A stretch of DNA of 63,964 bases, the filler included, from Reticulomyxa filosa (Eukaryota; Protista; Foraminifera): assembly GCA_000512085.1 (NCBI GenBank). It is 14 parts of 14 records of this genome, joined end to end, with 100 filler letters (N's around TTAATTAATTAA, not from the genome) between each part and the next. Parts side by side here need not be neighbours in the genome. Positions count along the whole stretch, not along the records: positions 53,978 to 58,024 come from ASPP01005944.1; 13 more parts are not named here. One strand, 5' to 3'. Positions within the stretch are counted from its first letter, which is position 1. Each line of letters begins with the position of its first letter. Under the pieces are notes generated by a model. The model was given only the letters and a program-made list of their open reading frames with translations, was not told the origin of the DNA and searched no databases. A program made the position numbers and the translations under genes. This document shows positions 1 to 63,964 of this stretch, one piece after another.

Positions 1-45
1 AAAATCAATCCTCTTCATATAGTGCCATTTAGGTATGTCAGTTTC

Positions 46-1330
46 TCTTATCATAATATTAAAAATGAATCCAAAATTATTTGTTCTTATCCAAATGATA
101 TTATTATAGATGGACATTGTGTAGTAAAACTTTTAAATGCTAGTAATGAACATGAATCATTTTATTGTTTTTGGTGGAAATAAAAGTAGCAATGAAATAT
201 ATGAGTGTTTGGGATAAATAATGCTAATAAAAAGAATTACAATGAATGAATTACATTTATTGAAAAAAATAACTCAATAATCCTTGGAGAAGATAATGAT
301 GTGATTATTTTGGAGCACGTGCAGTAATTAGAGGAAGTAATAATCATTTATGGCATTTGAATTATATGAAATGGAAACAGTGATCGAATATAAAAAAGAT
401 TAAAAGTTAAAAATAATTAAAATTATATTATATGAAAAAAAAATTTGTTATATGTGTGTATAAAAAAGAAAAAAAAGAAATTGAAAAAATAATTGAATAT
501 TAATGCGTTTATCTCAGCTAATAAAGAAAGGATTGATTGATAATTTCAATATTATCGTATCACGATATTTTCTGGTAAAAGTATATTTTTATATATACAT
601 TTATTTCTACAAATGAATTTTTTAAAAAACAGCTAAAATATTTCAAACCATTTAAAGAACTAAAAGGACATTTTGATCAAATAAATAGTATAAAGATTTC
701 ATCAGATGGTACTAAAATTGTTTCATCTTCAAATGATAAAACTATAAAAATATGGGACATTGCATCAAACAGTTAATAGGACATGAAGGCAATGTAAATG
801 ATGCATAATTTTCTCCAAATGGAAATTTAATTGTATCTTGTTCAAATGATAAAACTATTCGATTGTGGGATGTAATATCCTGTATTGAGATAAAGACGTT
901 GCAAGGACATAATAATAATGTAACAAGAATAATGTTTTCAAAAGATGGAAAAATAATTATATCTGCTAAAATATGGGATGTAATATCTGAACAAGAGATT
1001 CAAACATTAAAAGGAAAATTACTTGGTAAAAATGATGCAAAATTTTCTTCAAATGGTAATCAACAAATTATAGTATTATATTATTGAAATTTGGGATATT
1101 CAATCAAGTAAAATCATTAAAAATTTCAATATGCAAATGATGTACAGAAAACAGAATATTATTTTGATGGTCGTTTTATTGTTTCAATTTCAACAAATAG
1201 AAACAATTCAAATATGGGATGTTGAATCAGGAATATTATTAAAAGAATGTTTGAATTTATAACAAAAATTTAAATTGTGTAAAATATTTTCCAAATGGAC
1301 AAAAGATACTATTTCTATTTAAGGATAATT
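46..1330 (+). pseudogene. Degraded Kelch-repeat / linker exon / WD40 family gene
   Basis: Fragments translate to SYHNIKNE, YPNDIILDGHCVVKL and GARAVIRGSNNHL, matching the intact Kelch ORFs at 37850-38863 and 41068. WD40 fragments follow (FKELKGHFDQINSIKISSDGTKIVSSSNDKTIKIWD). Multiple stops and frameshifts. GT-AG introns at about 406-468 and 575-632 match those of the intact paralogues. Confidence 0.85.
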
Positions 1331-1898
1331 TCTTTTTTTGCAAAAACAGCAAAAATTTTGTTGACAGAGTAGACCCTCTTTTGAATCAAGCATCCATTTC
1401 ACCAAAAACAATAAATTGAAAAAGATAGTCCAATCACATATGAACAACTTTTTTTATTTGATTTAAAAACACTTTTTTCCATAAACAAAACAGCGTAAAA
1501 AAACTATTGTCGACCCTAAAAAAAAGTTTTAACAAGATTTTTTTTTAGATAAAAAAAATAACCTTCTGGGTTCCTTTTTTGCTTGCTATTGTTAATAGAT
1601 ATGTCAATTATTAAACAATATTTGCGTTATTTACAAACTCTTTTGGAGAAAAAAAATGAATTGGATAACACGAAACCTTTTACAAAGACGCAAAGAGAAA
1701 GTCATTTTTGTTTAAATATCACGTTTTCTATCTTTTTTAAATTTAATTTCTCTTGAAATTTTCATACTGCATTATTTTCAATACAATTTTTTTATCAATA
1801 CCAACTTTTTGTTTTTATAGTTTCCTCCCCTTTTAGAGCACAAAAATTTTTTTTGTTACAAACTAATTTGAGCAAATAATCGCTCATCAAAAAGGATA

Positions 1899-2888
1899 AT
1901 GGCAAAGGCTGCAACTATACAGGCTATATTAACTGGCAATGGAGACTCAGAAAAGCTGAAAACTGGAAAGAAAGTGACAAAAGTAAAAAAGAAAAGTCAA
2001 AAAAGAAAATATTGTGACATAAAGACTTGTGAGACAATATATAATTGGTTAATTTCAGCAGATCGTATAAAACCAAAACTAAAAAATGGAGTTGATTACT
2101 TATTAGTGACTGAACCAAACAAACGTATTGAACTTGAAAGCGACAAATGGCATCATTTTAAGTTTGGAATATATTTATTGGGGGAAAAAACAACATTGAC
2201 AGTGAGACAAGATAGTGATGATTTGGGTCATTTAAAAATTAAAACGAGTCATTTATGGATTGGAAAGGAGTGCAGAATATCATGTAACGGCTTAGGATAC
2301 AAAAAAGACAGCGGAACTGGAAAAGGTCAAAGTGCCTCTAAACACTTTCAAACAGGTGGAGGTGCAAGTTATGGCTCCAAAGGACGAGCATTCAATTTTG
2401 TGGATGGAGGTGGGGAAAATGGAGCCATATATGGTGATAAGACTTTGTTAAAGGAAATCCATTTTGGAAGTGGAGGTGGTTCTGCGAAGTGTTCGTCTTT
2501 TGAATTAAAAGGAGGAAGTGGAGGTGGAATCATTGAAATTATTGTTGAACAACAAATCATCAATGAAGGATACATCGAGTGTGATGGCTTAATAGGACAA
2601 AGATTACTTAATATGGGAGGACAAAGAAATACTAAAGGCGGTGGAGGAAGTGGTGGTTCCATTCTTATCGTGGTGCAAGCTCCTTCACATATTTATCAAA
2701 ATTTTGGAAAAATTGACTGTCTTGGTGGAAGTTATTGTTTAAATTTGAATGGCGGTGGTCGTGGAAGAATTGCTATTTATAGCAGATACTTTCTCTTACA
2801 TAAGCCTTTATTCAATGATTTTTTGCCTCGTCATTGGTCGGGCTCAATCCCAAAAGAAGAATTTATTATGCAACGATCTGCTTCTTAA
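1899..2888 (+). CDS. Intronless protein with a glycine-rich repeat domain (GGGSGG-xI-xI / G-x-I-x-x-x-G / GRIAI units)
   Basis: 329-aa ORF containing GSGGGS, GGSGGGIIEI, GGGGSGGSILI and GGGRGRIAI. Lys-rich N-terminus, no signal peptide. Confidence 0.75.
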   Translation: MAKAATIQAILTGNGDSEKLKTGKKVTKVKKKSQKRKYCDIKTCETIYNWLISADRIKPKLKNGVDYLLVTEPNKRIELESDKWHHFKFGIYLLGEKTTLTVRQDSDDLGHLKIKTSHLWIGKECRISCNGLGYKKDSGTGKGQSASKHFQTGGGASYGSKGRAFNFVDGGGENGAIYGDKTLLKEIHFGSGGGSAKCSSFELKGGSGGGIIEIIVEQQIINEGYIECDGLIGQRLLNMGGQRNTKGGGGSGGSILIVVQAPSHIYQNFGKIDCLGGSYCLNLNGGGRGRIAIYSRYFLLHKPLFNDFLPRHWSGSIPKEEFIMQRSAS

Positions 2889-3434
2889 AAAACTATGTCC
2901 AAATGCATATTACTCCCTCCATCCTTTTTTTTTTAAAAAATAAAATTAAAAAAAAGAGGTGGATGATATGAATAAAAAAATTTTTTTATCAGCGTGTTTT
3001 TTGATGTTGGCCTTAGCAAACAGTATTTTTTAAATTTACTATTATAAATTATTGTTTCGAATATTATTACATGTTCAAGTAAAAAATGTTTTGAAATAAT
3101 CGAAAAAGACTGCAAATGTAAACAATTACTGTTAACTTTTTTCATTACAAAACAATGGAGATTGTTTTATCAATCCCAGCTGAATTGAAGCTGTATTTTT
3201 ATTAGCTTCTTTAAAAATGGCATTGTAAGCTAACCTTTCATTTGACAATTTGTGCAAATGTTAAGATTTGTTTTCTTTGAATGGACTCTGTTTTTTTTTT
3301 ATCCTATTGAGATTTGATGCAATTGTATTACCACTTAGTGAGATTGTATATTCGAATTGTGTTGTCACGTGATACTGACAGTTATAAACGCAAAAATTGA
3401 GTAATGAACTTTGTTTATATTATTTTTATTTTTT

Positions 3435-3534
3435 NNNNNNNNNNNNNNNNNNNNNNNNNNNNNNNNNNNNNNNNNNNNTTAATTAATTAANNNNNNNNNN
3501 NNNNNNNNNNNNNNNNNNNNNNNNNNNNNNNNNN
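3435..3534. other. Artificial contig spacer (N44-TTAATTAATTAA-N44)
   Basis: Identical 100-bp spacers also at 22448-22547, 29917-30016, 37069-37168, 40086-40185, 41374-41473, 48610-48709, 49981-50080, 53878-53977, 58025-58124, 60181-60280, 61512-61611 and 62778-62877. The 12-mer places stops in all six frames. Confidence 0.99.
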
Positions 3535-5851
3535 AGTGCCATTTAGGTATGGCAGTTTTTTTTGCAATCTACTGTAGCCTCTTTTGCAAAGTCAAAATTT
3601 GTTCTAACAATACCAAAAAAATATCAAGATAAATTTCACATAAATAATTATATAATTCAATAAGATTATCATATTAAGTATTTTAATTAATTTTGTATCA
3701 GCAATTGAATACAAACAATAAATCAGTATATTTATATAAAGGCTTTACATAATATGTTATCAAAACTTTCATAATATCGTCATTTAATATATATTTACAT
3801 TATGTGTATCATTATAATGCTTTCTTAATCATTCACTAATCAATTTTATTAACGTTAACTATTTTATTTTTGTACCATGCTCATATGCAATTTCCAATTA
3901 CAAAATTTCTTATATTTGACTTCTTTCTTTTATGCTTTGAATATTACATTAAAAATTTTCTAACACTTTTCCTTCTTCATCTTCAAATTGTTTATAATTA
4001 TTTATTTTTTTAATATTGCATAACTCAATAATTTGATATGCTCAATGTCATCTCTCGTCAGATATTTTATTGTATGCTCAATACAATCGATATGACCTTA
4101 GTTTTATTCATTTTATAACTTTGCGCTTTTATATGATATTTGATATAATATGCAACATATAACTTCAGTTTGTGTACAATTGGCAAAGCAGCTCAAACAA
4201 CTTAGCTCATGTTGATTGCTTGTTATATAAGCTTTGCAGACTACATTGAACTTAAATCTGATGTTCTGCTCTGTTTTGACTAAGCCCAATCACTTGCACT
4301 TGAGTAATACTATCATCTGGAGATTCCATTCAAATGGCTTGCTCTTTTAATTATTTATTTGAATATACTGTCTTATGTTATGTAGTTTATGTTATATATT
4401 GACTTCAACAATTGTATACTAATTCTTCGATAATTGCGATCAATGTCTCTAATGTTTTCCTTTTCATTTTTATTTTCATCACCATTTTGTATTGTTTTTA
4501 TAATGTCGATATTTTGTCAGTTTCTATTTTTTATCTTGTCCATTTCAAGTTTATAACAGCCTTTTTGTCTCTTATATAATAGCGATATGTTAAAAACTAG
4601 CTTGTGTTAACGCTTTTGTCTTAATGAAACAATCAAGTGTAATGTTAAGTTTATACTTACAACAATATTCGTGAAATCTCCAATTTTTTTCTTATTACAT
4701 TATCCATCTGATAAAGTAAATTGAAAGCCTTCAGCAGTTTCGCGATATTATTGTCCGACCGACGTCATGTTTTCATTAATTGCCAAAACTTATACAAATT
4801 CTTCAAATTGTTCGATAACATTATCCTTCAAAATACTTTTCAAATAAATTTATCACACAATCAAATTTTATAATAAAAAAATATAGTTTCTTTCCAAAAA
4901 AGGTTAACATCAAAAAAGTTAAGTATACTCAAATGTCATGTTAGAAAAGTGAAAAAAAAATAGTTTTTCTATAAACACTTGCTTTTGCGAAAAAAATTTT
5001 TGCATTGCTTAGTTTTTTGTTTGTTAAATTAAAAAACATGCATTATGACTCTTGACTATTACATAGAAATTGATTCTATGTTCAAGTCAATCTTAATTTA
5101 TCCTGCTTTGTTTACATCTATCCAGTATTGAAACTTGCTTAAACATTTTTGTAATATTCTTCAAATCCCACATTGCCAACTATTTAAGTCTTCGCTACAT
5201 CTTCCATCTAGCATCGTCAGATTCTAGTTGATGTGTTAAGTCTACTTTTTTTTCAGATGTTTTTTTTAGTTTTTTTTTTTTACATTTGCTTTACGTCACC
5301 TGTCGCATTTGCTAATGAATAACAATTCCAAATTGCTAAAGCATTTTTTTCTCTTGGCTTTATAGAGAAAGAACTACACAATAAATATATTATTCAAACA
5401 AAAGTAAAAGCTTGGCAACTCTAAAAAAAATCACTCCTTCGAAAGTTTCCTTTTTGTTTAGTTAAAACACTTGATTTCTTTTGTGTCAACAAACATATCT
5501 GTTATTCTTCTGGTTTCATCTTTTCTGTCTTAATATCGTTAATGATAGTTGCATGAATAAAATTAATCCAAAAAAACACCAAAACATCATCACATCAGAT
5601 CAAAACTTATATAGCCAGTTGATAGAGATTTTGATGTAAATGTGATGATAAACTCCCAAGTCACTCTATGGACATGCCAAGCACGTTAAAGATCCCGAAA
5701 TGAGAAAAGAAATACTTTCGGAGAAGAAGGAAATTGATTATTTGTTGAATTTTTGAAATCAGTTTATATTAGTGAAAAAAGAGAAAAGTTTAACTCTGAT
5801 TGAAATCGGCAAAACAATGGATGAAATTAAAACACAAATAAAAAAAAGGAC

Positions 5852-8800
5852 TCAGTTTTGGACATCCTCAAAGTAAAGCTTTCCTTTTCTTTTTTTGGCG
5901 ACAACTTTGGGAGAAGAACTAACAGTTTGAAGTTGATCAAAATCGATATTAGTAACATTAACATTGGGTTCAGCGGGTTGATATTGAAAAAGGGATTGTT
6001 CCAGCTCCTCGTCCAATGGGAATTGCGGAGAATCAACAGTGGTTTTGGAAAAGCGAATATTAATGCATTCGACAAGATCGTTTGGATTCCATTGATGAAA
6101 GTCCAAAGCAAGTCTGCAAGAGGAGCCTGTTTCCACCTCATCAGCATTTGTGTCTCGGAAGTGAGCACCAGACTGTTCATACACGATTTGGCCTTGTCGT
6201 TTAACTCGAAAGTGTCCATTCTTGGCAAATTTGCCATTGTTAATCAATACAACAGGGACAGGTTTGGCATCATGGGGATTTACAATCTCTTGCACAGTGG
6301 CATGTCCAAGCACGGTAATGTCTTGCTTCATGGGCAATTTGTCTTCCAAGAATTTCTTTTATGGATCATATATTTTTTTTTAATCCAAAAAAAAAATAAA
6401 TAAAATTGTTTTGATGTTTAATGCAGAAACAAACAAAAACTAAACGATGAAATCTTCAAACAAATGGAAAATGACATTCTGATTAAAGACTTGGACCCGT
6501 TTGCGTTTGTAGTTTTGTTTTTTGAGCGGCGTTCGAAAGGACAAAATGACGCAGTTTTTAAAGTCCATTTCTTTGACTAACTCGTCGGTGACAGGGCCAA
6601 TGTCCTTTCGAACAATGTTAATCTCCAAGTCGTCGTTGGGGATTTTGATCTCTTGCAAGTACTTTTCCACCGCCTCGATACTCCCCATGCAGTCGGCACG
6701 AATCCAAACATTGATTATCCTGGGGTCTTCCGAAAGCTGCCATTTGCTAGCCAAAGATAAGTCATCCTCTTCGTCGTCGATCACAAACGCCTTTGGAGAC
6801 TCGTTGAATGCCGACATTGGATCTCTGTGTTTGACCCGCTTTTGTCGTTGCAATTTACGCGTCATTGCGAGTTTCTCTTTGAAATATTGTTTCTTTTCTC
6901 GCGTTTCGCTTACTGCTCGCGCATGTGCTTGGTCATTGGCCGCAAGGAGCAAGGAGCCTTGTTTTTTTTAAAAAAACAAACAAATATATATAAATATATA
7001 AATATGTAAATAATATATGTATATATATGTATATATGTATATTTATTTATGAACAAATTTTTTTTACAAAACCAATGGGTGGAAACTCTTTGAATCCCAA
7101 AAATGACACCGGAGTAGATGGTCCTGCACTGGCAATGGATTTGTGTGTTTCATCTTGCAAGCGCGTGATGCGAACAGGGTGTAATTGATCAGGCGCAAAG
7201 CTAAGTCCCCATTGCGCAATGTCCCGTCTTGCACTAAAGCGTGGACCATGTCCCATCTTTGCTTGATTTTTTCGCTTCGATCACGACAACTTCGGCGGAT
7301 GCCTTTGAATTGCCCCGACAGTCTTCCATCTCACAAACCAAGTCCAGTGATTGTAGCAATTCAGATATGCCATGGCCCGTTTTGGCGGATATCGAAATCA
7401 TCTTTATTTTTTTTGCAAATAAGCAATGAGTTAGACAAAGATAAAAAAGGAAAAAACAAAGTTTGAACTGACATCAACATCGTGAGAATAAACCCCCAAT
7501 GCCTCCAATTGTTGTTTGACTTTTGTTGGATTGGCTTCTGGCTTGTCGCATTTGTTTAATGCGACGACAAAGGGCAGACGTTCTTTGCGAATGATTCTGT
7601 GTGCAATGAATGCGTATACGTTTGTTTTGTAAACAACGAAATGAAATCGAATATGACAACTTTTTTTATTGCAACTTAACGCCAAACTCTCTCTCGTCTG
7701 CGGTTGTATCCCTTCACAAGCGTCGATCATAAGAATGGCGGCATCGACGGCATGTGCACCCCTCCTTCGCATCCCTGTGAACGCGGCATGTCCGGGAGTG
7801 TCAAAGACGATACATTTGGAGTGCGAGCATTGACGAGGCATATCGACAGTAAACGCACCAATCGATTGAGTAATGCCACCAATCTCTTTGTCTGCCAATC
7901 GTGTGTGACGCAGATAGTCAAGAAAGGTGGTCTTGCCGTGGTCGACGTGTCCCAATATGCAAAGCACGGGCGACCGCTTTGGAAGACGCACGTACTGTTC
8001 GGGAGAATACGTGCCATATTTCGAGGATACGTCGGCACTCCATTGTTCCAACACGACTTTGGTCTTGGGACGGATCATTTGTGCCACAAGTTCTCCCGCC
8101 TAATTTCCAATATTCACCAATGTACAAATCAATAGTTACACAATAAAATGTGAATAAAACGTAACGTCTTGAGTGATCCAATCGTGTTCATAGATTTCCA
8201 AAGTTTGCAAAGCAGCTTTGAGGGTGTTTGGAGAAGTGTGGAGCAATTTGCAATAATCTGACAACTTGCCAAAGACAGGCAATACAATCAAGTCCGGAGG
8301 GGGTCTATTTTCGTAATCAATGGTTGGCGGCTTTCCCAATTCGATATCAATCTGTCGAGCCCTCTCTCGACCACTGTCGTCATTGTCGTCCATTTCCAAC
8401 CACTTTTGTTCTTCCTCCAAGTTGTTGTACTTTTCGTATATTTCATTCAACATGCGATCCGTATCCTCTATTTCTGTCTCGCTGGATCTGGCTTTCATTT
8501 CGAGTCTGTTTCGTTTCATTTCAGATTGACATTTCTCAAGCATATTCCTACATACACATTAGTATGTGTATAGAACATACTCTTCAGAGTCGCGTTGGGC
8601 AGTTGGATGAGGCTTGATATCATCGTCTTCGGCAAAGAGATTATTCCCTTGTAGAGTGTGTTGCAAAATAGGACCTCGTTGGAGATTATGCGGATCTGCA
8701 CTTTGTCGTAACTCTCCCAACAACTCACTCTCACTTGGATCGACTGGTTTCGATGGCCCATTTGTGCTGTACGCTTCGGAGTCGTACACCTGATCATTCG

Positions 8801-9618
8801 ACAGTGCTTTCTGCAAAAGTTCATTTGTATTCGCACTCGTATCGTCCTCACGAGACTCGGTTTCATATGTAAACGCGAGTGTCCTCGGTTCTTTGTTCGT
8901 GTCTGTCATTGCCATCATGTCATCCGTCTCCTTCTTTGCCACTCGGAATGGCCGAAGCGAACGAGGAATCGACGAATCGCTTCTCGTTATCGTCGGTTGG
9001 ATGCACACATTTTCGTACAAAGAAAAGTCAATTGGATGTGGAGTGCCTTTGCTGTCTTTGTCCAATGTCTGATATTCTGGAAATTTCTTGTCATCATTTC
9101 ATTACAAACAATTCATCACTCTTTTTTATTTCTACTTATTTGTCAATTGCTTTTCTTTATTTTTTTTATATGTATATATATTATGTGTGTATGTCGCAGC
9201 CTAACGTCGTGTGCTTTTTGGAAATTTTGCGAATTTTGTTGATGTTTCTATCGTATATTGTCGTTTTTTTAAAGAATAAACTGTTCATTACTTTCCAGAA
9301 ACTTCCGTTCTTTATTTTAATTATCTTGCAAAAAGTGTAGTATCTTAACGCGATTATGTAAAGCTCCCCGATTCAATGGCTGGGCAAACAAAAAAAAAAA
9401 CACATACAATGATGGATATATTGAATTTTGCTTGTTTTTTTTTTTGCAAAATCTACAAATAAAAATTCGGATTCCCTCTTCTTACGTTTTCGTCGTGTGG
9501 TGTTGGAACAGTTGCAGATTTATCATCTTCAGTTTTTTTTGCTGTAGAAAATAAATTGACTTTTTTTATATATTCGCAGTTGCCGAGAGCAACTCTTTCG
9601 AGAGAAGAGTCGAAGCAT
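5852..9618 (-). CDS. MTIF2: Translation initiation factor IF-2, mitochondrial type (multi-exon)
   Basis: G1 ILGHVDHGKTT, GGITQSIGAF, G3 DTPGHAAF..MRRRGA, G4 NKCD, domain II LVQDGTLRNGD, domain III RADCMGSIEA and C-terminal domain. The likely first exon reads MLRLFSRKSCSRQLRIY (Arg/Ser-rich presequence, ATG 9618) and needs one homopolymer correction at 9561-9567. Confidence 0.9.
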
Positions 9619-9827
9619 GGTCAAAAAAAAATAAAGGGCTTGTCGCTTGCCTTTGTTGCGTGAAACTATTTGCTGAATATTTATTAAACAGGTATTTACT
9701 CTTAAGCTTGCATTTACATTTGCTTTGCGATAACGTTATTTAAAGTTTTTTCTTTTAAAAACAGCCGTTTGTGTGTGAATTCCTTTTTTTTTTTAGTTGG
9801 AAAAGATTTAGCTTCATTGTGTGGAGG

Positions 9828-12210
9828 ATGAACATTTCCGAACGAGTGAAAACAGATAAAACAAAAACGAATAGCAAATATGTAGCAAAAAAAAGACAAT
9901 ATCCCGAAGATGACGAGACTGTTGAAGCTTCCCCTCCAGCAAAACGACAAAAACAAACAGCAGGCTTCAAAAAAGACAAGAGTTGGGAAGAGATTGGAGT
10001 TTGCAAAGAGTTATGCATAGCGTGCAAGAAGCTGAAATGGGCACATCCGACACCAGTGCAAATGGAAACCATCCCAGTTGCTTTGAGTGGTGCGTTGCAA
10101 TCTGTCATTCCTTTTTTTTTTTTAAATTTTGAAAAAATAAGAAAGTTTTTCTATTAAAATGAAAAAATACATGTATATAATATATATTAGGAAAAAGTAT
10201 AATTGGATTAGCAGAAACCGGTTCTGGTAAAACCGGAGCATTTGTAATACCAATAATCCAAGACTTGTTGAGTGCACCAAGGCCATACCATTCGTTGATT
10301 TTGGCACCCACTCGAGAATTGATATTGCAGATCGAAGAGTGTTGTGACGAGTTGGGCAAAGACATTGGTCTGAAGTGCATGACTGTCATCGGTGGTGTCG
10401 GTATGAAAAGTGTTGACAATTGATTTGATTTGATATAATTTAATATAACTTGCTTTTGGCTTGGTTTGTGAAGGAGAGACTACCTAAAATAAAAATACAA
10501 CGTATATAATATATTATGTATGTTGTGTGATGGGACCCTTTGAAAAGATAGGACAACGCAGGCAATAAAACTGCAGCAAAGACCGCATATAATAATTGGG
10601 ACTCCGGGACGTCTGTTGGATCATTTGATCAACTCGAAAGGGTTCAAATTGCCAGAGCTCAAGTACTTGATACTGGACGAGGCAGATCGAATGTTGGAAA
10701 GCGAGTTTGGGATGGCAGTGGAGGAGATTGTGAAGCTACTTAAGGAGCAGCATACACAGAACAATAGCAAAAATAAGACAAAGGAAAAGGAAAAGAAAAA
10801 CGAAGAAGAAGAAAACAAAGGCAATAATTATCAAATACTGCTATTTAGTGCAACAATGACAAAAAAAGTGGAACAATTGGAGAAATTGTGTTTGAAAAAT
10901 GCCATAAGAATTGAATTGAATTTGAAATATCACACCACCAAATCATTGACTCAACAGTTCCTCTTTGCCCCTGCCAAATTCAAATTGGCCTATGTAGTCT
11001 ATTTATTGAATCAATTGAAACACCAATTGCATGGTCAAAACATCCTCGTCTTTGTCAATTCCAAGCAATCGTGTCTTCACTTTTCCTTTGCTTTGCAACT
11101 GCTCAAGTTTGTTGCCATCCCATTGCACGGACAAATGGACCAACAGCAGCGTATTGTCGCCATTCATCAATTCAAACAAGAACAATTTTCCATCTTGGTT
11201 GCTACCGATATCGCCGCGAGGGGTCTTGATATCCCACTCGTTGGTGTGGTTGTCAATTACGATTTACCCATTCGCTCCAAGGTATATTCACATTGTTTTT
11301 TTTTTTTTTTTTTAATTGAATTGATTTCACAACGATAATGTGAAAGGATTACATTCATCGCGTTGGAAGAACTGCTCGAGCAGGAAGAGATGGCATTGCC
11401 ATCAATGTTGTCACACAATATGATATTGAAACATTCCAAAAAATCGAACAAGGTGTGCTTTCAACATCTCTTCCGTGTTTACTTTCCTTCTTTTTTTTGT
11501 TTGCTTGTTGGAATTAACAGCGGTGCAAATTCGAATGGAGAAATTCTCAATCGATGGCGAACAAGCAATAATTAATATTGACAGCATCATGCAAGCCAAT
11601 CAAGAGGCAATGCGCGTTAGTTTTCTCGTCTCTCTTTGCTTTTTTTTGCTATCCTCTTTTCCAATTGATTTTGTTTGCTCACACAACAAAGCAAGTGAAG
11701 AGATGGAACAAAGAAATACGGGTAAAAGTGCAACACAATGGACAAGAGGGCCTTTTTCCAGAAACAGACGCAAATCCAAGTAATAATGATGATGAACATA
11801 ATGAAGAAGTTGACGATAATGATAATAACAATGATGAAAACAGTGGCGATGATAAGGGCAATACCACTGACAATGAAGAAGAAAGAGACTCTGAAAATGA
11901 ACACAATCAAGAAACCGACAATGAACCAACCAATGAAATAGACAAAGCTGATAACGAAAACAAAAGGTTCATCACTGATCCTTCCAAAGGAATTGCACAA
12001 AGAAAGAAAGAAATTGAAGAAAAGCAAAAACTAAGACATAAAACATTCAATTTTGAAAAAGATTTTGAAAGGGAAAGAGGCCGAGGAAGAAGAGGACGAG
12101 GGCAGGGAAGGGGACGAGGAGGAGGAAGAGGACGAGGAAGAGGAGAAGGAAGAGGACGAGGAGGAAGGGGACGAGGAAGGGGTAGAAGTAACGAAAGAGG
12201 GAGATTTTGA
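9828..12210 (+). CDS. DDX47: DEAD-box RNA helicase DDX47/Rrp3 with acidic and RG-rich C-terminal tail (multi-exon)
   Basis: Q-motif [55 protein letters not shown] and the Rrp3-like VTQYDIE. GT-AG introns (e.g. 10090-10190) restore the frame. Confidence 0.9.
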
Positions 12211-12434
12211 CATATGTTCCTCGACCTTTTGATGTTACAGAATAATTTAAGATGATTTAATAAATGCGTTATGTACGTTAATCAATATTAAGTTTTGCTG
12301 ATCTGGATCTCTTCAATCAAACTTTCTATATTACCACAGGCTGTGTTTATCAATGCAAATAAAGAATTAATAATTTTTTCCTTCCAACTTGACAGAGCTT
12401 TTTTAGAAAATTTGAACGAATTTTAATATCAGAA

Positions 12435-13205
12435 ATGACAACGGTTAAGGATTATGAGGATCATTTATCTCAGCTTTCCGTGGAATTACAGAGTTCCAGA
12501 CAACAATTGGAGCGCCAAAGACAGAAAGTACTCTCGACATGGGTTACTCACGCACGCTGCTTCAACCGATTCCCAAAGGAAATAAATGACATGATACTAA
12601 ACGATTTTATAGATTATTCGATTTTGCTTCGCATGTACTTTGGAACCGACTCATTTTCCAACACAGCAGCAGCCAAGGTTCTTTGGATTGACGAAGAATA
12701 CGAGGTTACCGATGGTAAACTAGGGACCGATACACAATCCAAATATTTTTTCACTGGGCTATTTGATCGAAATGGGAAATTAAAACGTTTTGTAGTAAAT
12801 CAGGTAGCAAGAAATGAGGTCTTGACGTATCGAAAGTATACGTTCATATATTTTTCATGGAGATTGAGTTTATTAGAGCATGGAAATTATGTGTTGATGG
12901 ACCGAGTTCAAAATACATTGAGTCAACACCGTGTTATTGTCATTTTAAGAAGTGGGCCGGTCATATATCCATATGCCTCATTGCAGGCAGCAGAAAAGCA
13001 GTTTGAAGCAACCCCGGTTTATCAAACTGTGGTTTTGATGTATAATGATAAAATACTTAAAAAGAGAAACGATCAAAATCTATGTTGGTCGATTGCAGTT
13101 GGGAATGTTTTGGTAGAACTAATTGACAATTTCTATTCCGAGGAATTGTACAAAGGAAAAAATCTACAAAAATATTCTTTGGCAACAGTGATGAAAATTG
13201 CTTGA
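12435..13205 (+). CDS. Hypothetical intronless protein (256 aa) with N-terminal coiled coil
   Basis: Long ATG-initiated ORF of globular composition between DDX47 and BMS1. No family recognised. Confidence 0.65.
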   Translation: MTTVKDYEDHLSQLSVELQSSRQQLERQRQKVLSTWVTHARCFNRFPKEINDMILNDFIDYSILLRMYFGTDSFSNTAAAKVLWIDEEYEVTDGKLGTDTQSKYFFTGLFDRNGKLKRFVVNQVARNEVLTYRKYTFIYFSWRLSLLEHGNYVLMDRVQNTLSQHRVIVILRSGPVIYPYASLQAAEKQFEATPVYQTVVLMYNDKILKKRNDQNLCWSIAVGNVLVELIDNFYSEELYKGKNLQKYSLATVMKIA

Positions 13206-13549
13206 TGTACACATTTTATTCATTTTTTTCACAAAATAAACCCTTGTATTTGTTTATTTTGTGATGGTTTGAGAATAAATTCATTTGTGTATTCAAGTGT
13301 TTTTGGTTTTGTTTCCATAACAATAAACACCAATAATGAACGCCAACAATCCTTTTTTTTACAAGGATTGAGGTCCCAAAACTTAAAAAAGATTTTAATG
13401 CATCAGATTGAAGTCGCAATAAAGTACAACAAGCTAATTGATGGATCGGTTTATGAGAAATAACATCATTTTAAGACAAAATAAGAAAAAAAATCGCAAT
13501 AAAATAAAACGGTGACAGTTTTGTAATGCATGAGAGGAAAAGTGATACA

Positions 13550-16500
13550 TTATTTCTTTTGCAATCTCCATTCTTTGTGAAATTGATCTCCACGAGTTGC
13601 CTCGAATGCGTTCGATTTTTTGTGACCACGTAAGCGCTCACGAATTTGTACACGTCGACGTTTTCTGGCTTTTTCATCTTCTTCTTTTTTTTTTGAGCGT
13701 TGCTTTTTCGTACTTTTCGTTTGGTCTCTCGTTCTTTCTGTTAAAAAAAAAAACCGTGACAAGATGCGCGGAAAAACGAAACAAGCAAAATTCTTTCCCC
13801 CTACTTTGCACATTTACAAGATTACCTCAGAGCGATTAGCAACAATTTCACTTAGGCTATGAACCAATTTTTGGGCTTCTTTTGTTTCTTTGTCAGGATA
13901 TTGCATTGGGATTCTCTCCGAAGATTTGGGATCACGAAATTTTTGTCGCATGTTGAATGGCAATTGTTTCTGTATGCTGGTGGGGATTTTTAATGTATTG
14001 AACAAACGGAGTTTCTTTCTTCCGTGGCTTCGATAAACTGAATCTTCTTTGAATGCAGGTCTGGCGTTGTTTTCTGCCCTCAATTGCCCGATTGTCTTCA
14101 TTCCTTTCCATTGATCCTTAAAAGTCAACAGCAAGGATCGGACAGGGTTATAAAATTGTTGTGGGGCAATCGGGACCCAAGACTTTAAAAATATCATATC
14201 CGATTTCAACAATCGATCCTCGAAAGTGGCTCGAAAGTTACCGACTTTTCCTTCGGCCTTTTTAATACTGCCACGTACTCCACTTACTGTCTGAATTTTG
14301 GCACCAACGAATTTGGCCACCTCCAAATTGCTATTAAACATTCCTTTTACAAAGCATGTGTTACGATGGATTTCATACGGTTCTCCAATTATCTTTAATT
14401 TCTTTACGATTTTGTATGATGTGTTGCAGGACAATACTGTCCCACTGGCAGCAATGCGAAACTCTTGCTAAAAATATATAAGCATATACATCATGTGTAT
14501 ATAATAGGAACAAACAAATAGATGATAAAAAACATAAATATAAACGCAACAGAATTCGGTGAACAATCCACATAACCAATAAAACCAAATCCGGGCTGTG
14601 CAATGGGTCCATAAAAAATAGTTAAGCAATGCATGTGTTCGGGGGTATACTTAACCAAGCGCAATCGTTTTTGATTTCTGTCTTCGACACAGAACAAAGG
14701 TACGGTTTGGAAGCGCCTCCAACCCAAAGACACGACTAAGGGGTCATTGAATTTGAGCAATCGTTTGTACCATCGATGCTTTTTAATACGGCACTGAACA
14801 AAGCCAAATTCCATTTCTTGGGGCAGCAATCCACCCAGAATAACAGGGAAGCGCAAATCAAAGTTCATATCGAGTTCACTGGGGACATTTTCAAGAATAA
14901 TGCGAACATAGGTCCCAGGGATATATCCACGGAATTCGTGTTGCAAAGATTCAGGCTCATTGGCAAATTCTTGGGCATTGATTTGGATTTGCTTTTCCAT
15001 TTCTGATCGCTGCATGTCCATCCAATACTCACCTCTTCCGCTGCCTGCGAGGTTTTTTCGGTCCATCTCGTCCTCACCCAGGCCTCCTTGGCCTCTTTTT
15101 TTACCTTGACGATCTTTTTTCACATTGTTTTCGCTGCCCTTTTTTTCAAATATTTTCCTTTGCTCTGCTTCGCTCACACCAGTTTTGTCGTAGTACGACT
15201 CTTTATGGAATAATCCAGCATCGTACATGCGATCGAATTCCTCTTTTTTTTTATTTTGCTTTGATTTTGAAATGCCTTTTCTTTGTCATCCTCGTTGTCA
15301 TTGTCATTATCGTTGTCATCATCGTGATCATGATTATCTTCATTGCCATATTTTTGTCTTTTTCGCTTTGCATTATTGGATTGAGCAAATTTGATTTTAT
15401 CTTCAATTGTTATGTCATCGCTGTTTGTAATTCCCTGCTCTTTCATCATTTGCTCCAAGCGATACTCCCAATCCAATTCATCCTCTTTCACTTCGTTTTC
15501 TGGATTGTCCATTGTCACACCTCCCAAGTCTTCAATGATTTGTCGGTCTTGTTGCACTATGGGATCGAATAAATCCGGATTTCGGTTTTGTGCTCTCTTT
15601 TCAACTTCTGATTGAAATTTTTTCGCTGCGACCCAGTCCCCTGTCACAAATCGGTTGCGAATGCTCTCTGTAACCTAACAGTGAATTATTGTATTTCGTT
15701 AATTAAATGTAACAAATATACATGTATACACAGATACATATATATATGTATATAATAAACAGAAGGTTTGTCCCAAGCATCCAAAGTCATATTATGCAAT
15801 GCAGTGACGGATGAATCGACCATGTCGATTTCACTCTTTTGAATGTGCGCTTTTTGACTCGGAAGAATTCCTCGTCACTACTGTCGTTATCATTGTCACT
15901 TTCGTCATCCTTGACATCATTATTCTCATCGTTCATTTTATTTTTGTTATTTTTTTCTTCTTTTTCTCCTTCTCCATACACCCATTCAAACAAGGTCATT
16001 TTTCGTTTCCACAACTCTTGTGCATTTGCCAGTAGTTGCTGTTTCCACTTGGCATTGCTTTCGCTTACACTCTGCGATGGATTGGCTTGTTTTTGTTTGT
16101 TGTTTTTTTTGTTCGGTTGTTTTTCTTTGCTTTCGTTTGATTGTTATTTTTCCCTTGATTTTCACCGTTGGCATTATTTGTATCATTTGCAGCGTCTGCA
16201 TCATTCATACCGCTTACGTCATTTATATTACTTATATCATTCATATCATCATCGTCATCATCTCCATCGCTATCATCAGTTTGTCGGACCTCATTTTGTT
16301 CATAGTCGTACTCGTCATTATCTTTGTCATTACCAATAACTGGCCATTCATGTTCGTCCGCCTCTTGATTGGATTGAATCCATTCGTCGACATTGTTGAA
16401 CTCATATCCTTCATCTTCGTTTTCATTTTCTTCGTTATTTGCACGTGTATCGTTATTATCAAAGGAATCGCCAAAGGGATTTCCGCTCTCTCCGCTGACC

Positions 16501-18070
16501 TCATCGTCAAAGATGACTCTCCTTCTCGTTCGTGGAGGCTCTGCATCGACATCGGCATTAGCTTTAGTGAACGTGCTATTCTTATTTGCCTTTGCCGCGG
16601 CAGTCGCAGCGACTTCAAGTTGTTCACTTCGAATAGGCTTGGAATCGGCAAAGATCTGCAATGTGCTATCTTTCATTCTGTCGTCCATTGCCGCCGTGGC
16701 TTTGGACATTTGTTCAATCATCAGTTGCGCATTGCCCGTTTTGATATCGGCGTAATGGACATTTTCATCTTCGTTGGCTTGCAACTTCAATCGTTGCAAG
16801 TATTGTTTGTCACTTTCCCAGCTTTGTTTGTTTTTGTCTATCGCTTTTCTCGAGTCGTTTCGCAGTGTGATATATGCCGCATGTTTGTCAAATACAATTG
16901 GCCCAATGTTTGCCATTGGCGCGTAGATTTTGCCGCTTTTGACCAAATGCCTCATTCGTTTCTGTGGCAATGGCACAGGGTCTTCCATTTCCTCCATTTC
17001 TTTGATGAAAAAATCACCGACGCCACAAAGGTGCACATTCATAGTAGAGCGGAAGTTGCATCCTCGAATGTACCCATAAAACGCAACAGTGCGATCGATT
17101 TTGGGATTGTTTTTAACAGCCACGGGTTCTGTCAAGTCTTCGTATCGATCCACTAACATGTAGGGGTGAGTATTTCGCCATTGCAATGGACGAAACTTCA
17201 GCACCGATATGAACCGAACTAAATTGCGGATATCGGTTTTGTAATACAATTGTCCAATCTTTTTGTCAATTCCCTTTAACACGAACAGCTTCGCTCCGCT
17301 GTAAATCTCTTTCCAAAACCGGTGTTTCACATGGTATACGATACTTTGTTTTTTTTGCAACTTCACATATTTGTCCAAATGTGTCAATACTCCCATCACA
17401 CGAGGAAATCCATGCAACTTTAATTTTTTTTTTTTTTAAAAAAAATTAGTTTAAATTGCATTACATTTTTTAAAAAAAAGGAAAACGCATATTCGCATCT
17501 TTTTTTTTTTTTAAAAAAAAAGGGGTCCATCCAAGGTCAGAACGGAACTTGAGCACAATTCAAAAATTCAAAGGTTTCCATTTCAAATCCGTAAGACGCG
17601 TCGACTAAAAGCAAAGCCAAATCGCACGTCTTGGCGACGTCGATCATGGCGTTGAGTTCGTTGGGACATTCCAAAAAGGTGATTCTGCGATGATTGCTCG
17701 CCAAAATGGTCATGGGACCTCGGCAGTCTGTTAGCTTGGTCGTCGTGTAGTGCTTCACCAACGACCGGATCAACAACGACTTGCCCACTTTAGGGGGACC
17801 CACTACTGCCACATACACTGGTGGCTCGAGCATGTCTTCTGTTATTCGCTTCGGTAGCAATGCGTGATGCTTTGTGTGCTCGCGGTCCATTAGACGTTTG
17901 ATGTGTTTCCATTTACTGTTGATATTCGATTGCGTATTTGCTTTTATATTGAACGCTTCTGGCTTTGTTATCCCCAGCTTCTTATTTCTTGCTGCTTCTT
18001 TTTTTCTTTTACTTACACTGTTCCCTGGCGCGGCGTGCTTCTTGTTCTCTTGTCCGGCACTCACCGGCAT
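13550..18070 (-). CDS. BMS1: Ribosome biogenesis GTPase Bms1 (multi-exon)
   Basis: PPVYVAVVGPPKVGKSLLIRSLVK, RRITFLECPN, GFEMETFEFLN, HGFPRVMGVLTHLD, LQWRNTHPY, IRNRFVTGDW, RIKKHRWY..LKFNDPL..SLGWRRFQT, KYTPEHMHC, IQTVSGVRGSIKKA. A few homopolymer frameshifts. Confidence 0.95.
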
Positions 18071-18621
18071 TGCTCGCTTTCGTTTTTTAACCACACACAA
18101 CACTTATCCAGTCACACTGTTACACGTCAGTCACACAAAATATATCACTTCCACCAACCCTTTTCTTACCTTCGGTGTATATGACATTGTGTTGTTTTAT
18201 ATATTTCCAATGTGAAGGAATTGTAAATGGATTTTTTTACCAATTTCAGATATTCAACTTTTTAAGTTGGGGGCTCACTCGGCTATTTTGACACCAACCT
18301 TTTTCAAAACAATATTATTTTACAAAGCAGACACAAAACATGTAAAGTTAAGCGGTCTTCTAAAATTGTATGAAAGAACGTCTTTATTTAAGTTGTGCAA
18401 TCACAATTTCTACTCTTCTTTCGGCGCAAAAGTGCCACTGTGAGATCTGTTTTTGCACTTTACGCAGCAACAGAAAGACAAAGAAGAAAAAAAGAGTTTC
18501 TGCCACTCCTTTTCCAAGAGTTTTGGTTTTTTCGTGTCGGAACCAGAAATTTTCCGAATTTGGAATCTGCGTAGTGCTTTTTTTTGTACTATTGTGAGTT
18601 ATTATTTGCATCCCCTTAGTG

Positions 18622-21600
18622 ATGTCGATGCAGCAACCAGGTTGGCGAGGCGGTGGTTTCCAAAACAACTACCAAACCTCTCACTTTGACAACGGGAGAT
18701 CTCACAAGTTCCAAGGTAAAGCGGACATCAATAATTTTGTTTTTTTTTACGTGAAATGATTGCTACCACAAAAAAAATAATGAAAAAAAATTTCACCACC
18801 TACAAAATCGCATCATTTTTATTAAAAAAAAAGAACAACCAGGCGGAGGACGTCCAATGGTCCCTTCCCAAGACCAAGGATTGGCATACAATCAAGGTGG
18901 TCGAATCCAAGCCCAAGGACAGCAACCATTGATGAACATCTCAGCAAGCAGTGGTCAGGAAACAGGCCTACCAACGACGCATTTGTACGCGCAACATTCA
19001 CACCAGCCACAGCATCAACTCCAATATCAACAACACCCACACCACGCACAACATCAACAACACCAACATTCGCACCAGCACCCACATCAACACCAGCATC
19101 AGCACGCGCACCCCCACGCCCACCCACACCAGCAACAACAACAACAACAACAGCAACATGCGCAAAATGTCGCTCACGGCTACGGTGGCCATTCCTCATT
19201 GCCCACGAAAGCCGTGTCGTCCGCAAGCGTGCAGACCAACACCTCGTCGATGTCTGGAGGATACCTGTCACAGGTGCAAAGTCATGGAGGCTCGGGCATT
19301 ATAACGAACCCACAGTTGAGTACCGACGTGACCAGCAGCGGCGCTCAAGGACAGTCACTCGAAACCAGTGGCAGAAACACCATTGCCAGCAATGAAGAAA
19401 CCTTGAAATCGGACAGTCTGAACACAAATCGGGATGTGACCCTGACAGCCGGTGCTGCAACCAATAGCGGGGACGATGTCGGCCCAACCGGTCAAGACGC
19501 ACCTTCGACCTTTGATAAACAACGCAAGCTTTCACCTGCTGTTTTTACCGCCCAGGAATTACAATGGCGTGGCACTTGCTACGAAGTCAAATGCGATGAA
19601 ACTTTCGCTGTTTACCAAGTTTCGATTTTTTACTTTCACAATTGCGCGTATTGCATATATACATGGCTTTGTTTTATTGTATGGGTATGAAACTACAAAC
19701 GATTTTTTTTTAAAAAAAAAAGGGATATGTCGTCGACTATGTCCCCGCCGGTGCGATCGTACAATATGAGTTAATTGTGTTTAAAAGTGAAATTTGCAAA
19801 CTCGTAACAAAGTGTGTAACTTGCACAACAAAAAAAAACAGAAATGGATGGAAGCCGGTAAGCACAGTGCCAATGGACTACATTCGACGAGTAGCGCCTG
19901 AGACGAATTACTCAACATGGCGTCCAAGAGAAGGAGCTCACATTGAAGTATGTCGAACGTTTCATTTTTAAATCAAACGACAACCTATAATAATACTTTG
20001 TTTGTCGTTATGCATGTGAACAACAGGTAAAAGCAAAAGCTGAGGAATCAGAACCATTTGGATGGTGGGGTGCCTCTGTAGTAATGGTGAAAGACAACGT
20101 AAGTACTCTCTTTGCTGTTTCTACTTTACGTCCTTTTCATGACATACGATGATTGTTGTTTTTTTTGTTATGTGAAGTTATACAAGATCCGATTTGACGG
20201 TTGGGGAGAAAATCATGACCAAATTTTAGATTTGGAAATGATTCGTCCATACAATAACGCGTTAGTTGTCTTTTTTTTTTTTTGGTTGAGAAATGAAAAA
20301 GAATCGTATGTTTGTCGAACAATTTCTTAAAAATTAGACCATGGTTTTCACCATCGGGCACTGAACGACTGCCAGAAAAAGTTCCTGAAGAAATGATCCA
20401 GTATTGCAAAGTGAAGAATGCGAAATGCAAATTTACGGATAATTTCAAATTGATCCGTGAAAGAATTGGATTATTCCATTTGGGATTGGGTCCTCGATGT
20501 GATGAAGTGTTGATTGTTGGAACGCGTAAACAATGTATCATGGCAAAACAACTTTTGAAATATTTGTGGGACTTGGAAATTCAATCCATTGATGAAGAAA
20601 AAAAGCTGATCGAAGACGAAAAGCAAGCACGAGATGAATATGAAATATTGAAAAAATGCCACAAATTGGAATTTGAATTTGACAAGAGCTTGACCAAACA
20701 TGTCATTGGAAGCAAACGAAGCTATGTTAGCAAAGCCGAGCAACTCGGAGGAGTCAGACATGTGTCTGTTACTGATGGTCATTGTGCCATCTTTGCCGAT
20801 ACTATCGAAGCCGCTGAAGCTGCACGAGAATTGCTGGAATTGAGCATGGACACAATTGATATCCCATTTGAATGCAAACGTAATTTAATTGGTGAAGGAG
20901 GTCAAAACATCTCCAATTTGCAAAAGGAATCAGGCGTCATGTTGATTAGTACATGGGATCATTATTGTGAAAGGTATTTTTTTTTTTTGTAAATATTTCC
21001 CTAGCAAAGACACTCTCTTATCTGTCGTATTTGTATGTGTTCATACATTTTTTTATTATCAAAGTGCGAAAATTCCTTTTGATCCAAGCGAAGTACCTGA
21101 TGGAAAGGTGCGCATGGTGATATTCGGACCAAAGGAACATGTCGCTCAAGCAAAAGCATTGATCGAAAATGATGTTCAAGCAACATTGGAAAAATTGGAT
21201 ATGCGTCGACGAGAAATGAGAGCGGACAGAGAATTGAGACAACGATCTTCTTATTCGCAACAAGGACGCTACGAATCATATTATGATCAAGACAACGAAA
21301 ATGGAAGAGACACTGAAGATACCTCAACAGAGCAACGTAAGCGCAGACGCGGAGGTGGAGATCGTGGAGATAGAGGGGATCGTGGAGATAGAGGGGATCG
21401 TGGAGATCGAGGAGATCGAGGAGATCGAGGATATCGTGGCCGAAGTGGACAACCTCGTGGTCCTGGTCGTGGTCGTGATAATCGAAGAAGAAATGATTAC
21501 GACCGAGGTTACGAACGAAAAGAAGACAATGATGCAAATGAAGAAAAACACAACGATACTCAAAATACTTATGCCCAGGAATGGGAGGAACGCAATGAAG

Positions 21601-21957
21601 ATGAGACCCAAGAACGCAACGAAACCAATGAAAACGCAGAAGCAAACCAATATGGAGACGATTTAGACGCTGATGCTGGCAGATATGATGACCAAAATGC
21701 TGCAGATAACTTTTCTGAAGAGGAGAGAGACAACTATGACTACGATTATGATGATCAATATTCAAGAGAAGACAGTGGACGTCAACCCAGACAAAGCCGA
21801 AAAAATCGCAAACCTCAACCGTTTTATGTTCAAGTTTAGTTTTTTTTTTCATTCTGTCCCTTTCTATTGTTTTATAATTGTTTTGGTTTTTAATGGTGCT
21901 TAGAAGGGAAGCAGACCTCAATCGTCAGGTGATGCAAACGCTGATCAAACCAATTAA
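18622..21957 (+). CDS. FMR1: Fragile-X family (FMR1/FXR-like) RNA-binding protein: Q/H-rich N-terminus, tandem Agenet/Tudor, KH0, KH1, KH2, RG-rich tail
   Basis: Spliced model gives YEVKCDETFAVYQGYVVD..VQYENGWKP..VPMDYIR, IEVKAKAEESEPFGWWGASVVMVKD..YKIRFDGWGENHDQILDLEMIRPYN, VPEEMIQYC, VIGSKRSYVSKAEQLGGV..AARELLE, LIGEGGQNISNLQKESGV and VIFGPKEHVAQAKALIE..RADRELRQ. These are colinear with remembered FMRP motifs. The symbol denotes family, not proven orthology. Confidence 0.85.
21357..21430 (+). repeat. Coding 9-bp tandem repeat encoding about 8 Gly-Asp-Arg units
   Basis: ggagatcgt/ggagataga/ggggatcgt units inside ORF 20967..21839. Confidence 0.9.
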
Positions 21958-22580
21958 TATTTGAAAACTGCTGTGCAAAAAAACCTTAACTTTTTTCCAA
22001 AATATGAAACCTAGTGAGGTTTGAATTTGTTTTATTCTGTTTTTTTGCTACTTTATGACCTTGAATCAAGGATGTTCTTCGGCAAAATCATCAATACTCA
22101 TAAAACGTGCAATCCTTTTAAACTTTTTCCTTTGTGGAAATGTTTTTCTCGTGCATCTACCTTAACAATACAATGATTTAAAAACTGTCTCCCTTTAAGA
22201 ACAAATAGTTTTTTTCTCTAACGCTTTTAATATTATGCTAGTGAATCTGTACTTACTGAATTTTTTGTAAGGATATCGAATTTTATGTAAAAATAGAAAC
22301 AAGCATTCATGTACCTCACCCCCGTTACCCTCACATACACAAAAGTGTAGTATATATAAATGAATTATCAAAGATACACTTAAATTTATTGCATTATTGC
22401 CGCTGTAGGGCAAGTCCCTATTATGAGTATCTGAACGTCAAGGGAACNNNNNNNNNNNNNNNNNNNNNNNNNNNNNNNNNNNNNNNNNNNNTTAATTAAT
22501 TAANNNNNNNNNNNNNNNNNNNNNNNNNNNNNNNNNNNNNNNNNNNNACCTCCTCGTCAATTTAAATATTATCGATTTAG

Positions 22581-24044
22581 GCTTTCATGCAATTGGAACC
22601 GATGCTTTTTTTGAAAAAGTCAATGCAATTGTACTCGTTTGCGATGTCACAGATGCGTCCTCATTGGAACAATTGCTATTTAAGTTTTGTGCTATCTAAC
22701 AATATACATATATTTGTACGTGTGCATATGTATATTATATATACATATATACATATTATATACATATTATATACATATATTTTTGTATATGTTATGTAAG
22801 AATAAGAAAAAATAATAACACAGATTTCAAGATTTCATGGGCAAAATCCCCTTAGTACGAAAGCGTCGGGCGTCTTCTGTAATAAGTGAGCCTCCTCGAA
22901 ACATTGGGGCTAATCACAACAGCAACGGTCACAATAGCAGTGACCAGCCATTTATTCCAGTGATTATCGCGGCAAATAAATGCGAACAAAAGAGTCAACG
23001 TGTGATATCTCACGAGCAAATCCAACAATTTGTGGAGACCAAACTTCGTCCGATCATTGATCGACGGTTCCTGGAAGATTCCACAGTCAATAATCACGTA
23101 CATATTAACTCGGCCAATGCGACAAACACACTTGCTGACTCGACTTACAAGTCCACAGAATGGAATGGAGCGGATGATAACTTGCTCGTCCCTTTACAAC
23201 AAACTATTAGTATAAATACTTCTGATCATATTGCATCCACGAATGCTGCTGTAAATTCACCCAAGCATCGTTTCAATAACGTCGATTTTGGTCGTTCAAT
23301 TACGCCTGGACTGAAATCTAGGCCTTTGAGTCTCTCCAATATTTATGGACATGATATGGAGCCACTGCGTCTTCACTCGGCTCGATCTTCTCCGAATGCT
23401 GGTAGCATACGACGGCGCGACAATGGAGTGCTGTGGAATGCTCCATCTCTCAATGTTTTGCACACACAAAAAGACACCAAATGGAGTGATGATGATGATC
23501 ATTTGGATGATCCTACCAAACATTCCTTCAACAAGAAAACCAAATGGCAATCTCTTATTAATGATAAGAAACATCACATAGCACATGCAAATACAGAAAT
23601 CATAACCACAAATATCCTCACTGATGACGATTTCAATCAACACTTACCCCAAAATGATGATGCATCCACTGACCCTGTTTCTGTCAGTATTGTTGAATGC
23701 AGCGCCGCAACAGGAAGAAACGTCGACAGAGTATTTGAAAAATGTGTCCATAAAGTTAAGGCCAATATATTTTTAAATTGATTTCGAAAGTCGGAAGGAC
23801 AATATAAAACTGTTAATAGATTTTGCCTTCACGACTCAGCGCAACAGGACACAAAAGAAGAAAGACCACAACATTAGTAACAGCGCCTATATGGCTGAGA
23901 CAGATTGTTGACACATTCATAGACTCAGAACAAGAAGAAGAAGACGACGAAGAAGAAATGTCGGTTAGAGGGATTCCGTTTTTGAGGATGACCATTATTT
24001 CGAATTGGACGACAATGTGTCACCTTTGGCATCTCTTTCAATGA
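22581..24044 (+). CDS. Atypical Ras-superfamily (Rab-like) small GTPase, 5' end missing, large insertion between G4 and G5
   Basis: Exon 22581-22683 reads FHAIGTDAFFEKVNAIVLVCDVTDASSLEQL. Exon 22824-23754 contains PVIIAANKCE..QRVISHEQIQQFVE and IVECSAATGRNVDRVFE. Last exon 23820-24044. Intron phases are consistent. Confidence 0.75.
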
Positions 24045-24690
24045 TTGACCTTAAAAAACTCAAATTTGATAAATAATATATTTTCTGCGCTAATTGTGAC
24101 AAAATTTACTATTTTTTTATTCTATTTTTTTTGTTTTTGCGTTTTATCTGATATGTATTTATGTTTTGTTTATGTATGGCTTGGGAAGAGGATGAGACCA
24201 AAAAATTGAGCGTTTTGGTTTGTTTATGTTCTTCTTCCCTTCTTTCATTTGTTCTTCTCATCTTAAATCTAAATGCTGTGATTGTGGCTTTCTGTTGTAG
24301 ATGTTTTACTGTCTCATTTTTTGTTTCTTTCTTTTGTGTGTTTGGCTTTGTCGGCATTTTATGGTTTTTCAATTTTTTTTCCTTCTTCCAATTTTGTTTG
24401 ATGATAGACAATATTACCCTCTTGTTTTCGAGGTTTTGGTTTACAACATAGTCAAATGAAGTGACAACTTTTAACCTCATGAAATATAGTTATCATTTTA
24501 CAAATGTTTTCTCACAAAAGTAATATAAGTACAACGATAGAAGTATATCAATAAATTGACTAAAGCTTGTGTAAGATTTGGAAACTGAATGAACATACTA
24601 AGTGTTAAAAGCCTCATGTTTAATTTTAAGAAGAAAAAAACCTTTTCTTCCTTCCAAATTAATAATGCAAAAAATAAAAAACAAATCAAA

Positions 24691-26478
24691 TTATTCGTTT
24701 GGTTTTGATCTTTTATTTGGTGATGCCATTTCTACATCATTTAAATCTTTTTTTTCATGTTGTGTTTCTTTAAGAGGTCGTTTTTCAGGAGCTTTCCATG
24801 CTCGCATCAAATCTTTGAATTGCGGCGCAACGTCAGTAAACTCTTTCGCATCTATCCAACAAACAGAGCTGCGTTAAGTATGCTTGTGTTTTGCATTCAT
24901 AACAAAGGACGCAAACCTTTTTTCACGATATCATTAATACATTTAATAAAATTGAGCGGATGAGGAGGAGCACGAGAGCTCGGATAACATTCAAGAGGAT
25001 GGTTAGGATCATTTCTTAACACAAATAAATTTCCTTGTTCATCAAACATCATATCACAAATTTCAGCAATATTATTGCTCTTAAGGTTTGTTTTGTTTTT
25101 TATTGCAATGCAAGCATCATGTTCGCTCTGTTTCTCTTTCGAGGCAAATTGGAAGAGGATCACCTCAGAAGACCTTAAAGACATATCAATAAAAAAAATC
25201 ATTACAACAATGGCCAAAAAAATTCCTCAGAATTTTCTGAATTTTTTCTTAAACATCAGAAATATTCATTTTAAATAAATAAAAAAAACTGATTCAAAGC
25301 CACCGCAAAAGAATCTGATTTTTCACAATAAGCCAAATGAGTGATGATGACAGAGTCTTGTTTATCGTGTTCTTTTTTCAAATTCATGGAGATGAAAGCA
25401 ATTTCACTGTTGGGTTTCGCAAAATAATTTGTGTTTGCCTCTTTGTCACTTCGAAAAGAAACTTCGAACAGAAATTGGCCATAAGGCATGCCCCATATGC
25501 GCAATGTTCCATCCAAGGATCCCGTGACTAAATAGTGATCATTCGCTCCCAAACAAAAGCACGATACTGCACTAAGTATATGTCGTCGGTTATTATCGTG
25601 ATCATTAGAGAAATTGCAAATAAAAGGAGGAATTGGGGGAGATAGAGTAACAGAGCGCTGCAGAGTCTAGTGTGTGTCAAATTCAGGAAAAAAAAAATAG
25701 TTCAACTATTGATGCCCCAAACAAAAGCCTTCGATAATGAATGTCTTTGGAAAATGAGATATTCGTACTCGGCCTTCTTTATCACTGGACAAAAAATATT
25801 TTCCATCTTTTGTGAATTGCACGTCAGTCACAATTGATAAATGTCCCATGTTGATTGATTTTGGTTCCAGTGTCAACACATCAAAAAATTTAACGTCACC
25901 AAATTTATCGGCTAATGCCAATACATCATCTGTTTCGCTTATGTCACAACATGCTATTTTTTTCCGGAAAGTTTTTTGCGCTGTTATTGCTATCGCATCT
26001 CCTATTATTTTTTTTTTTGTGTTCACTTTCTTTATTTTGGTATTGGAGTTTTGTCTCTGTTTTTGTTCTCACAAACAAATTCTCAATCCAATAAATATTA
26101 TTCAAAAGAAAATTTTTTTTACTTTCGGATATCGCGATCACTCGGGCACACTTGTTGCTTGTTACGACAGCTAAACATTCCGATTTTTTTGAATAGGATA
26201 TGTCAGATATTATGTCCGGTCCTGTTGGCTCGTGCCTGTCTCCTTTTTCTTCTGTTCTTTTTTCGTCACTTTGTTTTTGTGAACGTTCACTTGCTTGCAG
26301 TTCGTCCCAGTTTTTGGTCCAAAGACTTTTCCCTGTTCTTTTTTTGTTTTTCCCTCCTCAAGAAAAAGCACTATTTTATATTATTGAAAAAGTACGAAAA
26401 GTACCCTTTATCAAAAATGTGGAAATTTGCGCCCCAACCGACACAAACGTAGTCTTTCACAACATATACTTTTGCCAT
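24691..26478 (-). CDS. WDR4: tRNA (guanine-N7)-methyltransferase non-catalytic WD40 subunit Trm82/WDR4 (multi-exon)
   Basis: LADKFGDV, MGHLSIVTDVQFT.DGKYFLSSDKEGRVRISHFP..FIIEGFCLGH and LVTGSLDGTLRIW are Trm82/WDR4 hallmark motifs. Confidence 0.85.
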
Positions 26479-27464
26479 TATCTAAAATATTTATCAAAAA
26501 AAGGGGAATTTTTTGTTATTCTTTGAGTACGTGTTTTGCTTCAAAAACCAAAAAAACGAACAAAGTATCTTTTTTTCAACTTATTTATTTATGATTTTTG
26601 AGACGTATTGATATATGTTTATGGATGTGTCAATCGTGTTATTCTTTTTAACGTCATCAAGTTACACAAACTACAAAATCGGGCAAATGAATAGAGAAAT
26701 TGCTGATATAGTTAAACAAAGGAAAAAAAAAAGAATACACAAGGAGTTGGAGGAAAACCAGCAACGAAAACACCAATGCTCAAACATGTCCGCTCAGAGA
26801 AACGCACTAAAACAGAGGTTTTCATTGAAAAGGGAACGTGATCTAAAGAAAGGAAAAGGCAAAAAGAAAACGAATAAATAGTAACAACAAAAAAGCAAAC
26901 AAAAAAAAAAAAGAAAAAAAAAAATTATAATATATATGTAAATTAATAGTGTCAATATTCACTGTTAAGTCTTTTTTTTTTTGTTTTGTTTTCTTACCTT
27001 TCGCCTTTGATTGTCTCACTTGTAAGGTGCCTTTTAAAAATTTTTTTTTATCCATCAAAAAATGAGGGAAAAAAAAAAAAAAAAAAAAACCACACACAAA
27101 AGAGAGAGAAAACAGAGAAAAAAGAAGTAAGAAAAACACACACGCACACAAAACACATAAAAAAAAGTGTAACATGCGCAAAACAAGTAAGTTAAAATTA
27201 ATGACATTTTGTTTTGTTTTATTTTGTTTTGTTAGTCTCTTTTTTTTTTGCAAAAAAAAAAAAAAAGTAAAAGACACATTCCTTGCAATTCGGAAAAGTG
27301 AAGAAAAGAGGAAAGGATAGACAGAGACAGGGATAACGAGAAAAACACACATACATAACAAATGAACAAATAAAACAAAACAAAAAAAGAAAATAAAATA
27401 AAACTAATAGAGTAAACACAAAAAAATAAAAAAAAGAAAGACATTGACGCAAGATAGCAAATGT

Positions 27465-29830
27465 TTAAGAATGTCCGCTAGTTGATTTGGGAGGTTCTAA
27501 AATCATGTCATCTTCGACACTCCCGATGGATCGATTGGATGGCGAGACGCGCAATGGAGGATTGTGTTCTTGCTGCTGGAGATGGACATTGGCAGCGGCA
27601 GAGGTCCCGTGATTGGGCTTGGGGGTCTGTTGGTTGGTACCAGTTTTGCTGTCAGTCTTCCCCGATTGAGGGACAAAGGGATGCTTGTCAAAGCTCACAA
27701 AGTCGTCTTTGGTCGGAGTGCCGTTCATTTGAACAGGAGACTCGCAATCGATTTTACCAAATTGCAGCAATTTGCACGCCATTTGAGCAAGCGCCACGTC
27801 GCCAAATAATGCAAAAATTATTCGGAAATTGCCGTTCACCGAACCCTCGACGAATCGTAGCGGCGACGCAATTCCACACACTGTTTCGAAGGCACTCTGT
27901 GGCATATTCACGGGGACCCTGGCTCTCACCATGAAGTACACTGAATCCTCCATGCTGTGTCGTCGCGGATGCGTTCCACGAGCAGAGGAATCCAATGACA
28001 TTATCGAGTACGCGACGCTACTGTATTATCAATCCGTTATTTTTGTGGCATTATGTATTTGTGTATACGTCATCTTATTTATTTATTTTTTTTTTAGAGG
28101 GAGGGGAAAAAAAATCAACTTTGGAACAGAAATACTAGGCTCTCTTTGAGTTGGATCCCTGGTCCAACTGACATTTAGAGAATGCTTACTCGCTGGACCC
28201 ATTGACTTTTTCGTTCTTTGTGAATGAACGGCACTGAAACGCGCATGTTTATGTGGTTCGGCCAAATAAGAAAGCGTCGCTTGGCGTTTTCGAGAAGTGC
28301 GGTCACTGAGCACACTGCTTCGTTTTAGAGTGTGCTCGGTGCTTCGAGTCAGTCGTGTGCGTTCGGTATGTTCTGTTTCGCTGTGAGCCATGCTATATTC
28401 ACTCAACGCATCGTCCATTAGTAATTGATCGTCGTCGTTTTCCTCGTGCACATGCTGATGATGATGCGAGTCTATATGAGATTTCTCTTCTTCATTATCA
28501 TCTTGTGCTTCATCACCATGTTCTTCGTCTTCTTCTTCTCTTCCTGTCTCTTCATCATCTTCATTTTCATCTTCCTCTTCTTCTTCTTCTTCTTCTTCTT
28601 CTTCTTCTTCTTGAACTCCTGTTTCACTTTCCTCCTCCTTCTTCTTCTTCTTCTTCTTCTTCTTCTTCTTCAAACTCGTCTTCGTTTTCATTTTCATCGT
28701 CGTCATTATTATGGTTCGTATCATCAACACGTTTTGACCACTCTTCGCCATTATTGTCATGTGCATGTGCGTGTTTGTGTTTCTGTTTCTGTCCGTAACG
28801 GCCATAATCAGGTCTGGCTTCGTGCAGATGGAGTGGAGTTGCGGTAGCCCTGGTAGACAGACGTTTTTCGGGTGAACGATTGGCACGAGCACGACGACCA
28901 TTGGTATTGTGTTGATTGGTCCTTTTGATTGTCACTGGTGGTTGATGTCGTCGACCTGGACGATCTCCGTTGGTTCTTTTTTCAGCTCCGTGGATGACCT
29001 CACTATCGCTCTCCCGTTTCACATCGTCTGCACTTTCGTTGTCGCTTTTGCTGTCGCTGACATTGCCATCCCTCTCCGAGCCTATGGTCATCGTGTCACT
29101 TCGCTCGTGCTTCCCACTGCCATTCGCATCATTGCCATCTGCGCGTTTGCCATATTTCGTCTTCTTCTTGCTCTTCTTGTTCTTGTGACTATGCTTGCTC
29201 TTATGATGCTTTGCATGTTCGTGCTTGTCTTTATGTTTGTGGCGATGCTTGTGCTTGCGCTTGTGTTTCGACTTCCCATCGTGGCTCGCATGGCTGTTCT
29301 TTCGTGTCTCTTTCATTCCGTTGTCATTATCATTATCATTATCATTGTCATTGTCATTGTCATTGTCATTGTCATCGTTGTTGTCTTCGTCGTTGTGATT
29401 GTCTCTTTTCCCATTACTCTTCGTTCCATTCTTTTTTTTTCCTTCGACCAACTTTTGCAATTTTTTTTCACTTGCACTTGCCCTTTAATGTCCTCTTCTT
29501 TTCCTTCTATTTTCATTGCCTTTTTGCTGTTCCCATTTATACCACTATTGCCATTCACATTCATATTTCCATTTGCATTTCCATTTACATTTCCGTTGGA
29601 GTTCAAACTGCTAGGTATAGTTCGTGAAGAGACCATTTTTTCTGGCGCTCCGTTCCTATCTTTTTCTGTACTGCTTTTGCTGTTTTCAGCTTTTTCATTG
29701 CTTCGAGAATAATTTGAATTCAATTGTTTTTGTCCATTTTGATTTTGAATTTGATTATTTGGATTTAGGCTCACTGTTATATTCGGATTGATACCTGTCG
29801 CTGTTTGAATGCCACTGCTTGCACTTATGC
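27465..29830 (-). CDS. Low-complexity (N/D-, K/H-, E-rich) protein with a small C-terminal alpha/beta (possibly RRM-like) domain; 5' end truncated
   Basis: ORFs 29313-29774, 28624-29460, 28083-28901 and 27465-28001 chain on one strand through apparent frameshifts and one intron. Globular stretch VYFMVRARVP...IIFALFGDVALAQMACKLL. Confidence 0.6.
28577..28671. repeat. (TTC)n microsatellites encoding poly-Glu on the minus strand
   Basis: Two visible TTC tracts. Confidence 0.9.
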
Positions 29831-30016
29831 TACCTGTTCATCACAGCCAATTTTTCAAACAAACAAACAAACAAAAAAAAAAAAAGGATAAAAAAAAAAA
29901 AAAAAAAAAAAAAAAANNNNNNNNNNNNNNNNNNNNNNNNNNNNNNNNNNNNNNNNNNNNTTAATTAATTAANNNNNNNNNNNNNNNNNNNNNNNNNNNN
30001 NNNNNNNNNNNNNNNN

Positions 30017-30607
30017 GACTGGCTACAGAAAATGATGGGAGTATTTATACCCTTTTGATTTCACATGTATTACACTTCTTTTTAAGATTTTATATAACAG
30101 AATAATGCTACTCTTGAAACTATTTATTGAAATTGTTTGGCAAATATCAATTTCCAATGAGAACGTCATGTTGTGGTTATGACATTCAAAATATTGTTTG
30201 TAATGTTCATTGAAGGCAAAAAAACCATTAACTTTGTTGTCACGTATACATTTTTGTTTGAAACCATTTAACAGATATCCAATAATGATTTGACTTATCA
30301 TTAGATATGCATGATTGCTTGTGCTATTTGTATTCCTCAAAAATCAAATTGTGATTTGGAAATGTTTTTTTTTTTTTTGGATAATTGGGTAGCGTGTGTC
30401 CATAATCATTATTTTGGAAGATTGGATTCCTTGAAATCCATGTACATTCCAATTTTGAAATATCATAATAGTGCAGATGAAACACTGTCTAGTCAACGTT
30501 CCTGCTGTTGTTATTTAATACATAAAAGTTATCGATTTGGAATCAACTTCCTTTCGTTGTTGAAAATCGTTTTCAAATACTTTGTGACATGATAATTGGT
30601 CATTCAT
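30017..30607 (-). CDS. Possible hypothetical gene fragment divergent from PARG
   Basis: MNDQLSCHKVFENDFQQRKE followed by open stretches, including ORF 30023-30340. Needs an intron and a homopolymer correction. Confidence 0.3.
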
Positions 30608-30751
30608 GCTTTTTGAAAATGGTTGCTTTTAATTTTTTTTTAAAAAAAAATCTGTTGATTAAATTTTTTCGTGTTTGTTGTTCTTCCAAAAAAGGTTGCA
30701 AAAGTTCCAAGTTTGTTTAAAAAAAAAAGGTGGCTTTATCTGTATAAATAA

Positions 30752-32544
30752 ATGGAAGATCTTTCGACAACTACTGATGTCTTGATATTGCCTTGTCATG
30801 ACTCACAAATTTGTAATGATCCTCTAAGTTTGACAGGAAACTATGATTCGTTGGAAGTACCAAAATGGGAATTGCTTTCAACAGGTGATAAACAAAACAA
30901 AACAAAATAAAAATCGAATACATTAATACACTATAATGAAAAAAAAAAAAAAAAGTAATTATCCCAATGTCGTGAAAAACTATTATCAAATCACAAGAAA
31001 TTATCAAAAAAAGAATGGTCATTGGAGGTTTATGTGACACAAAGCATTGATACAGTAATAACAGATACAATAAGTGTAATTCAAAATTCATTAAATAGTA
31101 ATAAGAAAATAAATGAAAATAAGCCAATGAAAAGTTCTCCATTCGAATCATTGAAATTTGCATTGAATTGTTTGAGTACATTACAACCCAATTTTTTTGA
31201 AACTTTATTTCATATTGCATTACCACAATCAATTAATGTAAAATTATATTTTTGTATATTGTATTGTATTTCATTGTATTCTTAAATTAAATAAATATTA
31301 AAAAAATAATTACACAAAAGATTGCATTAGAAATGAAAGAATTATTTGAAAAACCTTATATTATAGAATGGAAAGAAGAAAAAATAAATGAAAAAGAAGA
31401 AGAAAAAGAAGAAGGAATTAAAAAAAAACAAAAAAAAGAAAAAATAGAATTAAATCGAAAACAAATTTGGTGTTTATTAACACATATGTTTTTTACAACA
31501 ATGGATGAATCAATACATAAATATTGGAATAATTTTGATATATGGTATCATTGTGAAGAATCTAATAATTGTGTATTTTCATATTTATTAACATTATTTC
31601 ATTATTTTATACATATATCATTAAATGATAATGAAATACAAAATATAAATCCTAAAAATATTATTTTTGAAAAAATTACTTTAGAAGATAATGATAATTA
31701 TGATTATAATATTGATTGTAATAAAGGAGAATGTAATAATATAAAATGGATAAATTTATATGATAAAAAAAATAATATGTTATTTGATTATAATGAATCA
31801 CAATCAATAGAATTTGTTGTTGATTTTGCAAATTCTTATGTTGGATTTGGAATTTCTGGGACACAAGAAGAAATGATTTTAGGAAGTTCTCCTGAATCTT
31901 GTATAATTATGTTATTATCTCCAAATCCAATGAAATATGGACAAATTATTGTTATTCAAAATGTTTATGTTATTGCAAAATTTAAAAATTATGGAAGAAA
32001 TCTTAGTTTTGAAAAATGTTTAATAAAAGATTGTAATAAAAAAGATAATATATCTACTTTATTTTTAAGACATATTATTGCTGCAGATGCAAGTGAATTA
32101 GATATAAATGAAAATATAAAAAATACAGAAAATATTAAAATATTAGATTTACAAAATAAATATTTAAAAAGAGATTTTATAAAAGCTATTGCAATTATGT
32201 CATTATTTCAATCTAATTTATTAAATCAAGATATTTTTATTCGATCTGGTCTTTGGGGTTGTGGAGCTTTTTGTGGAAATAAATTTATTAAAACATTAAT
32301 TCAATTTGTTGCTGCACATATTTTTTTAAAAGTTAATCCAAATATTCATTTTAAATTTTATTGTATTGATGATTCTTTACAAGAAGATTCTTTTTCTTAT
32401 TCTTTATTTTCTTTTCTTAAATATAAACATGATAATCATATTTGTTGGAATCATATTTGGAGATTTGTTTTGAATAATAAATCTTTATTTCAATTAGATG
32501 ATAATATTTTTCAAATTATTATTCAAAAAAATAAAATAAATTAA
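30752..32544 (+). CDS. PARG: Poly(ADP-ribose) glycohydrolase
   Basis: Catalytic VDFANSYVGFGISGTQEEMILGSSPE and SGLWGCGAFCGNKFIK, plus CLLTHMFF. Exons approximately 30752-30884, 31014-31237 and 31321-32544. Confidence 0.9.
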
Positions 32545-32639
32545 CAATTTATTTGTTTAAACATTTTATTAAAAAAATTTGAATTAATTTAAGTAATATT
32601 AATATTATAGTTACACTTTCATTAATAATAATCATTATT

Positions 32640-33980
32640 TTAACGGATTGTTGGCATTCTGAAATTCGACGAAACATTTCTATTTATAAATTAATCTTAT
32701 TACATATATACATATACATATACACATATATCATATATATACCAGTAGAATATACTGCAAATACAATATAAGTGGCATAATTCCATCGTAAATAACGATT
32801 ATATATTGTAATAAATTCAAGGAAACCATAAATAAATAAACAAAATATCCAAAATATTAGTAGGATATTTGAAGCAAAGGTATCACTAACATGGAATCGA
32901 TATTTAATGCATAAAGAGATAGCAATGCAAGTAGCATATAATGTCATTGTAACAACATAAAGAATTCCATTTAAAACCAAAACAATAAGATAATTGCTTT
33001 TTCGTTTAGTAAGTTGTTTGTTAAGAAAAGATAGAGGCAATTCTGGAGTCATCCATTCATCAATCTTATTATTACTATTTGCGCGTATTGATTGTTCTTT
33101 TTCTTGTATTTGTGATATATTCTTGTTATCCATAATATCAAATTGTTGTAAACTCACACCAATTGACTCACTCTCATTTATGCATGAATCATCACGAATA
33201 AGATCTTTTCCTAAATTCTTCTAAAGAACATACATGTGTATGCAATGTTATTTTTGTGTATAATTTTTTTATTTAAATAAAGAAAGTAACTATTTTATTT
33301 TGTTGTCTACAATTGAAACAATTTGCAAGAGGGGACAATGATAATGATATATCTTGTTGTTCACATTCTGATAAGTTATCATTATGATAATGATAATCAA
33401 ATATGTGTCGAAAACATATATATGCACATATCAATAACAGCATACACATAGCCACTCCACATATCACACTCACAATATCTAAATCTGTTGTTAAACACAC
33501 TGTCCACAATGCATTACATAAAGTTGCCAAAAAATAACATATATAAAATCCATGGACAAATATCTTTGTGCCATGTTCTGCCAATATTATGCTCATATAG
33601 ACAAGCCATAAACATTGCCTTTTTATTTATATTTATATTTATATATGTATGCATATATGTCTATATGCATCAAAAAAAAAAAGTTATAACCAAATGTATG
33701 CAACAACCCATTGATAGGAAGTCCCTTCTAAATTTGCAATTTGTAATTTATGAGTATTTTGGAATTCGTAAACAGTTTTATCTGCACATATATTGTTTAT
33801 ATAAATTTTTTTCAATCAAAAAAAATAAAAATAAAAATAAAATTTAAACTTCCAATGCTTCCTTCTTCTCCAAAATACTCCACAATAACAATCAGAATGG
33901 CTCCAAACCATACTAAAACAATCCATATTGTTTCTTTAACACATGATGTTTGTTCACATGGAAACCATTGCTCATGCATT
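32640..33980 (-). CDS. Multi-pass membrane protein (multi-exon), function unknown
   Basis: Hydrophobic exons: IWIVLVWFGAILIVIV; FYICYFLATLCNALWTV; IVSVICGVAMCMLLLICAYICF; YLIVLVLNGILYVVTMTLYA; ILLIFWIFCLFIYGFLEF; YATYIVFAVY. Boundaries approximate. Confidence 0.65.
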
Positions 33981-34281
33981 GTTTTTGTTTTTTTATCTAA
34001 TTTTATATGCATGTGTTATCATATATTATTATTCAAAATTGGACCAAATCTTGCACACAAAAAAAAAAAATGCACACATACTTTGCTTTTTGGTTTCTGA
34101 GTTTCGTTTTATATATTTAGCCAGTGTAAGATCACATGAAGTGTTAAGATTAAGTACAAGATCTTTCTCTTCTTTTTCTTCTAAAGGAATTGTCACTAAC
34201 TTTGACTTAAAATGAGTCATCACAAAACTACAATGTTTTTTTTAAAAAAAAAAAGTGAATTTTCACTAAATTATCAATTAA

Positions 34282-36148
34282 TTAATCACACATTAAAATA
34301 TAATGTGATAACGGAGATAAATTCCAAGCTTTTTTGCAAATAAATGTGTTCAAATCATTTGGCTTCACATTAAAATATTTACGCAAGAAACCAAACACTT
34401 GCAAAAGATCCAAACTTTGTAAACACTTTTCACCTGTCTTTTCAAGGCATTGATAAAATAATGATTCATTACATTCACATCCTTGATTAAGCATTTCTCT
34501 AATATCTGCCACTAATTTAACAACATCTTTTGGTATATTTGATTTTTTTAAAAATATTTCCAAATTTGTGTCACTTCGAAAAGATTTAGGAGGAAATGCT
34601 CCAATATTTATATGCTTCCATTTTTGCAAAGTATTTTGTGTTGCATAAAGTCTTTCCACAAAAACTAAGACTTTTCGATACAATTTTTTAGATATTAATT
34701 CATTTTCATTATTTATGTTTTCGTTTGCAAGTTTTGCTTTGGACCAAATACTGGAATTAGTTTCAAGTGCAGCGTATTGTTTAGGATGCAAACATACATC
34801 AATTGCTTTACGCAAACATTTTGTATCTTGATATACTTCAATGCGGTCATATTTGTCTTTACAAAGTCTTTCAAACAGTTGCACTTGTAATGACTCACTC
34901 ATTTCAATAAATTGTTTGTTCCATGAACAATCGACTTTGCGTGAAACAGTGCATGAGTTATTCTTGTCACTCAAAGACTGAGTGCAGTTTGTTGAACTGA
35001 GCATTTTTTGAGAAAAGACTCCCTCCGGAGACGCTAGCCTAAGAGTTGATGGATTTAGTTTCTTTTGAAGCTCAAGCACAGCAGGAGCGTCTTTTTTCAT
35101 ATTCGGCTTTGTCCCTTTTTTTTTTGAGCTTGCTTGTTTAGGAATATTCAATACTCCAAACAGTTTTCCACTACACTCAGCTTGATTTTGTATAATTTTA
35201 GACAAAGGGATTCCATTCTATAATGTTTTTTAAAAAACAATTCATTGATATTTTTGGAAAAGAAAAATCGGTTTGTTGGAGGAAATAAAAATACTTTTGC
35301 TTGTCGATATCTCATTTCTGACTCTTCTAAAAATTGTTTGGGGAAACGAGACAACTTTAAGTCTTTATCAAGTACTAGATTTTCGTCTGTTTCTTTCCCC
35401 CCATCACATTTTTTTTAAAATTTGCAAATAAAGAAAAATAGCTCAGAGTGAATGTTCAAAAAAAACTTTGGGATCCACTATTACGCAATTCATTGGTCTC
35501 ATTCAAAGTCAAATTTTCTTGTTTGCCAATGGTTGTTGACAATGCCTGGGATGTTTCACAACGCTTTGTTTGTACAGACAAAGTTGCAGCCTTTTGTGTG
35601 TTTTTTCGTTTCAACTTCAAGCTGTTCGATTTTATTTATTTTTTTTTGCGATACTGTTGCGTCTCATGATTAAAAGTGTCAATGCATTGAAAACAAACCG
35701 CCTTTCTTCTTGTTTTTGCAGTGCCTGATCAACAAGGGTTAAGTCAGGACCAAGTCTTGGTTCAAATGGTTTCCCTGAAATTGACCAAACCCCTTTTGGT
35801 TCAATGTTCATCGTTTCTACATACTTGCTCAAAAAGTAATTTGTGCTTTCGATATCATTTCTTTGTTTTGTTTTTATTTTTTTAACAATTTCCAAAAACT
35901 TATGATATTCGATACGTTTGCGAACAGAAAAACTAAAAAAATAAAAATTTTAATGAATACATATTGCTTTTATTTTTCACTGTGTTTGTTGATCCCAGTA
36001 TTGTTCTTTTTGCTCTGGTGTTTGCACGTTGTTGTTTTTGCGGTGCAAGATGTTCAGCAATAGCACCACTTTCTTGCTCATCGTTGGAGATTTGTGAAAG
36101 TTTAATTTTTGGTTCATGATCTTCTATTTCAATGTTCCTCACTTCCAT
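34282..36148 (-). CDS. Hypothetical multi-exon protein
   Basis: Same-strand ORFs 35933-36166, 35632-35895, 35148-35354 and 34282-35205 with protein-like composition. No family recognised. Confidence 0.55.
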
Positions 36149-36552
36149 TCTTTTGTACCGATACAAAAGAATAGATGATAGTGTTTTTTTTTTCTACTCC
36201 CTCACGTGCCAAACTGAACGTCGAACTCAGCTAATGTTGTTTATGAGAACCAACACTAACACACTGACACACTGACAAAAGATTATATATTTTGCACGGT
36301 AGTTGCCACGTCTTTTAACCCTAAAGCAAAAAAAAAATTTTAAAGAAATGAATAAAAAAAAGATGTTTGCAAGAAACCTAATTGGATTGGAAAAAATTTT
36401 TCCAACGAAGCAATTATCAAATTGGCTGGGGGAAAAAAAAAAGAACGAGAATAGGATTATAAAAGGAAAAAATTTGGATTTGTCAGCAAATAGTTTGAAT
36501 TTGTGTTTAAGAAGAAGAACGCACGTTAAATTAGAAAAAGAAGGAAGGGCGT

Positions 36553-37041
36553 TTACAATTTGACAGTGGGGAGATGGCTTTGGTCGTGTGAAAAGGCCTG
36601 TATCCCAGTGATTCCCCTACCGAGGATGAGAGCATGAACATCCTGTGTGCCTTCGTACGTATTGACTGTTTCCAAGTTGCAAAGATGACGCATGACATGA
36701 TACTCGTCGACGATGCCGTTACCACCGAGCATATCTCTGCAATGTCTAGCAGCGTCGAGTGCCTTCAAGCACGAGTTTCTCTTGACGATCGAAATCTGAA
36801 TGGGATGACAAAGGCCCTCATCCTTGAGTCTGCCAACTTGCAGGCATCCTTCCAAGCCCAGACTGACATCCGTCACAATCTGTGCCATCTTGTATTGGAT
36901 CAGTTGGTAGCTTGACAGCGAATACCCAAACATTTTCCGGTCGTTCGTATATTGCAGCGCACGTTCCAAGCAGTCTTCTGCCGCGCCCAGAGCGCCCCAC
37001 GCGATACCATAGCGAGCATTATTTAAACACGAAAACGGTCC
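36553..37041 (-). CDS. GCDH: Glutaryl-CoA dehydrogenase, last exon
   Basis: [24 protein letters not shown]...QLIQYK..KRNSC.KAL...[49 protein letters not shown]. Confidence 0.93.
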
Positions 37042-37168
37042 CTTTTTTTTTTTTTTTTTTTTTTTTTTNNNNNNNNNNNNNNNNNNNNNNNNNNNNNNNN
37101 NNNNNNNNNNNNTTAATTAATTAANNNNNNNNNNNNNNNNNNNNNNNNNNNNNNNNNNNNNNNNNNNN

Positions 37169-38863
37169 TTCTGAATGTCCTAATAATTGTTTTATCTCTA
37201 TTCCAGAATGTACATCCCATAATCGTATTGTACTATCTCCCAAACCTGCCACAATATATTTTCCATCTGGAGAAAAGTCTATATCATATATCTCATCCAA
37301 ATCTCTTTTAAATGTTATTATTTCAGTTTCCGTATTAATATCCCATAATCGAATTGTTCCATCAAATGAGCATGAAATAACAGTGCGTTCATCTGGTAAA
37401 AATCTTGCAACACAGGCTGAAGAGGTATGTCCTCTGAAAGTTTGGAGTAGTCTTTTCGATGCAACATCCCATATTTGAACATTATAGTTATTTGCTGCTG
37501 AAACAACCTTGCGACCATCTGCAGAAAATGCAACACTGCACACTCCACTTTTACATACTGGGAAACCTCTCAAAAATTTGAAATCTCTTACCTATTTGAA
37601 AATGTGAGTTATAGATAACAATCATAACATAAGGAAAAAAAGGAATTCTTAACATATTTGATAATGATTTTGTTAAAATCATCAATCCATCCCAATTTTA
37701 TCTCTGCTATTTGTATCCAATGTTGTACAATAAGTCTCATTTCGTTTGTCGACTGTTGATTATATTTGTTATAGGTTTCATAAAATAAGATTTATTTGTA
37801 TTTAATTTAAAAAGCAATATAGTTTTAAAAAGTTAAAAGGAAAAATTACCAATTGTGAAGCATTACACAATGCTATCACCTTTGTCTTCATATGCCTTGG
37901 TACTGTGGTACCTTTATAATCACTTCCTCCAATAAGGTGTATATGCTTTTTATCTTCACTCAATACCGCAAAACAATTATACAATCGAATAGGCAAATTA
38001 AGCTCACATTTAATCCATGCATTTTCTTGAATCAAATACTTGTGCACTGCTTTTGAAACATTATACTTTTTATTACTCAATCCGCCAAAGAATAAGATAA
38101 CGTCATTGATACACACAGACGCACATCGATAGAATGGTGCAATACCACTATAAAAACGTAGTATATGATATTGAAGGGTGTTATTATCTTCATCATATCC
38201 AATTGATAGTGCTTCTTTACAAAATAATATCATTTCATAAATTTTGTTTTTATTATTTTTTCTATTTTCTGATTTTGATACAAAGCAATGATACCACAAT
38301 GAATAAATTGGTAAATTATCATGTTTAATAAATTGAAATGTATTTAAATCAAACACACTAATATTATTTTTTGGATAAGTAATAAATAACAAATTATTGC
38401 TGCTTCCACCAATCACTGCACGCACTCCTTCATAATTATCACCATCTCTTCCGATTTGAATTATGTTATTGTGATTGTCTGTGAAGGGAATCCATTCATT
38501 GTAATTGTTTATTTTCTTTAATCCCTTTAATTTATCCATTTCATTGTCATTGTCATTGTCCCAAACACTTACATATTTCATTATCAATGTATGCTTGTGT
38601 TCCCCGCCAAAAGACAATAAAGTGATTTCATTACTGTCTTTATTGTTGTTATCTATCAGTTTCACTACACAGTGTCCAAGTAATCTAACATCACTTGGAT
38701 ACTTACAGATAAACTTGTATTCGTTTTTGAGTGTATGATAAGAAAAACAACGACGGTTACGTGCACCTCCACAAATGAGGACTTCATGTTTGTGTAACAC
38801 ACATTGAGGTTGAAAAAATGGAGTTGGCAAATCCTTCAAAGTTTGAAAGATTTGATTTCCCAT
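37169..38863 (-). CDS. Kelch-repeat / linker exon / WD40-repeat protein (3' end truncated)
   Basis: Exon 38863-37850 Kelch propeller (VLICGG, LLSFGG, AVIGG, LFFGG, HLIGG). Exon 37752-37654 STNEMRLIVQHWIQIAEIKLGWIDDFNKIIIKY. Exon from 37591 WD40 (FRGH..ARF..D..VISCSFDGTIRLWD). Both introns are GT-AG phase 0. Confidence 0.9.
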
Positions 38864-40185
38864 GTTATTGAAATGTTTTTAAAAAGAAAAAAAGTTGTTC
38901 TCTTTGGAAAAAATGAAAAAACCTGCAAAACTTTTTGGGGGTGAACCTTAGAAAGGCAAAATTATTATAATCTGTTATTTATCCTCCGTCTTTATCAACC
39001 TCTTTTCTATGATTAGACATTCCAAAAAATGAGTACAAATAGCTACCTGCTATATAAATACATCATTTCCTTAAAACGAGACAAAATGATCTGGAATTTA
39101 CATCAATTGAGAAACCAAAAATTTAGTAAATATCAGTACATAACGTATATGGATAAATATTTTACTGATTTTACATTAACATGTTTGGGATAAATCATTC
39201 ATATATCCTTATTGTTCAAAAAAAGTTTATTTTAATTACAAAGGCCTTGCTTCTTTTTGTAAAGAATTGATATTGAAAATGTAATCACTGGGTTTGCTTC
39301 ACTGATTTTTTTTAAAGGCAAGTCAACTTTGTTTAGGAAAAGAAAACAATATAATGTTAGTTTTTTTCATTCAAAAAAAATCTGCTTATGACAAGAACAT
39401 GATTACAATGAATTTTCGAAAAACGAATGTACTTTCTTGTATCTGCGTTAACAAAGAAATTGATAAAATGTATGCAAATTGCAATGACGATAGATTTTTT
39501 GATCATTTGAGACTTTTGTTGTTTTTTATCTTAAGTTTCAAATATTTTGCAAAAAATTCAATAAATTACTTTAATCACAAAAATACTCTCTCCTTTCATG
39601 AGCAATTGGATAATAATATCTGTAATTGTTTAAAATTGAGTTTAAAAATTATTTTGATAAAACCTTTTTTATTATTTTTAATTTTGGATAGAGATTACTT
39701 CGTTGAAAAAAGTATATTTTGACGTTTGTACAATTTGTACGTTCACTTACATGTCCATCGGATTGCAATCTTGCTTAAGAACATTTATGGAAATTAACAT
39801 TGTTGTATCTTAGCCATTTTTAATCAAATATGAACATTAAAGGAATAATTATAAATATGAACACTAACAATTTTTGCATTATAAAATTGTTGTTGTGACG
39901 TAAATATATTTTACAAAATGTAATATTTATCTCATTTCAAAATGTTTCTTACGTACACATTAGTTCAATTTTTCCTTTTTTAAACAAAAGTTCAACCATT
40001 TTTTTCATCTTACATCATCAAAAAACATATCAAGAAAAAAGAAAAAAATTACAAGAATGAACTTAAATTTATCAATCAAAGTTAANNNNNNNNNNNNNNN
40101 NNNNNNNNNNNNNNNNNNNNNNNNNNNNNTTAATTAATTAANNNNNNNNNNNNNNNNNNNNNNNNNNNNNNNNNNNNNNNNNNNN

Positions 40186-40337
40186 TTATTCAAACAGTTT
40201 TGTTTTCTTGCTTGGTCGTTTCCTACAAAGGGGATGACTTCAGGAATCTTCCATTCAAAGTTCACTTGCAAAAAAGGAGTAAAAGTAAATGAACTTGCTT
40301 TTAGTACAGACTTTGAGTACTTTTCTTGCTCCATCAT
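40186..40337 (-). CDS. Possible 5' fragment of a hypothetical gene
   Basis: ATG-initiated frame stays open to the contig end. Confidence 0.3.
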
Positions 40338-41067
40338 TTAAAAACTGAAAAAGGAAAAAGAAAAGTATAATTCAAGAGTGTCTCATGTGCAACTGATAAA
40401 ATCAAAAAGGGTTACGCCGGAAAATCAATTGCAGGAATTTTGTTGATTTTTTTTATCTTTTTCTTTATGAATAGTACTTTTGAAAGTATATTAATATTCC
40501 TTGTTGTAACATATTCCATGCAATAATTTTATTCTTTAAAAAAACAAAGGGAGATATTCAAAGGATGTCTTAAAAAATTATAACAAGATGCAGCAAAATG
40601 AAGATAAAATAAATAAAAATATTCAAATAGGAAATTTATACAATGAACATAATAACATATATTTAATTGTTTTTTATTCGTTAATAATTTTGAATATATT
40701 TATTTTCTCCTTTTAATTATGAGAATATATATTAACATGTCAAGTTAGTTTAAATGATAAATGTAAAGTATGTACTTTATGGAAATGTTGGAAGTCTTTC
40801 GATAATCTAGTCCGTTTTTGTATTGTTCGACTGAAATATTTGTTCGACACATTAGTTTCTACTTATCATTATTTTTTTTTAAAAATTTTTAAAGCACAAA
40901 AATGAGAAATATAAACAAAATAATTTCAAATATTTTTTTGTAGTTTAAAAACATTCTACTTTTAAAAATAATATGTAGATTATAATCATTCAAGGATAAC
41001 TTTTTTCATGTACTTTCCCTTTTTAAAAAAAATCTAAATTACTTCATAGTTCCTCAACATTAACAAC

Positions 41068-41373
41068 ATGAGCAACCAACTTTTTCAGACTTTGAAGGAG
41101 TTGCCAACTCCACTTGTTGAATCTCAATGTGTGCTACACAAACACGAAATCCTCATTTGTGGAGGTGCTAAAAAAAGAGCTTGTTATTCTTATCATACAA
41201 TCAAAAATGAATACAAGTTTATCTGTGAGTATCCAAGTAATATTAAATTAGATGGACACTGTGTAGTGAAACTGGTAGATAACAACAACAAAGACAGCAA
41301 TAAAATCACTTTGTTGTCTTTTGGTGGAAATGAAAGTACAAAAAGACATACATTGGTGATGAAATATGTAAGT
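41068..41373 (+). CDS. Kelch-repeat family protein, 5' fragment
   Basis: MSNQLFQTLKELPTPL..SQCVLHKHEILICGG..CYSYHTIKNEYKFICEYPS is closely similar to the 38863 ORF and runs into the gap. Confidence 0.9.
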
Positions 41374-41474
41374 NNNNNNNNNNNNNNNNNNNNNNNNNNN
41401 NNNNNNNNNNNNNNNNNTTAATTAATTAANNNNNNNNNNNNNNNNNNNNNNNNNNNNNNNNNNNNNNNNNNNNT

Positions 41475-44400
41475 ATGGAAAGACAAATATTTCAAACGCA
41501 CAAAGAACCTTTAAATCCTAGTTCAACAACTCTTGAAAAAGCATCGAAGCAGCTGCAAAATAAAATACAAGCACAAGAACATTTGAGATGTGGAACAGAT
41601 GAATTGATAGATTTTAAATGCGATTATAGCAAATGTAAACCGCCAATTGACTTAAATAGTGTAAGGGATGACACATCATTGTATTCCATTTACAAATCTA
41701 AATTTTATTTTCCAATTATCTCAGTCTATTGGGAAATAAATTCCACCTTTATGGTCCCCTGTGCACGTACAATAGCTCCAATCGAAAATCGAGCTAGTCA
41801 CTTAAATGAAAAACCAAAATTGAGCCTGTTGCCACATGCGCAGAGTAAAGAGCAATCGAAATGCATTCAAGATTGTGCACGCTTGTGCTGGTCATCCTGC
41901 AACACTTCATTAAAAAATCTGCTGCATGAAGTGATAAAGAACGAGCAATTGTGTATTTTGGCTGCTCCTGTGAACAACCAAGATAGGCAAGGGGCAGCAT
42001 TTTATAAGGAGATTAAAGAAAAGCTTTGTTTTGATGAAGAGAACAGAGCTAAACTGGTATTAAATTATTCCATATTGCCAATAATCAATCAAGTAAAGCA
42101 ATCGTATCACTTATATATTCACAAACATATGGGCTATCCGCTTCAATTACACCATATTTGTGCACTAATATTGCATTCTGAATTGGGTGAGCAAATGCAA
42201 GATCAACATCATAAATGGCCATTCTTTGAAGCGCACTTACAGGAGGCAATTAATATTTTATATAGACACGAAAGAAGAGAAGAAGATGATATGGAATTAT
42301 ATTACAACTCGAACAGAAAAAAAAGAGTCAGAGAGATAATAAACAAAATCAAATTAGGATATTTTCCCTATTATATCAACGCCTCTGATTCTTTCCAAAT
42401 CAATACAACCGAGCAAGAATACATTTTGCATTTCCATCCTTCGATGAGAAGAGCTTCCAATATTGCCAGTTGTAATCCGACATGGCTATTTCCAGATAAG
42501 TATCGCCACGAAATTTTGTTTGAAAGAACTGACAAAAAACAACAGGTATTCGATGCAAAAGTAGAAAATGAAGATGAATTTATACAAATGATATTACTGA
42601 CACCGACAACATACGGTCAATTTATACAGCCGATTGAGTGGATTAGTAATATATTAGACTATCCTACTGATTTCAATCTTATTTATTTAGCATCAAAAAT
42701 GTTTGACGGAAACACCAATCGAGCTATTTCAGTTTTATCTCGATTTGAAACATGGAAAAAAAAAGATGTCAATAAAGAGAAATATGAACAACAAATGAAC
42801 GAATTTGTGAAAAGACGCTGTTGTAATCACGAGGTCAATTTATTTTATATGTTTCTTTTTGAACAAGGTTATCTGAAGGAGCAAACAGCTTTACAAGCAT
42901 CCATTCTATCTACTGTTATCGATGGACTACCTTTTGTCAATCAAGACAAAGATAAACTCTTTGAAACCTTGCTTCCTTTGCCTTCTCCACTTTATCGGGG
43001 TCAATGCATATCCTTCAATCACGAAATATTGGTTTGTGGAGGTTATCATAATCAGAAATGTTATTCCTATCATACAATCAAACGTAAATATAAGCGTATT
43101 TGTTTATATCCAAGTAATGTTGAATTAAATGGGCATTGTGTGATAAAACTCATGGACAATAATAATTCACATGGTATTACTTTGCTATCTTTTGGTGGAT
43201 CTCCAAAACATACATTAATGATGAAATACGTGAGTGTATGGGATAATGATGTAATTGATGTGAAAAATGAATCTCATTTAAATAAATGGATACCTTTCAC
43301 TGATAATAACAACAATCCGATTTTGATTGGAAGAGATGAAGACAATTATTGTGGAGCACGTGCATTGATTAGTGGTAGTGATAACAATTTATTATTTATC
43401 ACTTATCATCCAAAGAATATTAGTGTGTTTGATTTACATACATTCCAATATATTAAACACAGTACTTTACCAGTTGATTCTGATACTCAGATAAAATATC
43501 ATTGCTTTGTATTAAAACCAACACATGGATTATCAAAAGAGAAGAAAGATAAAAAATTACATGAAATGATGTTATTTTGTAAGAATACAGGTTTAACAAT
43601 CGAATATGATGAAGACTATAATTTATTTCAATTTTATTGTGTATGGGTTTGCACAACTATTAGGCCATTTTATTCCTATGGGTTCGTTTGTGTCAATGAT
43701 ACTATTTGGTTTTTTGGTGGATCTAGTGAAGATAGAGTCATCTCAAAAGCTGTTTATGGATATTCAATGCTTAAGGATCAATGGATGAAATTCGAACAAA
43801 CTTTGTCTATGCCATTAACTGGTTGTGTCGCAATACTAAGTGGAGATAATAAATATGTACATATTATTGGTGGATATAATGAAAGTGGGACACTTTCCAC
43901 ACATATCAAAACAAAAGTAAAAAAATGGACGACGGAAAAAACAGCAATACAAAGAAGATGGATAGAAAAAGAAGAAGAAAAGAGATATATTGAAAAAAAC
44001 GAAAAGAAAAAAAGAGATTGAAGAAATCAATAAAGAATTGAAAACGATGAAAACATCTGACATTAAAAAATTAAAAGTTAGGTGAAATTCATTACCATTG
44101 TATTTATTTATTTTCTTGATACATCAAAATTAAAATGTGCAATTTTACATTATGCGTAAAACAAATCTTAATAAAAGAAAATCAACGAAATTTCACAAGT
44201 AGTTGAACATTGGATTCGTTCGTTGTTGGTCAGAATGGGATGGATTGATCAATTTAACATTATTGTAGCACAATATATTCTGGTATGTTATGTATGCTTG
44301 TTTCATTTTCTGTACTGACTATACACAACAAAAATTTAATATATACATATACATATATAACAGGGAAAATATTTCCAACCATTCAAAGTTATTCAAGAGC

Positions 44401-45248
44401 AAGGGTCTCCTGTAAGTACTGTAAGATTTTCTCCAGATGGCTCCAAAATTGTTTCAGCTTCAGAAGACATCACAATTATAATATGGGACATTGAATCTGG
44501 AAAGGTAATTGGAGTATTAATTGGACACTCTAATGCTATAAATGATGTTCAATTCTCACCAGATGGACACAAAATATTGTCATGTTCAGACGATCGAACG
44601 ATTATAGTCTGGGATGTAGAATCATGTACACCAATAATAAAATTGGAAGGACACGAAGAAAGGGTGACAAACGCTCGATTTTCACCAGATGGAAGCACTA
44701 TTGCGTCTGGTTCAGCAGATGGAACCATTCGAATATGGGATGTAAATTTTGGACGAGAATTAACAACTCTAGAAATTGACATTAGTGGTATAAACGATAT
44801 ACAATTTTCATCCGATGGTCAAAAAATTATGGCAGCAGCTGAAGGTAAACGAATTAGAATTTGGAATTTGCAAACAGGGGAAATAGCACATAATTTTGAC
44901 GGGGATTCTCAGAACGAAAAAAAAGCAAAGTTTTCACCAGATAATCGCTCTGTTATATCTTGCTCATGGAGAATCAGATTATGGGATACGATGTCAGGAA
45001 AACAAATTAAACTATTTGAAGGATATTTTGGTACAATAATTGATGTAAAATTCTTTCCAGATGGCAAGACTATTTTGTCATGTGCATCAGATAATATAGT
45101 ACGATTGTGGGATGTGAAAGTAGGAGCATCAATACAACAATTGGAAGGACTCACCGGTATTGTAACTGGAATAGATATTACACCAGATGGCAACACCATT
45201 GTCGTATCTTCGAAAAATGGGACAATTCGATTGTGGAGTTTGTTATGA
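41475..45248 (+). CDS. Multidomain protein: about 490-aa N-terminal module (ADP-ribosyltransferase-like segment), Kelch propeller, linker exon, WD40 propeller
   Basis: ORF 41475-44021 (Kelch from about 42960). Removing one A near 43993-44013 extends it to a GT donor at 44077. Exon 44178-44282 reads KINEISQVVEHWIRSLLVRMGWIDQFNIIVAQYIL. Exon 44364-45248 has about 7 WD40 repeats, in frame with ORF 44577. Confidence 0.85.
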
Positions 45249-45859
45249 AAGTTTGTAACAATGTTTTTTATTGTTTTTTTGAAAATCAAAGCAACATCAA
45301 ATTTTATCAAGTAAATTATCCACAGGTTTCAGCAAATGAGCTAAAATTTTGAAATAACTTTTTTTAATGTACCTCAAATCTTTCCATTATTTTTTTTGTT
45401 TCTATTTAAATAGATTGATTAAAAATGAAGGAAAAATAACGAATGTTCATTTCTAGGGCATTCATCCAAAAAAAGGATTGTATAGGACCAAAAGAGGTAA
45501 TGTGTGATATCAAATTTCTGAAAGAATTGACCAGGAGTAATATGCGAAGCGTAAACATAAATTTCATTTGTGTCATCCAAGCGAATAAGTTGTAACAATT
45601 TGAATATGAAAAATTCAATTAATAGAAATGGGATGAGGTGATAGAAAAAAATAGGAAATTTTTTTGTTTTTTTTTGTAATTTTCTTTTAAAATCAAAAAT
45701 TTGGACAAGTACAGAAAATGAATTTTGCACTTTGACCTTCACCACCCCGGGGAAAAAAAAAAATGAGAAATGACCAAGATTACTTTTTCTAGGGAGAAAA
45801 TTGTAAAGTATCCCTTGGCTTCAAAGTTGTCGTCGCAAATACAGGGAAGTTTTCATTTA

Positions 45860-47710
45860 TTAATCATCTTCTTCGTCTGATGATTCAGCTTTCTTTTTTT
45901 TTTGTCATCTGATTCTGATTCCGATTCCGAAGAGCCTGATTTGCTCGAACTTTCAGGTTCAGATGATTCCGAATCCGATGATTGTGGCTTCTTGTGCTCT
46001 TTCATTTGTTTTTTGTACTAATACACATACACACAAGTTACAATACATCATTAAGCGATAAGCATTCATTCAATTTTTTTTAAAATTGGTTTGAACGTTA
46101 AGGAGAGAGGAGGGGAAAAAAAAGGTATGAATGGCAGTAAACTTCTTTAAGTTTGTTTTGATAGTTTTTGTAGCTTTCTGTTTGTTTGTATTCCTCGAGT
46201 TTGGCTTCGTATGCAGCTTTCAAACCTTTTGCTTTTTCTTCCCACTGTTTCTTTGCAGCAGGAGTCATCTCCTTCCATTCTGCGCCTAGCATCTTTGCAA
46301 TCTCCGTTATCTTTTTATTCGGATTGCCTTCTTTTAATTTCGCCCGTCGATCATTAGCATACAAAAAGTACGCGCTTTGAGGCCTTGGAGGGGCTTGTGG
46401 ATCTTTTGGTTTTTCTAAGAGTCCGAATCAACCAATCAATCAACCAATTTTTTTTTTTTTTTTGATGAGTTTGTCCGCCTTGTTTTTTATTGTTTTATTT
46501 GTAATGAACTCTTTTTTTTTTTTTTTTTTCCTCTCCAAATTTCAATTAAAAGTCAAACAATTCAAATACTAAACTTAGTTGTTTTGTTTTTTGCTTTTTC
46601 CCTTTGCCCTTGGTTTCACCATTTTTTCCAGCTTGTTTCCACTGTTCATTGATTGTTTTTTTATTTTGTTTTTTTTATTTAATTTAAAAAAAAAAAAATT
46701 TATGCGTGTGACAGTGTCGTGAGGATTTTGATGATAGAGAACAAATATCAAGTTCAAAAAAACTTGTTGTGATAACTTCTTTAAATTTCTCCTGGTAATC
46801 GCGATACTTTTGTGTTTGTTTGTACTTTTTGGATTCAATCTCATACTTTTCCTTCAATTCTTTGGCTTGATTTTCGAAAGGCTTTTTATGTTATTATTTT
46901 TTTATTTTAAAAAAAGGAGGCTCTTGCTGGACAATGCAAAAAATACTTGCATTGTTCAATTAACTTTTTTCGCTGCTGGATCCATTACGTTCCATTCCGC
47001 AGCGATTAACTATAATTTCAGACAATTTTCACCATTTTGTTTTTTTGTTTTGTTTTGTTTTTTTTTAAATTAAAAAAATCTTTCAAAAAAATTGTGTTTT
47101 AATTTCCTCTCAGTTTTTATGATTGATGTTACTTTTCTTTTTTTTTTTTTTTAAAAACATCCACTTTGACAAGGCGGGCCTCAACCAATAACAAAAAAAA
47201 AAAATTGAATTTTGTGGTTGTAACAACAAGTTTTCTTCTTATTTTTTTTTGTTGTGCTCCGAAGTTTTTACAAAAATTTGATAAGAAGAAGAAGAACAAA
47301 ACAGTTAGGATAAATAACTTTAGATATTTCAGTGACTTTTTTATCGGGGTGGGCTGCTCTCAATTCTGCCCTTCGACGGTTTGAGAATAAAAAATATGCT
47401 GTTGTAAACGTATGTGAAATTTTGTCGCAACGTATGTTGTTTGAATAAATAAATAAATATATTTACATATATTTATTTTATTTATTCAAAGTTTTATTTT
47501 CCAACCACCTTATTACCCCTCCTCCCTTTCCTCTCCTTCTCTTCTCCCCCCTCCCCCTCCTGCCTTGGACCCCGTGTCGCAGTGCTTCACTTGGGGTGGA
47601 GGGCTAAGGCTAAGGTCAGGGCTGTGGCGGAAGTACAATGTTGTTTTGGAATTTACATTACATGACTGTGGCCTCTTTGGTGCATTTTCGTCTCTTAGTC
47701 TCTTTGGCAT
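45860..47710 (-). CDS. HMGB-type protein with two HMG boxes and a Ser/acidic tail (multi-exon)
   Basis: RDENAPKRPQSSYFLFSNRRRAEL...AAEW and KDPQAPPRPQSAYFLYANDRRAKLKEGNPNKKITEIAKMLGAEWKEMTPAAKKQWEEKA, then SDSESSEPE...DEEDD (tail needs one homopolymer correction). Confidence 0.92.
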
Positions 47711-49452
47711 TCTCTATCACTTTTTTTTTCCACTACGTTCCAAAGCCAAATTCCTATTGTCTCTTTTGTTGAGTAACACAAAAAAAAAAAAAAAAAATTC
47801 ATTTAAAAAAAAATACGCACAAACCAAAAAAATTTTTTTTAGGAAATTGCCTGGTAGCAGCAAAATCGCATTGCTGGGTGTGGGAGAGGAGAAAAAAATT
47901 TTGTGAGGAAAAAAAAAAGAAGGATCACGACAAGAACAGTCTAGAACAACTGCAGGAGGAAAAAAAAAAATACAAAGATCAAAAATTACTACATTTTAGT
48001 TTAAAATACGACAAAATAATTACCTACGATTGAGATTCTAAAATTCTGGTATTGTGGTTGCAAAAAATCAAAACGAAATAATCTTGTTTTTTTTAAACTA
48101 CGATCCCCTCTTCTTGTTCCACTGTGTTTAACTTTTTTGTGTTTTTGTAGTGCCGAAGGTTAGATTTATTTGCTTTCTCCTAAGAGAGGATGTACATTAC
48201 ACAAACTTGACTTACATTTAAATGTATAACTGAGCCAACACTTTTACATTTTTAAATAGAAAATCGATAATGATCCCCCCCCTCCGTCGAACACGTTGTC
48301 ACATTAAATAAAAACTAAAAAAATTAATGACAGTCCAAAAATTTTATACTCTCATAAGCGCGTTGTGCCAAGTTTTTCATTGTAATTTTGAAAAACCTCG
48401 GGGTATACTCAAATTTTGCAACAATAACAAACGAGATTTACACTGGACCAAAGACTATTTACCAAAACAAAATGAGCTATTCCAAACAAAATTTTAAAAG
48501 GCTCTTTTTGTCACTTGCAAAAAATGAAAAAACTTTTAAGATAAGTTTAAATGAAAAAGTCATCTAGTAATGTATTATTTGCTTTACCTCTTGTATTTCA
48601 TCCAAATGGNNNNNNNNNNNNNNNNNNNNNNNNNNNNNNNNNNNNNNNNNNNNTTAATTAATTAANNNNNNNNNNNNNNNNNNNNNNNNNNNNNNNNNNN
48701 NNNNNNNNNTTTTTCTTTTTTGTGTTTTTTTTGTTTTGCTTTTGTTTTTGTTTTGCTTTTGTTTTTGTTTTTTTTCACCCACTCCCTCTCTTCCTTTGAT
48801 TTCGTTTCTGTTGTCTGCTTGTTCTTTTTTTTGTTGTTATGGAATGTACATTGCATTCTTTTAATTGGAGCCAAAAGGGGCTGAGACAAAGAGTTTTTTT
48901 GTGTCGATGAGCTTTTATGTGATAGAAAACACATAAGATCCTACTCTTGTGAACATTATTTCTCTCTTTTTTAAAAAACAAAATACAAAAAAAAAAAAAT
49001 GAAAAATATATTACAGCCAAAACAAATGTGTGGCTTTCCCTTCGAACACCTTTGAATGAGAGTGTACCCCATAGCTAGGGGATTGTAATAATTTGTGAAG
49101 AAGCAATCTTTTATTTGCTAATTGAAGAATTAAAAAGAAGCCGTAGAAAAAAATCAATAAAAATTCTGTTGTCAACAAAACTTCCGCATGTACTAAATAA
49201 ATTTAAATTCATGTGCTAAAAAAAAGTGCTTCATGTTATGAAACATCTTGCAAAAAAAAAAGTAACGTCTGTTGTTGATAAAAGTTACGATAAGACAGTG
49301 AGCACAGAAAATAGACAAATAAAACCAAGAGCAAAGTGAAGAATTGTAGATTGATACAACAGAAAGTTTTTTTAACGAGTGGGACAGGGAAGAAGAGGAA
49401 GGAAAAAGATAAAAAAAAGAAAGAAAGAAATAAAAATAACAAAGAAATAAAA

Positions 49453-49954
49453 ATGCCAGTATTGGAACTTTACAAACATACATCATTTGCGAAAAATTTT
49501 GTGAGCCATTGTATGGCGCAATAATGCCTCATGCAAGTAAAGATTCAATAAATGCACTGTCGTTTTGGACGTCCACGTACGAGTTTTTTTTCGCGCTGAC
49601 ATTCGTGTTTATCCACAGACGTGCAATCCAGCGTTTTGTGTTGCGTGGTGTATGCAAGAGATGTGAGGACCACAAAGATAAGTGCGACCACGTGTACGAC
49701 GTATGTCCGGACCAATGCAACGTATGCGGCGATGATCTATTGCCAGTGTACTATTATGTATTGTGTTCGTACTTGGGAATATTAATTTTCCGAATGATCG
49801 TGCGTTCGGCAGTGTACATTTATCATGGAAATGATTACAAATCCGTATGGATATTGCTGTTCGCAGGAATATCATCGAGCGCATTGGCCGCTATGCAAAT
49901 GTACGTGGCATTGTTATTAATGCAATCTTCGGGTGGTGTCAATGCCCTGAAAAG
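49453..49954 (+). CDS. Membrane protein fragment with a Cys-rich loop
   Basis: ORF from 49509 has hydrophobic segments flanking CKRC..C..C..C..C. Start uncertain (49453 via a frameshift, or 49524). Truncated by an intron and the gap. Confidence 0.55.
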
Positions 49955-50080
49955 GTCAGTTTTTTTTTTTTTTTTTTTTTNNNNNNNNNNNNNNNNNNNN
50001 NNNNNNNNNNNNNNNNNNNNNNNNTTAATTAATTAANNNNNNNNNNNNNNNNNNNNNNNNNNNNNNNNNNNNNNNNNNNN

Positions 50081-50114
<34 letters not shown>

Positions 50115-50122
<8 letters not shown>

Positions 50123-51381
50123 ACTGAATGAAGCCATTGCCAGGTTCTAAAGGATGCGTAAACTTGATTTCGATAATGTGAATGGGGGACACCTTTTCGG
50201 CGTTGTGATGGGGTATGATGCTTTGCACTTGTGGCCTGAGCGTGGACCGTGGTGAAAAGCGGAAGGCGTGGAGTGAAAGCCACGCCTGACTTTGGCCGTG
50301 ATAGTGCAGCCACGTATCACCCAACAAGATTGGGTTGTTCGTGTCGCTGCTCGAATACACATATCCTGCGTCGCTCTCCACTTCCGTCCCGACCATCCAT
50401 CGCTTTTCTCGTGGCGTGTGTCCGTATTTGTATAATATCAACCCTCGGTCGTATTCGTCCTTCTTATGCCACACTGGAGCATCGTTCACACGGTACGGTT
50501 GCAATGTCCATTCTCCTAGCAAATAGACTTCTTCAAAGTCATTTTTATAACTTACACCATAAATGTCGGACAATTCAAGGTCCAACTCTGGTTCATTTTC
50601 TTTTTTTTTTTTTTTTAGAAAAAAAAAAAAGTAATCATGCATATGCATATGTTAGATATATGTATGTATTACATATTTACTAATTTTTGTCCATATTTTT
50701 TTTTTTCCACAACTCCCTCTCCTCAAGGGGGGGGGGGAAGGGACACACTGATGAACTTTGTCACCCCCTTGCATTTTTTAAAACAACACAAAAAAAAAAA
50801 TAAACCTTCTCGCACTTCTTTTGGCCCATTGATATCTGGAAACCCTTCTCGGACGTAATCCTCAATGGTTTTCAAGCCCGCTTCCAATCCCAATTTCAAC
50901 GCACATTTAAACTTTTTCACACAACTCGTGTTCACTGTTTTTATGTGTGGCCCTGGCTTTTCGCAATAATCACAAGAAGGGTCTTTTTCCTGCGTCTTCC
51001 CATCTTTGTTATGATTTATTTATTTGTTTGTTTGTTTGTATTGACAGAGGAAACTCCAGACAAGGCCCGAACAAATAACGACTTTTGCAATAAATAAACA
51101 AACATACAATTGCAACACAAAAACACAATACCCAACGTAAGATGTAGTACACATCGTATTTATTTGGTTGGTGCGTCTCAATGACTGGGGCAAATTCAGT
51201 GTCACTTTTTGTCACCTTGTATCTTTTTGTATTTAGTTCGGTTTACTTTGATTTTTTACATTCCTACAAAGATGTATTACCTTCCAAAACTCTTCTCAAT
51301 ATTTACAACTAAAAAAAAGATAATTTCTTTCCTTACTTCCACTTACAGGATCAATATTAACACCCCAATCGCTAAAGTCAT
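50115..51381 (-). CDS. Probable secreted/surface protein (multi-exon, 3' truncated) with the start of an Ig-like domain
   Basis: First exon MTLAIGVLILIL is signal-peptide-like. Later exons: DPSCDYCEKPGPH...; GEWTLQPYRVNDAPVWHK...RWMVG; PQVQSIIPHHNAEKVSPIHIIEIKFTHPLEPGNGFIQF. Confidence 0.55.
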
Positions 51382-52598
51382 GCAATTTAAGTTTTTCATC
51401 TTTGACGGCTCCGTTTTTGTTTTTTTAATTGAATAATAGGTTTAGGGGTTCAGTCAAACTGCTCAAAAAATCCAAGCTAGACAAACGCACTTGTGTTGAC
51501 CATAAACGTTATATATCCTTTTGATGTTGCCTTAGATGTTAAGATTGAGGATTTTTTCCTGTATATGATTTTAATTTTATACAGAATAAAAAACGCGCTT
51601 CCATTCCCGATCGTCATTATGTGAATAAAGACATGATAAATTGATACTTTTTAAAAATTTATATAGTGATGACTACCATTAATAAGAAGTTCCAAGCTTA
51701 CAACTTTTCCTTCTATCACTTTTCCTAAGCGCCCTAAATTGGTATGTTAAACTTCCAACAAAAAATGGAAATAAACTAAATAATAAAATGAACAACGAAA
51801 TAAGAAAAGTGACAAAGCTTAAAAAAATCTAAATACTTTCAAATAATCTAAAAATCGATTTTTCTTTGTATATCTATTTCTTATTTGTTATAATCCGAAA
51901 GATTTGTTATTGCATGGAAATAGTACTTACGTAAAATATAAGTAATGATAGTCCAAAAGCGTTGACAATTCAAACACAAACCAAGTACAAAATTATTGAA
52001 AAAAAAAGGCATCATTCCATCGCTGGTATAATAAAAAGGACTTCATTTTGGTTATACAAAAGTCAACCTATAGTACTCACATTTTTGTAAATTTGTATGG
52101 AAAAAATTTCTTCAAAATTCGAGTCAAAATTCACAAATCGGAAAATATAAATGAACAAAACTTGGTTCGCGACGACAAGGAAGTCATCCTCCTCAACAAT
52201 ATACAGTTTCTTTGTTTTTGGTCAAACAAAGACGTTAAGGGGGAGAGATGGAAGAAAGAAAAACAAACAAATCGACAAACAATACGTTAACAAAGTTTCG
52301 ACATGTCCTAACTCAAAACACGGCATATTAATTCGATTTAACAAAAAATTCAAACAAAAAGTATAGAAAAAAAATGAAAAAAACAAAAACAAACAAATGA
52401 ATTCAAAAAGTAAACAAATCAAAACCGAATAAAACACAAAAACAAAATGACGACAACCCACATACAAGTATAGCTTTTTTTTTTGGAAGAAAAAAAAGAC
52501 TATAAGAATAAGGAGAGAGGGGGATGGTGGTGGTGGGGGGGGGGAAGGAGAAAAACGGAATAAAAAAAGAAAAAACGAAAACAAACAAAAGCAAAGCG

Positions 52599-52940
52599 CT
52601 AAATCTGAAGAAGGTGTGCATGCTTTTTAACAAAGCGATTGAATTCTGGAGTTTTTCCAAACCTAGAGAAACTGTCACGAGACATAAGATCATAGGTCTA
52701 TATTTCAATTCAAATATTTACACCATAAACAATACAGTTCAAAAAAAAAAAAAACAAACAAAAAACGAAACATATAAAATCGAACCTCTTCAGCAGCTTT
52801 GTCAAACACTCGCACCAACGTCAGACGTATATTGTACTCAAAAGTGCCTACATCCGAAAAGTTACTTTGGTAAAGCTTTTGAATGACACTACTGGAATAG
52901 TGTCGATCTTGAAGAGATAAACGTAAGCTAATATTGTTGA

Positions 52941-53033
<93 letters not shown>

Positions 53034-53877
53034 TGTCATTATTATTATTATTGGTAGAGCCAACTGATAAAATATCTTTCTTTTGAAAAACGAGTTCTGC
53101 AGTGTCACTTTCTGTTTTGCGATGATGTGCGAGTTTGGATGGCGGTATGATGGATGGTGTTGTATCTACACAAGGCAATGGCGATTCGGAGTGTGCATCG
53201 GAAAGGGCAAGATTGAGCTTGTTGTTAAACTCCGAGTGTCCTTGTGTTTGGGTTGGATGGTCGTAATCCATACGCGAGGCGACGACACCGTTGCTTTCGG
53301 GAATGGGGATCACGATAGGAGTATGACTGAATGTGGTCCATTGCGATACTGGAGTAGGCGTCGACAGGCCTGGGGCACCGCCGGTCATGGGTTCCATTGG
53401 CACTTGTAATGTCGATCGCACGACGGAAGAAGAGAGCAAAAAAGAGGGGTCCGTTGCTATCGCAGCAATGACACGTGGCTTTTGTTCCTGTCCATCTTTT
53501 GTCTTCTCTTCATTGTCACTATTATCATTCACATCATTGTGAGTGTCATTATTATCATTGTCATTATTGTTATTATTGTCATTATCATTATTAATATCAT
53601 TATCATTGTCGTCATCATTGTCATTGTCATTGTCATTGTTGTCAGGTTCAAATTCAAGGTCGTAATTCATCGTTACAAATTCCGTCATGTCAATATCGTC
53701 GTCATTGTCTACCATCACATTGCTATTTTCTTGATTTTGTTTTTGGTGCGATTGTTTTTGCAAGTTGTCGGTTGGAGTTGGCGTTACCGTGAACGTTGAA
53801 GTTGGCATTGGATAAATAGTTTTATTATTATTATTGTTATTATTATTATTATTACTATTATTATTATTATTATTATT
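52599..53877 (-). CDS. RGS-domain protein, C-terminal part with a long Asn/Asp-rich low-complexity region
   Basis: LVRVFDKAAEE splices to TYDLMSRDSFSRFGKTPEF, matching the RGS terminal-helix pattern FDxAxxEIxxLMxxDSxxRF. Stop at 52599-52601. Confidence 0.75.
52941..53051. repeat. (TAT)n microsatellite encoding poly-Asn on the minus strand
   Basis: About 30 perfect TAT units plus an interrupted extension. A second tract lies at 53823-53877. Confidence 0.95.
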
Positions 53878-54015
53878 NNNNNNNNNNNNNNNNNNNNNNN
53901 NNNNNNNNNNNNNNNNNNNNNTTAATTAATTAANNNNNNNNNNNNNNNNNNNNNNNNNNNNNNNNNNNNNNNNNNNNTTTTTTTTTTTAAACTAACGTCC
54001 ACCTTGGTTAGTACG

Positions 54016-54489
54016 ATGACAGAAATTACAGTTCGTTATGTTTTCACGCAACAAATAAAAAAAAAACAAATCTGAAATACATAAAGGTTACCACCTCCGG
54101 ACTCCAGTCAAAAAGCATAATGATCATAAACGGAGTCCCAGGTTCTTCTGGCAAGCTAGTGCTGAAAAACATCGACGTATATAAGGATACAGTCCAAAAA
54201 ATAAAAGAGCGAATATGGAACGAAGAACTCGGAAATGCAAACATGGATAGTAATACTATCAAGGAAAAAATCGATAACACGATATTGACACATTCAGGCA
54301 CAGTGCTAGAGATCAATGAGGTACGTATTCTATTTAATCAGCTTGGAGGGAGTAGCCTCTATGATACATTATAACTAATAGAAAACACTGGCACATTATG
54401 GTATCCATGGTGAAAAATTCATACTTGCATTTAGATTTCGTGTAAGCGGTGGTACAGTTTGTGATCATCTGCGTTCATTTAGGCAATAA
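54016..54489 (+). CDS. Divergent ubiquitin-like protein with di-glycine motif and an 11-aa tail
   Basis: Exons 54016-54030, 54087-54320 and 54382-54489 (all phase 0) give ..DTVQKIKERIW...LTHSGTVLEINEKTLAHYGIHGEKFILAFRFRVSGG-TVCDHLRSFRQ*. Confidence 0.75.
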
Positions 54490-55274
54490 AGTGGCTCTGT
54501 TTTCGGAGTACCCGTTGGACCTCAAATGTCCTTTTTGCAAAAATTTTTGAAGGCATGGACTGAAACTAAAATGTTATCGTGTCAAAAAAACTAGCTTTTG
54601 TTTGAAAAATTTTTGCATTAGTCTTAGTTAATTATTGTAATTTTAGTTTTTTTCTTCCATTGCGGAATTACTAACAATTGATAATTGTTAGAGACATTTG
54701 ATATTTTACTTTCATCAACTAGTATACAATTTGACAAATAATCTCTTGAAAATCAATTGTCAGAAGCGCCTAGTATGATTAGAATGAGATATAATAAGGC
54801 GACACAAGACATTTGAATCGCACTTTGATGTGATACCAAAACTGTTTTTCACTCAACGATGGTAGAGACAAATTACTACAGTTGCCGCCAAGCTCCAACA
54901 AATTTCCCAAAAGCACACTTTAGAGGCAATCATATATGTACGTGATTAACATGTGCTGAATGAATGCGTGTGTGGTTAGTGAAATCAGCTTTATAACGCA
55001 ATTTGTTGCTACATGAAGAAAAAAATGAGCGTATTCGTTCAATAGTTGACAAGGCGGTTATGTCATTGTGGGAGAAAATACAATTGCGATATTTTTATTT
55101 CTATGGGAATGACATATACGAAAAATTTACTCAAGATATTCAAAGACTGTCCAATAAAGGTGAGCAAAAAGAAAAAGGCAATTAAATACAGTGCGAATAA
55201 AAAAGAGAAAATATCCTTTATAATAGTGCCGCACAAGGAATAGAATTAAAAAATAAAAATAATAAATATAATAT

Positions 55275-55445
55275 AATTTGACTTAGATTTATTTGATTAT
55301 ATAAATTTTCATTTAACTGATTAAATTAATTCAATTTTGTTCAATTAATTTGACTTAATTTAAATTCAATTTGATTTATTTAATTCAATTTCAATTTGAC
55401 GTTGGCATAATTTGACTTCAATTTAACATTTAATTTTATTCAATT
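55275..55445. repeat. Degenerate AT-rich short-period repeat with four AATTTGAC copies
   Basis: AATTTGAC at 55275, 55347, 55393 and 55409 among AATTT/AATTC units. Confidence 0.55.
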
Positions 55446-57430
55446 TTTTTTTCTGAAACTTTTTAAGTTGTTATTTTCTACGGCAAATTTCATTTAAAGT
55501 TTTTGACAATATCCAGCGCTGAATTCGCTATTGAAAGTCAACAAAGATTCTTATATTCAATTGATATATATATGAATCTAGTGTTAATATGTCACTTGTT
55601 AATTGATGTAGAAAATACCATGCTGTCGTATTTGATCAAATATATTACTGATAGCTATTCGTCTTAAATATGTATGATTGTGATCATCATGATTTTCTTC
55701 ATTTATTTATACCTATCCTCATTTGATTCACTACAAATTTTGAATATCCAAAATTAAGGAAAATCTAGTTTGAAAAGATATAATCGGAATGCGTAGAAGA
55801 TCAACAGTGCCTAATGTGCAACTTCATAAATACAATGACGCAAATTTTATGACATTCTATCAAAAATTTCATTCAACTGCAATCAAAAAATAAACTAATT
55901 TCAATTGAAATCTTGTCTCCTTACTTGTTGCTAACACATCTCCTTCATCTCCATATATGATTTTATTATCAAACTATTTTAAAAGATCAGATCACATAAT
56001 ATATCATTCTTCAAATCAATTAATTGCATTTTTAATATTCTTTATTCATTTTACATGAAATAAAGTTATTATATTTGAGTGTCATACTATATCCGAATGC
56101 ACTGCCATTTTTTTTTTAGCTATCTTCCAGATTTCACATTCCTTATTCGAATGATTTTATCACTTGATCAGCCGCACAAATTGAACTATCTTCCAAATAG
56201 GTGTATTATACAAATGAGATATTCTCCAAATCTGTATATTCAAAACTGCATTTTTTTTATTATACTTGCACAAAAGAAATATTTAGTGAACTATAACCTT
56301 TAAAATTAGTTTCTTCCAAAAATGCTTGTATCATTAATTCTTCATTGCTTCGATGTGTATTTTCCCAATATATGATTTTCCTTGAATAACATCATTTACA
56401 TTTTTTCACATTTATTTTCAACTAATTCCACAACAGTTCATGAAAATGAATGGCTTTTTCTTGTGTAATAATCCAATGACATTATATAATTGATTGTTTT
56501 GTGACTTTTTTTATTTTAAATTCGCACAGTTGCTTATATACAAAAGTAGCTAATTTTAATACAACGTTATATTCAATATTTTACTACTCAATTACTCCAT
56601 CATTGAAGTGAAGTTGTAACGAATTATTATTTTCTCTTTCTTCAATGATCGTTCATGACTTTTTGATTTTTTCTTTTTTTTGTCGTCTTTTTATTTTCCA
56701 TGTCCGAATGAGTTTGTAACAGGAATGATGTTCAATGACGGAATGACCCTTCAAAGCTATGTGATCTCTTAACATTTCCACATAAATGTAATTTGATGTT
56801 GTGAAAATGATCTTGTTTTCGAACATCAGTCAATAAGCTCCTTTTTGTGTGCAAGTTTCAGTTTTTTTGTCCTCGGTGCTGGTATCTCAACAAAAAGTGT
56901 TGTTCATCCTTTTTTAAGCACTCAAAACTAAGTAGATGGGTATAACTTTACTTTGGAACAGGACGAAATGTACAAAAGTCCTTACTCAACAAAAGACAAA
57001 CGATCTTCTTTCTTTGCTACAGCAACGTCGGAAATTTGGATTTTAATATGCCGTAATAAGTTTGTATTGAAATTTTTTTCACAAGATGCTATTTTATTAA
57101 AATTAATTACAAAGCCAAAGACCAAATATGAGAGAAGAAAAAATATCTCACAATCCCTTGCTGGTTACTCTAATAAGGAGATAATTATAAAAAAAAGCAA
57201 GAAAAAACAAAAAGAAAAACGGTCAACGTTTCCAATTCTTAAACATACCAAAGTAAATTCCTATGAAAAAACAAAACACTCCTCCCCCCCCCTTTGCTCC
57301 CTCCCTCCATCCCAGAAAACAGAATTAAAAAACAATATGGCAGAGTTTCAACCGTCTTCGCAGAAGAGTTTAAAAAAAGTTCATTATTTTTTTTTTTTTT
57401 AAAAAGCAAAATATTAAGAATTGTAGAAGG

Positions 57431-58024
57431 TTATTTTTCATTAAGATTGTTGAGAGTTTTGCTGTAATCATGCCAAAGCAAGTCACAGACGTCAGTTCTC
57501 TCAAAGCGAATGAAGCTATCTCTAAGCAAGTTGGAGAGTTCTCGAACAGCAGCGTCAAGACAGCGTAGCTTCATTTCAACAGTGACCGTGTTGGAAAGAC
57601 TTAAAACTTCGATATTGGTATTTTCGGGTGTAATGTCTGCATTGTTATTGTTATTGTCATTGGTATAATTGTCAGAAGGATGTTGAGGCAGTTTTTGCTC
57701 AAAGAGTATGAATTGGCATCGCAGCGAGATATCATAAGGAATATTAATTTCCAGCGAAGAGTTTCCTCTCTGAATATACTTTTTATACAGCGCCGTGATC
57801 GCCTGGTCGATAGTAATTTCACTTTTATACAGTTGCTCGACCAAGTAGCCGAGTCGAAGTTTCCTGGGCAAGTGGATTCGATACACAAAGTAGTCCATCG
57901 CCGGTAGCAGCGATGCGGGCGGCGACAATGGTAGAAAAGAGGGGGAGCGATTCATCTTGTTCGCATCAGTCTGACCATTTTTATTACTCTTTGAGCTTTG
58001 TTCGTACCAACCAAATAATTGGCG
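57431..58024 (-). CDS. RGS-domain protein, C-terminal exon
   Basis: ALYKKYIQRGNSSLEINIPYD...LDAAVRELSNLLRDSFIRF matches the RGS motifs IYxxYI..EINI and DSxxRF. The frame is open to the contig edge. Confidence 0.85.
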   Translation of the reverse strand, partial: RQLFGWYEQSSKSNKNGQTDANKMNRSPSFLPLSPPASLLPAMDYFVYRIHLPRKLRLGYLVEQLYKSEITIDQAITALYKKYIQRGNSSLEINIPYDISLRCQFILFEQKLPQHPSDNYTNDNNNNNADITPENTNIEVLSLSNTVTVEMKLRCLDAAVRELSNLLRDSFIRFERTDVCDLLWHDYSKTLNNLNEK

Positions 58025-58220
58025 NNNNNNNNNNNNNNNNNNNNNNNNNNNNNNNNNNNNNNNNNNNNTTAATTAATTAANNNNNNNNNNNNNNNNNNNN
58101 NNNNNNNNNNNNNNNNNNNNNNNNAAAAAAAAAAAAAAAAAAAAAAAAAAAGTGTGGTCCAATTGCAACACATACACACTGTGATTTTTTATTCTCATTG
58201 CTTTTTTTTTTTCCACTTAC

Positions 58221-58494
58221 TTGTGACGGGTCCAATAAATCATCGACGTTGTTTCGGTCTTCTGATTCGATATATTCATCCTTTGTATCTAGGTCTCCCG
58301 TATTTGTTTGGTTTGCGTTGGTAGCTGTTTCGTGTTTTTATTTCATTTTGTTTGTTGGTTGACTTTTTTTTTTACCAGATTACACGGTGCAAACAAGTTT
58401 ATTGTCAAGTACCAAGCAAAGGTTTCGCGTCAGTATTTCGAGTTGTCCTTTGCAATGAAGCAGTGTCAGGTTGAGAATTACAACAATTACCCAT
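58221..58494 (-). CDS. N-terminal exons of a putatively acylated protein (MGNCC)
   Basis: Exon 58494-58413 MGNCCNSQPDTASLQRTTRNTDAKPLL, phase-1 GT-AG intron, exon 58324-58221 ATNANQTNTGDLDTKDEYIESEDRNNVDDYWTRHK, then a GTAAG donor. Confidence 0.55.
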
Positions 58495-60280
58495 TGCTTA
58501 ATAAGTGCGATTGATTCAAGTTAGAAATATGATCTTGTGGGAATTTATTTCTTTATTACGTGTTTTTTCAAAAAAAAATACTGTTCAAGTTCAAACAACA
58601 AAGCTTTTGCTTAGCAAGTTAATATGTGAACATAGATCCTTCGAAACCAACTTAACCATGAAAGTCGACAGCAAATGAGGCAATTGGGCAAGCTTATTCA
58701 CGAAAATTGTGATGTGTTTTCTTTTTTTTTTTATACTTATACAAAAAAAACAACATATGTATACATAACATATTTGTCATATGTACGTACCCACACAATG
58801 GATAATGAAAATTCTACAAAATGTATTTTCTACTGATTTAAATCAAATAATTGCATTGAATGCAACATTATAATTCAAAAACTGATGAGGAAATTAAAAG
58901 GGCAAATGAGTCGCGAATGAATAAAGCAAACATTATGAAGAAAACATTTTAAACCTTTTTGCAAGTCGTTTTTAATATCAATATACACAAAGGAGTTGTC
59001 TTAATAATGATCAAAAAACTAACAACAATACAAAACTAAGAATAAAAGAGCAAAAGTTTAGTAAATAATTCCAATCGGCAATACACTTTTGTTGAAATAA
59101 ATTTAATGTCTATTTAAAGTATTTACAATTAAAATTGCTCAAGTTTTTTTACAAAAAAAAATTTAAAAACTATTCTGACAAAAAAAAATTTTACAAATAA
59201 TTTTTATTTTGTTTTAGTAACATTACTGTTCCTTATTGTTGAATATTGCGAGATGATGTCAAAAAAAAGCGGAAAATGTAGTCCAAGACTCCAGCTACAA
59301 TTTCCGTTGTTTTTTTTATTAATATTATTTAAAAAAAAGTAACAACTTTCTTGTCTCCCTTTTTCTGTAAATTCTCTTATTATTGTCTTGTTGGCATATG
59401 TTGACACTCCACTCGCTACTTCAGCATTTTTATTTTTTTCTGGTCGCGTAGACGCACCGAAGTGTGTTTCTTCAAGGCTTTGTAAACCGTGTTGAACAAA
59501 AAAAATGTTGTACCCCGTCGAATACGTTCAAAAAAAAAAAGAGTAGTCTCAAAAAATAACTTTGAATTACAATCGCAGATAATAAACTAAAATTCTGTTC
59601 AAAAATCTAAAAATAAAATCAGATATCCAAAAGGGTTCTCAAAAAGAGAGTGATTCCATTTTTTTATTTTTTATTTGTCATGTGCTTTCTGTTGTTTTAT
59701 AGTTTAGGAAATGCTTTTTTGTTAGCACAAGCATTAATCATCCTTCTTCTCGAAAGAATTTGTTTGCTGAATGTTTTATTTTTTATTTTGAACAAAATGA
59801 TAATAAATTTATATTAAGTATATAACTTTTTCATAATATAAATAGACATTATTGAAAATTTGGTTTGTGCGTTTGGGTCAAACACAAGAATTTGATATGT
59901 GTATTGAACATAAAAAATCATTTCTTATTTTATTTAACTGATTAATTATGATTTTTTAATAAAAATGTGATATAATTTATGTTTGTTGAACTCAGAAAGG
60001 TATATTTTCAAAAATTGACAACTAAAATAAAATTGTAACAATTTTATCCTGTCCGTATAGAACGTAAAAAAGAATAAAGCACAAAATACACAGAGCAATG
60101 TCATGATTTTTTCCCAATCTCATTCACAAATTGAATATTCTAATTTCCAAATATAATAATCCTAATTGAGGAAATTTTATNNNNNNNNNNNNNNNNNNNN
60201 NNNNNNNNNNNNNNNNNNNNNNNNTTAATTAATTAANNNNNNNNNNNNNNNNNNNNNNNNNNNNNNNNNNNNNNNNNNNN

Positions 60281-61511
60281 AGAGTATTCAATGTTATTGG
60301 ATTTCAAAGACAAGACGTTCAAAATTATGTGTATGCATATTTTCGAAATATTGATAATTATCAAGCAAACGTGTTGATCGATATATTCGATAATAATCCA
60401 AGTTTGAAGTTATTGAGTCACACTCCATTGTATTTGCGTTTGTTCTGTTATCTTGCAAGACAACAAATGAATGAAATTGAAGAAGAGAAAAAAGAATATC
60501 AAATCAAAGACAAGTTATTTGATGGATTAAATGGTATATCTCTTTCGAAATTGTATGAAAAATTATTGGTATGTTATATGAAGTGGAATTGGACAAAATG
60601 GAATAAAACAAAAGACAAGCCAAATGAACAAACTATGTTCGATATGTGAAAATGGAAATTGATTATTTGTCTCATCTTGCATGGGAAGGATTGAAACATG
60701 GACAAGCTATCATTCTTCACGAAATGCAAGAAAAAACATTGGAATGGATTAACAAAAAATATCCATGCAAATGTATTGTAATTCTATCTCAATGGTCTCG
60801 AATTCATTCATTTGGATTTTTACAAGGACAGGAGTCTATGAGTCCATCACATCCAACTGATTCAGTGTATTTCCCTCATTTGACATTTGCTGCTTATTAT
60901 TTGGTGCATTGTTTATATGAACCAATTGAATCAAATGAACATAAACAAGTATGTCATGTTTTGATTAATGAGCAAATCACTCCCAAATATTCAATGATGA
61001 TATCATTTATGGCTGGGATATTATCTGATTATATTCAAAATAAAAAAGATCTTACTGGATCTGGTTTATTGTATTTTTGGAAATTGTTACGCTTCCCATC
61101 ACTTGCTCAACTTTCTCCCACTCGTCAAATGATGTTGCATACGCGTTGTCTGGATGCTTGCAAAGCAGATACAGAAATTCAGTCTCCACTTAAAGATTGT
61201 CACATGGCTCTTATTTCTTCGTTCAAATCATTTCTCATTACTTGGATCGATGGCAGCAAACTCGAAGATTACGCTTGTAATAATGGATATCAGATTGAGC
61301 ATCGACCATTCGACAAAGTAATAAAATTTCATTTGTCCAACTGGCGATATATCCTTCTTCATTCGGTTATTGATTCATACATCATGGTCAACTCAATGAA
61401 GTTCAAAAGCAACTGAACAAGCTAAAGGAAAGTAAATTCATGTATCGATTGCAGGTGTTGGGACACTTGAGCATCTCGTCACAGATATTGAAAATTATTA
61501 TCCAATGCTGC
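60281..61511 (+). pseudogene. NACHT/STAND NTPase-associated helical and winged-helix region, disrupted
   Basis: VIGFQRQDVQNYVYAYF...LSHTPLYLRLFCY, LSKLYEKLL, YLSHLAWEGL, FGFL, VYFPHLTF-AAYYL (the usual QEx[FY] residues are missing). Frameshift near 60646 and another break near 61390. Confidence 0.75.
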
Positions 61512-61689
61512 NNNNNNNNNNNNNNNNNNNNNNNNNNNNNNNNNNNNNNNNNNNNTTAATTAATTAANNNNNNNNNNNNNNNNNNNNNNNNNNNNNNNNN
61601 NNNNNNNNNNNCAAAATGTCAATAAATGAAAAATACACACAACTAGTTTTTTTTGTATTCCAAAAAAAAAAAAAAACATTGATTAGAAA

Positions 61690-62712
61690 CAGCAAGCACG
61701 TATTCCTTTACCAAAAAAATTACCTGCTAAGACTACTCCTCAATTATGTATTGATTATTCGGGTATTTTAGGTGATTCAATGAAGGGATTTTATCGTTCA
61801 AGATACGTACGATCCAGTTTATATAAACATCCTTTTTTTTTTTTTTTACATAAAAAATAAACTACGAATAAAAAAATTTTTTGGAAAAATAGATGGCGAT
61901 CCTGCGTATTGTGGAGTAACACAATTTGAAGCAACAGATGCTCGTAAGGCATTACCTTGTTGGGATGAACCTAGTGCTAAATCAACATTTACTTTAGAAT
62001 TAACTGCACCAAGTGATTTAGTGTGTCTATCAAATATGCCTGGTATGATTTTTTTCAAATATTTATTTGTTTGCTTTAATTGTATTATATGTAAATAATG
62101 TGATATTTTTTGGTAATAGTGGTTGAAACAAAGATATTTGGTTCTGTCAAAACTGTTGTTTTTGACAAATCACCAATAATGTCAACATATTTATTGGCAT
62201 GGTTTGTTGGTGAATTTGAATGCGTTGAATCAAAAACAAATCGAAATATTATGGTTCGTGTATGGACTCAAATTGGAAAAAAGAATTCTGCAATTTTTGC
62301 TTGCGAAACAGCGTGCAAGTGTTTAGATTTTTATGAAAAGTTATAATATATTTATTTATTTATTTATTATATAATGTTTATTGTATTGTAAATTAAAATA
62401 TTATATATAGATATTTTGAAATTGAATATCCTTTACCAAAATGTGATATGATTGCAGTACCAGATTTTGCAGCAGGAGCAATGGAAAATTGGGGTTTAAT
62501 CACATATCGAGAAATTGCATTATTAGCTGATAAAGAAAAGACTTCAATACGACAATTACGATATGTAGCAATAGTTGTTTGTCATGAATTAGCACATCAA
62601 TGGTTTGGTAATTTAGTTACTATGGATTGGTGGTCTCAATTATGGTTAAATGAAGGTTTTGCTTGCTTTATGGAATATTTAAGTAGTGCTGCTGTGTTTC
62701 CAGATTGGCGAG
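61690..62712 (+). CDS. M1 family (puromycin-sensitive-type) aminopeptidase, internal exons
   Basis: [48 protein letters not shown] and the [20 protein letters not shown] zinc motif. Confidence 0.95.
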
Positions 62713-63964
62713 TTTTGTTTTATTTTTTTATTTTATTTTTAATAAATGACTTATAATATAAAATATTTTTTCCATTANNNNNNNNNNNNNNNNNNNNNNN
62801 NNNNNNNNNNNNNNNNNNNNNTTAATTAATTAANNNNNNNNNNNNNNNNNNNNNNNNNNNNNNNNNNNNNNNNNNNNTTGTCAGTCTTTGGACTTTTTAT
62901 TCCTACATTTTTGTCAATTTATCTCTTTCATTTTTTTCATTAGTACAATTAAAATTAAGACTTATCTAGAATTATTTATTTTGCAGCTACGTCAAAAGAA
63001 AAAAGTAACTCCAGCCAAGAATTTCCACTAAGTGAAGACAAAAGCATTAACTTAGATTCATTAAATGTAAAAATTGAACTTATACTCTTTTGAACTTGTT
63101 GATAAATCAAAGACATTATAGACAAAAAAATAAAAAAATGGGACTAACCCCCTTTCATCTGAGATGATTTTAATTTATTTGAAGGAAGAGAAAACAATCA
63201 ATATATGAAAAACTAATATTTTGCAGAAAAATGTAAAGTCAAAATAATATAACCGAAAGACGCTCAAAAAGGGAGTAGTTCCATTTTATTTTTTTTGTCG
63301 TCTTCACTAGTCTTGGAAAATGAACAGCAGACCAATTTCTAACTCTGTTGATGCTGTCTTGAAAAAGTCTGTAAAAAAACCTTGTCCTTCTCGTAACAAA
63401 CAAAGTGTGCTACTTTACCGTTAATTTTTTTGAGAAAGTCTCACAAAGAGATTTGACACTCTTTATTCGGCTCGTCTTTCAGCCACAAAGATTTTAATAC
63501 ATTCAGTTTCATTATATATTGCACGATATTGCTGAGAGTATTTCTTTGACGACGTGTCTGTATACACTTCAAACACATTACACTATAATGCATCAAATGC
63601 AGAAATAAGTATGAAGTTATCTAGAAAAACAAAAGTCTATATTATTGTGCCAAAGAAACAATGGTGCATCGCAATATCCTATGCTCACTGAAGCAAAAAC
63701 TAATAGATTTACATTTTCCATTCAATAAATTCATGTATCATGCTGTGTAAAGTTTTGGTGCTTCAACTAATGAAACAAAAAAATACGGAAACATAAAGAT
63801 CGTTTTGTTTACTGTATTTACTTGTTCTCAAAAACATGTATTCATATGATGAAATTTTTGTTGTGTTCAAACTTTGTAAACAATAATGCAGAAAGTTTTC
63901 ATTATTATATGGTAGTGTCTTCCAAAAAATAACAAATGATATGTAGCATTTTGCATTAATTGTT

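Follow-up and report, generated by a model that had tools for sequence, protein, structure and literature searches.

The closest described systems are the animal proteins FMR1, FXR1 and FXR2 (structures 4qvz, 4ova, 2qnd, 3kuf and 3h8z), in which two Agenet domains and KH0 are followed by a helix, KH1, KH2, a second helix and an RG tail. The family is not known from yeasts or land plants. The fragile-X reviews PMC3361156 and PMC3807044 treat members from vertebrates and Drosophila alone, and an overview of RNA transport in eukaryotes likewise includes only vertebrate and fly members. The Tudor domains of FXR proteins bind trimethyl-lysine peptides (PMC2970552), and neuronal FMRP transports mRNA with microtubule motors (PMC3807044). 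A tandem Agenet fold is also present in plant readers such as ADCP1/AGDP1 and AGDP3, although KH domains are reported to be absent from plant Agenet proteins (PMC4634149).

Here we describe an FXR-like gene of the rhizarian Reticulomyxa filosa (GCA_000512085.1), located in a window of 63,964 nucleotides, which is the whole stretch of DNA analyzed. Our main reading, to which we assign a probability of roughly 0.85, is that it is a vertically inherited FXR orthologue encoding a predicted mRNP protein. The gene is a real, new member of the known FMR1/FXR family and extends the family's known age. A literature search, with subscription papers mostly outside its scope, returned no description of a protist FMRP. 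Because this scope was limited and automatic names already exist in the databases, the family may have been noticed in protists earlier. The surprise is also tempered by the fact that public databases already contain such proteins, one cluster of which was automatically named Fmr1-b.

Gene structure and transcript evidence

The FXR-like gene lies on the + strand of contig ASPP01008623.1 at window positions 18622-21957 and consists of nine exons encoding 881 aa. Its CDS of 2646 nt (881 codons plus the stop) contains 0 internal stops, and all eight introns (70-118 nt, 25-33% GC) have GT..AG borders. Exon 1 (18622-18715) carries the inferred start codon and a low-complexity N-terminus, and exon 2 (18834-19618) encodes a Q/H/S-rich extension and, from 19574, the first strands of Agenet1; 13 of its last 16 residues are identical to those of the homologue P0001. 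The middle of Agenet1 is encoded by exon 3 (19723-19769), which on its own is a weak match, and exon 4 (19842-19947) holds the end of Agenet1, the linker and the start of Agenet2. Agenet2 continues with its EP-GWW motif in exon 5 (20027-20098, 72 nt) and ends in exon 6 (20178-20260), where F-x-G-W residues resemble those of a chromo-barrel pocket. KH0, a long helix, KH1 and the N-terminal half of KH2 are encoded by exon 7 (20338-20973), and intron 7 (20974-21064) interrupts the variable loop of KH2. Exon 8 (21065-21833) encodes the end of KH2, the post-KH helix (to 21242), the RG tract and an acidic, Tyr-rich tail, and exon 9 (21904-21957) ends with the stop codon.

This model was compared with public sequencing runs. 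Run X1, which stems from one study, was available as contigs only and is RNA by guess, is mostly 90-99% identical to the FXR-like gene and therefore represents a related strain or species other than the sequenced strain. Its contigs cover the gene from about 18570 to 21970, with depth from 18569 at exon 1, and contain exact GT..AG joints for introns 2, 3, 4 and 8. For introns 1 (18715|18834), 5 and 6, the joints fit the same sites once the in-between letters are read, and at intron 7 some pieces stop at 20973 while others begin at 21065. All eight GT-AG introns are backed by this probable RNA run of a close relative, which points to expression of the gene. Runs X2 and X3 touch repeats only.

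Among the 40 best-supported differences between X1 and the gene, 13 synonymous changes and one replacement fall in exon 7, and six synonymous changes and no replacement in exon 8; the N-terminal extension has nine synonymous changes and 11 replacements. By these counts, purifying selection acts on exon 7. In the public annotation, the gene call is limited to about 20139-21833 (544 aa), with no recorded Pfam match. Exons 1-5 are missing from this call, a gap that may explain why the gene went unrecognised.

The neighbour of the FXR-like gene is a BMS1 region on the - strand (12531-18070, ORFs 13814-18103). The two genes stand head to head with about 550 nt between them (18070-18622) and may share a promoter. 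In the public annotation, BMS1 is divided into a 624-aa part with AARP2CN and a 696-aa part with RIBIOP_C, only about 65 nt apart, which are probably one gene. Besides BMS1, the neighbours include a DEAD-box helicase and an IF-2-like GTPase, so that translation and ribosome genes are abundant on this contig. The IF-2-like GTPase (7431-8087 and 5852-7256, - strand) is apparently split as well, with public calls of 544 aa and 405 aa. An intronless 256-aa ORF without a Pfam match lies between the helicase and BMS1 (12435-13205, + strand).

Domain architecture and predicted folds

The spliced gene was compared exon by exon in the searches, and the tandem-Agenet fold was taken from P0001 as a proxy. 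A preliminary description of this DNA had proposed a complete protein of FMR1/FXR architecture in a probable rhizarian. After splicing, all of the motifs that it quoted occur in frame and in order, and Agenet1, Agenet2, KH0, KH1, KH2, the helix and the RG-rich tail follow one another along the exons as in named animal FMR1/FXR proteins. Exons 4, 5, 6, 7 and 8 matched a profile of 12 named animal FMR1/FXR proteins at positions 34-56, 68-89, 92-117, 132-314 and 330-421, respectively, and thus colinearly, with single-comparison E values of 3e-16 for exon 7, 6e-8 for exon 8 and 3e-7 for exon 5. Along a non-animal profile, exons 2-8 tile positions 8-23, 24-39, 41-74, 75-98, 99-125, 151-331 and 345-393 without gap or overlap. 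The best PDB sequence match of exon 7 was FMRP KH1-KH2 (2qnd, E 1.7e-4), its identity to animal proteins being 41/178 (about 23% over the KH region), and the Agenet segments of P0001 were 40-80% identical to exons 2, 4, 5 and 6. Membership in the FMR1/FXR family is, in our judgement, hardly in doubt.

Single-domain searches gave a sparser picture. A Pfam scan of single exons detected KH_1 only, with no Agenet, KH_9 or Tudor_FRX1 match because each Agenet exon is too short. A BLASTP comparison of the KH0 part with shark FMR1 returned no match, and profile and fold tests were therefore needed. In these tests, KH0 (20360-20578, + strand) reached 97% in a profile-profile comparison, with 0 of 500 shuffles, and matched the fold of FMRP KH0 (4qvz 122-201). 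KH1 (20657-20839, + strand) matched the fold of FXR1 KH1 (2cpq), with its GxxG loop replaced by GSKR at 20708-20719. KH2 (20840-21170, + strand) has a GEGG loop at 20891-20902, carrying an acidic residue, and matched Pfam KH_1 at E 4e-9.

The AlphaFold model of exon 7 (pLDDT 94) was most similar to FMRP KH1-KH2 (2qnd, Z 11.5), and its comparison with 2cpq gave Z 10.0 and an rmsd of 1.4. Residues 4-89 of the model matched FMRP KH0 at Z 8.1 and an rmsd of 3.0, tied with other KH folds. For the N-terminal half, the model of P0001, the closest full-length homologue, gave Z 17.4 against the FMRP Agenet-Agenet-KH0 unit and Z 15.3 with an rmsd of 1.6 against the FXR1 tandem Tudor (3kuf), whereas plant Agenet readers scored lower, at Z 12-13. 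Because the folding alignments contained some animal rows, these folds are not fully independent of animal FMRP. Compared with the animal alignment, the putative methyl-lysine pocket of Agenet2 keeps Val and Trp-Trp, with Tyr replaced by Phe and Glu by Gln, and the WW and F-x-G-W aromatics are retained.

Unlike in animal FMR1/FXR, Agenet1 of the R. filosa protein is preceded by an extension of about 275 aa rich in Q, H and S, including a Gln/His-rich tract (18995-19159, + strand) of prion-like composition that is presumably disordered. Neither this extension nor the altered KH1 loop was mentioned in the preliminary description. The leucine pattern of the post-KH helix is only partly retained, and exon 8 had no FXMRP1_C_core or FXR_C1-3 Pfam match at E<=1. 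The same was true of the non-animal homologues scanned, and the FMRP C-terminal core (FXMRP1_C_core, FXR_C) appears to be an animal addition. An Arg/Gly-rich tract (21336-21491, + strand) does follow the KH region, as the preliminary description had claimed, and it consists mostly of DRG repeats (9-nt repeat at 21357-21439) where the animal proteins have an RGG box. Exon 8 contains 13 RG and only one RGG in a low-complexity sequence placed like the C-terminal RGG box. RRRGGG also matched the human RGG box, but only three other proteins compared contained it, and the match was dropped as low-complexity.

Relatives and predicted function

Profile A1, built from 24 proteins that all lie outside the animal clade, retrieved named FMR1/FXR1/FXR2 proteins at E 6e-95 to 4e-48, ahead of other KH proteins (2e-18 or weaker). 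In the PDB, its leading matches were FMRP/FXR chains only (about 1e-45 to 1e-16), followed by FUBP1 at 2e-10. In the reciprocal direction, too, FMR1/FXR is therefore the best-matching family. When exon 7 was searched against 1.84 billion representative sequences, 126 matches were obtained, 54 of which also had a tandem-Agenet N-terminus. Family members with Agenet and KH matches occur in three chlorarachniophytes, Chlorarachnion reptans, Lotharella globosa and Bigelowiella natans, and the Lotharella protein lies above the Pfam Tudor_FRX1 cut-off. The Fmr1-b cluster of the ESM Atlas has 54 members, with Perkinsozoa as the commonest group, and further deep branches come from environmental samples. 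All named non-animal records are from SAR, and the family likely ranges beyond SAR and animals.

We constructed an unrooted tree from 201 columns of the KH0-KH1-KH2 region, in which R. filosa is a long branch (1.21). The R. filosa protein grouped with eleven foraminifer-like proteins (98/98), apart from the animal clade (100/95), and an AU test rejected a forced grouping with animals (p 0.001). The foraminifer-like members P0001, P0002, P0003, P0008, P0009, P0151 and P0307, together with locus L005, share with R. filosa a near-identical KCDETFA and KAEESEP-GWW, but they keep the KH1 GxxG, carry a KH0 insert of 20-40 aa and show no more than 32-37% identity in exon 7. We infer that relatives of the P0001 type belong to Foraminifera. 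Within this clade, a conserved P0001 group stands against the divergent rows P0004, P0005 and P0010, possibly paralogues or proteins of distant species. The chlorarachniophyte proteins and the Fmr1-b cluster share the architecture of two Agenet domains plus KH domains but fall on separate branches, and Chlorarachnion lacks the second glycine in the loop of KH2, not in that of KH1.

A C-terminal aromatic-x-x-Lys motif also links R. filosa to the foraminifer-like proteins. In R. filosa it reads FYVQ|K across intron 8 (21822-21906, + strand) and resembles the VWKxK-type motif of the clade. The form [VK]-[WY]-x-x-K is conserved across this clade, some 20-28 residues before the C-terminus in otherwise unalignable tails; its carriers are P0001, P0002, P0003, P0006, P0008, P0009, P0151, P0307 and the R. 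filosa protein.

The second glycine of the KH1 loop is kept in 38 of 40 aligned rows, and its loss is therefore lineage-specific, a property of the R. filosa copy. Loss of GxxG should weaken RNA binding by a KH1 domain. Judging from the loop, the KH1 domain of R. filosa probably no longer binds RNA in the canonical GxxG manner. The reverse pattern, with the KH1 GxxG kept and the second glycine of KH2 lost, was seen in many non-animal homologues, namely P0014, P0111, P0089, P0081, P0049, P0029, P0070 and P0068.

From what is known of the family (PMC2970552, PMC3807044), the R. filosa protein would be a cytoplasmic mRNP protein. Through its tandem Agenet/KH0 end it would dimerise and contact other proteins, and it may also recognise methylated residues there; mRNA or ribosomes would be held by KH2 and the RG tract, and the disordered Q/H-rich and RG-rich ends could drive granule formation. 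The likely outcome would be translational repression and mRNA storage, and by analogy with animal members we consider a role as an mRNP repressor reasonably likely.

A more specific proposal, building on the preliminary description, is that mRNA is carried along reticulopodial microtubules and translated locally, far from the nuclei, as with FMRP in neurites. Motor-driven mRNA transport by neuronal FMRP (PMC3807044), the complete FXR architecture, and the clade-specific C-terminal motif and long disordered ends of the foraminifer-like homologues are consistent with this proposal, whereas the loss of the KH1 loop argues against it. Homologues are also found in many other lineages, among them the Perkinsozoa cluster and the flagellate Bigelowiella, which are not known for pseudopodial networks. 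Long pseudopodia are therefore not required, and reticulopodia do not explain the family. Transport of this kind may occur in R. filosa, although we regard it as doubtful, and it is not needed to explain the gene.

The degenerate KH1 loop would also fit a nuclear FXR orthologue whose tandem Agenet reads methylated histones, as in plant Agenet proteins and UHRF1, with RNA binding secondary or decayed. The trimethyl-lysine binding of FXR Tudors (PMC2970552) and the retained Agenet2 aromatics agree with such a role, and the next-best folds after FXR for the proxy P0001 are the plant AGDP/ADCP1 H3K9me readers. However, the protein retains its three KH folds and an RG tract, exon 7 shows the signature of purifying selection, and nearly all of the aligned relatives keep the KH1 loop, making a chromatin reader improbable compared with a cytoplasmic mRNP protein.

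Shared introns and the age of the family

As a vertebrate reference, exact intron positions were mapped in pipefish FXR2 (L011): the introns follow K17, E66 and E90 in phase 0 and interrupt N35 in phase 2, with additional later sites. Intron 2 (19619-19722), intron 4 (19948-20026) and intron 5 (20099-20177) of R. filosa, all on the + strand and in phase 0, occupy the positions of vertebrate introns 1 (after K17), 3 (after E66) and 4 (after E90), and three of the six core introns are thus shared. As the matching introns follow E66 and E90, exon 5 of R. filosa and exon 4 of vertebrates, which encode the same part of Agenet2 between the same borders, are both 72 nt long. Random placement would give at least three coincidences in 4-5 of 100,000 cases, a figure that ignores preferred insertion sites. 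Introns 6 and 7 are not common to pipefish FXR2. Intron 3 (19770-19841, + strand) shares phase 2 with vertebrate intron 2 but is placed two codons further upstream, possibly through intron sliding. In assembly L005, introns read by eye were present at R. filosa positions 4 and 6.

Of all the evidence, these shared introns speak most strongly for descent from a single ancestral gene with introns, and an ancient vertical origin of the R. filosa gene is very probable. The R. filosa gene would be a vertically inherited orthologue of animal FMR1/FXR1/FXR2. Its ancestral gene, already containing introns, would date to the common ancestor that Rhizaria share with animals, at or close to the last eukaryotic common ancestor, and would later have been lost in lineages such as yeasts and land plants.

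An old transfer of DNA from eukaryote to eukaryote, between the animal stem and SAR, or a divergent paralogue from an ancient duplication, would account for the split of the rhizarian sequences in the tree, with chlorarachniophytes away from the foraminifer-like group, and for the restriction of named non-animal records to SAR. The deep groups, however, are beyond the expected resolution of a 201-column tree, and there are many deep, unrelated non-animal branches. The AU test speaks against joining R. filosa with animals, and the introns held in common exclude transfer via mRNA, so we consider this origin very unlikely. Contamination by animal DNA, or a convergent joining of Tudor and KH domains that only resembles FMRP, could be invoked for the low identity to animal proteins (41/178 in exon 7). 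Both were ruled out, because the adjoining BMS1 on the same contig matches the R. filosa protein at 100% identity, the intron style is uniform, the nearest homologues are non-animal, the AU test rejects an animal placement, and three identical intron positions accompany an FMRP-type Agenet-Agenet-KH0 unit.

The preliminary description had suggested an origin much older than animals, and for the vertically inherited orthologue this is borne out by the reciprocal profile search, the folds, the three shared introns, the tree and the homologues in Cercozoa and Perkinsozoa. With three intron positions in common with a vertebrate gene, this RNA-regulating family is far older than animals and neurons, and most likely an ancient one among eukaryotes. 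Finding a full-length rhizarian orthologue that shares introns shifts the family's origin back to early eukaryotes. The wide natural alignment now available can be used to separate ancient features, namely the Agenet-KH0 unit, the KH1-KH2 pair and the post-KH helix, from presumed animal additions such as the C-core and the RGG box. On a speculative and rather unlikely reading, FMRP in neurons re-uses a solution that evolved long before for cells of very large size; if so, protists would be usable models for the basic FMRP mechanism. Since a rhizarian orthologue shares introns with the vertebrate gene, the basic job of the family must predate synapses.

What the first reader, a model, noticed from the sequence alone, without database searches (positions are those of the whole stretch)
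54016..54489. Candidate novel conjugatable ubiquitin-like modifier
The ORF track misses the last exon. Spliced, the 118-aa product aligns to ubiquitin landmarks: DTVQKIKERI vs DTIENVKAKI, LTHSGTVLEINEKTLAHYGI vs LIFAGKQLEDGRTLSDYNI, and LAFRFRVSGG vs LVLRLRGG. The di-Gly sits at the homologous position, followed by an 11-residue tail like the propeptides of SUMO or NEDD8. The sequence is not ubiquitin, NEDD8, SUMO, URM1 or ATG8 as I know them, and it carries two insertions. It may be a lineage-specific type-I modifier. Caveats: CTAAC..AG at about 53992-54011 suggests an upstream exon lost in the gap, and GTAAGC just before the GG codons could be a donor site.
Basis: partly seen in the sequence, partly recalled or inferred. 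Interest (0 to 1): 0.7.

Follow-up and report, generated by a model that had tools for sequence, protein, structure and literature searches.

The report
Orphan ubiquitin-fold gene in a foraminiferan
A predicted three-exon gene at the edge of a short contig, likely from the foraminiferan Reticulomyxa, is predicted to encode a small, very divergent ubiquitin-fold protein with Gly-Gly near its end; it more likely works as a non-attached binding module, and whether it is attached to other proteins as ubiquitin is remains untested.

Summary
The gene model holds. Exons 54016-54030, 54087-54320 and 54382-54489 give 118 aa without a stop, with GG at 106-107 and an 11-residue tail. The product scores 11.1 bits on a ubiquitin profile (0 of 5000 shuffles reach it), and acceptor 54381 is the best of 35 tried. 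The fold is likely beta-grasp, but it is far from ubiquitin and no Pfam ubiquitin-like family matches either exon. The only relative found is R. filosa RFI_31016 (46% over exon 2), whose record appears to miss the same intron, so its GG position cannot be read. The modifier claim stays open. The GG register is ambiguous: it sits at the ubiquitin position, or two residues further out, depending on gap cost. Ubiquitin's L8, R42 and I44 equivalents are changed. The 'gap' is a contig end 38 nt upstream of the ATG, behind an acceptor-like signal. No RNA run, genome or orthologue was available. The codon model mildly favours the GG tail as coding. Verdict: a real, apparently unannotated lineage-specific ubiquitin-fold gene; non-conjugated module about 0.55, new type-I modifier about 0.2.

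The parts
53878..53977 (.). Artificial contig linker (44 N, 12 fixed bases, 44 N); the gene's contig starts at 53978
   Evidence: 13 identical linkers in the window
53978..54015 (+). 5' flank: poly-T, CTAAC at 53992, AG at 54010-54011. Either 5' UTR or the 3' end of an intron whose upstream exon lies off the contig
   Evidence: Open in the ATG frame up to the contig edge but scores non-coding in that frame (-5.6 bits; 453 of 455 coding windows score at least as high). 27 of 129 CTAAY sites on both strands of the window have a YAG within 20 nt
54016..54030 (+). Predicted exon 1 (5 codons, from the ATG); weakly supported
   Evidence: In phase with the acceptor at 54086; a donor at 54040 is also in phase
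54031..54086 (+). Predicted intron 1, 56 nt, GT-AG, 25% GC
   Evidence: scores non-coding in the main frame (-6.9 bits)
54087..54320 (+). Exon 2 (78 codons): predicted strands 1-2, main helix, an inserted helix and a further strand of a beta-grasp fold
   Evidence: 46% identity to RFI_31016; codon model +10.1 bits, best of six frames; AlphaFold model E9-13, E24-29, H36-50, H55-63, E67-69, mean pLDDT 60
54321..54381 (+). Predicted intron 2, 61 nt, GT-AG, 34% GC
   Evidence: Best of 35 acceptors on the ubiquitin profile; the paralog's similarity ends at the same position
54382..54489 (+). Predicted exon 3 (35 codons and stop): TLxxYGI motif, strand beta5, GG, tail
54442..54447 (+). GTAAGC, donor-like hexamer encoding V104-S105
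   Evidence: GTAAG occurs 8 times in 17,001 nt of ORF cores; none of 167 downstream acceptors restores GG after it
54448..54453 (+). Gly-Gly codons (residues 106-107 of the model)
   Evidence: register against ubiquitin ambiguous
54454..54489 (+). 11-residue tail and stop codon; candidate propeptide
   Evidence: 54442-54486 scores +5.2 bits, best of six frames; 57 of 366 coding and 11 of 878 background windows reach it

Best explanation
The three predicted exons likely encode a divergent, lineage-specific ubiquitin-fold (beta-grasp) domain that likely works without being conjugated, as a non-covalent binding module, either alone or as the last domain of a protein whose first exons would lie off the contig. 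Shown: open reading frame under the splice model, similarity to ubiquitin above shuffles, one R. filosa paralog. Inferred: the fold; descent from a ubiquitin-like ancestor by duplication and fast divergence; binding through a surface other than the classic L8-I44-V70 patch, which is changed here; GG as a retained relic or a tail motif rather than an E1 substrate.
For: Fold: profile 11.1 bits, 0 of 5000 shuffles. The Atlas model of the paralog's matching stretch gives TM 0.65-0.71 to ubiquitin-like domains in all 10 rows, mostly multidomain, non-conjugated types (ubiquilin, HERP, Get5, Dsc3, a HECT E3). 21 of the 50 listed VIA-align rows for the exon-2 model name ubiquitin or a ubiquitin-like domain. 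Against a working modifier: L8, R42, I44 and F45 align to S, I, T and H, with a 13-15-residue insertion after the helix; the GG may lie two residues too far out; no relative outside R. filosa among 1.84 billion representatives (1 real hit of 6 listed), which points to fast change where modifiers must satisfy E1, E2 and protease (inference); the 5' end is open at a contig edge behind an acceptor-like signal.
Against: GG is rare by chance (33 of 5641 dipeptides in window ORF cores), yet it lies at or within two residues of the ubiquitin position, followed by a short tail that looks coding. One of the two registers keeps an R72 equivalent and an ungapped tail. The paralog has a Met a few residues before strand 1 and at most 41 further annotated residues upstream, which fits a small stand-alone protein, the usual build of modifiers. 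No binding partner was identified. Structural scores are weak: best Z 4.3, Foldseek 0 matches at E up to 0.001.
Confidence: 0.55

Rival explanations
1. It is a lineage-specific type-I modifier: made as a 118-aa precursor, cut after G107 by a deubiquitinase-type protease, activated by an E1 (possibly the ubiquitin E1, given the Arg before the tail) and attached to lysines.
For: GG at or near the ubiquitin position with a short tail; GG rare by chance, 33 of 5641; tail scores as coding, 11 of 878 background windows reach it; small protein; a protist precedent exists in PUBL, whose di-Gly is essential (PMC6115763 passages; PMC7600729 section 9).
Against: Register ambiguous; R42, I44 and L8 equivalents changed; GG conservation not shown in the only relative. 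If the paralog's annotated tail is in frame it reads S-G-A at the matching place (6184 of 20000 shuffles score as well). No orthologue found.
Confidence: 0.2
2. GTAAGC at 54442 (or GT at 54440) is a real donor, the GG codons are intronic, and the domain ends in another exon.
For: The hexamer is a strong donor-like word and starts exactly where the ubiquitin-like R-x-R motif ends in the shifted register. In-frame continuations of 22-26 codons exist at acceptor 54482, one with a CxxC.
Against: The nearest intron would be 41 nt and 44% GC, against 25% and 34% for the other two. The skipped stretch scores coding in the GG frame (+5.2), the alternative frames non-coding (-5.4; -14.6). GTAAG also occurs inside ORF cores (8 times). 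Caveat: intron 2 also scores mildly coding in frame (+1.6; 63 of 769 background windows reach it), so the model is not decisive.
Confidence: 0.12
3. It is a decaying or silent duplicate with no current function.
For: No record of this protein in the collections searched; canonical surface residues changed; no relative outside one genome.
Against: No stop or frameshift in three exons, canonical splice sites, codon periodicity in exon 2 (+10.1 bits; other frames +0.2 to -52.9), and 46% identity with a paralog concentrated in the fold's core.
Confidence: 0.1

Closest known systems
RFI_31016 / ETO06381.1 / X6LYI0 (Reticulomyxa filosa hypothetical protein, 153 aa; P0002)
   Same: 46% identity over exon 2 (E 3.1e-11); same insertion after the helix; similarity stops at the position of our intron 2; its Atlas model is ubiquitin-like.
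   Different: Keeps Ile and an aromatic residue at the I44/F45 equivalents, where ours has Thr and His. Its annotated C-terminus looks like intron read-through, so the true last exon and the GG position are unknown.
Ubiquitin / NEDD8 (type-I UBL, PF00240)
   Same: Landmarks align above chance; median 22-26 identities to 95 ubiquitins by gap cost; GG followed by a short extension, as in precursors (PMC3968751, passages).
   Different: No Pfam hit for either exon where the matching ubiquitin pieces hit at 7.6e-22 and 2.2e-05; inserted helix; L8, R42, I44, F45 equivalents changed; N-terminal extension of about 15 residues.
PUBL, apicomplexan plastid ubiquitin-like modifier
   Same: Precedent for a lineage-restricted protist UBL that needs its di-Gly (PMC6115763 passages; PMC7600729 section 9).
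   Different: PUBL is shared by several apicomplexans, is organelle-targeted and has genetic support; ours has one paralog and no functional data. No sequence comparison with PUBL was made. The two reviews disagree on how close PUBL is to ubiquitin.
Type-II ubiquitin-like domains (ubiquilin, HERP, Get5, Dsc3; SF3A1 C-terminal UBL)
   Same: Nearest structural rows for the paralog. SF3A1-UBL shows a terminal UBL whose GG-containing tail binds RNA (PMC8833184, passages).
   Different: No second domain is visible on this contig; the tail is VSGGT, not RGGR-KK; type II is usually defined as lacking di-Gly (PMC9652315, passages).
MUB / UBL3 membrane-anchored ubiquitin-fold proteins (PF13881)
   Same: Small ubiquitin fold with a Cys in the tail; PF13881 appears among the paralog's Atlas rows.
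   Different: The Cys is ninth from the end, so there is no terminal CaaX box (the CaaX feature is recalled, not from a call).

Membership tests
Ubiquitin-like (beta-grasp) superfamily | Beta-grasp fold, by sequence or structure | tested here: met
   Profile 11.1 bits, 0 of 5000 shuffles; paralog model TM 0.65-0.71 to UBL domains in 10 of 10 rows; exon-2 model has the expected strand-strand-helix-strand order, VIA-align Z up to 4.3 only. The spliced product itself was not folded.
Type-I UBL modifier | Di-Gly at the position of ubiquitin G75-G76 | tested here: inconclusive
   In register at gap costs -11/-1 (95 of 95), two residues further out at -10/-0.5 (95 of 95)
Type-I UBL modifier | Transcript encodes GG plus a short removable extension | tested here: inconclusive
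   Gene model and codon scores only; no RNA data
Type-I UBL modifier | GG conserved in homologues, tail variable | tested here: inconclusive
   One homologue, with an unreliable C-terminus; neither the in-frame reading (S-G-A) nor the shifted reading (GG position just past the record) beats shuffles
Type-I UBL modifier | Stand-alone UBL, not a domain of a larger protein | tested here: inconclusive
   Contig ends 38 nt upstream of the ATG, no in-frame stop, acceptor-like signal; paralog annotated with 41 extra N-terminal residues at most
Type-I UBL modifier | E1 activation, E2 transfer, conjugation to lysine | not testable with these tools
   Needs biochemistry or proteomics
Type-I UBL modifier | Cognate E1, E2 and protease in the genome | not testable with these tools
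   No genome is held for this window
Ubiquitin (PF00240 core members) | High sequence conservation, strong Pfam match | tested here: not met
   No hit for exon 2 or exon 3 at E up to 5; control pieces of a natural ubiquitin hit
NEDD8, SUMO, URM1, ATG8/12, UFM1, Hub1 | Match to the family's Pfam model | tested here: inconclusive
   No hit for the separate exons or the paralog (paralog's best was Get5_N at E 0.083). No split-exon control was run for these families and the spliced product was not scanned.
MUB / UBL3 | C-terminal CaaX box (recalled) | tested here: not met
   Model ends SFRQ; Cys is ninth from the end
SF3A1 C-terminal UBL | RGGR motif followed by two lysines (PMC8833184, passages) | tested here: not met
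   Tail reads VSGGT

The most novel reading that the evidence does not exclude
Reticulomyxa has its own small family (at least two paralogs) of conjugatable ubiquitin-like modifiers with an inserted helix and a remodelled binding surface, matured by removal of an 11-residue propeptide: a protein tag unknown from other eukaryotes and missed by annotation because its last exon was not called.
Probability: 0.2. Interest if true: 0.7.

Novelty: new member of a known kind. Interest (0 to 1): 0.3.

Why it matters
If it is conjugated, it would add a modifier to the short list of eukaryotic ubiquitin-like tags, in a lineage whose UBL pathways are hardly studied, and it would be easy to test because trypsin would leave a VSGG remnant distinct from ubiquitin's GG. 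If it is not, it is one more orphan ubiquitin-fold protein in a genome with about 40,000 gene models (PMC10245619, Table 1). The practical point is then that this gene appears to be unannotated and its paralog mis-spliced.

Tried and rejected
Genome: none held. RNA: no RNA holder was listed; this is no evidence on expression. Homologue searches with exon 2, or exon 2 plus the paralog: nothing at 42-137 aa (no candidate; 0 of 5 candidates), only the paralog at 138-2000 aa (1 of 580). Of the 6 hits, five are long repetitive proteins (Ig-like, MORN and others) and were dropped as repeat artefacts. Metagenome and viral contigs: 0 of 455 and 0 of 566 candidate stretches confirmed; an exact 29-nt exon-3 pattern had 0 matches. 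All large searches used exon pieces, not the spliced product, so they are less sensitive than they could be. PDB by sequence: nothing below E 0.1. Atlas by features for our exon 2: best 0.78, recognition 1825, uninformative; for the paralog 0.81-0.86, leads only. Foldseek: 0 matches at E up to 0.001. hhalign of the exon-2 alignment against one ubiquitin: probability 0.6%, misaligned. Folding exon 2 and exon 3 as two chains gave no verdict (score 0.01). Reading the paralog's tail one base shifted gives residue sets compatible in register with exon 3, starting at a possible AG and ranking first of 12 anchors, but 1960 of 3000 shuffles do as well (37 of 60): kept as a lead only. An apparent N-terminal match between the 54012 frame and the paralog is chance (1993 of 5000 shuffles). 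A crude splice finder on other window genes was too imprecise for donor statistics or a minimum intron size. (its GG count) used two of 26 training ORFs on the wrong strand; one search corrects this and is the one quoted. A link to the ORF left of the linker (52705-53877) was rejected: different contig.

Full report
Setting. The window is not one locus. It holds 13 identical linkers (44 N, 12 fixed bases, 44 N) that join short contigs. The gene's contig runs 53978-58024, so the ATG at 54016 is 38 nt from a contig end and the ORF to the left belongs to another piece. The organism is inferred to be Reticulomyxa filosa: the one true relative is named so by its sources, and earlier scan notes on the same genome say the same (unchecked AI notes). 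That assembly has 50,809 contigs, N50 3609 bp and 40,160 gene models (PMC10245619, section 5 read). No genome was held.

The observation. Exons 54016-54030, 54087-54320 and 54382-54489, with GT-AG introns of 56 and 61 nt, give 118 residues without a stop, one GG at 106-107 and an 11-residue tail. Against a profile of 95 distinct natural ubiquitins (from 116 readable copies in the 121 loci) the product scores 11.1 bits; 0 of 5000 shuffles reach that, the best being 10.5. Against one ubiquitin, 8 of 3000 shuffles reach the pairwise score. Of 35 acceptors tried downstream of donor 54321, 54381 scores 11.1, the next 7.2, exons 1+2 alone 6.6 and intron retention 6.2. A codon model trained on 26 window ORFs scores exon 2 at +10.1 bits, best of six frames; 4 of 143 background windows reach that (which corrects two wrong-strand training ORFs). 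Exon 1 is only five codons and a second in-phase donor exists at 54040.

What it is. phmmer of exon 2 against 1.84 billion representatives returned 6 hits; five are long repetitive proteins and were dropped, and one is real: RFI_31016 of R. filosa, 153 aa, 46% identity, E 3.1e-11. Three word-based searches added nothing and did not return this window's own protein, and two unspliced ORF forms are not in the collection, so the gene appears to be unannotated. The Atlas model of the paralog's matching stretch aligns to ubiquitin-like domains in 10 of 10 rows (TM 0.65-0.71; three meet the tool's bar for a family name: PF13881, PF00240, PF12754). An AlphaFold model of exon 2 alone (mean pLDDT 60, pTM 0.48) shows strand, strand, helix, extra helix, strand. 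It lacks the central last strand and scores weakly: Foldseek 0 matches at E up to 0.001, VIA-align best Z 4.3, with 21 of 50 listed entries naming ubiquitin or a ubiquitin-like domain; the tool warns that such Z values may mean only a common arrangement. Together these make the beta-grasp fold likely. It is not ubiquitin itself: neither exon hits a ubiquitin-like Pfam family at E up to 5, while the matching pieces of a natural ubiquitin hit PF00240 at 7.6e-22 and 2.2e-05.

The di-Gly. Three questions decide the modifier claim. First, is the GG translated? 54442-54486 scores +5.2 bits in the GG frame, best of six; 57 of 366 coding and 11 of 878 background windows reach it. The alternative frames after acceptor 54482 score -5.4 and -14.6, GTAAG occurs 8 times inside 17,001 nt of ORF cores, and the nearest intron would be 41 nt and 44% GC. 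None of 167 downstream acceptors restores a GG after donor 54442. This favours read-through, but intron 2 also scores mildly coding in frame (+1.6; 63 of 769 background windows), so it is not decisive. Second, is it in the ubiquitin position? With gap costs -11/-1 all 95 ubiquitins put G75-G76 on the GG with no gap in the tail; with -10/-0.5 all 95 put R72/R74 on R101/R103 and leave two residues, the very codons of GTAAGC, inserted before GG. Strand beta5 alone prefers the shifted register, 11 against 4. So the position is right to within two residues. Third, is it conserved? The paralog's similarity stops where our intron 2 starts, and its record continues with an A-rich-looking stretch. Read in frame, its end aligns with S-G-A on our S-G-G (6184 of 20000 shuffles score as well). 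Read one base shifted from a possible AG, it is compatible in register with exon 3 and the GG positions fall just past the annotated stop; this anchor ranks first of 12, but 1960 of 3000 shuffles do as well. Neither reading is significant, and the paralog's DNA could not be obtained.

The 5' end. The ATG frame is open to the contig edge but the 36 nt upstream score non-coding in it (453 of 455 coding windows score at least as high). CTAAC followed by TAG lies there; 27 of 129 CTAAY sites in 128 kb of both strands have a YAG within 20 nt, so the signal is uncommon in so short a flank, though it was picked after the fact. An upstream exon, coding or not, is therefore plausible. The paralog has a Met a few residues before strand 1 and at most 41 annotated residues before that, which argues against a large upstream domain, as far as that annotation can be trusted.

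Mechanism. Type-I UBLs carry a C-terminal di-Gly and are conjugated; type II are not conjugated and act by binding (PMC9652315, passages; PMC7600729, section 3 part 1). Most are made with a short extension that a protease removes (PMC3968751, passages). Here L8, R42, I44 and F45 align to S, I, T and H and a 13-15-residue insertion follows the helix; that these residues serve E1 and ubiquitin-receptor binding is my own knowledge, not from a call. With that, an uncertain register, an open 5' end and no orthologue, I put a non-conjugated binding module first (0.55). A GG with a short tail need not mean conjugation: the SF3A1 domain uses its RGGR tail to read RNA (PMC8833184, passages). A new modifier is second (0.2): GG is rare by chance (33 of 5641 dipeptides), the build is that of a precursor, and PUBL is a protist precedent (PMC6115763, passages; PMC7600729, section 9). 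Splicing-out of the GG (0.12) and a decaying duplicate (0.1) follow. These odds are judgement, not computed.

Novelty. No paper in the library names RFI_31016 (0 papers). Searches pairing Reticulomyxa or foraminifera with ubiquitin-like terms listed 1, 5 and 7 papers, none on this family by title or abstract start; one search listed none; the 15 papers listed of 1,117 do not mention Reticulomyxa; PMC11354881 has no mention of it (passages). PMC2408969 was seen as one passage. The 2014 genome paper was seen only as a reference line; it and its supplements may bear on UBL gene counts and intron sizes. The finding is a new member of the ubiquitin-fold superfamily; membership of the type-I modifiers is untested, not refuted. 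Interest 0.3 as it stands, 0.7 if conjugation is shown.

Noticed in passing
window 1-63964: The window is 14 separate pieces joined by 13 identical artificial linkers; neighbours across a linker are not linked.
   Followed up: yes
P0002 (RFI_31016), residues 118-153: The public protein record seems to read through the intron that our gene has at the same position; its C-terminus is probably wrong.
   Followed up: partly
window 54490-54594 +: The GG frame stays open for 34 codons after the stop, at 38% GC against 23% further down; codon score intermediate (-4.5); no Pfam hit. Could be 3' UTR or a lost longer tail.
   Followed up: partly
window 54446-54550 +: Another frame over the tail ends in a CxxC motif; it scores non-coding and has no Pfam hit.
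   Followed up: partly
window 54321-54374 +: Read-through of intron 2 also contains a GG before its stop; the retained form loses the exon-3 similarity (6.2 bits).
   Followed up: partly
window 57431-58024 -: 197-codon ORF on the same contig, cut by the contig end; looks RGS-domain-like by eye (recalled), but Pfam gave no family.
   Followed up: partly
window 54997-55185 +: 62-codon stop-to-stop frame downstream on the same contig, no Pfam hit.
   Followed up: partly
window 31291-32544 +: Poly(ADP-ribose) glycohydrolase domains PF05028 (E 7.9e-25) and PF20811.
   Followed up: partly
window 41430-44021 +: 863-codon ORF with Kelch-type repeats in its second half; two related Kelch-like ORFs at 37802-38878 and 41050-41421 by eye.
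   Followed up: partly
window 5852-9098 -, 9759-11338 +, 13814-18103 -, 36553-37116 -, 61784-62756 +: By eye only (labels recalled, not scanned): IF2-like GTPase, DEAD-box helicase, BMS1-like, acyl-CoA dehydrogenase-like and M1 aminopeptidase-like genes.
   Followed up: no
window 1872-2888 +: 338-codon ORF with glycine-rich GGGSGG-type stretches and no convincing Pfam family.
   Followed up: partly
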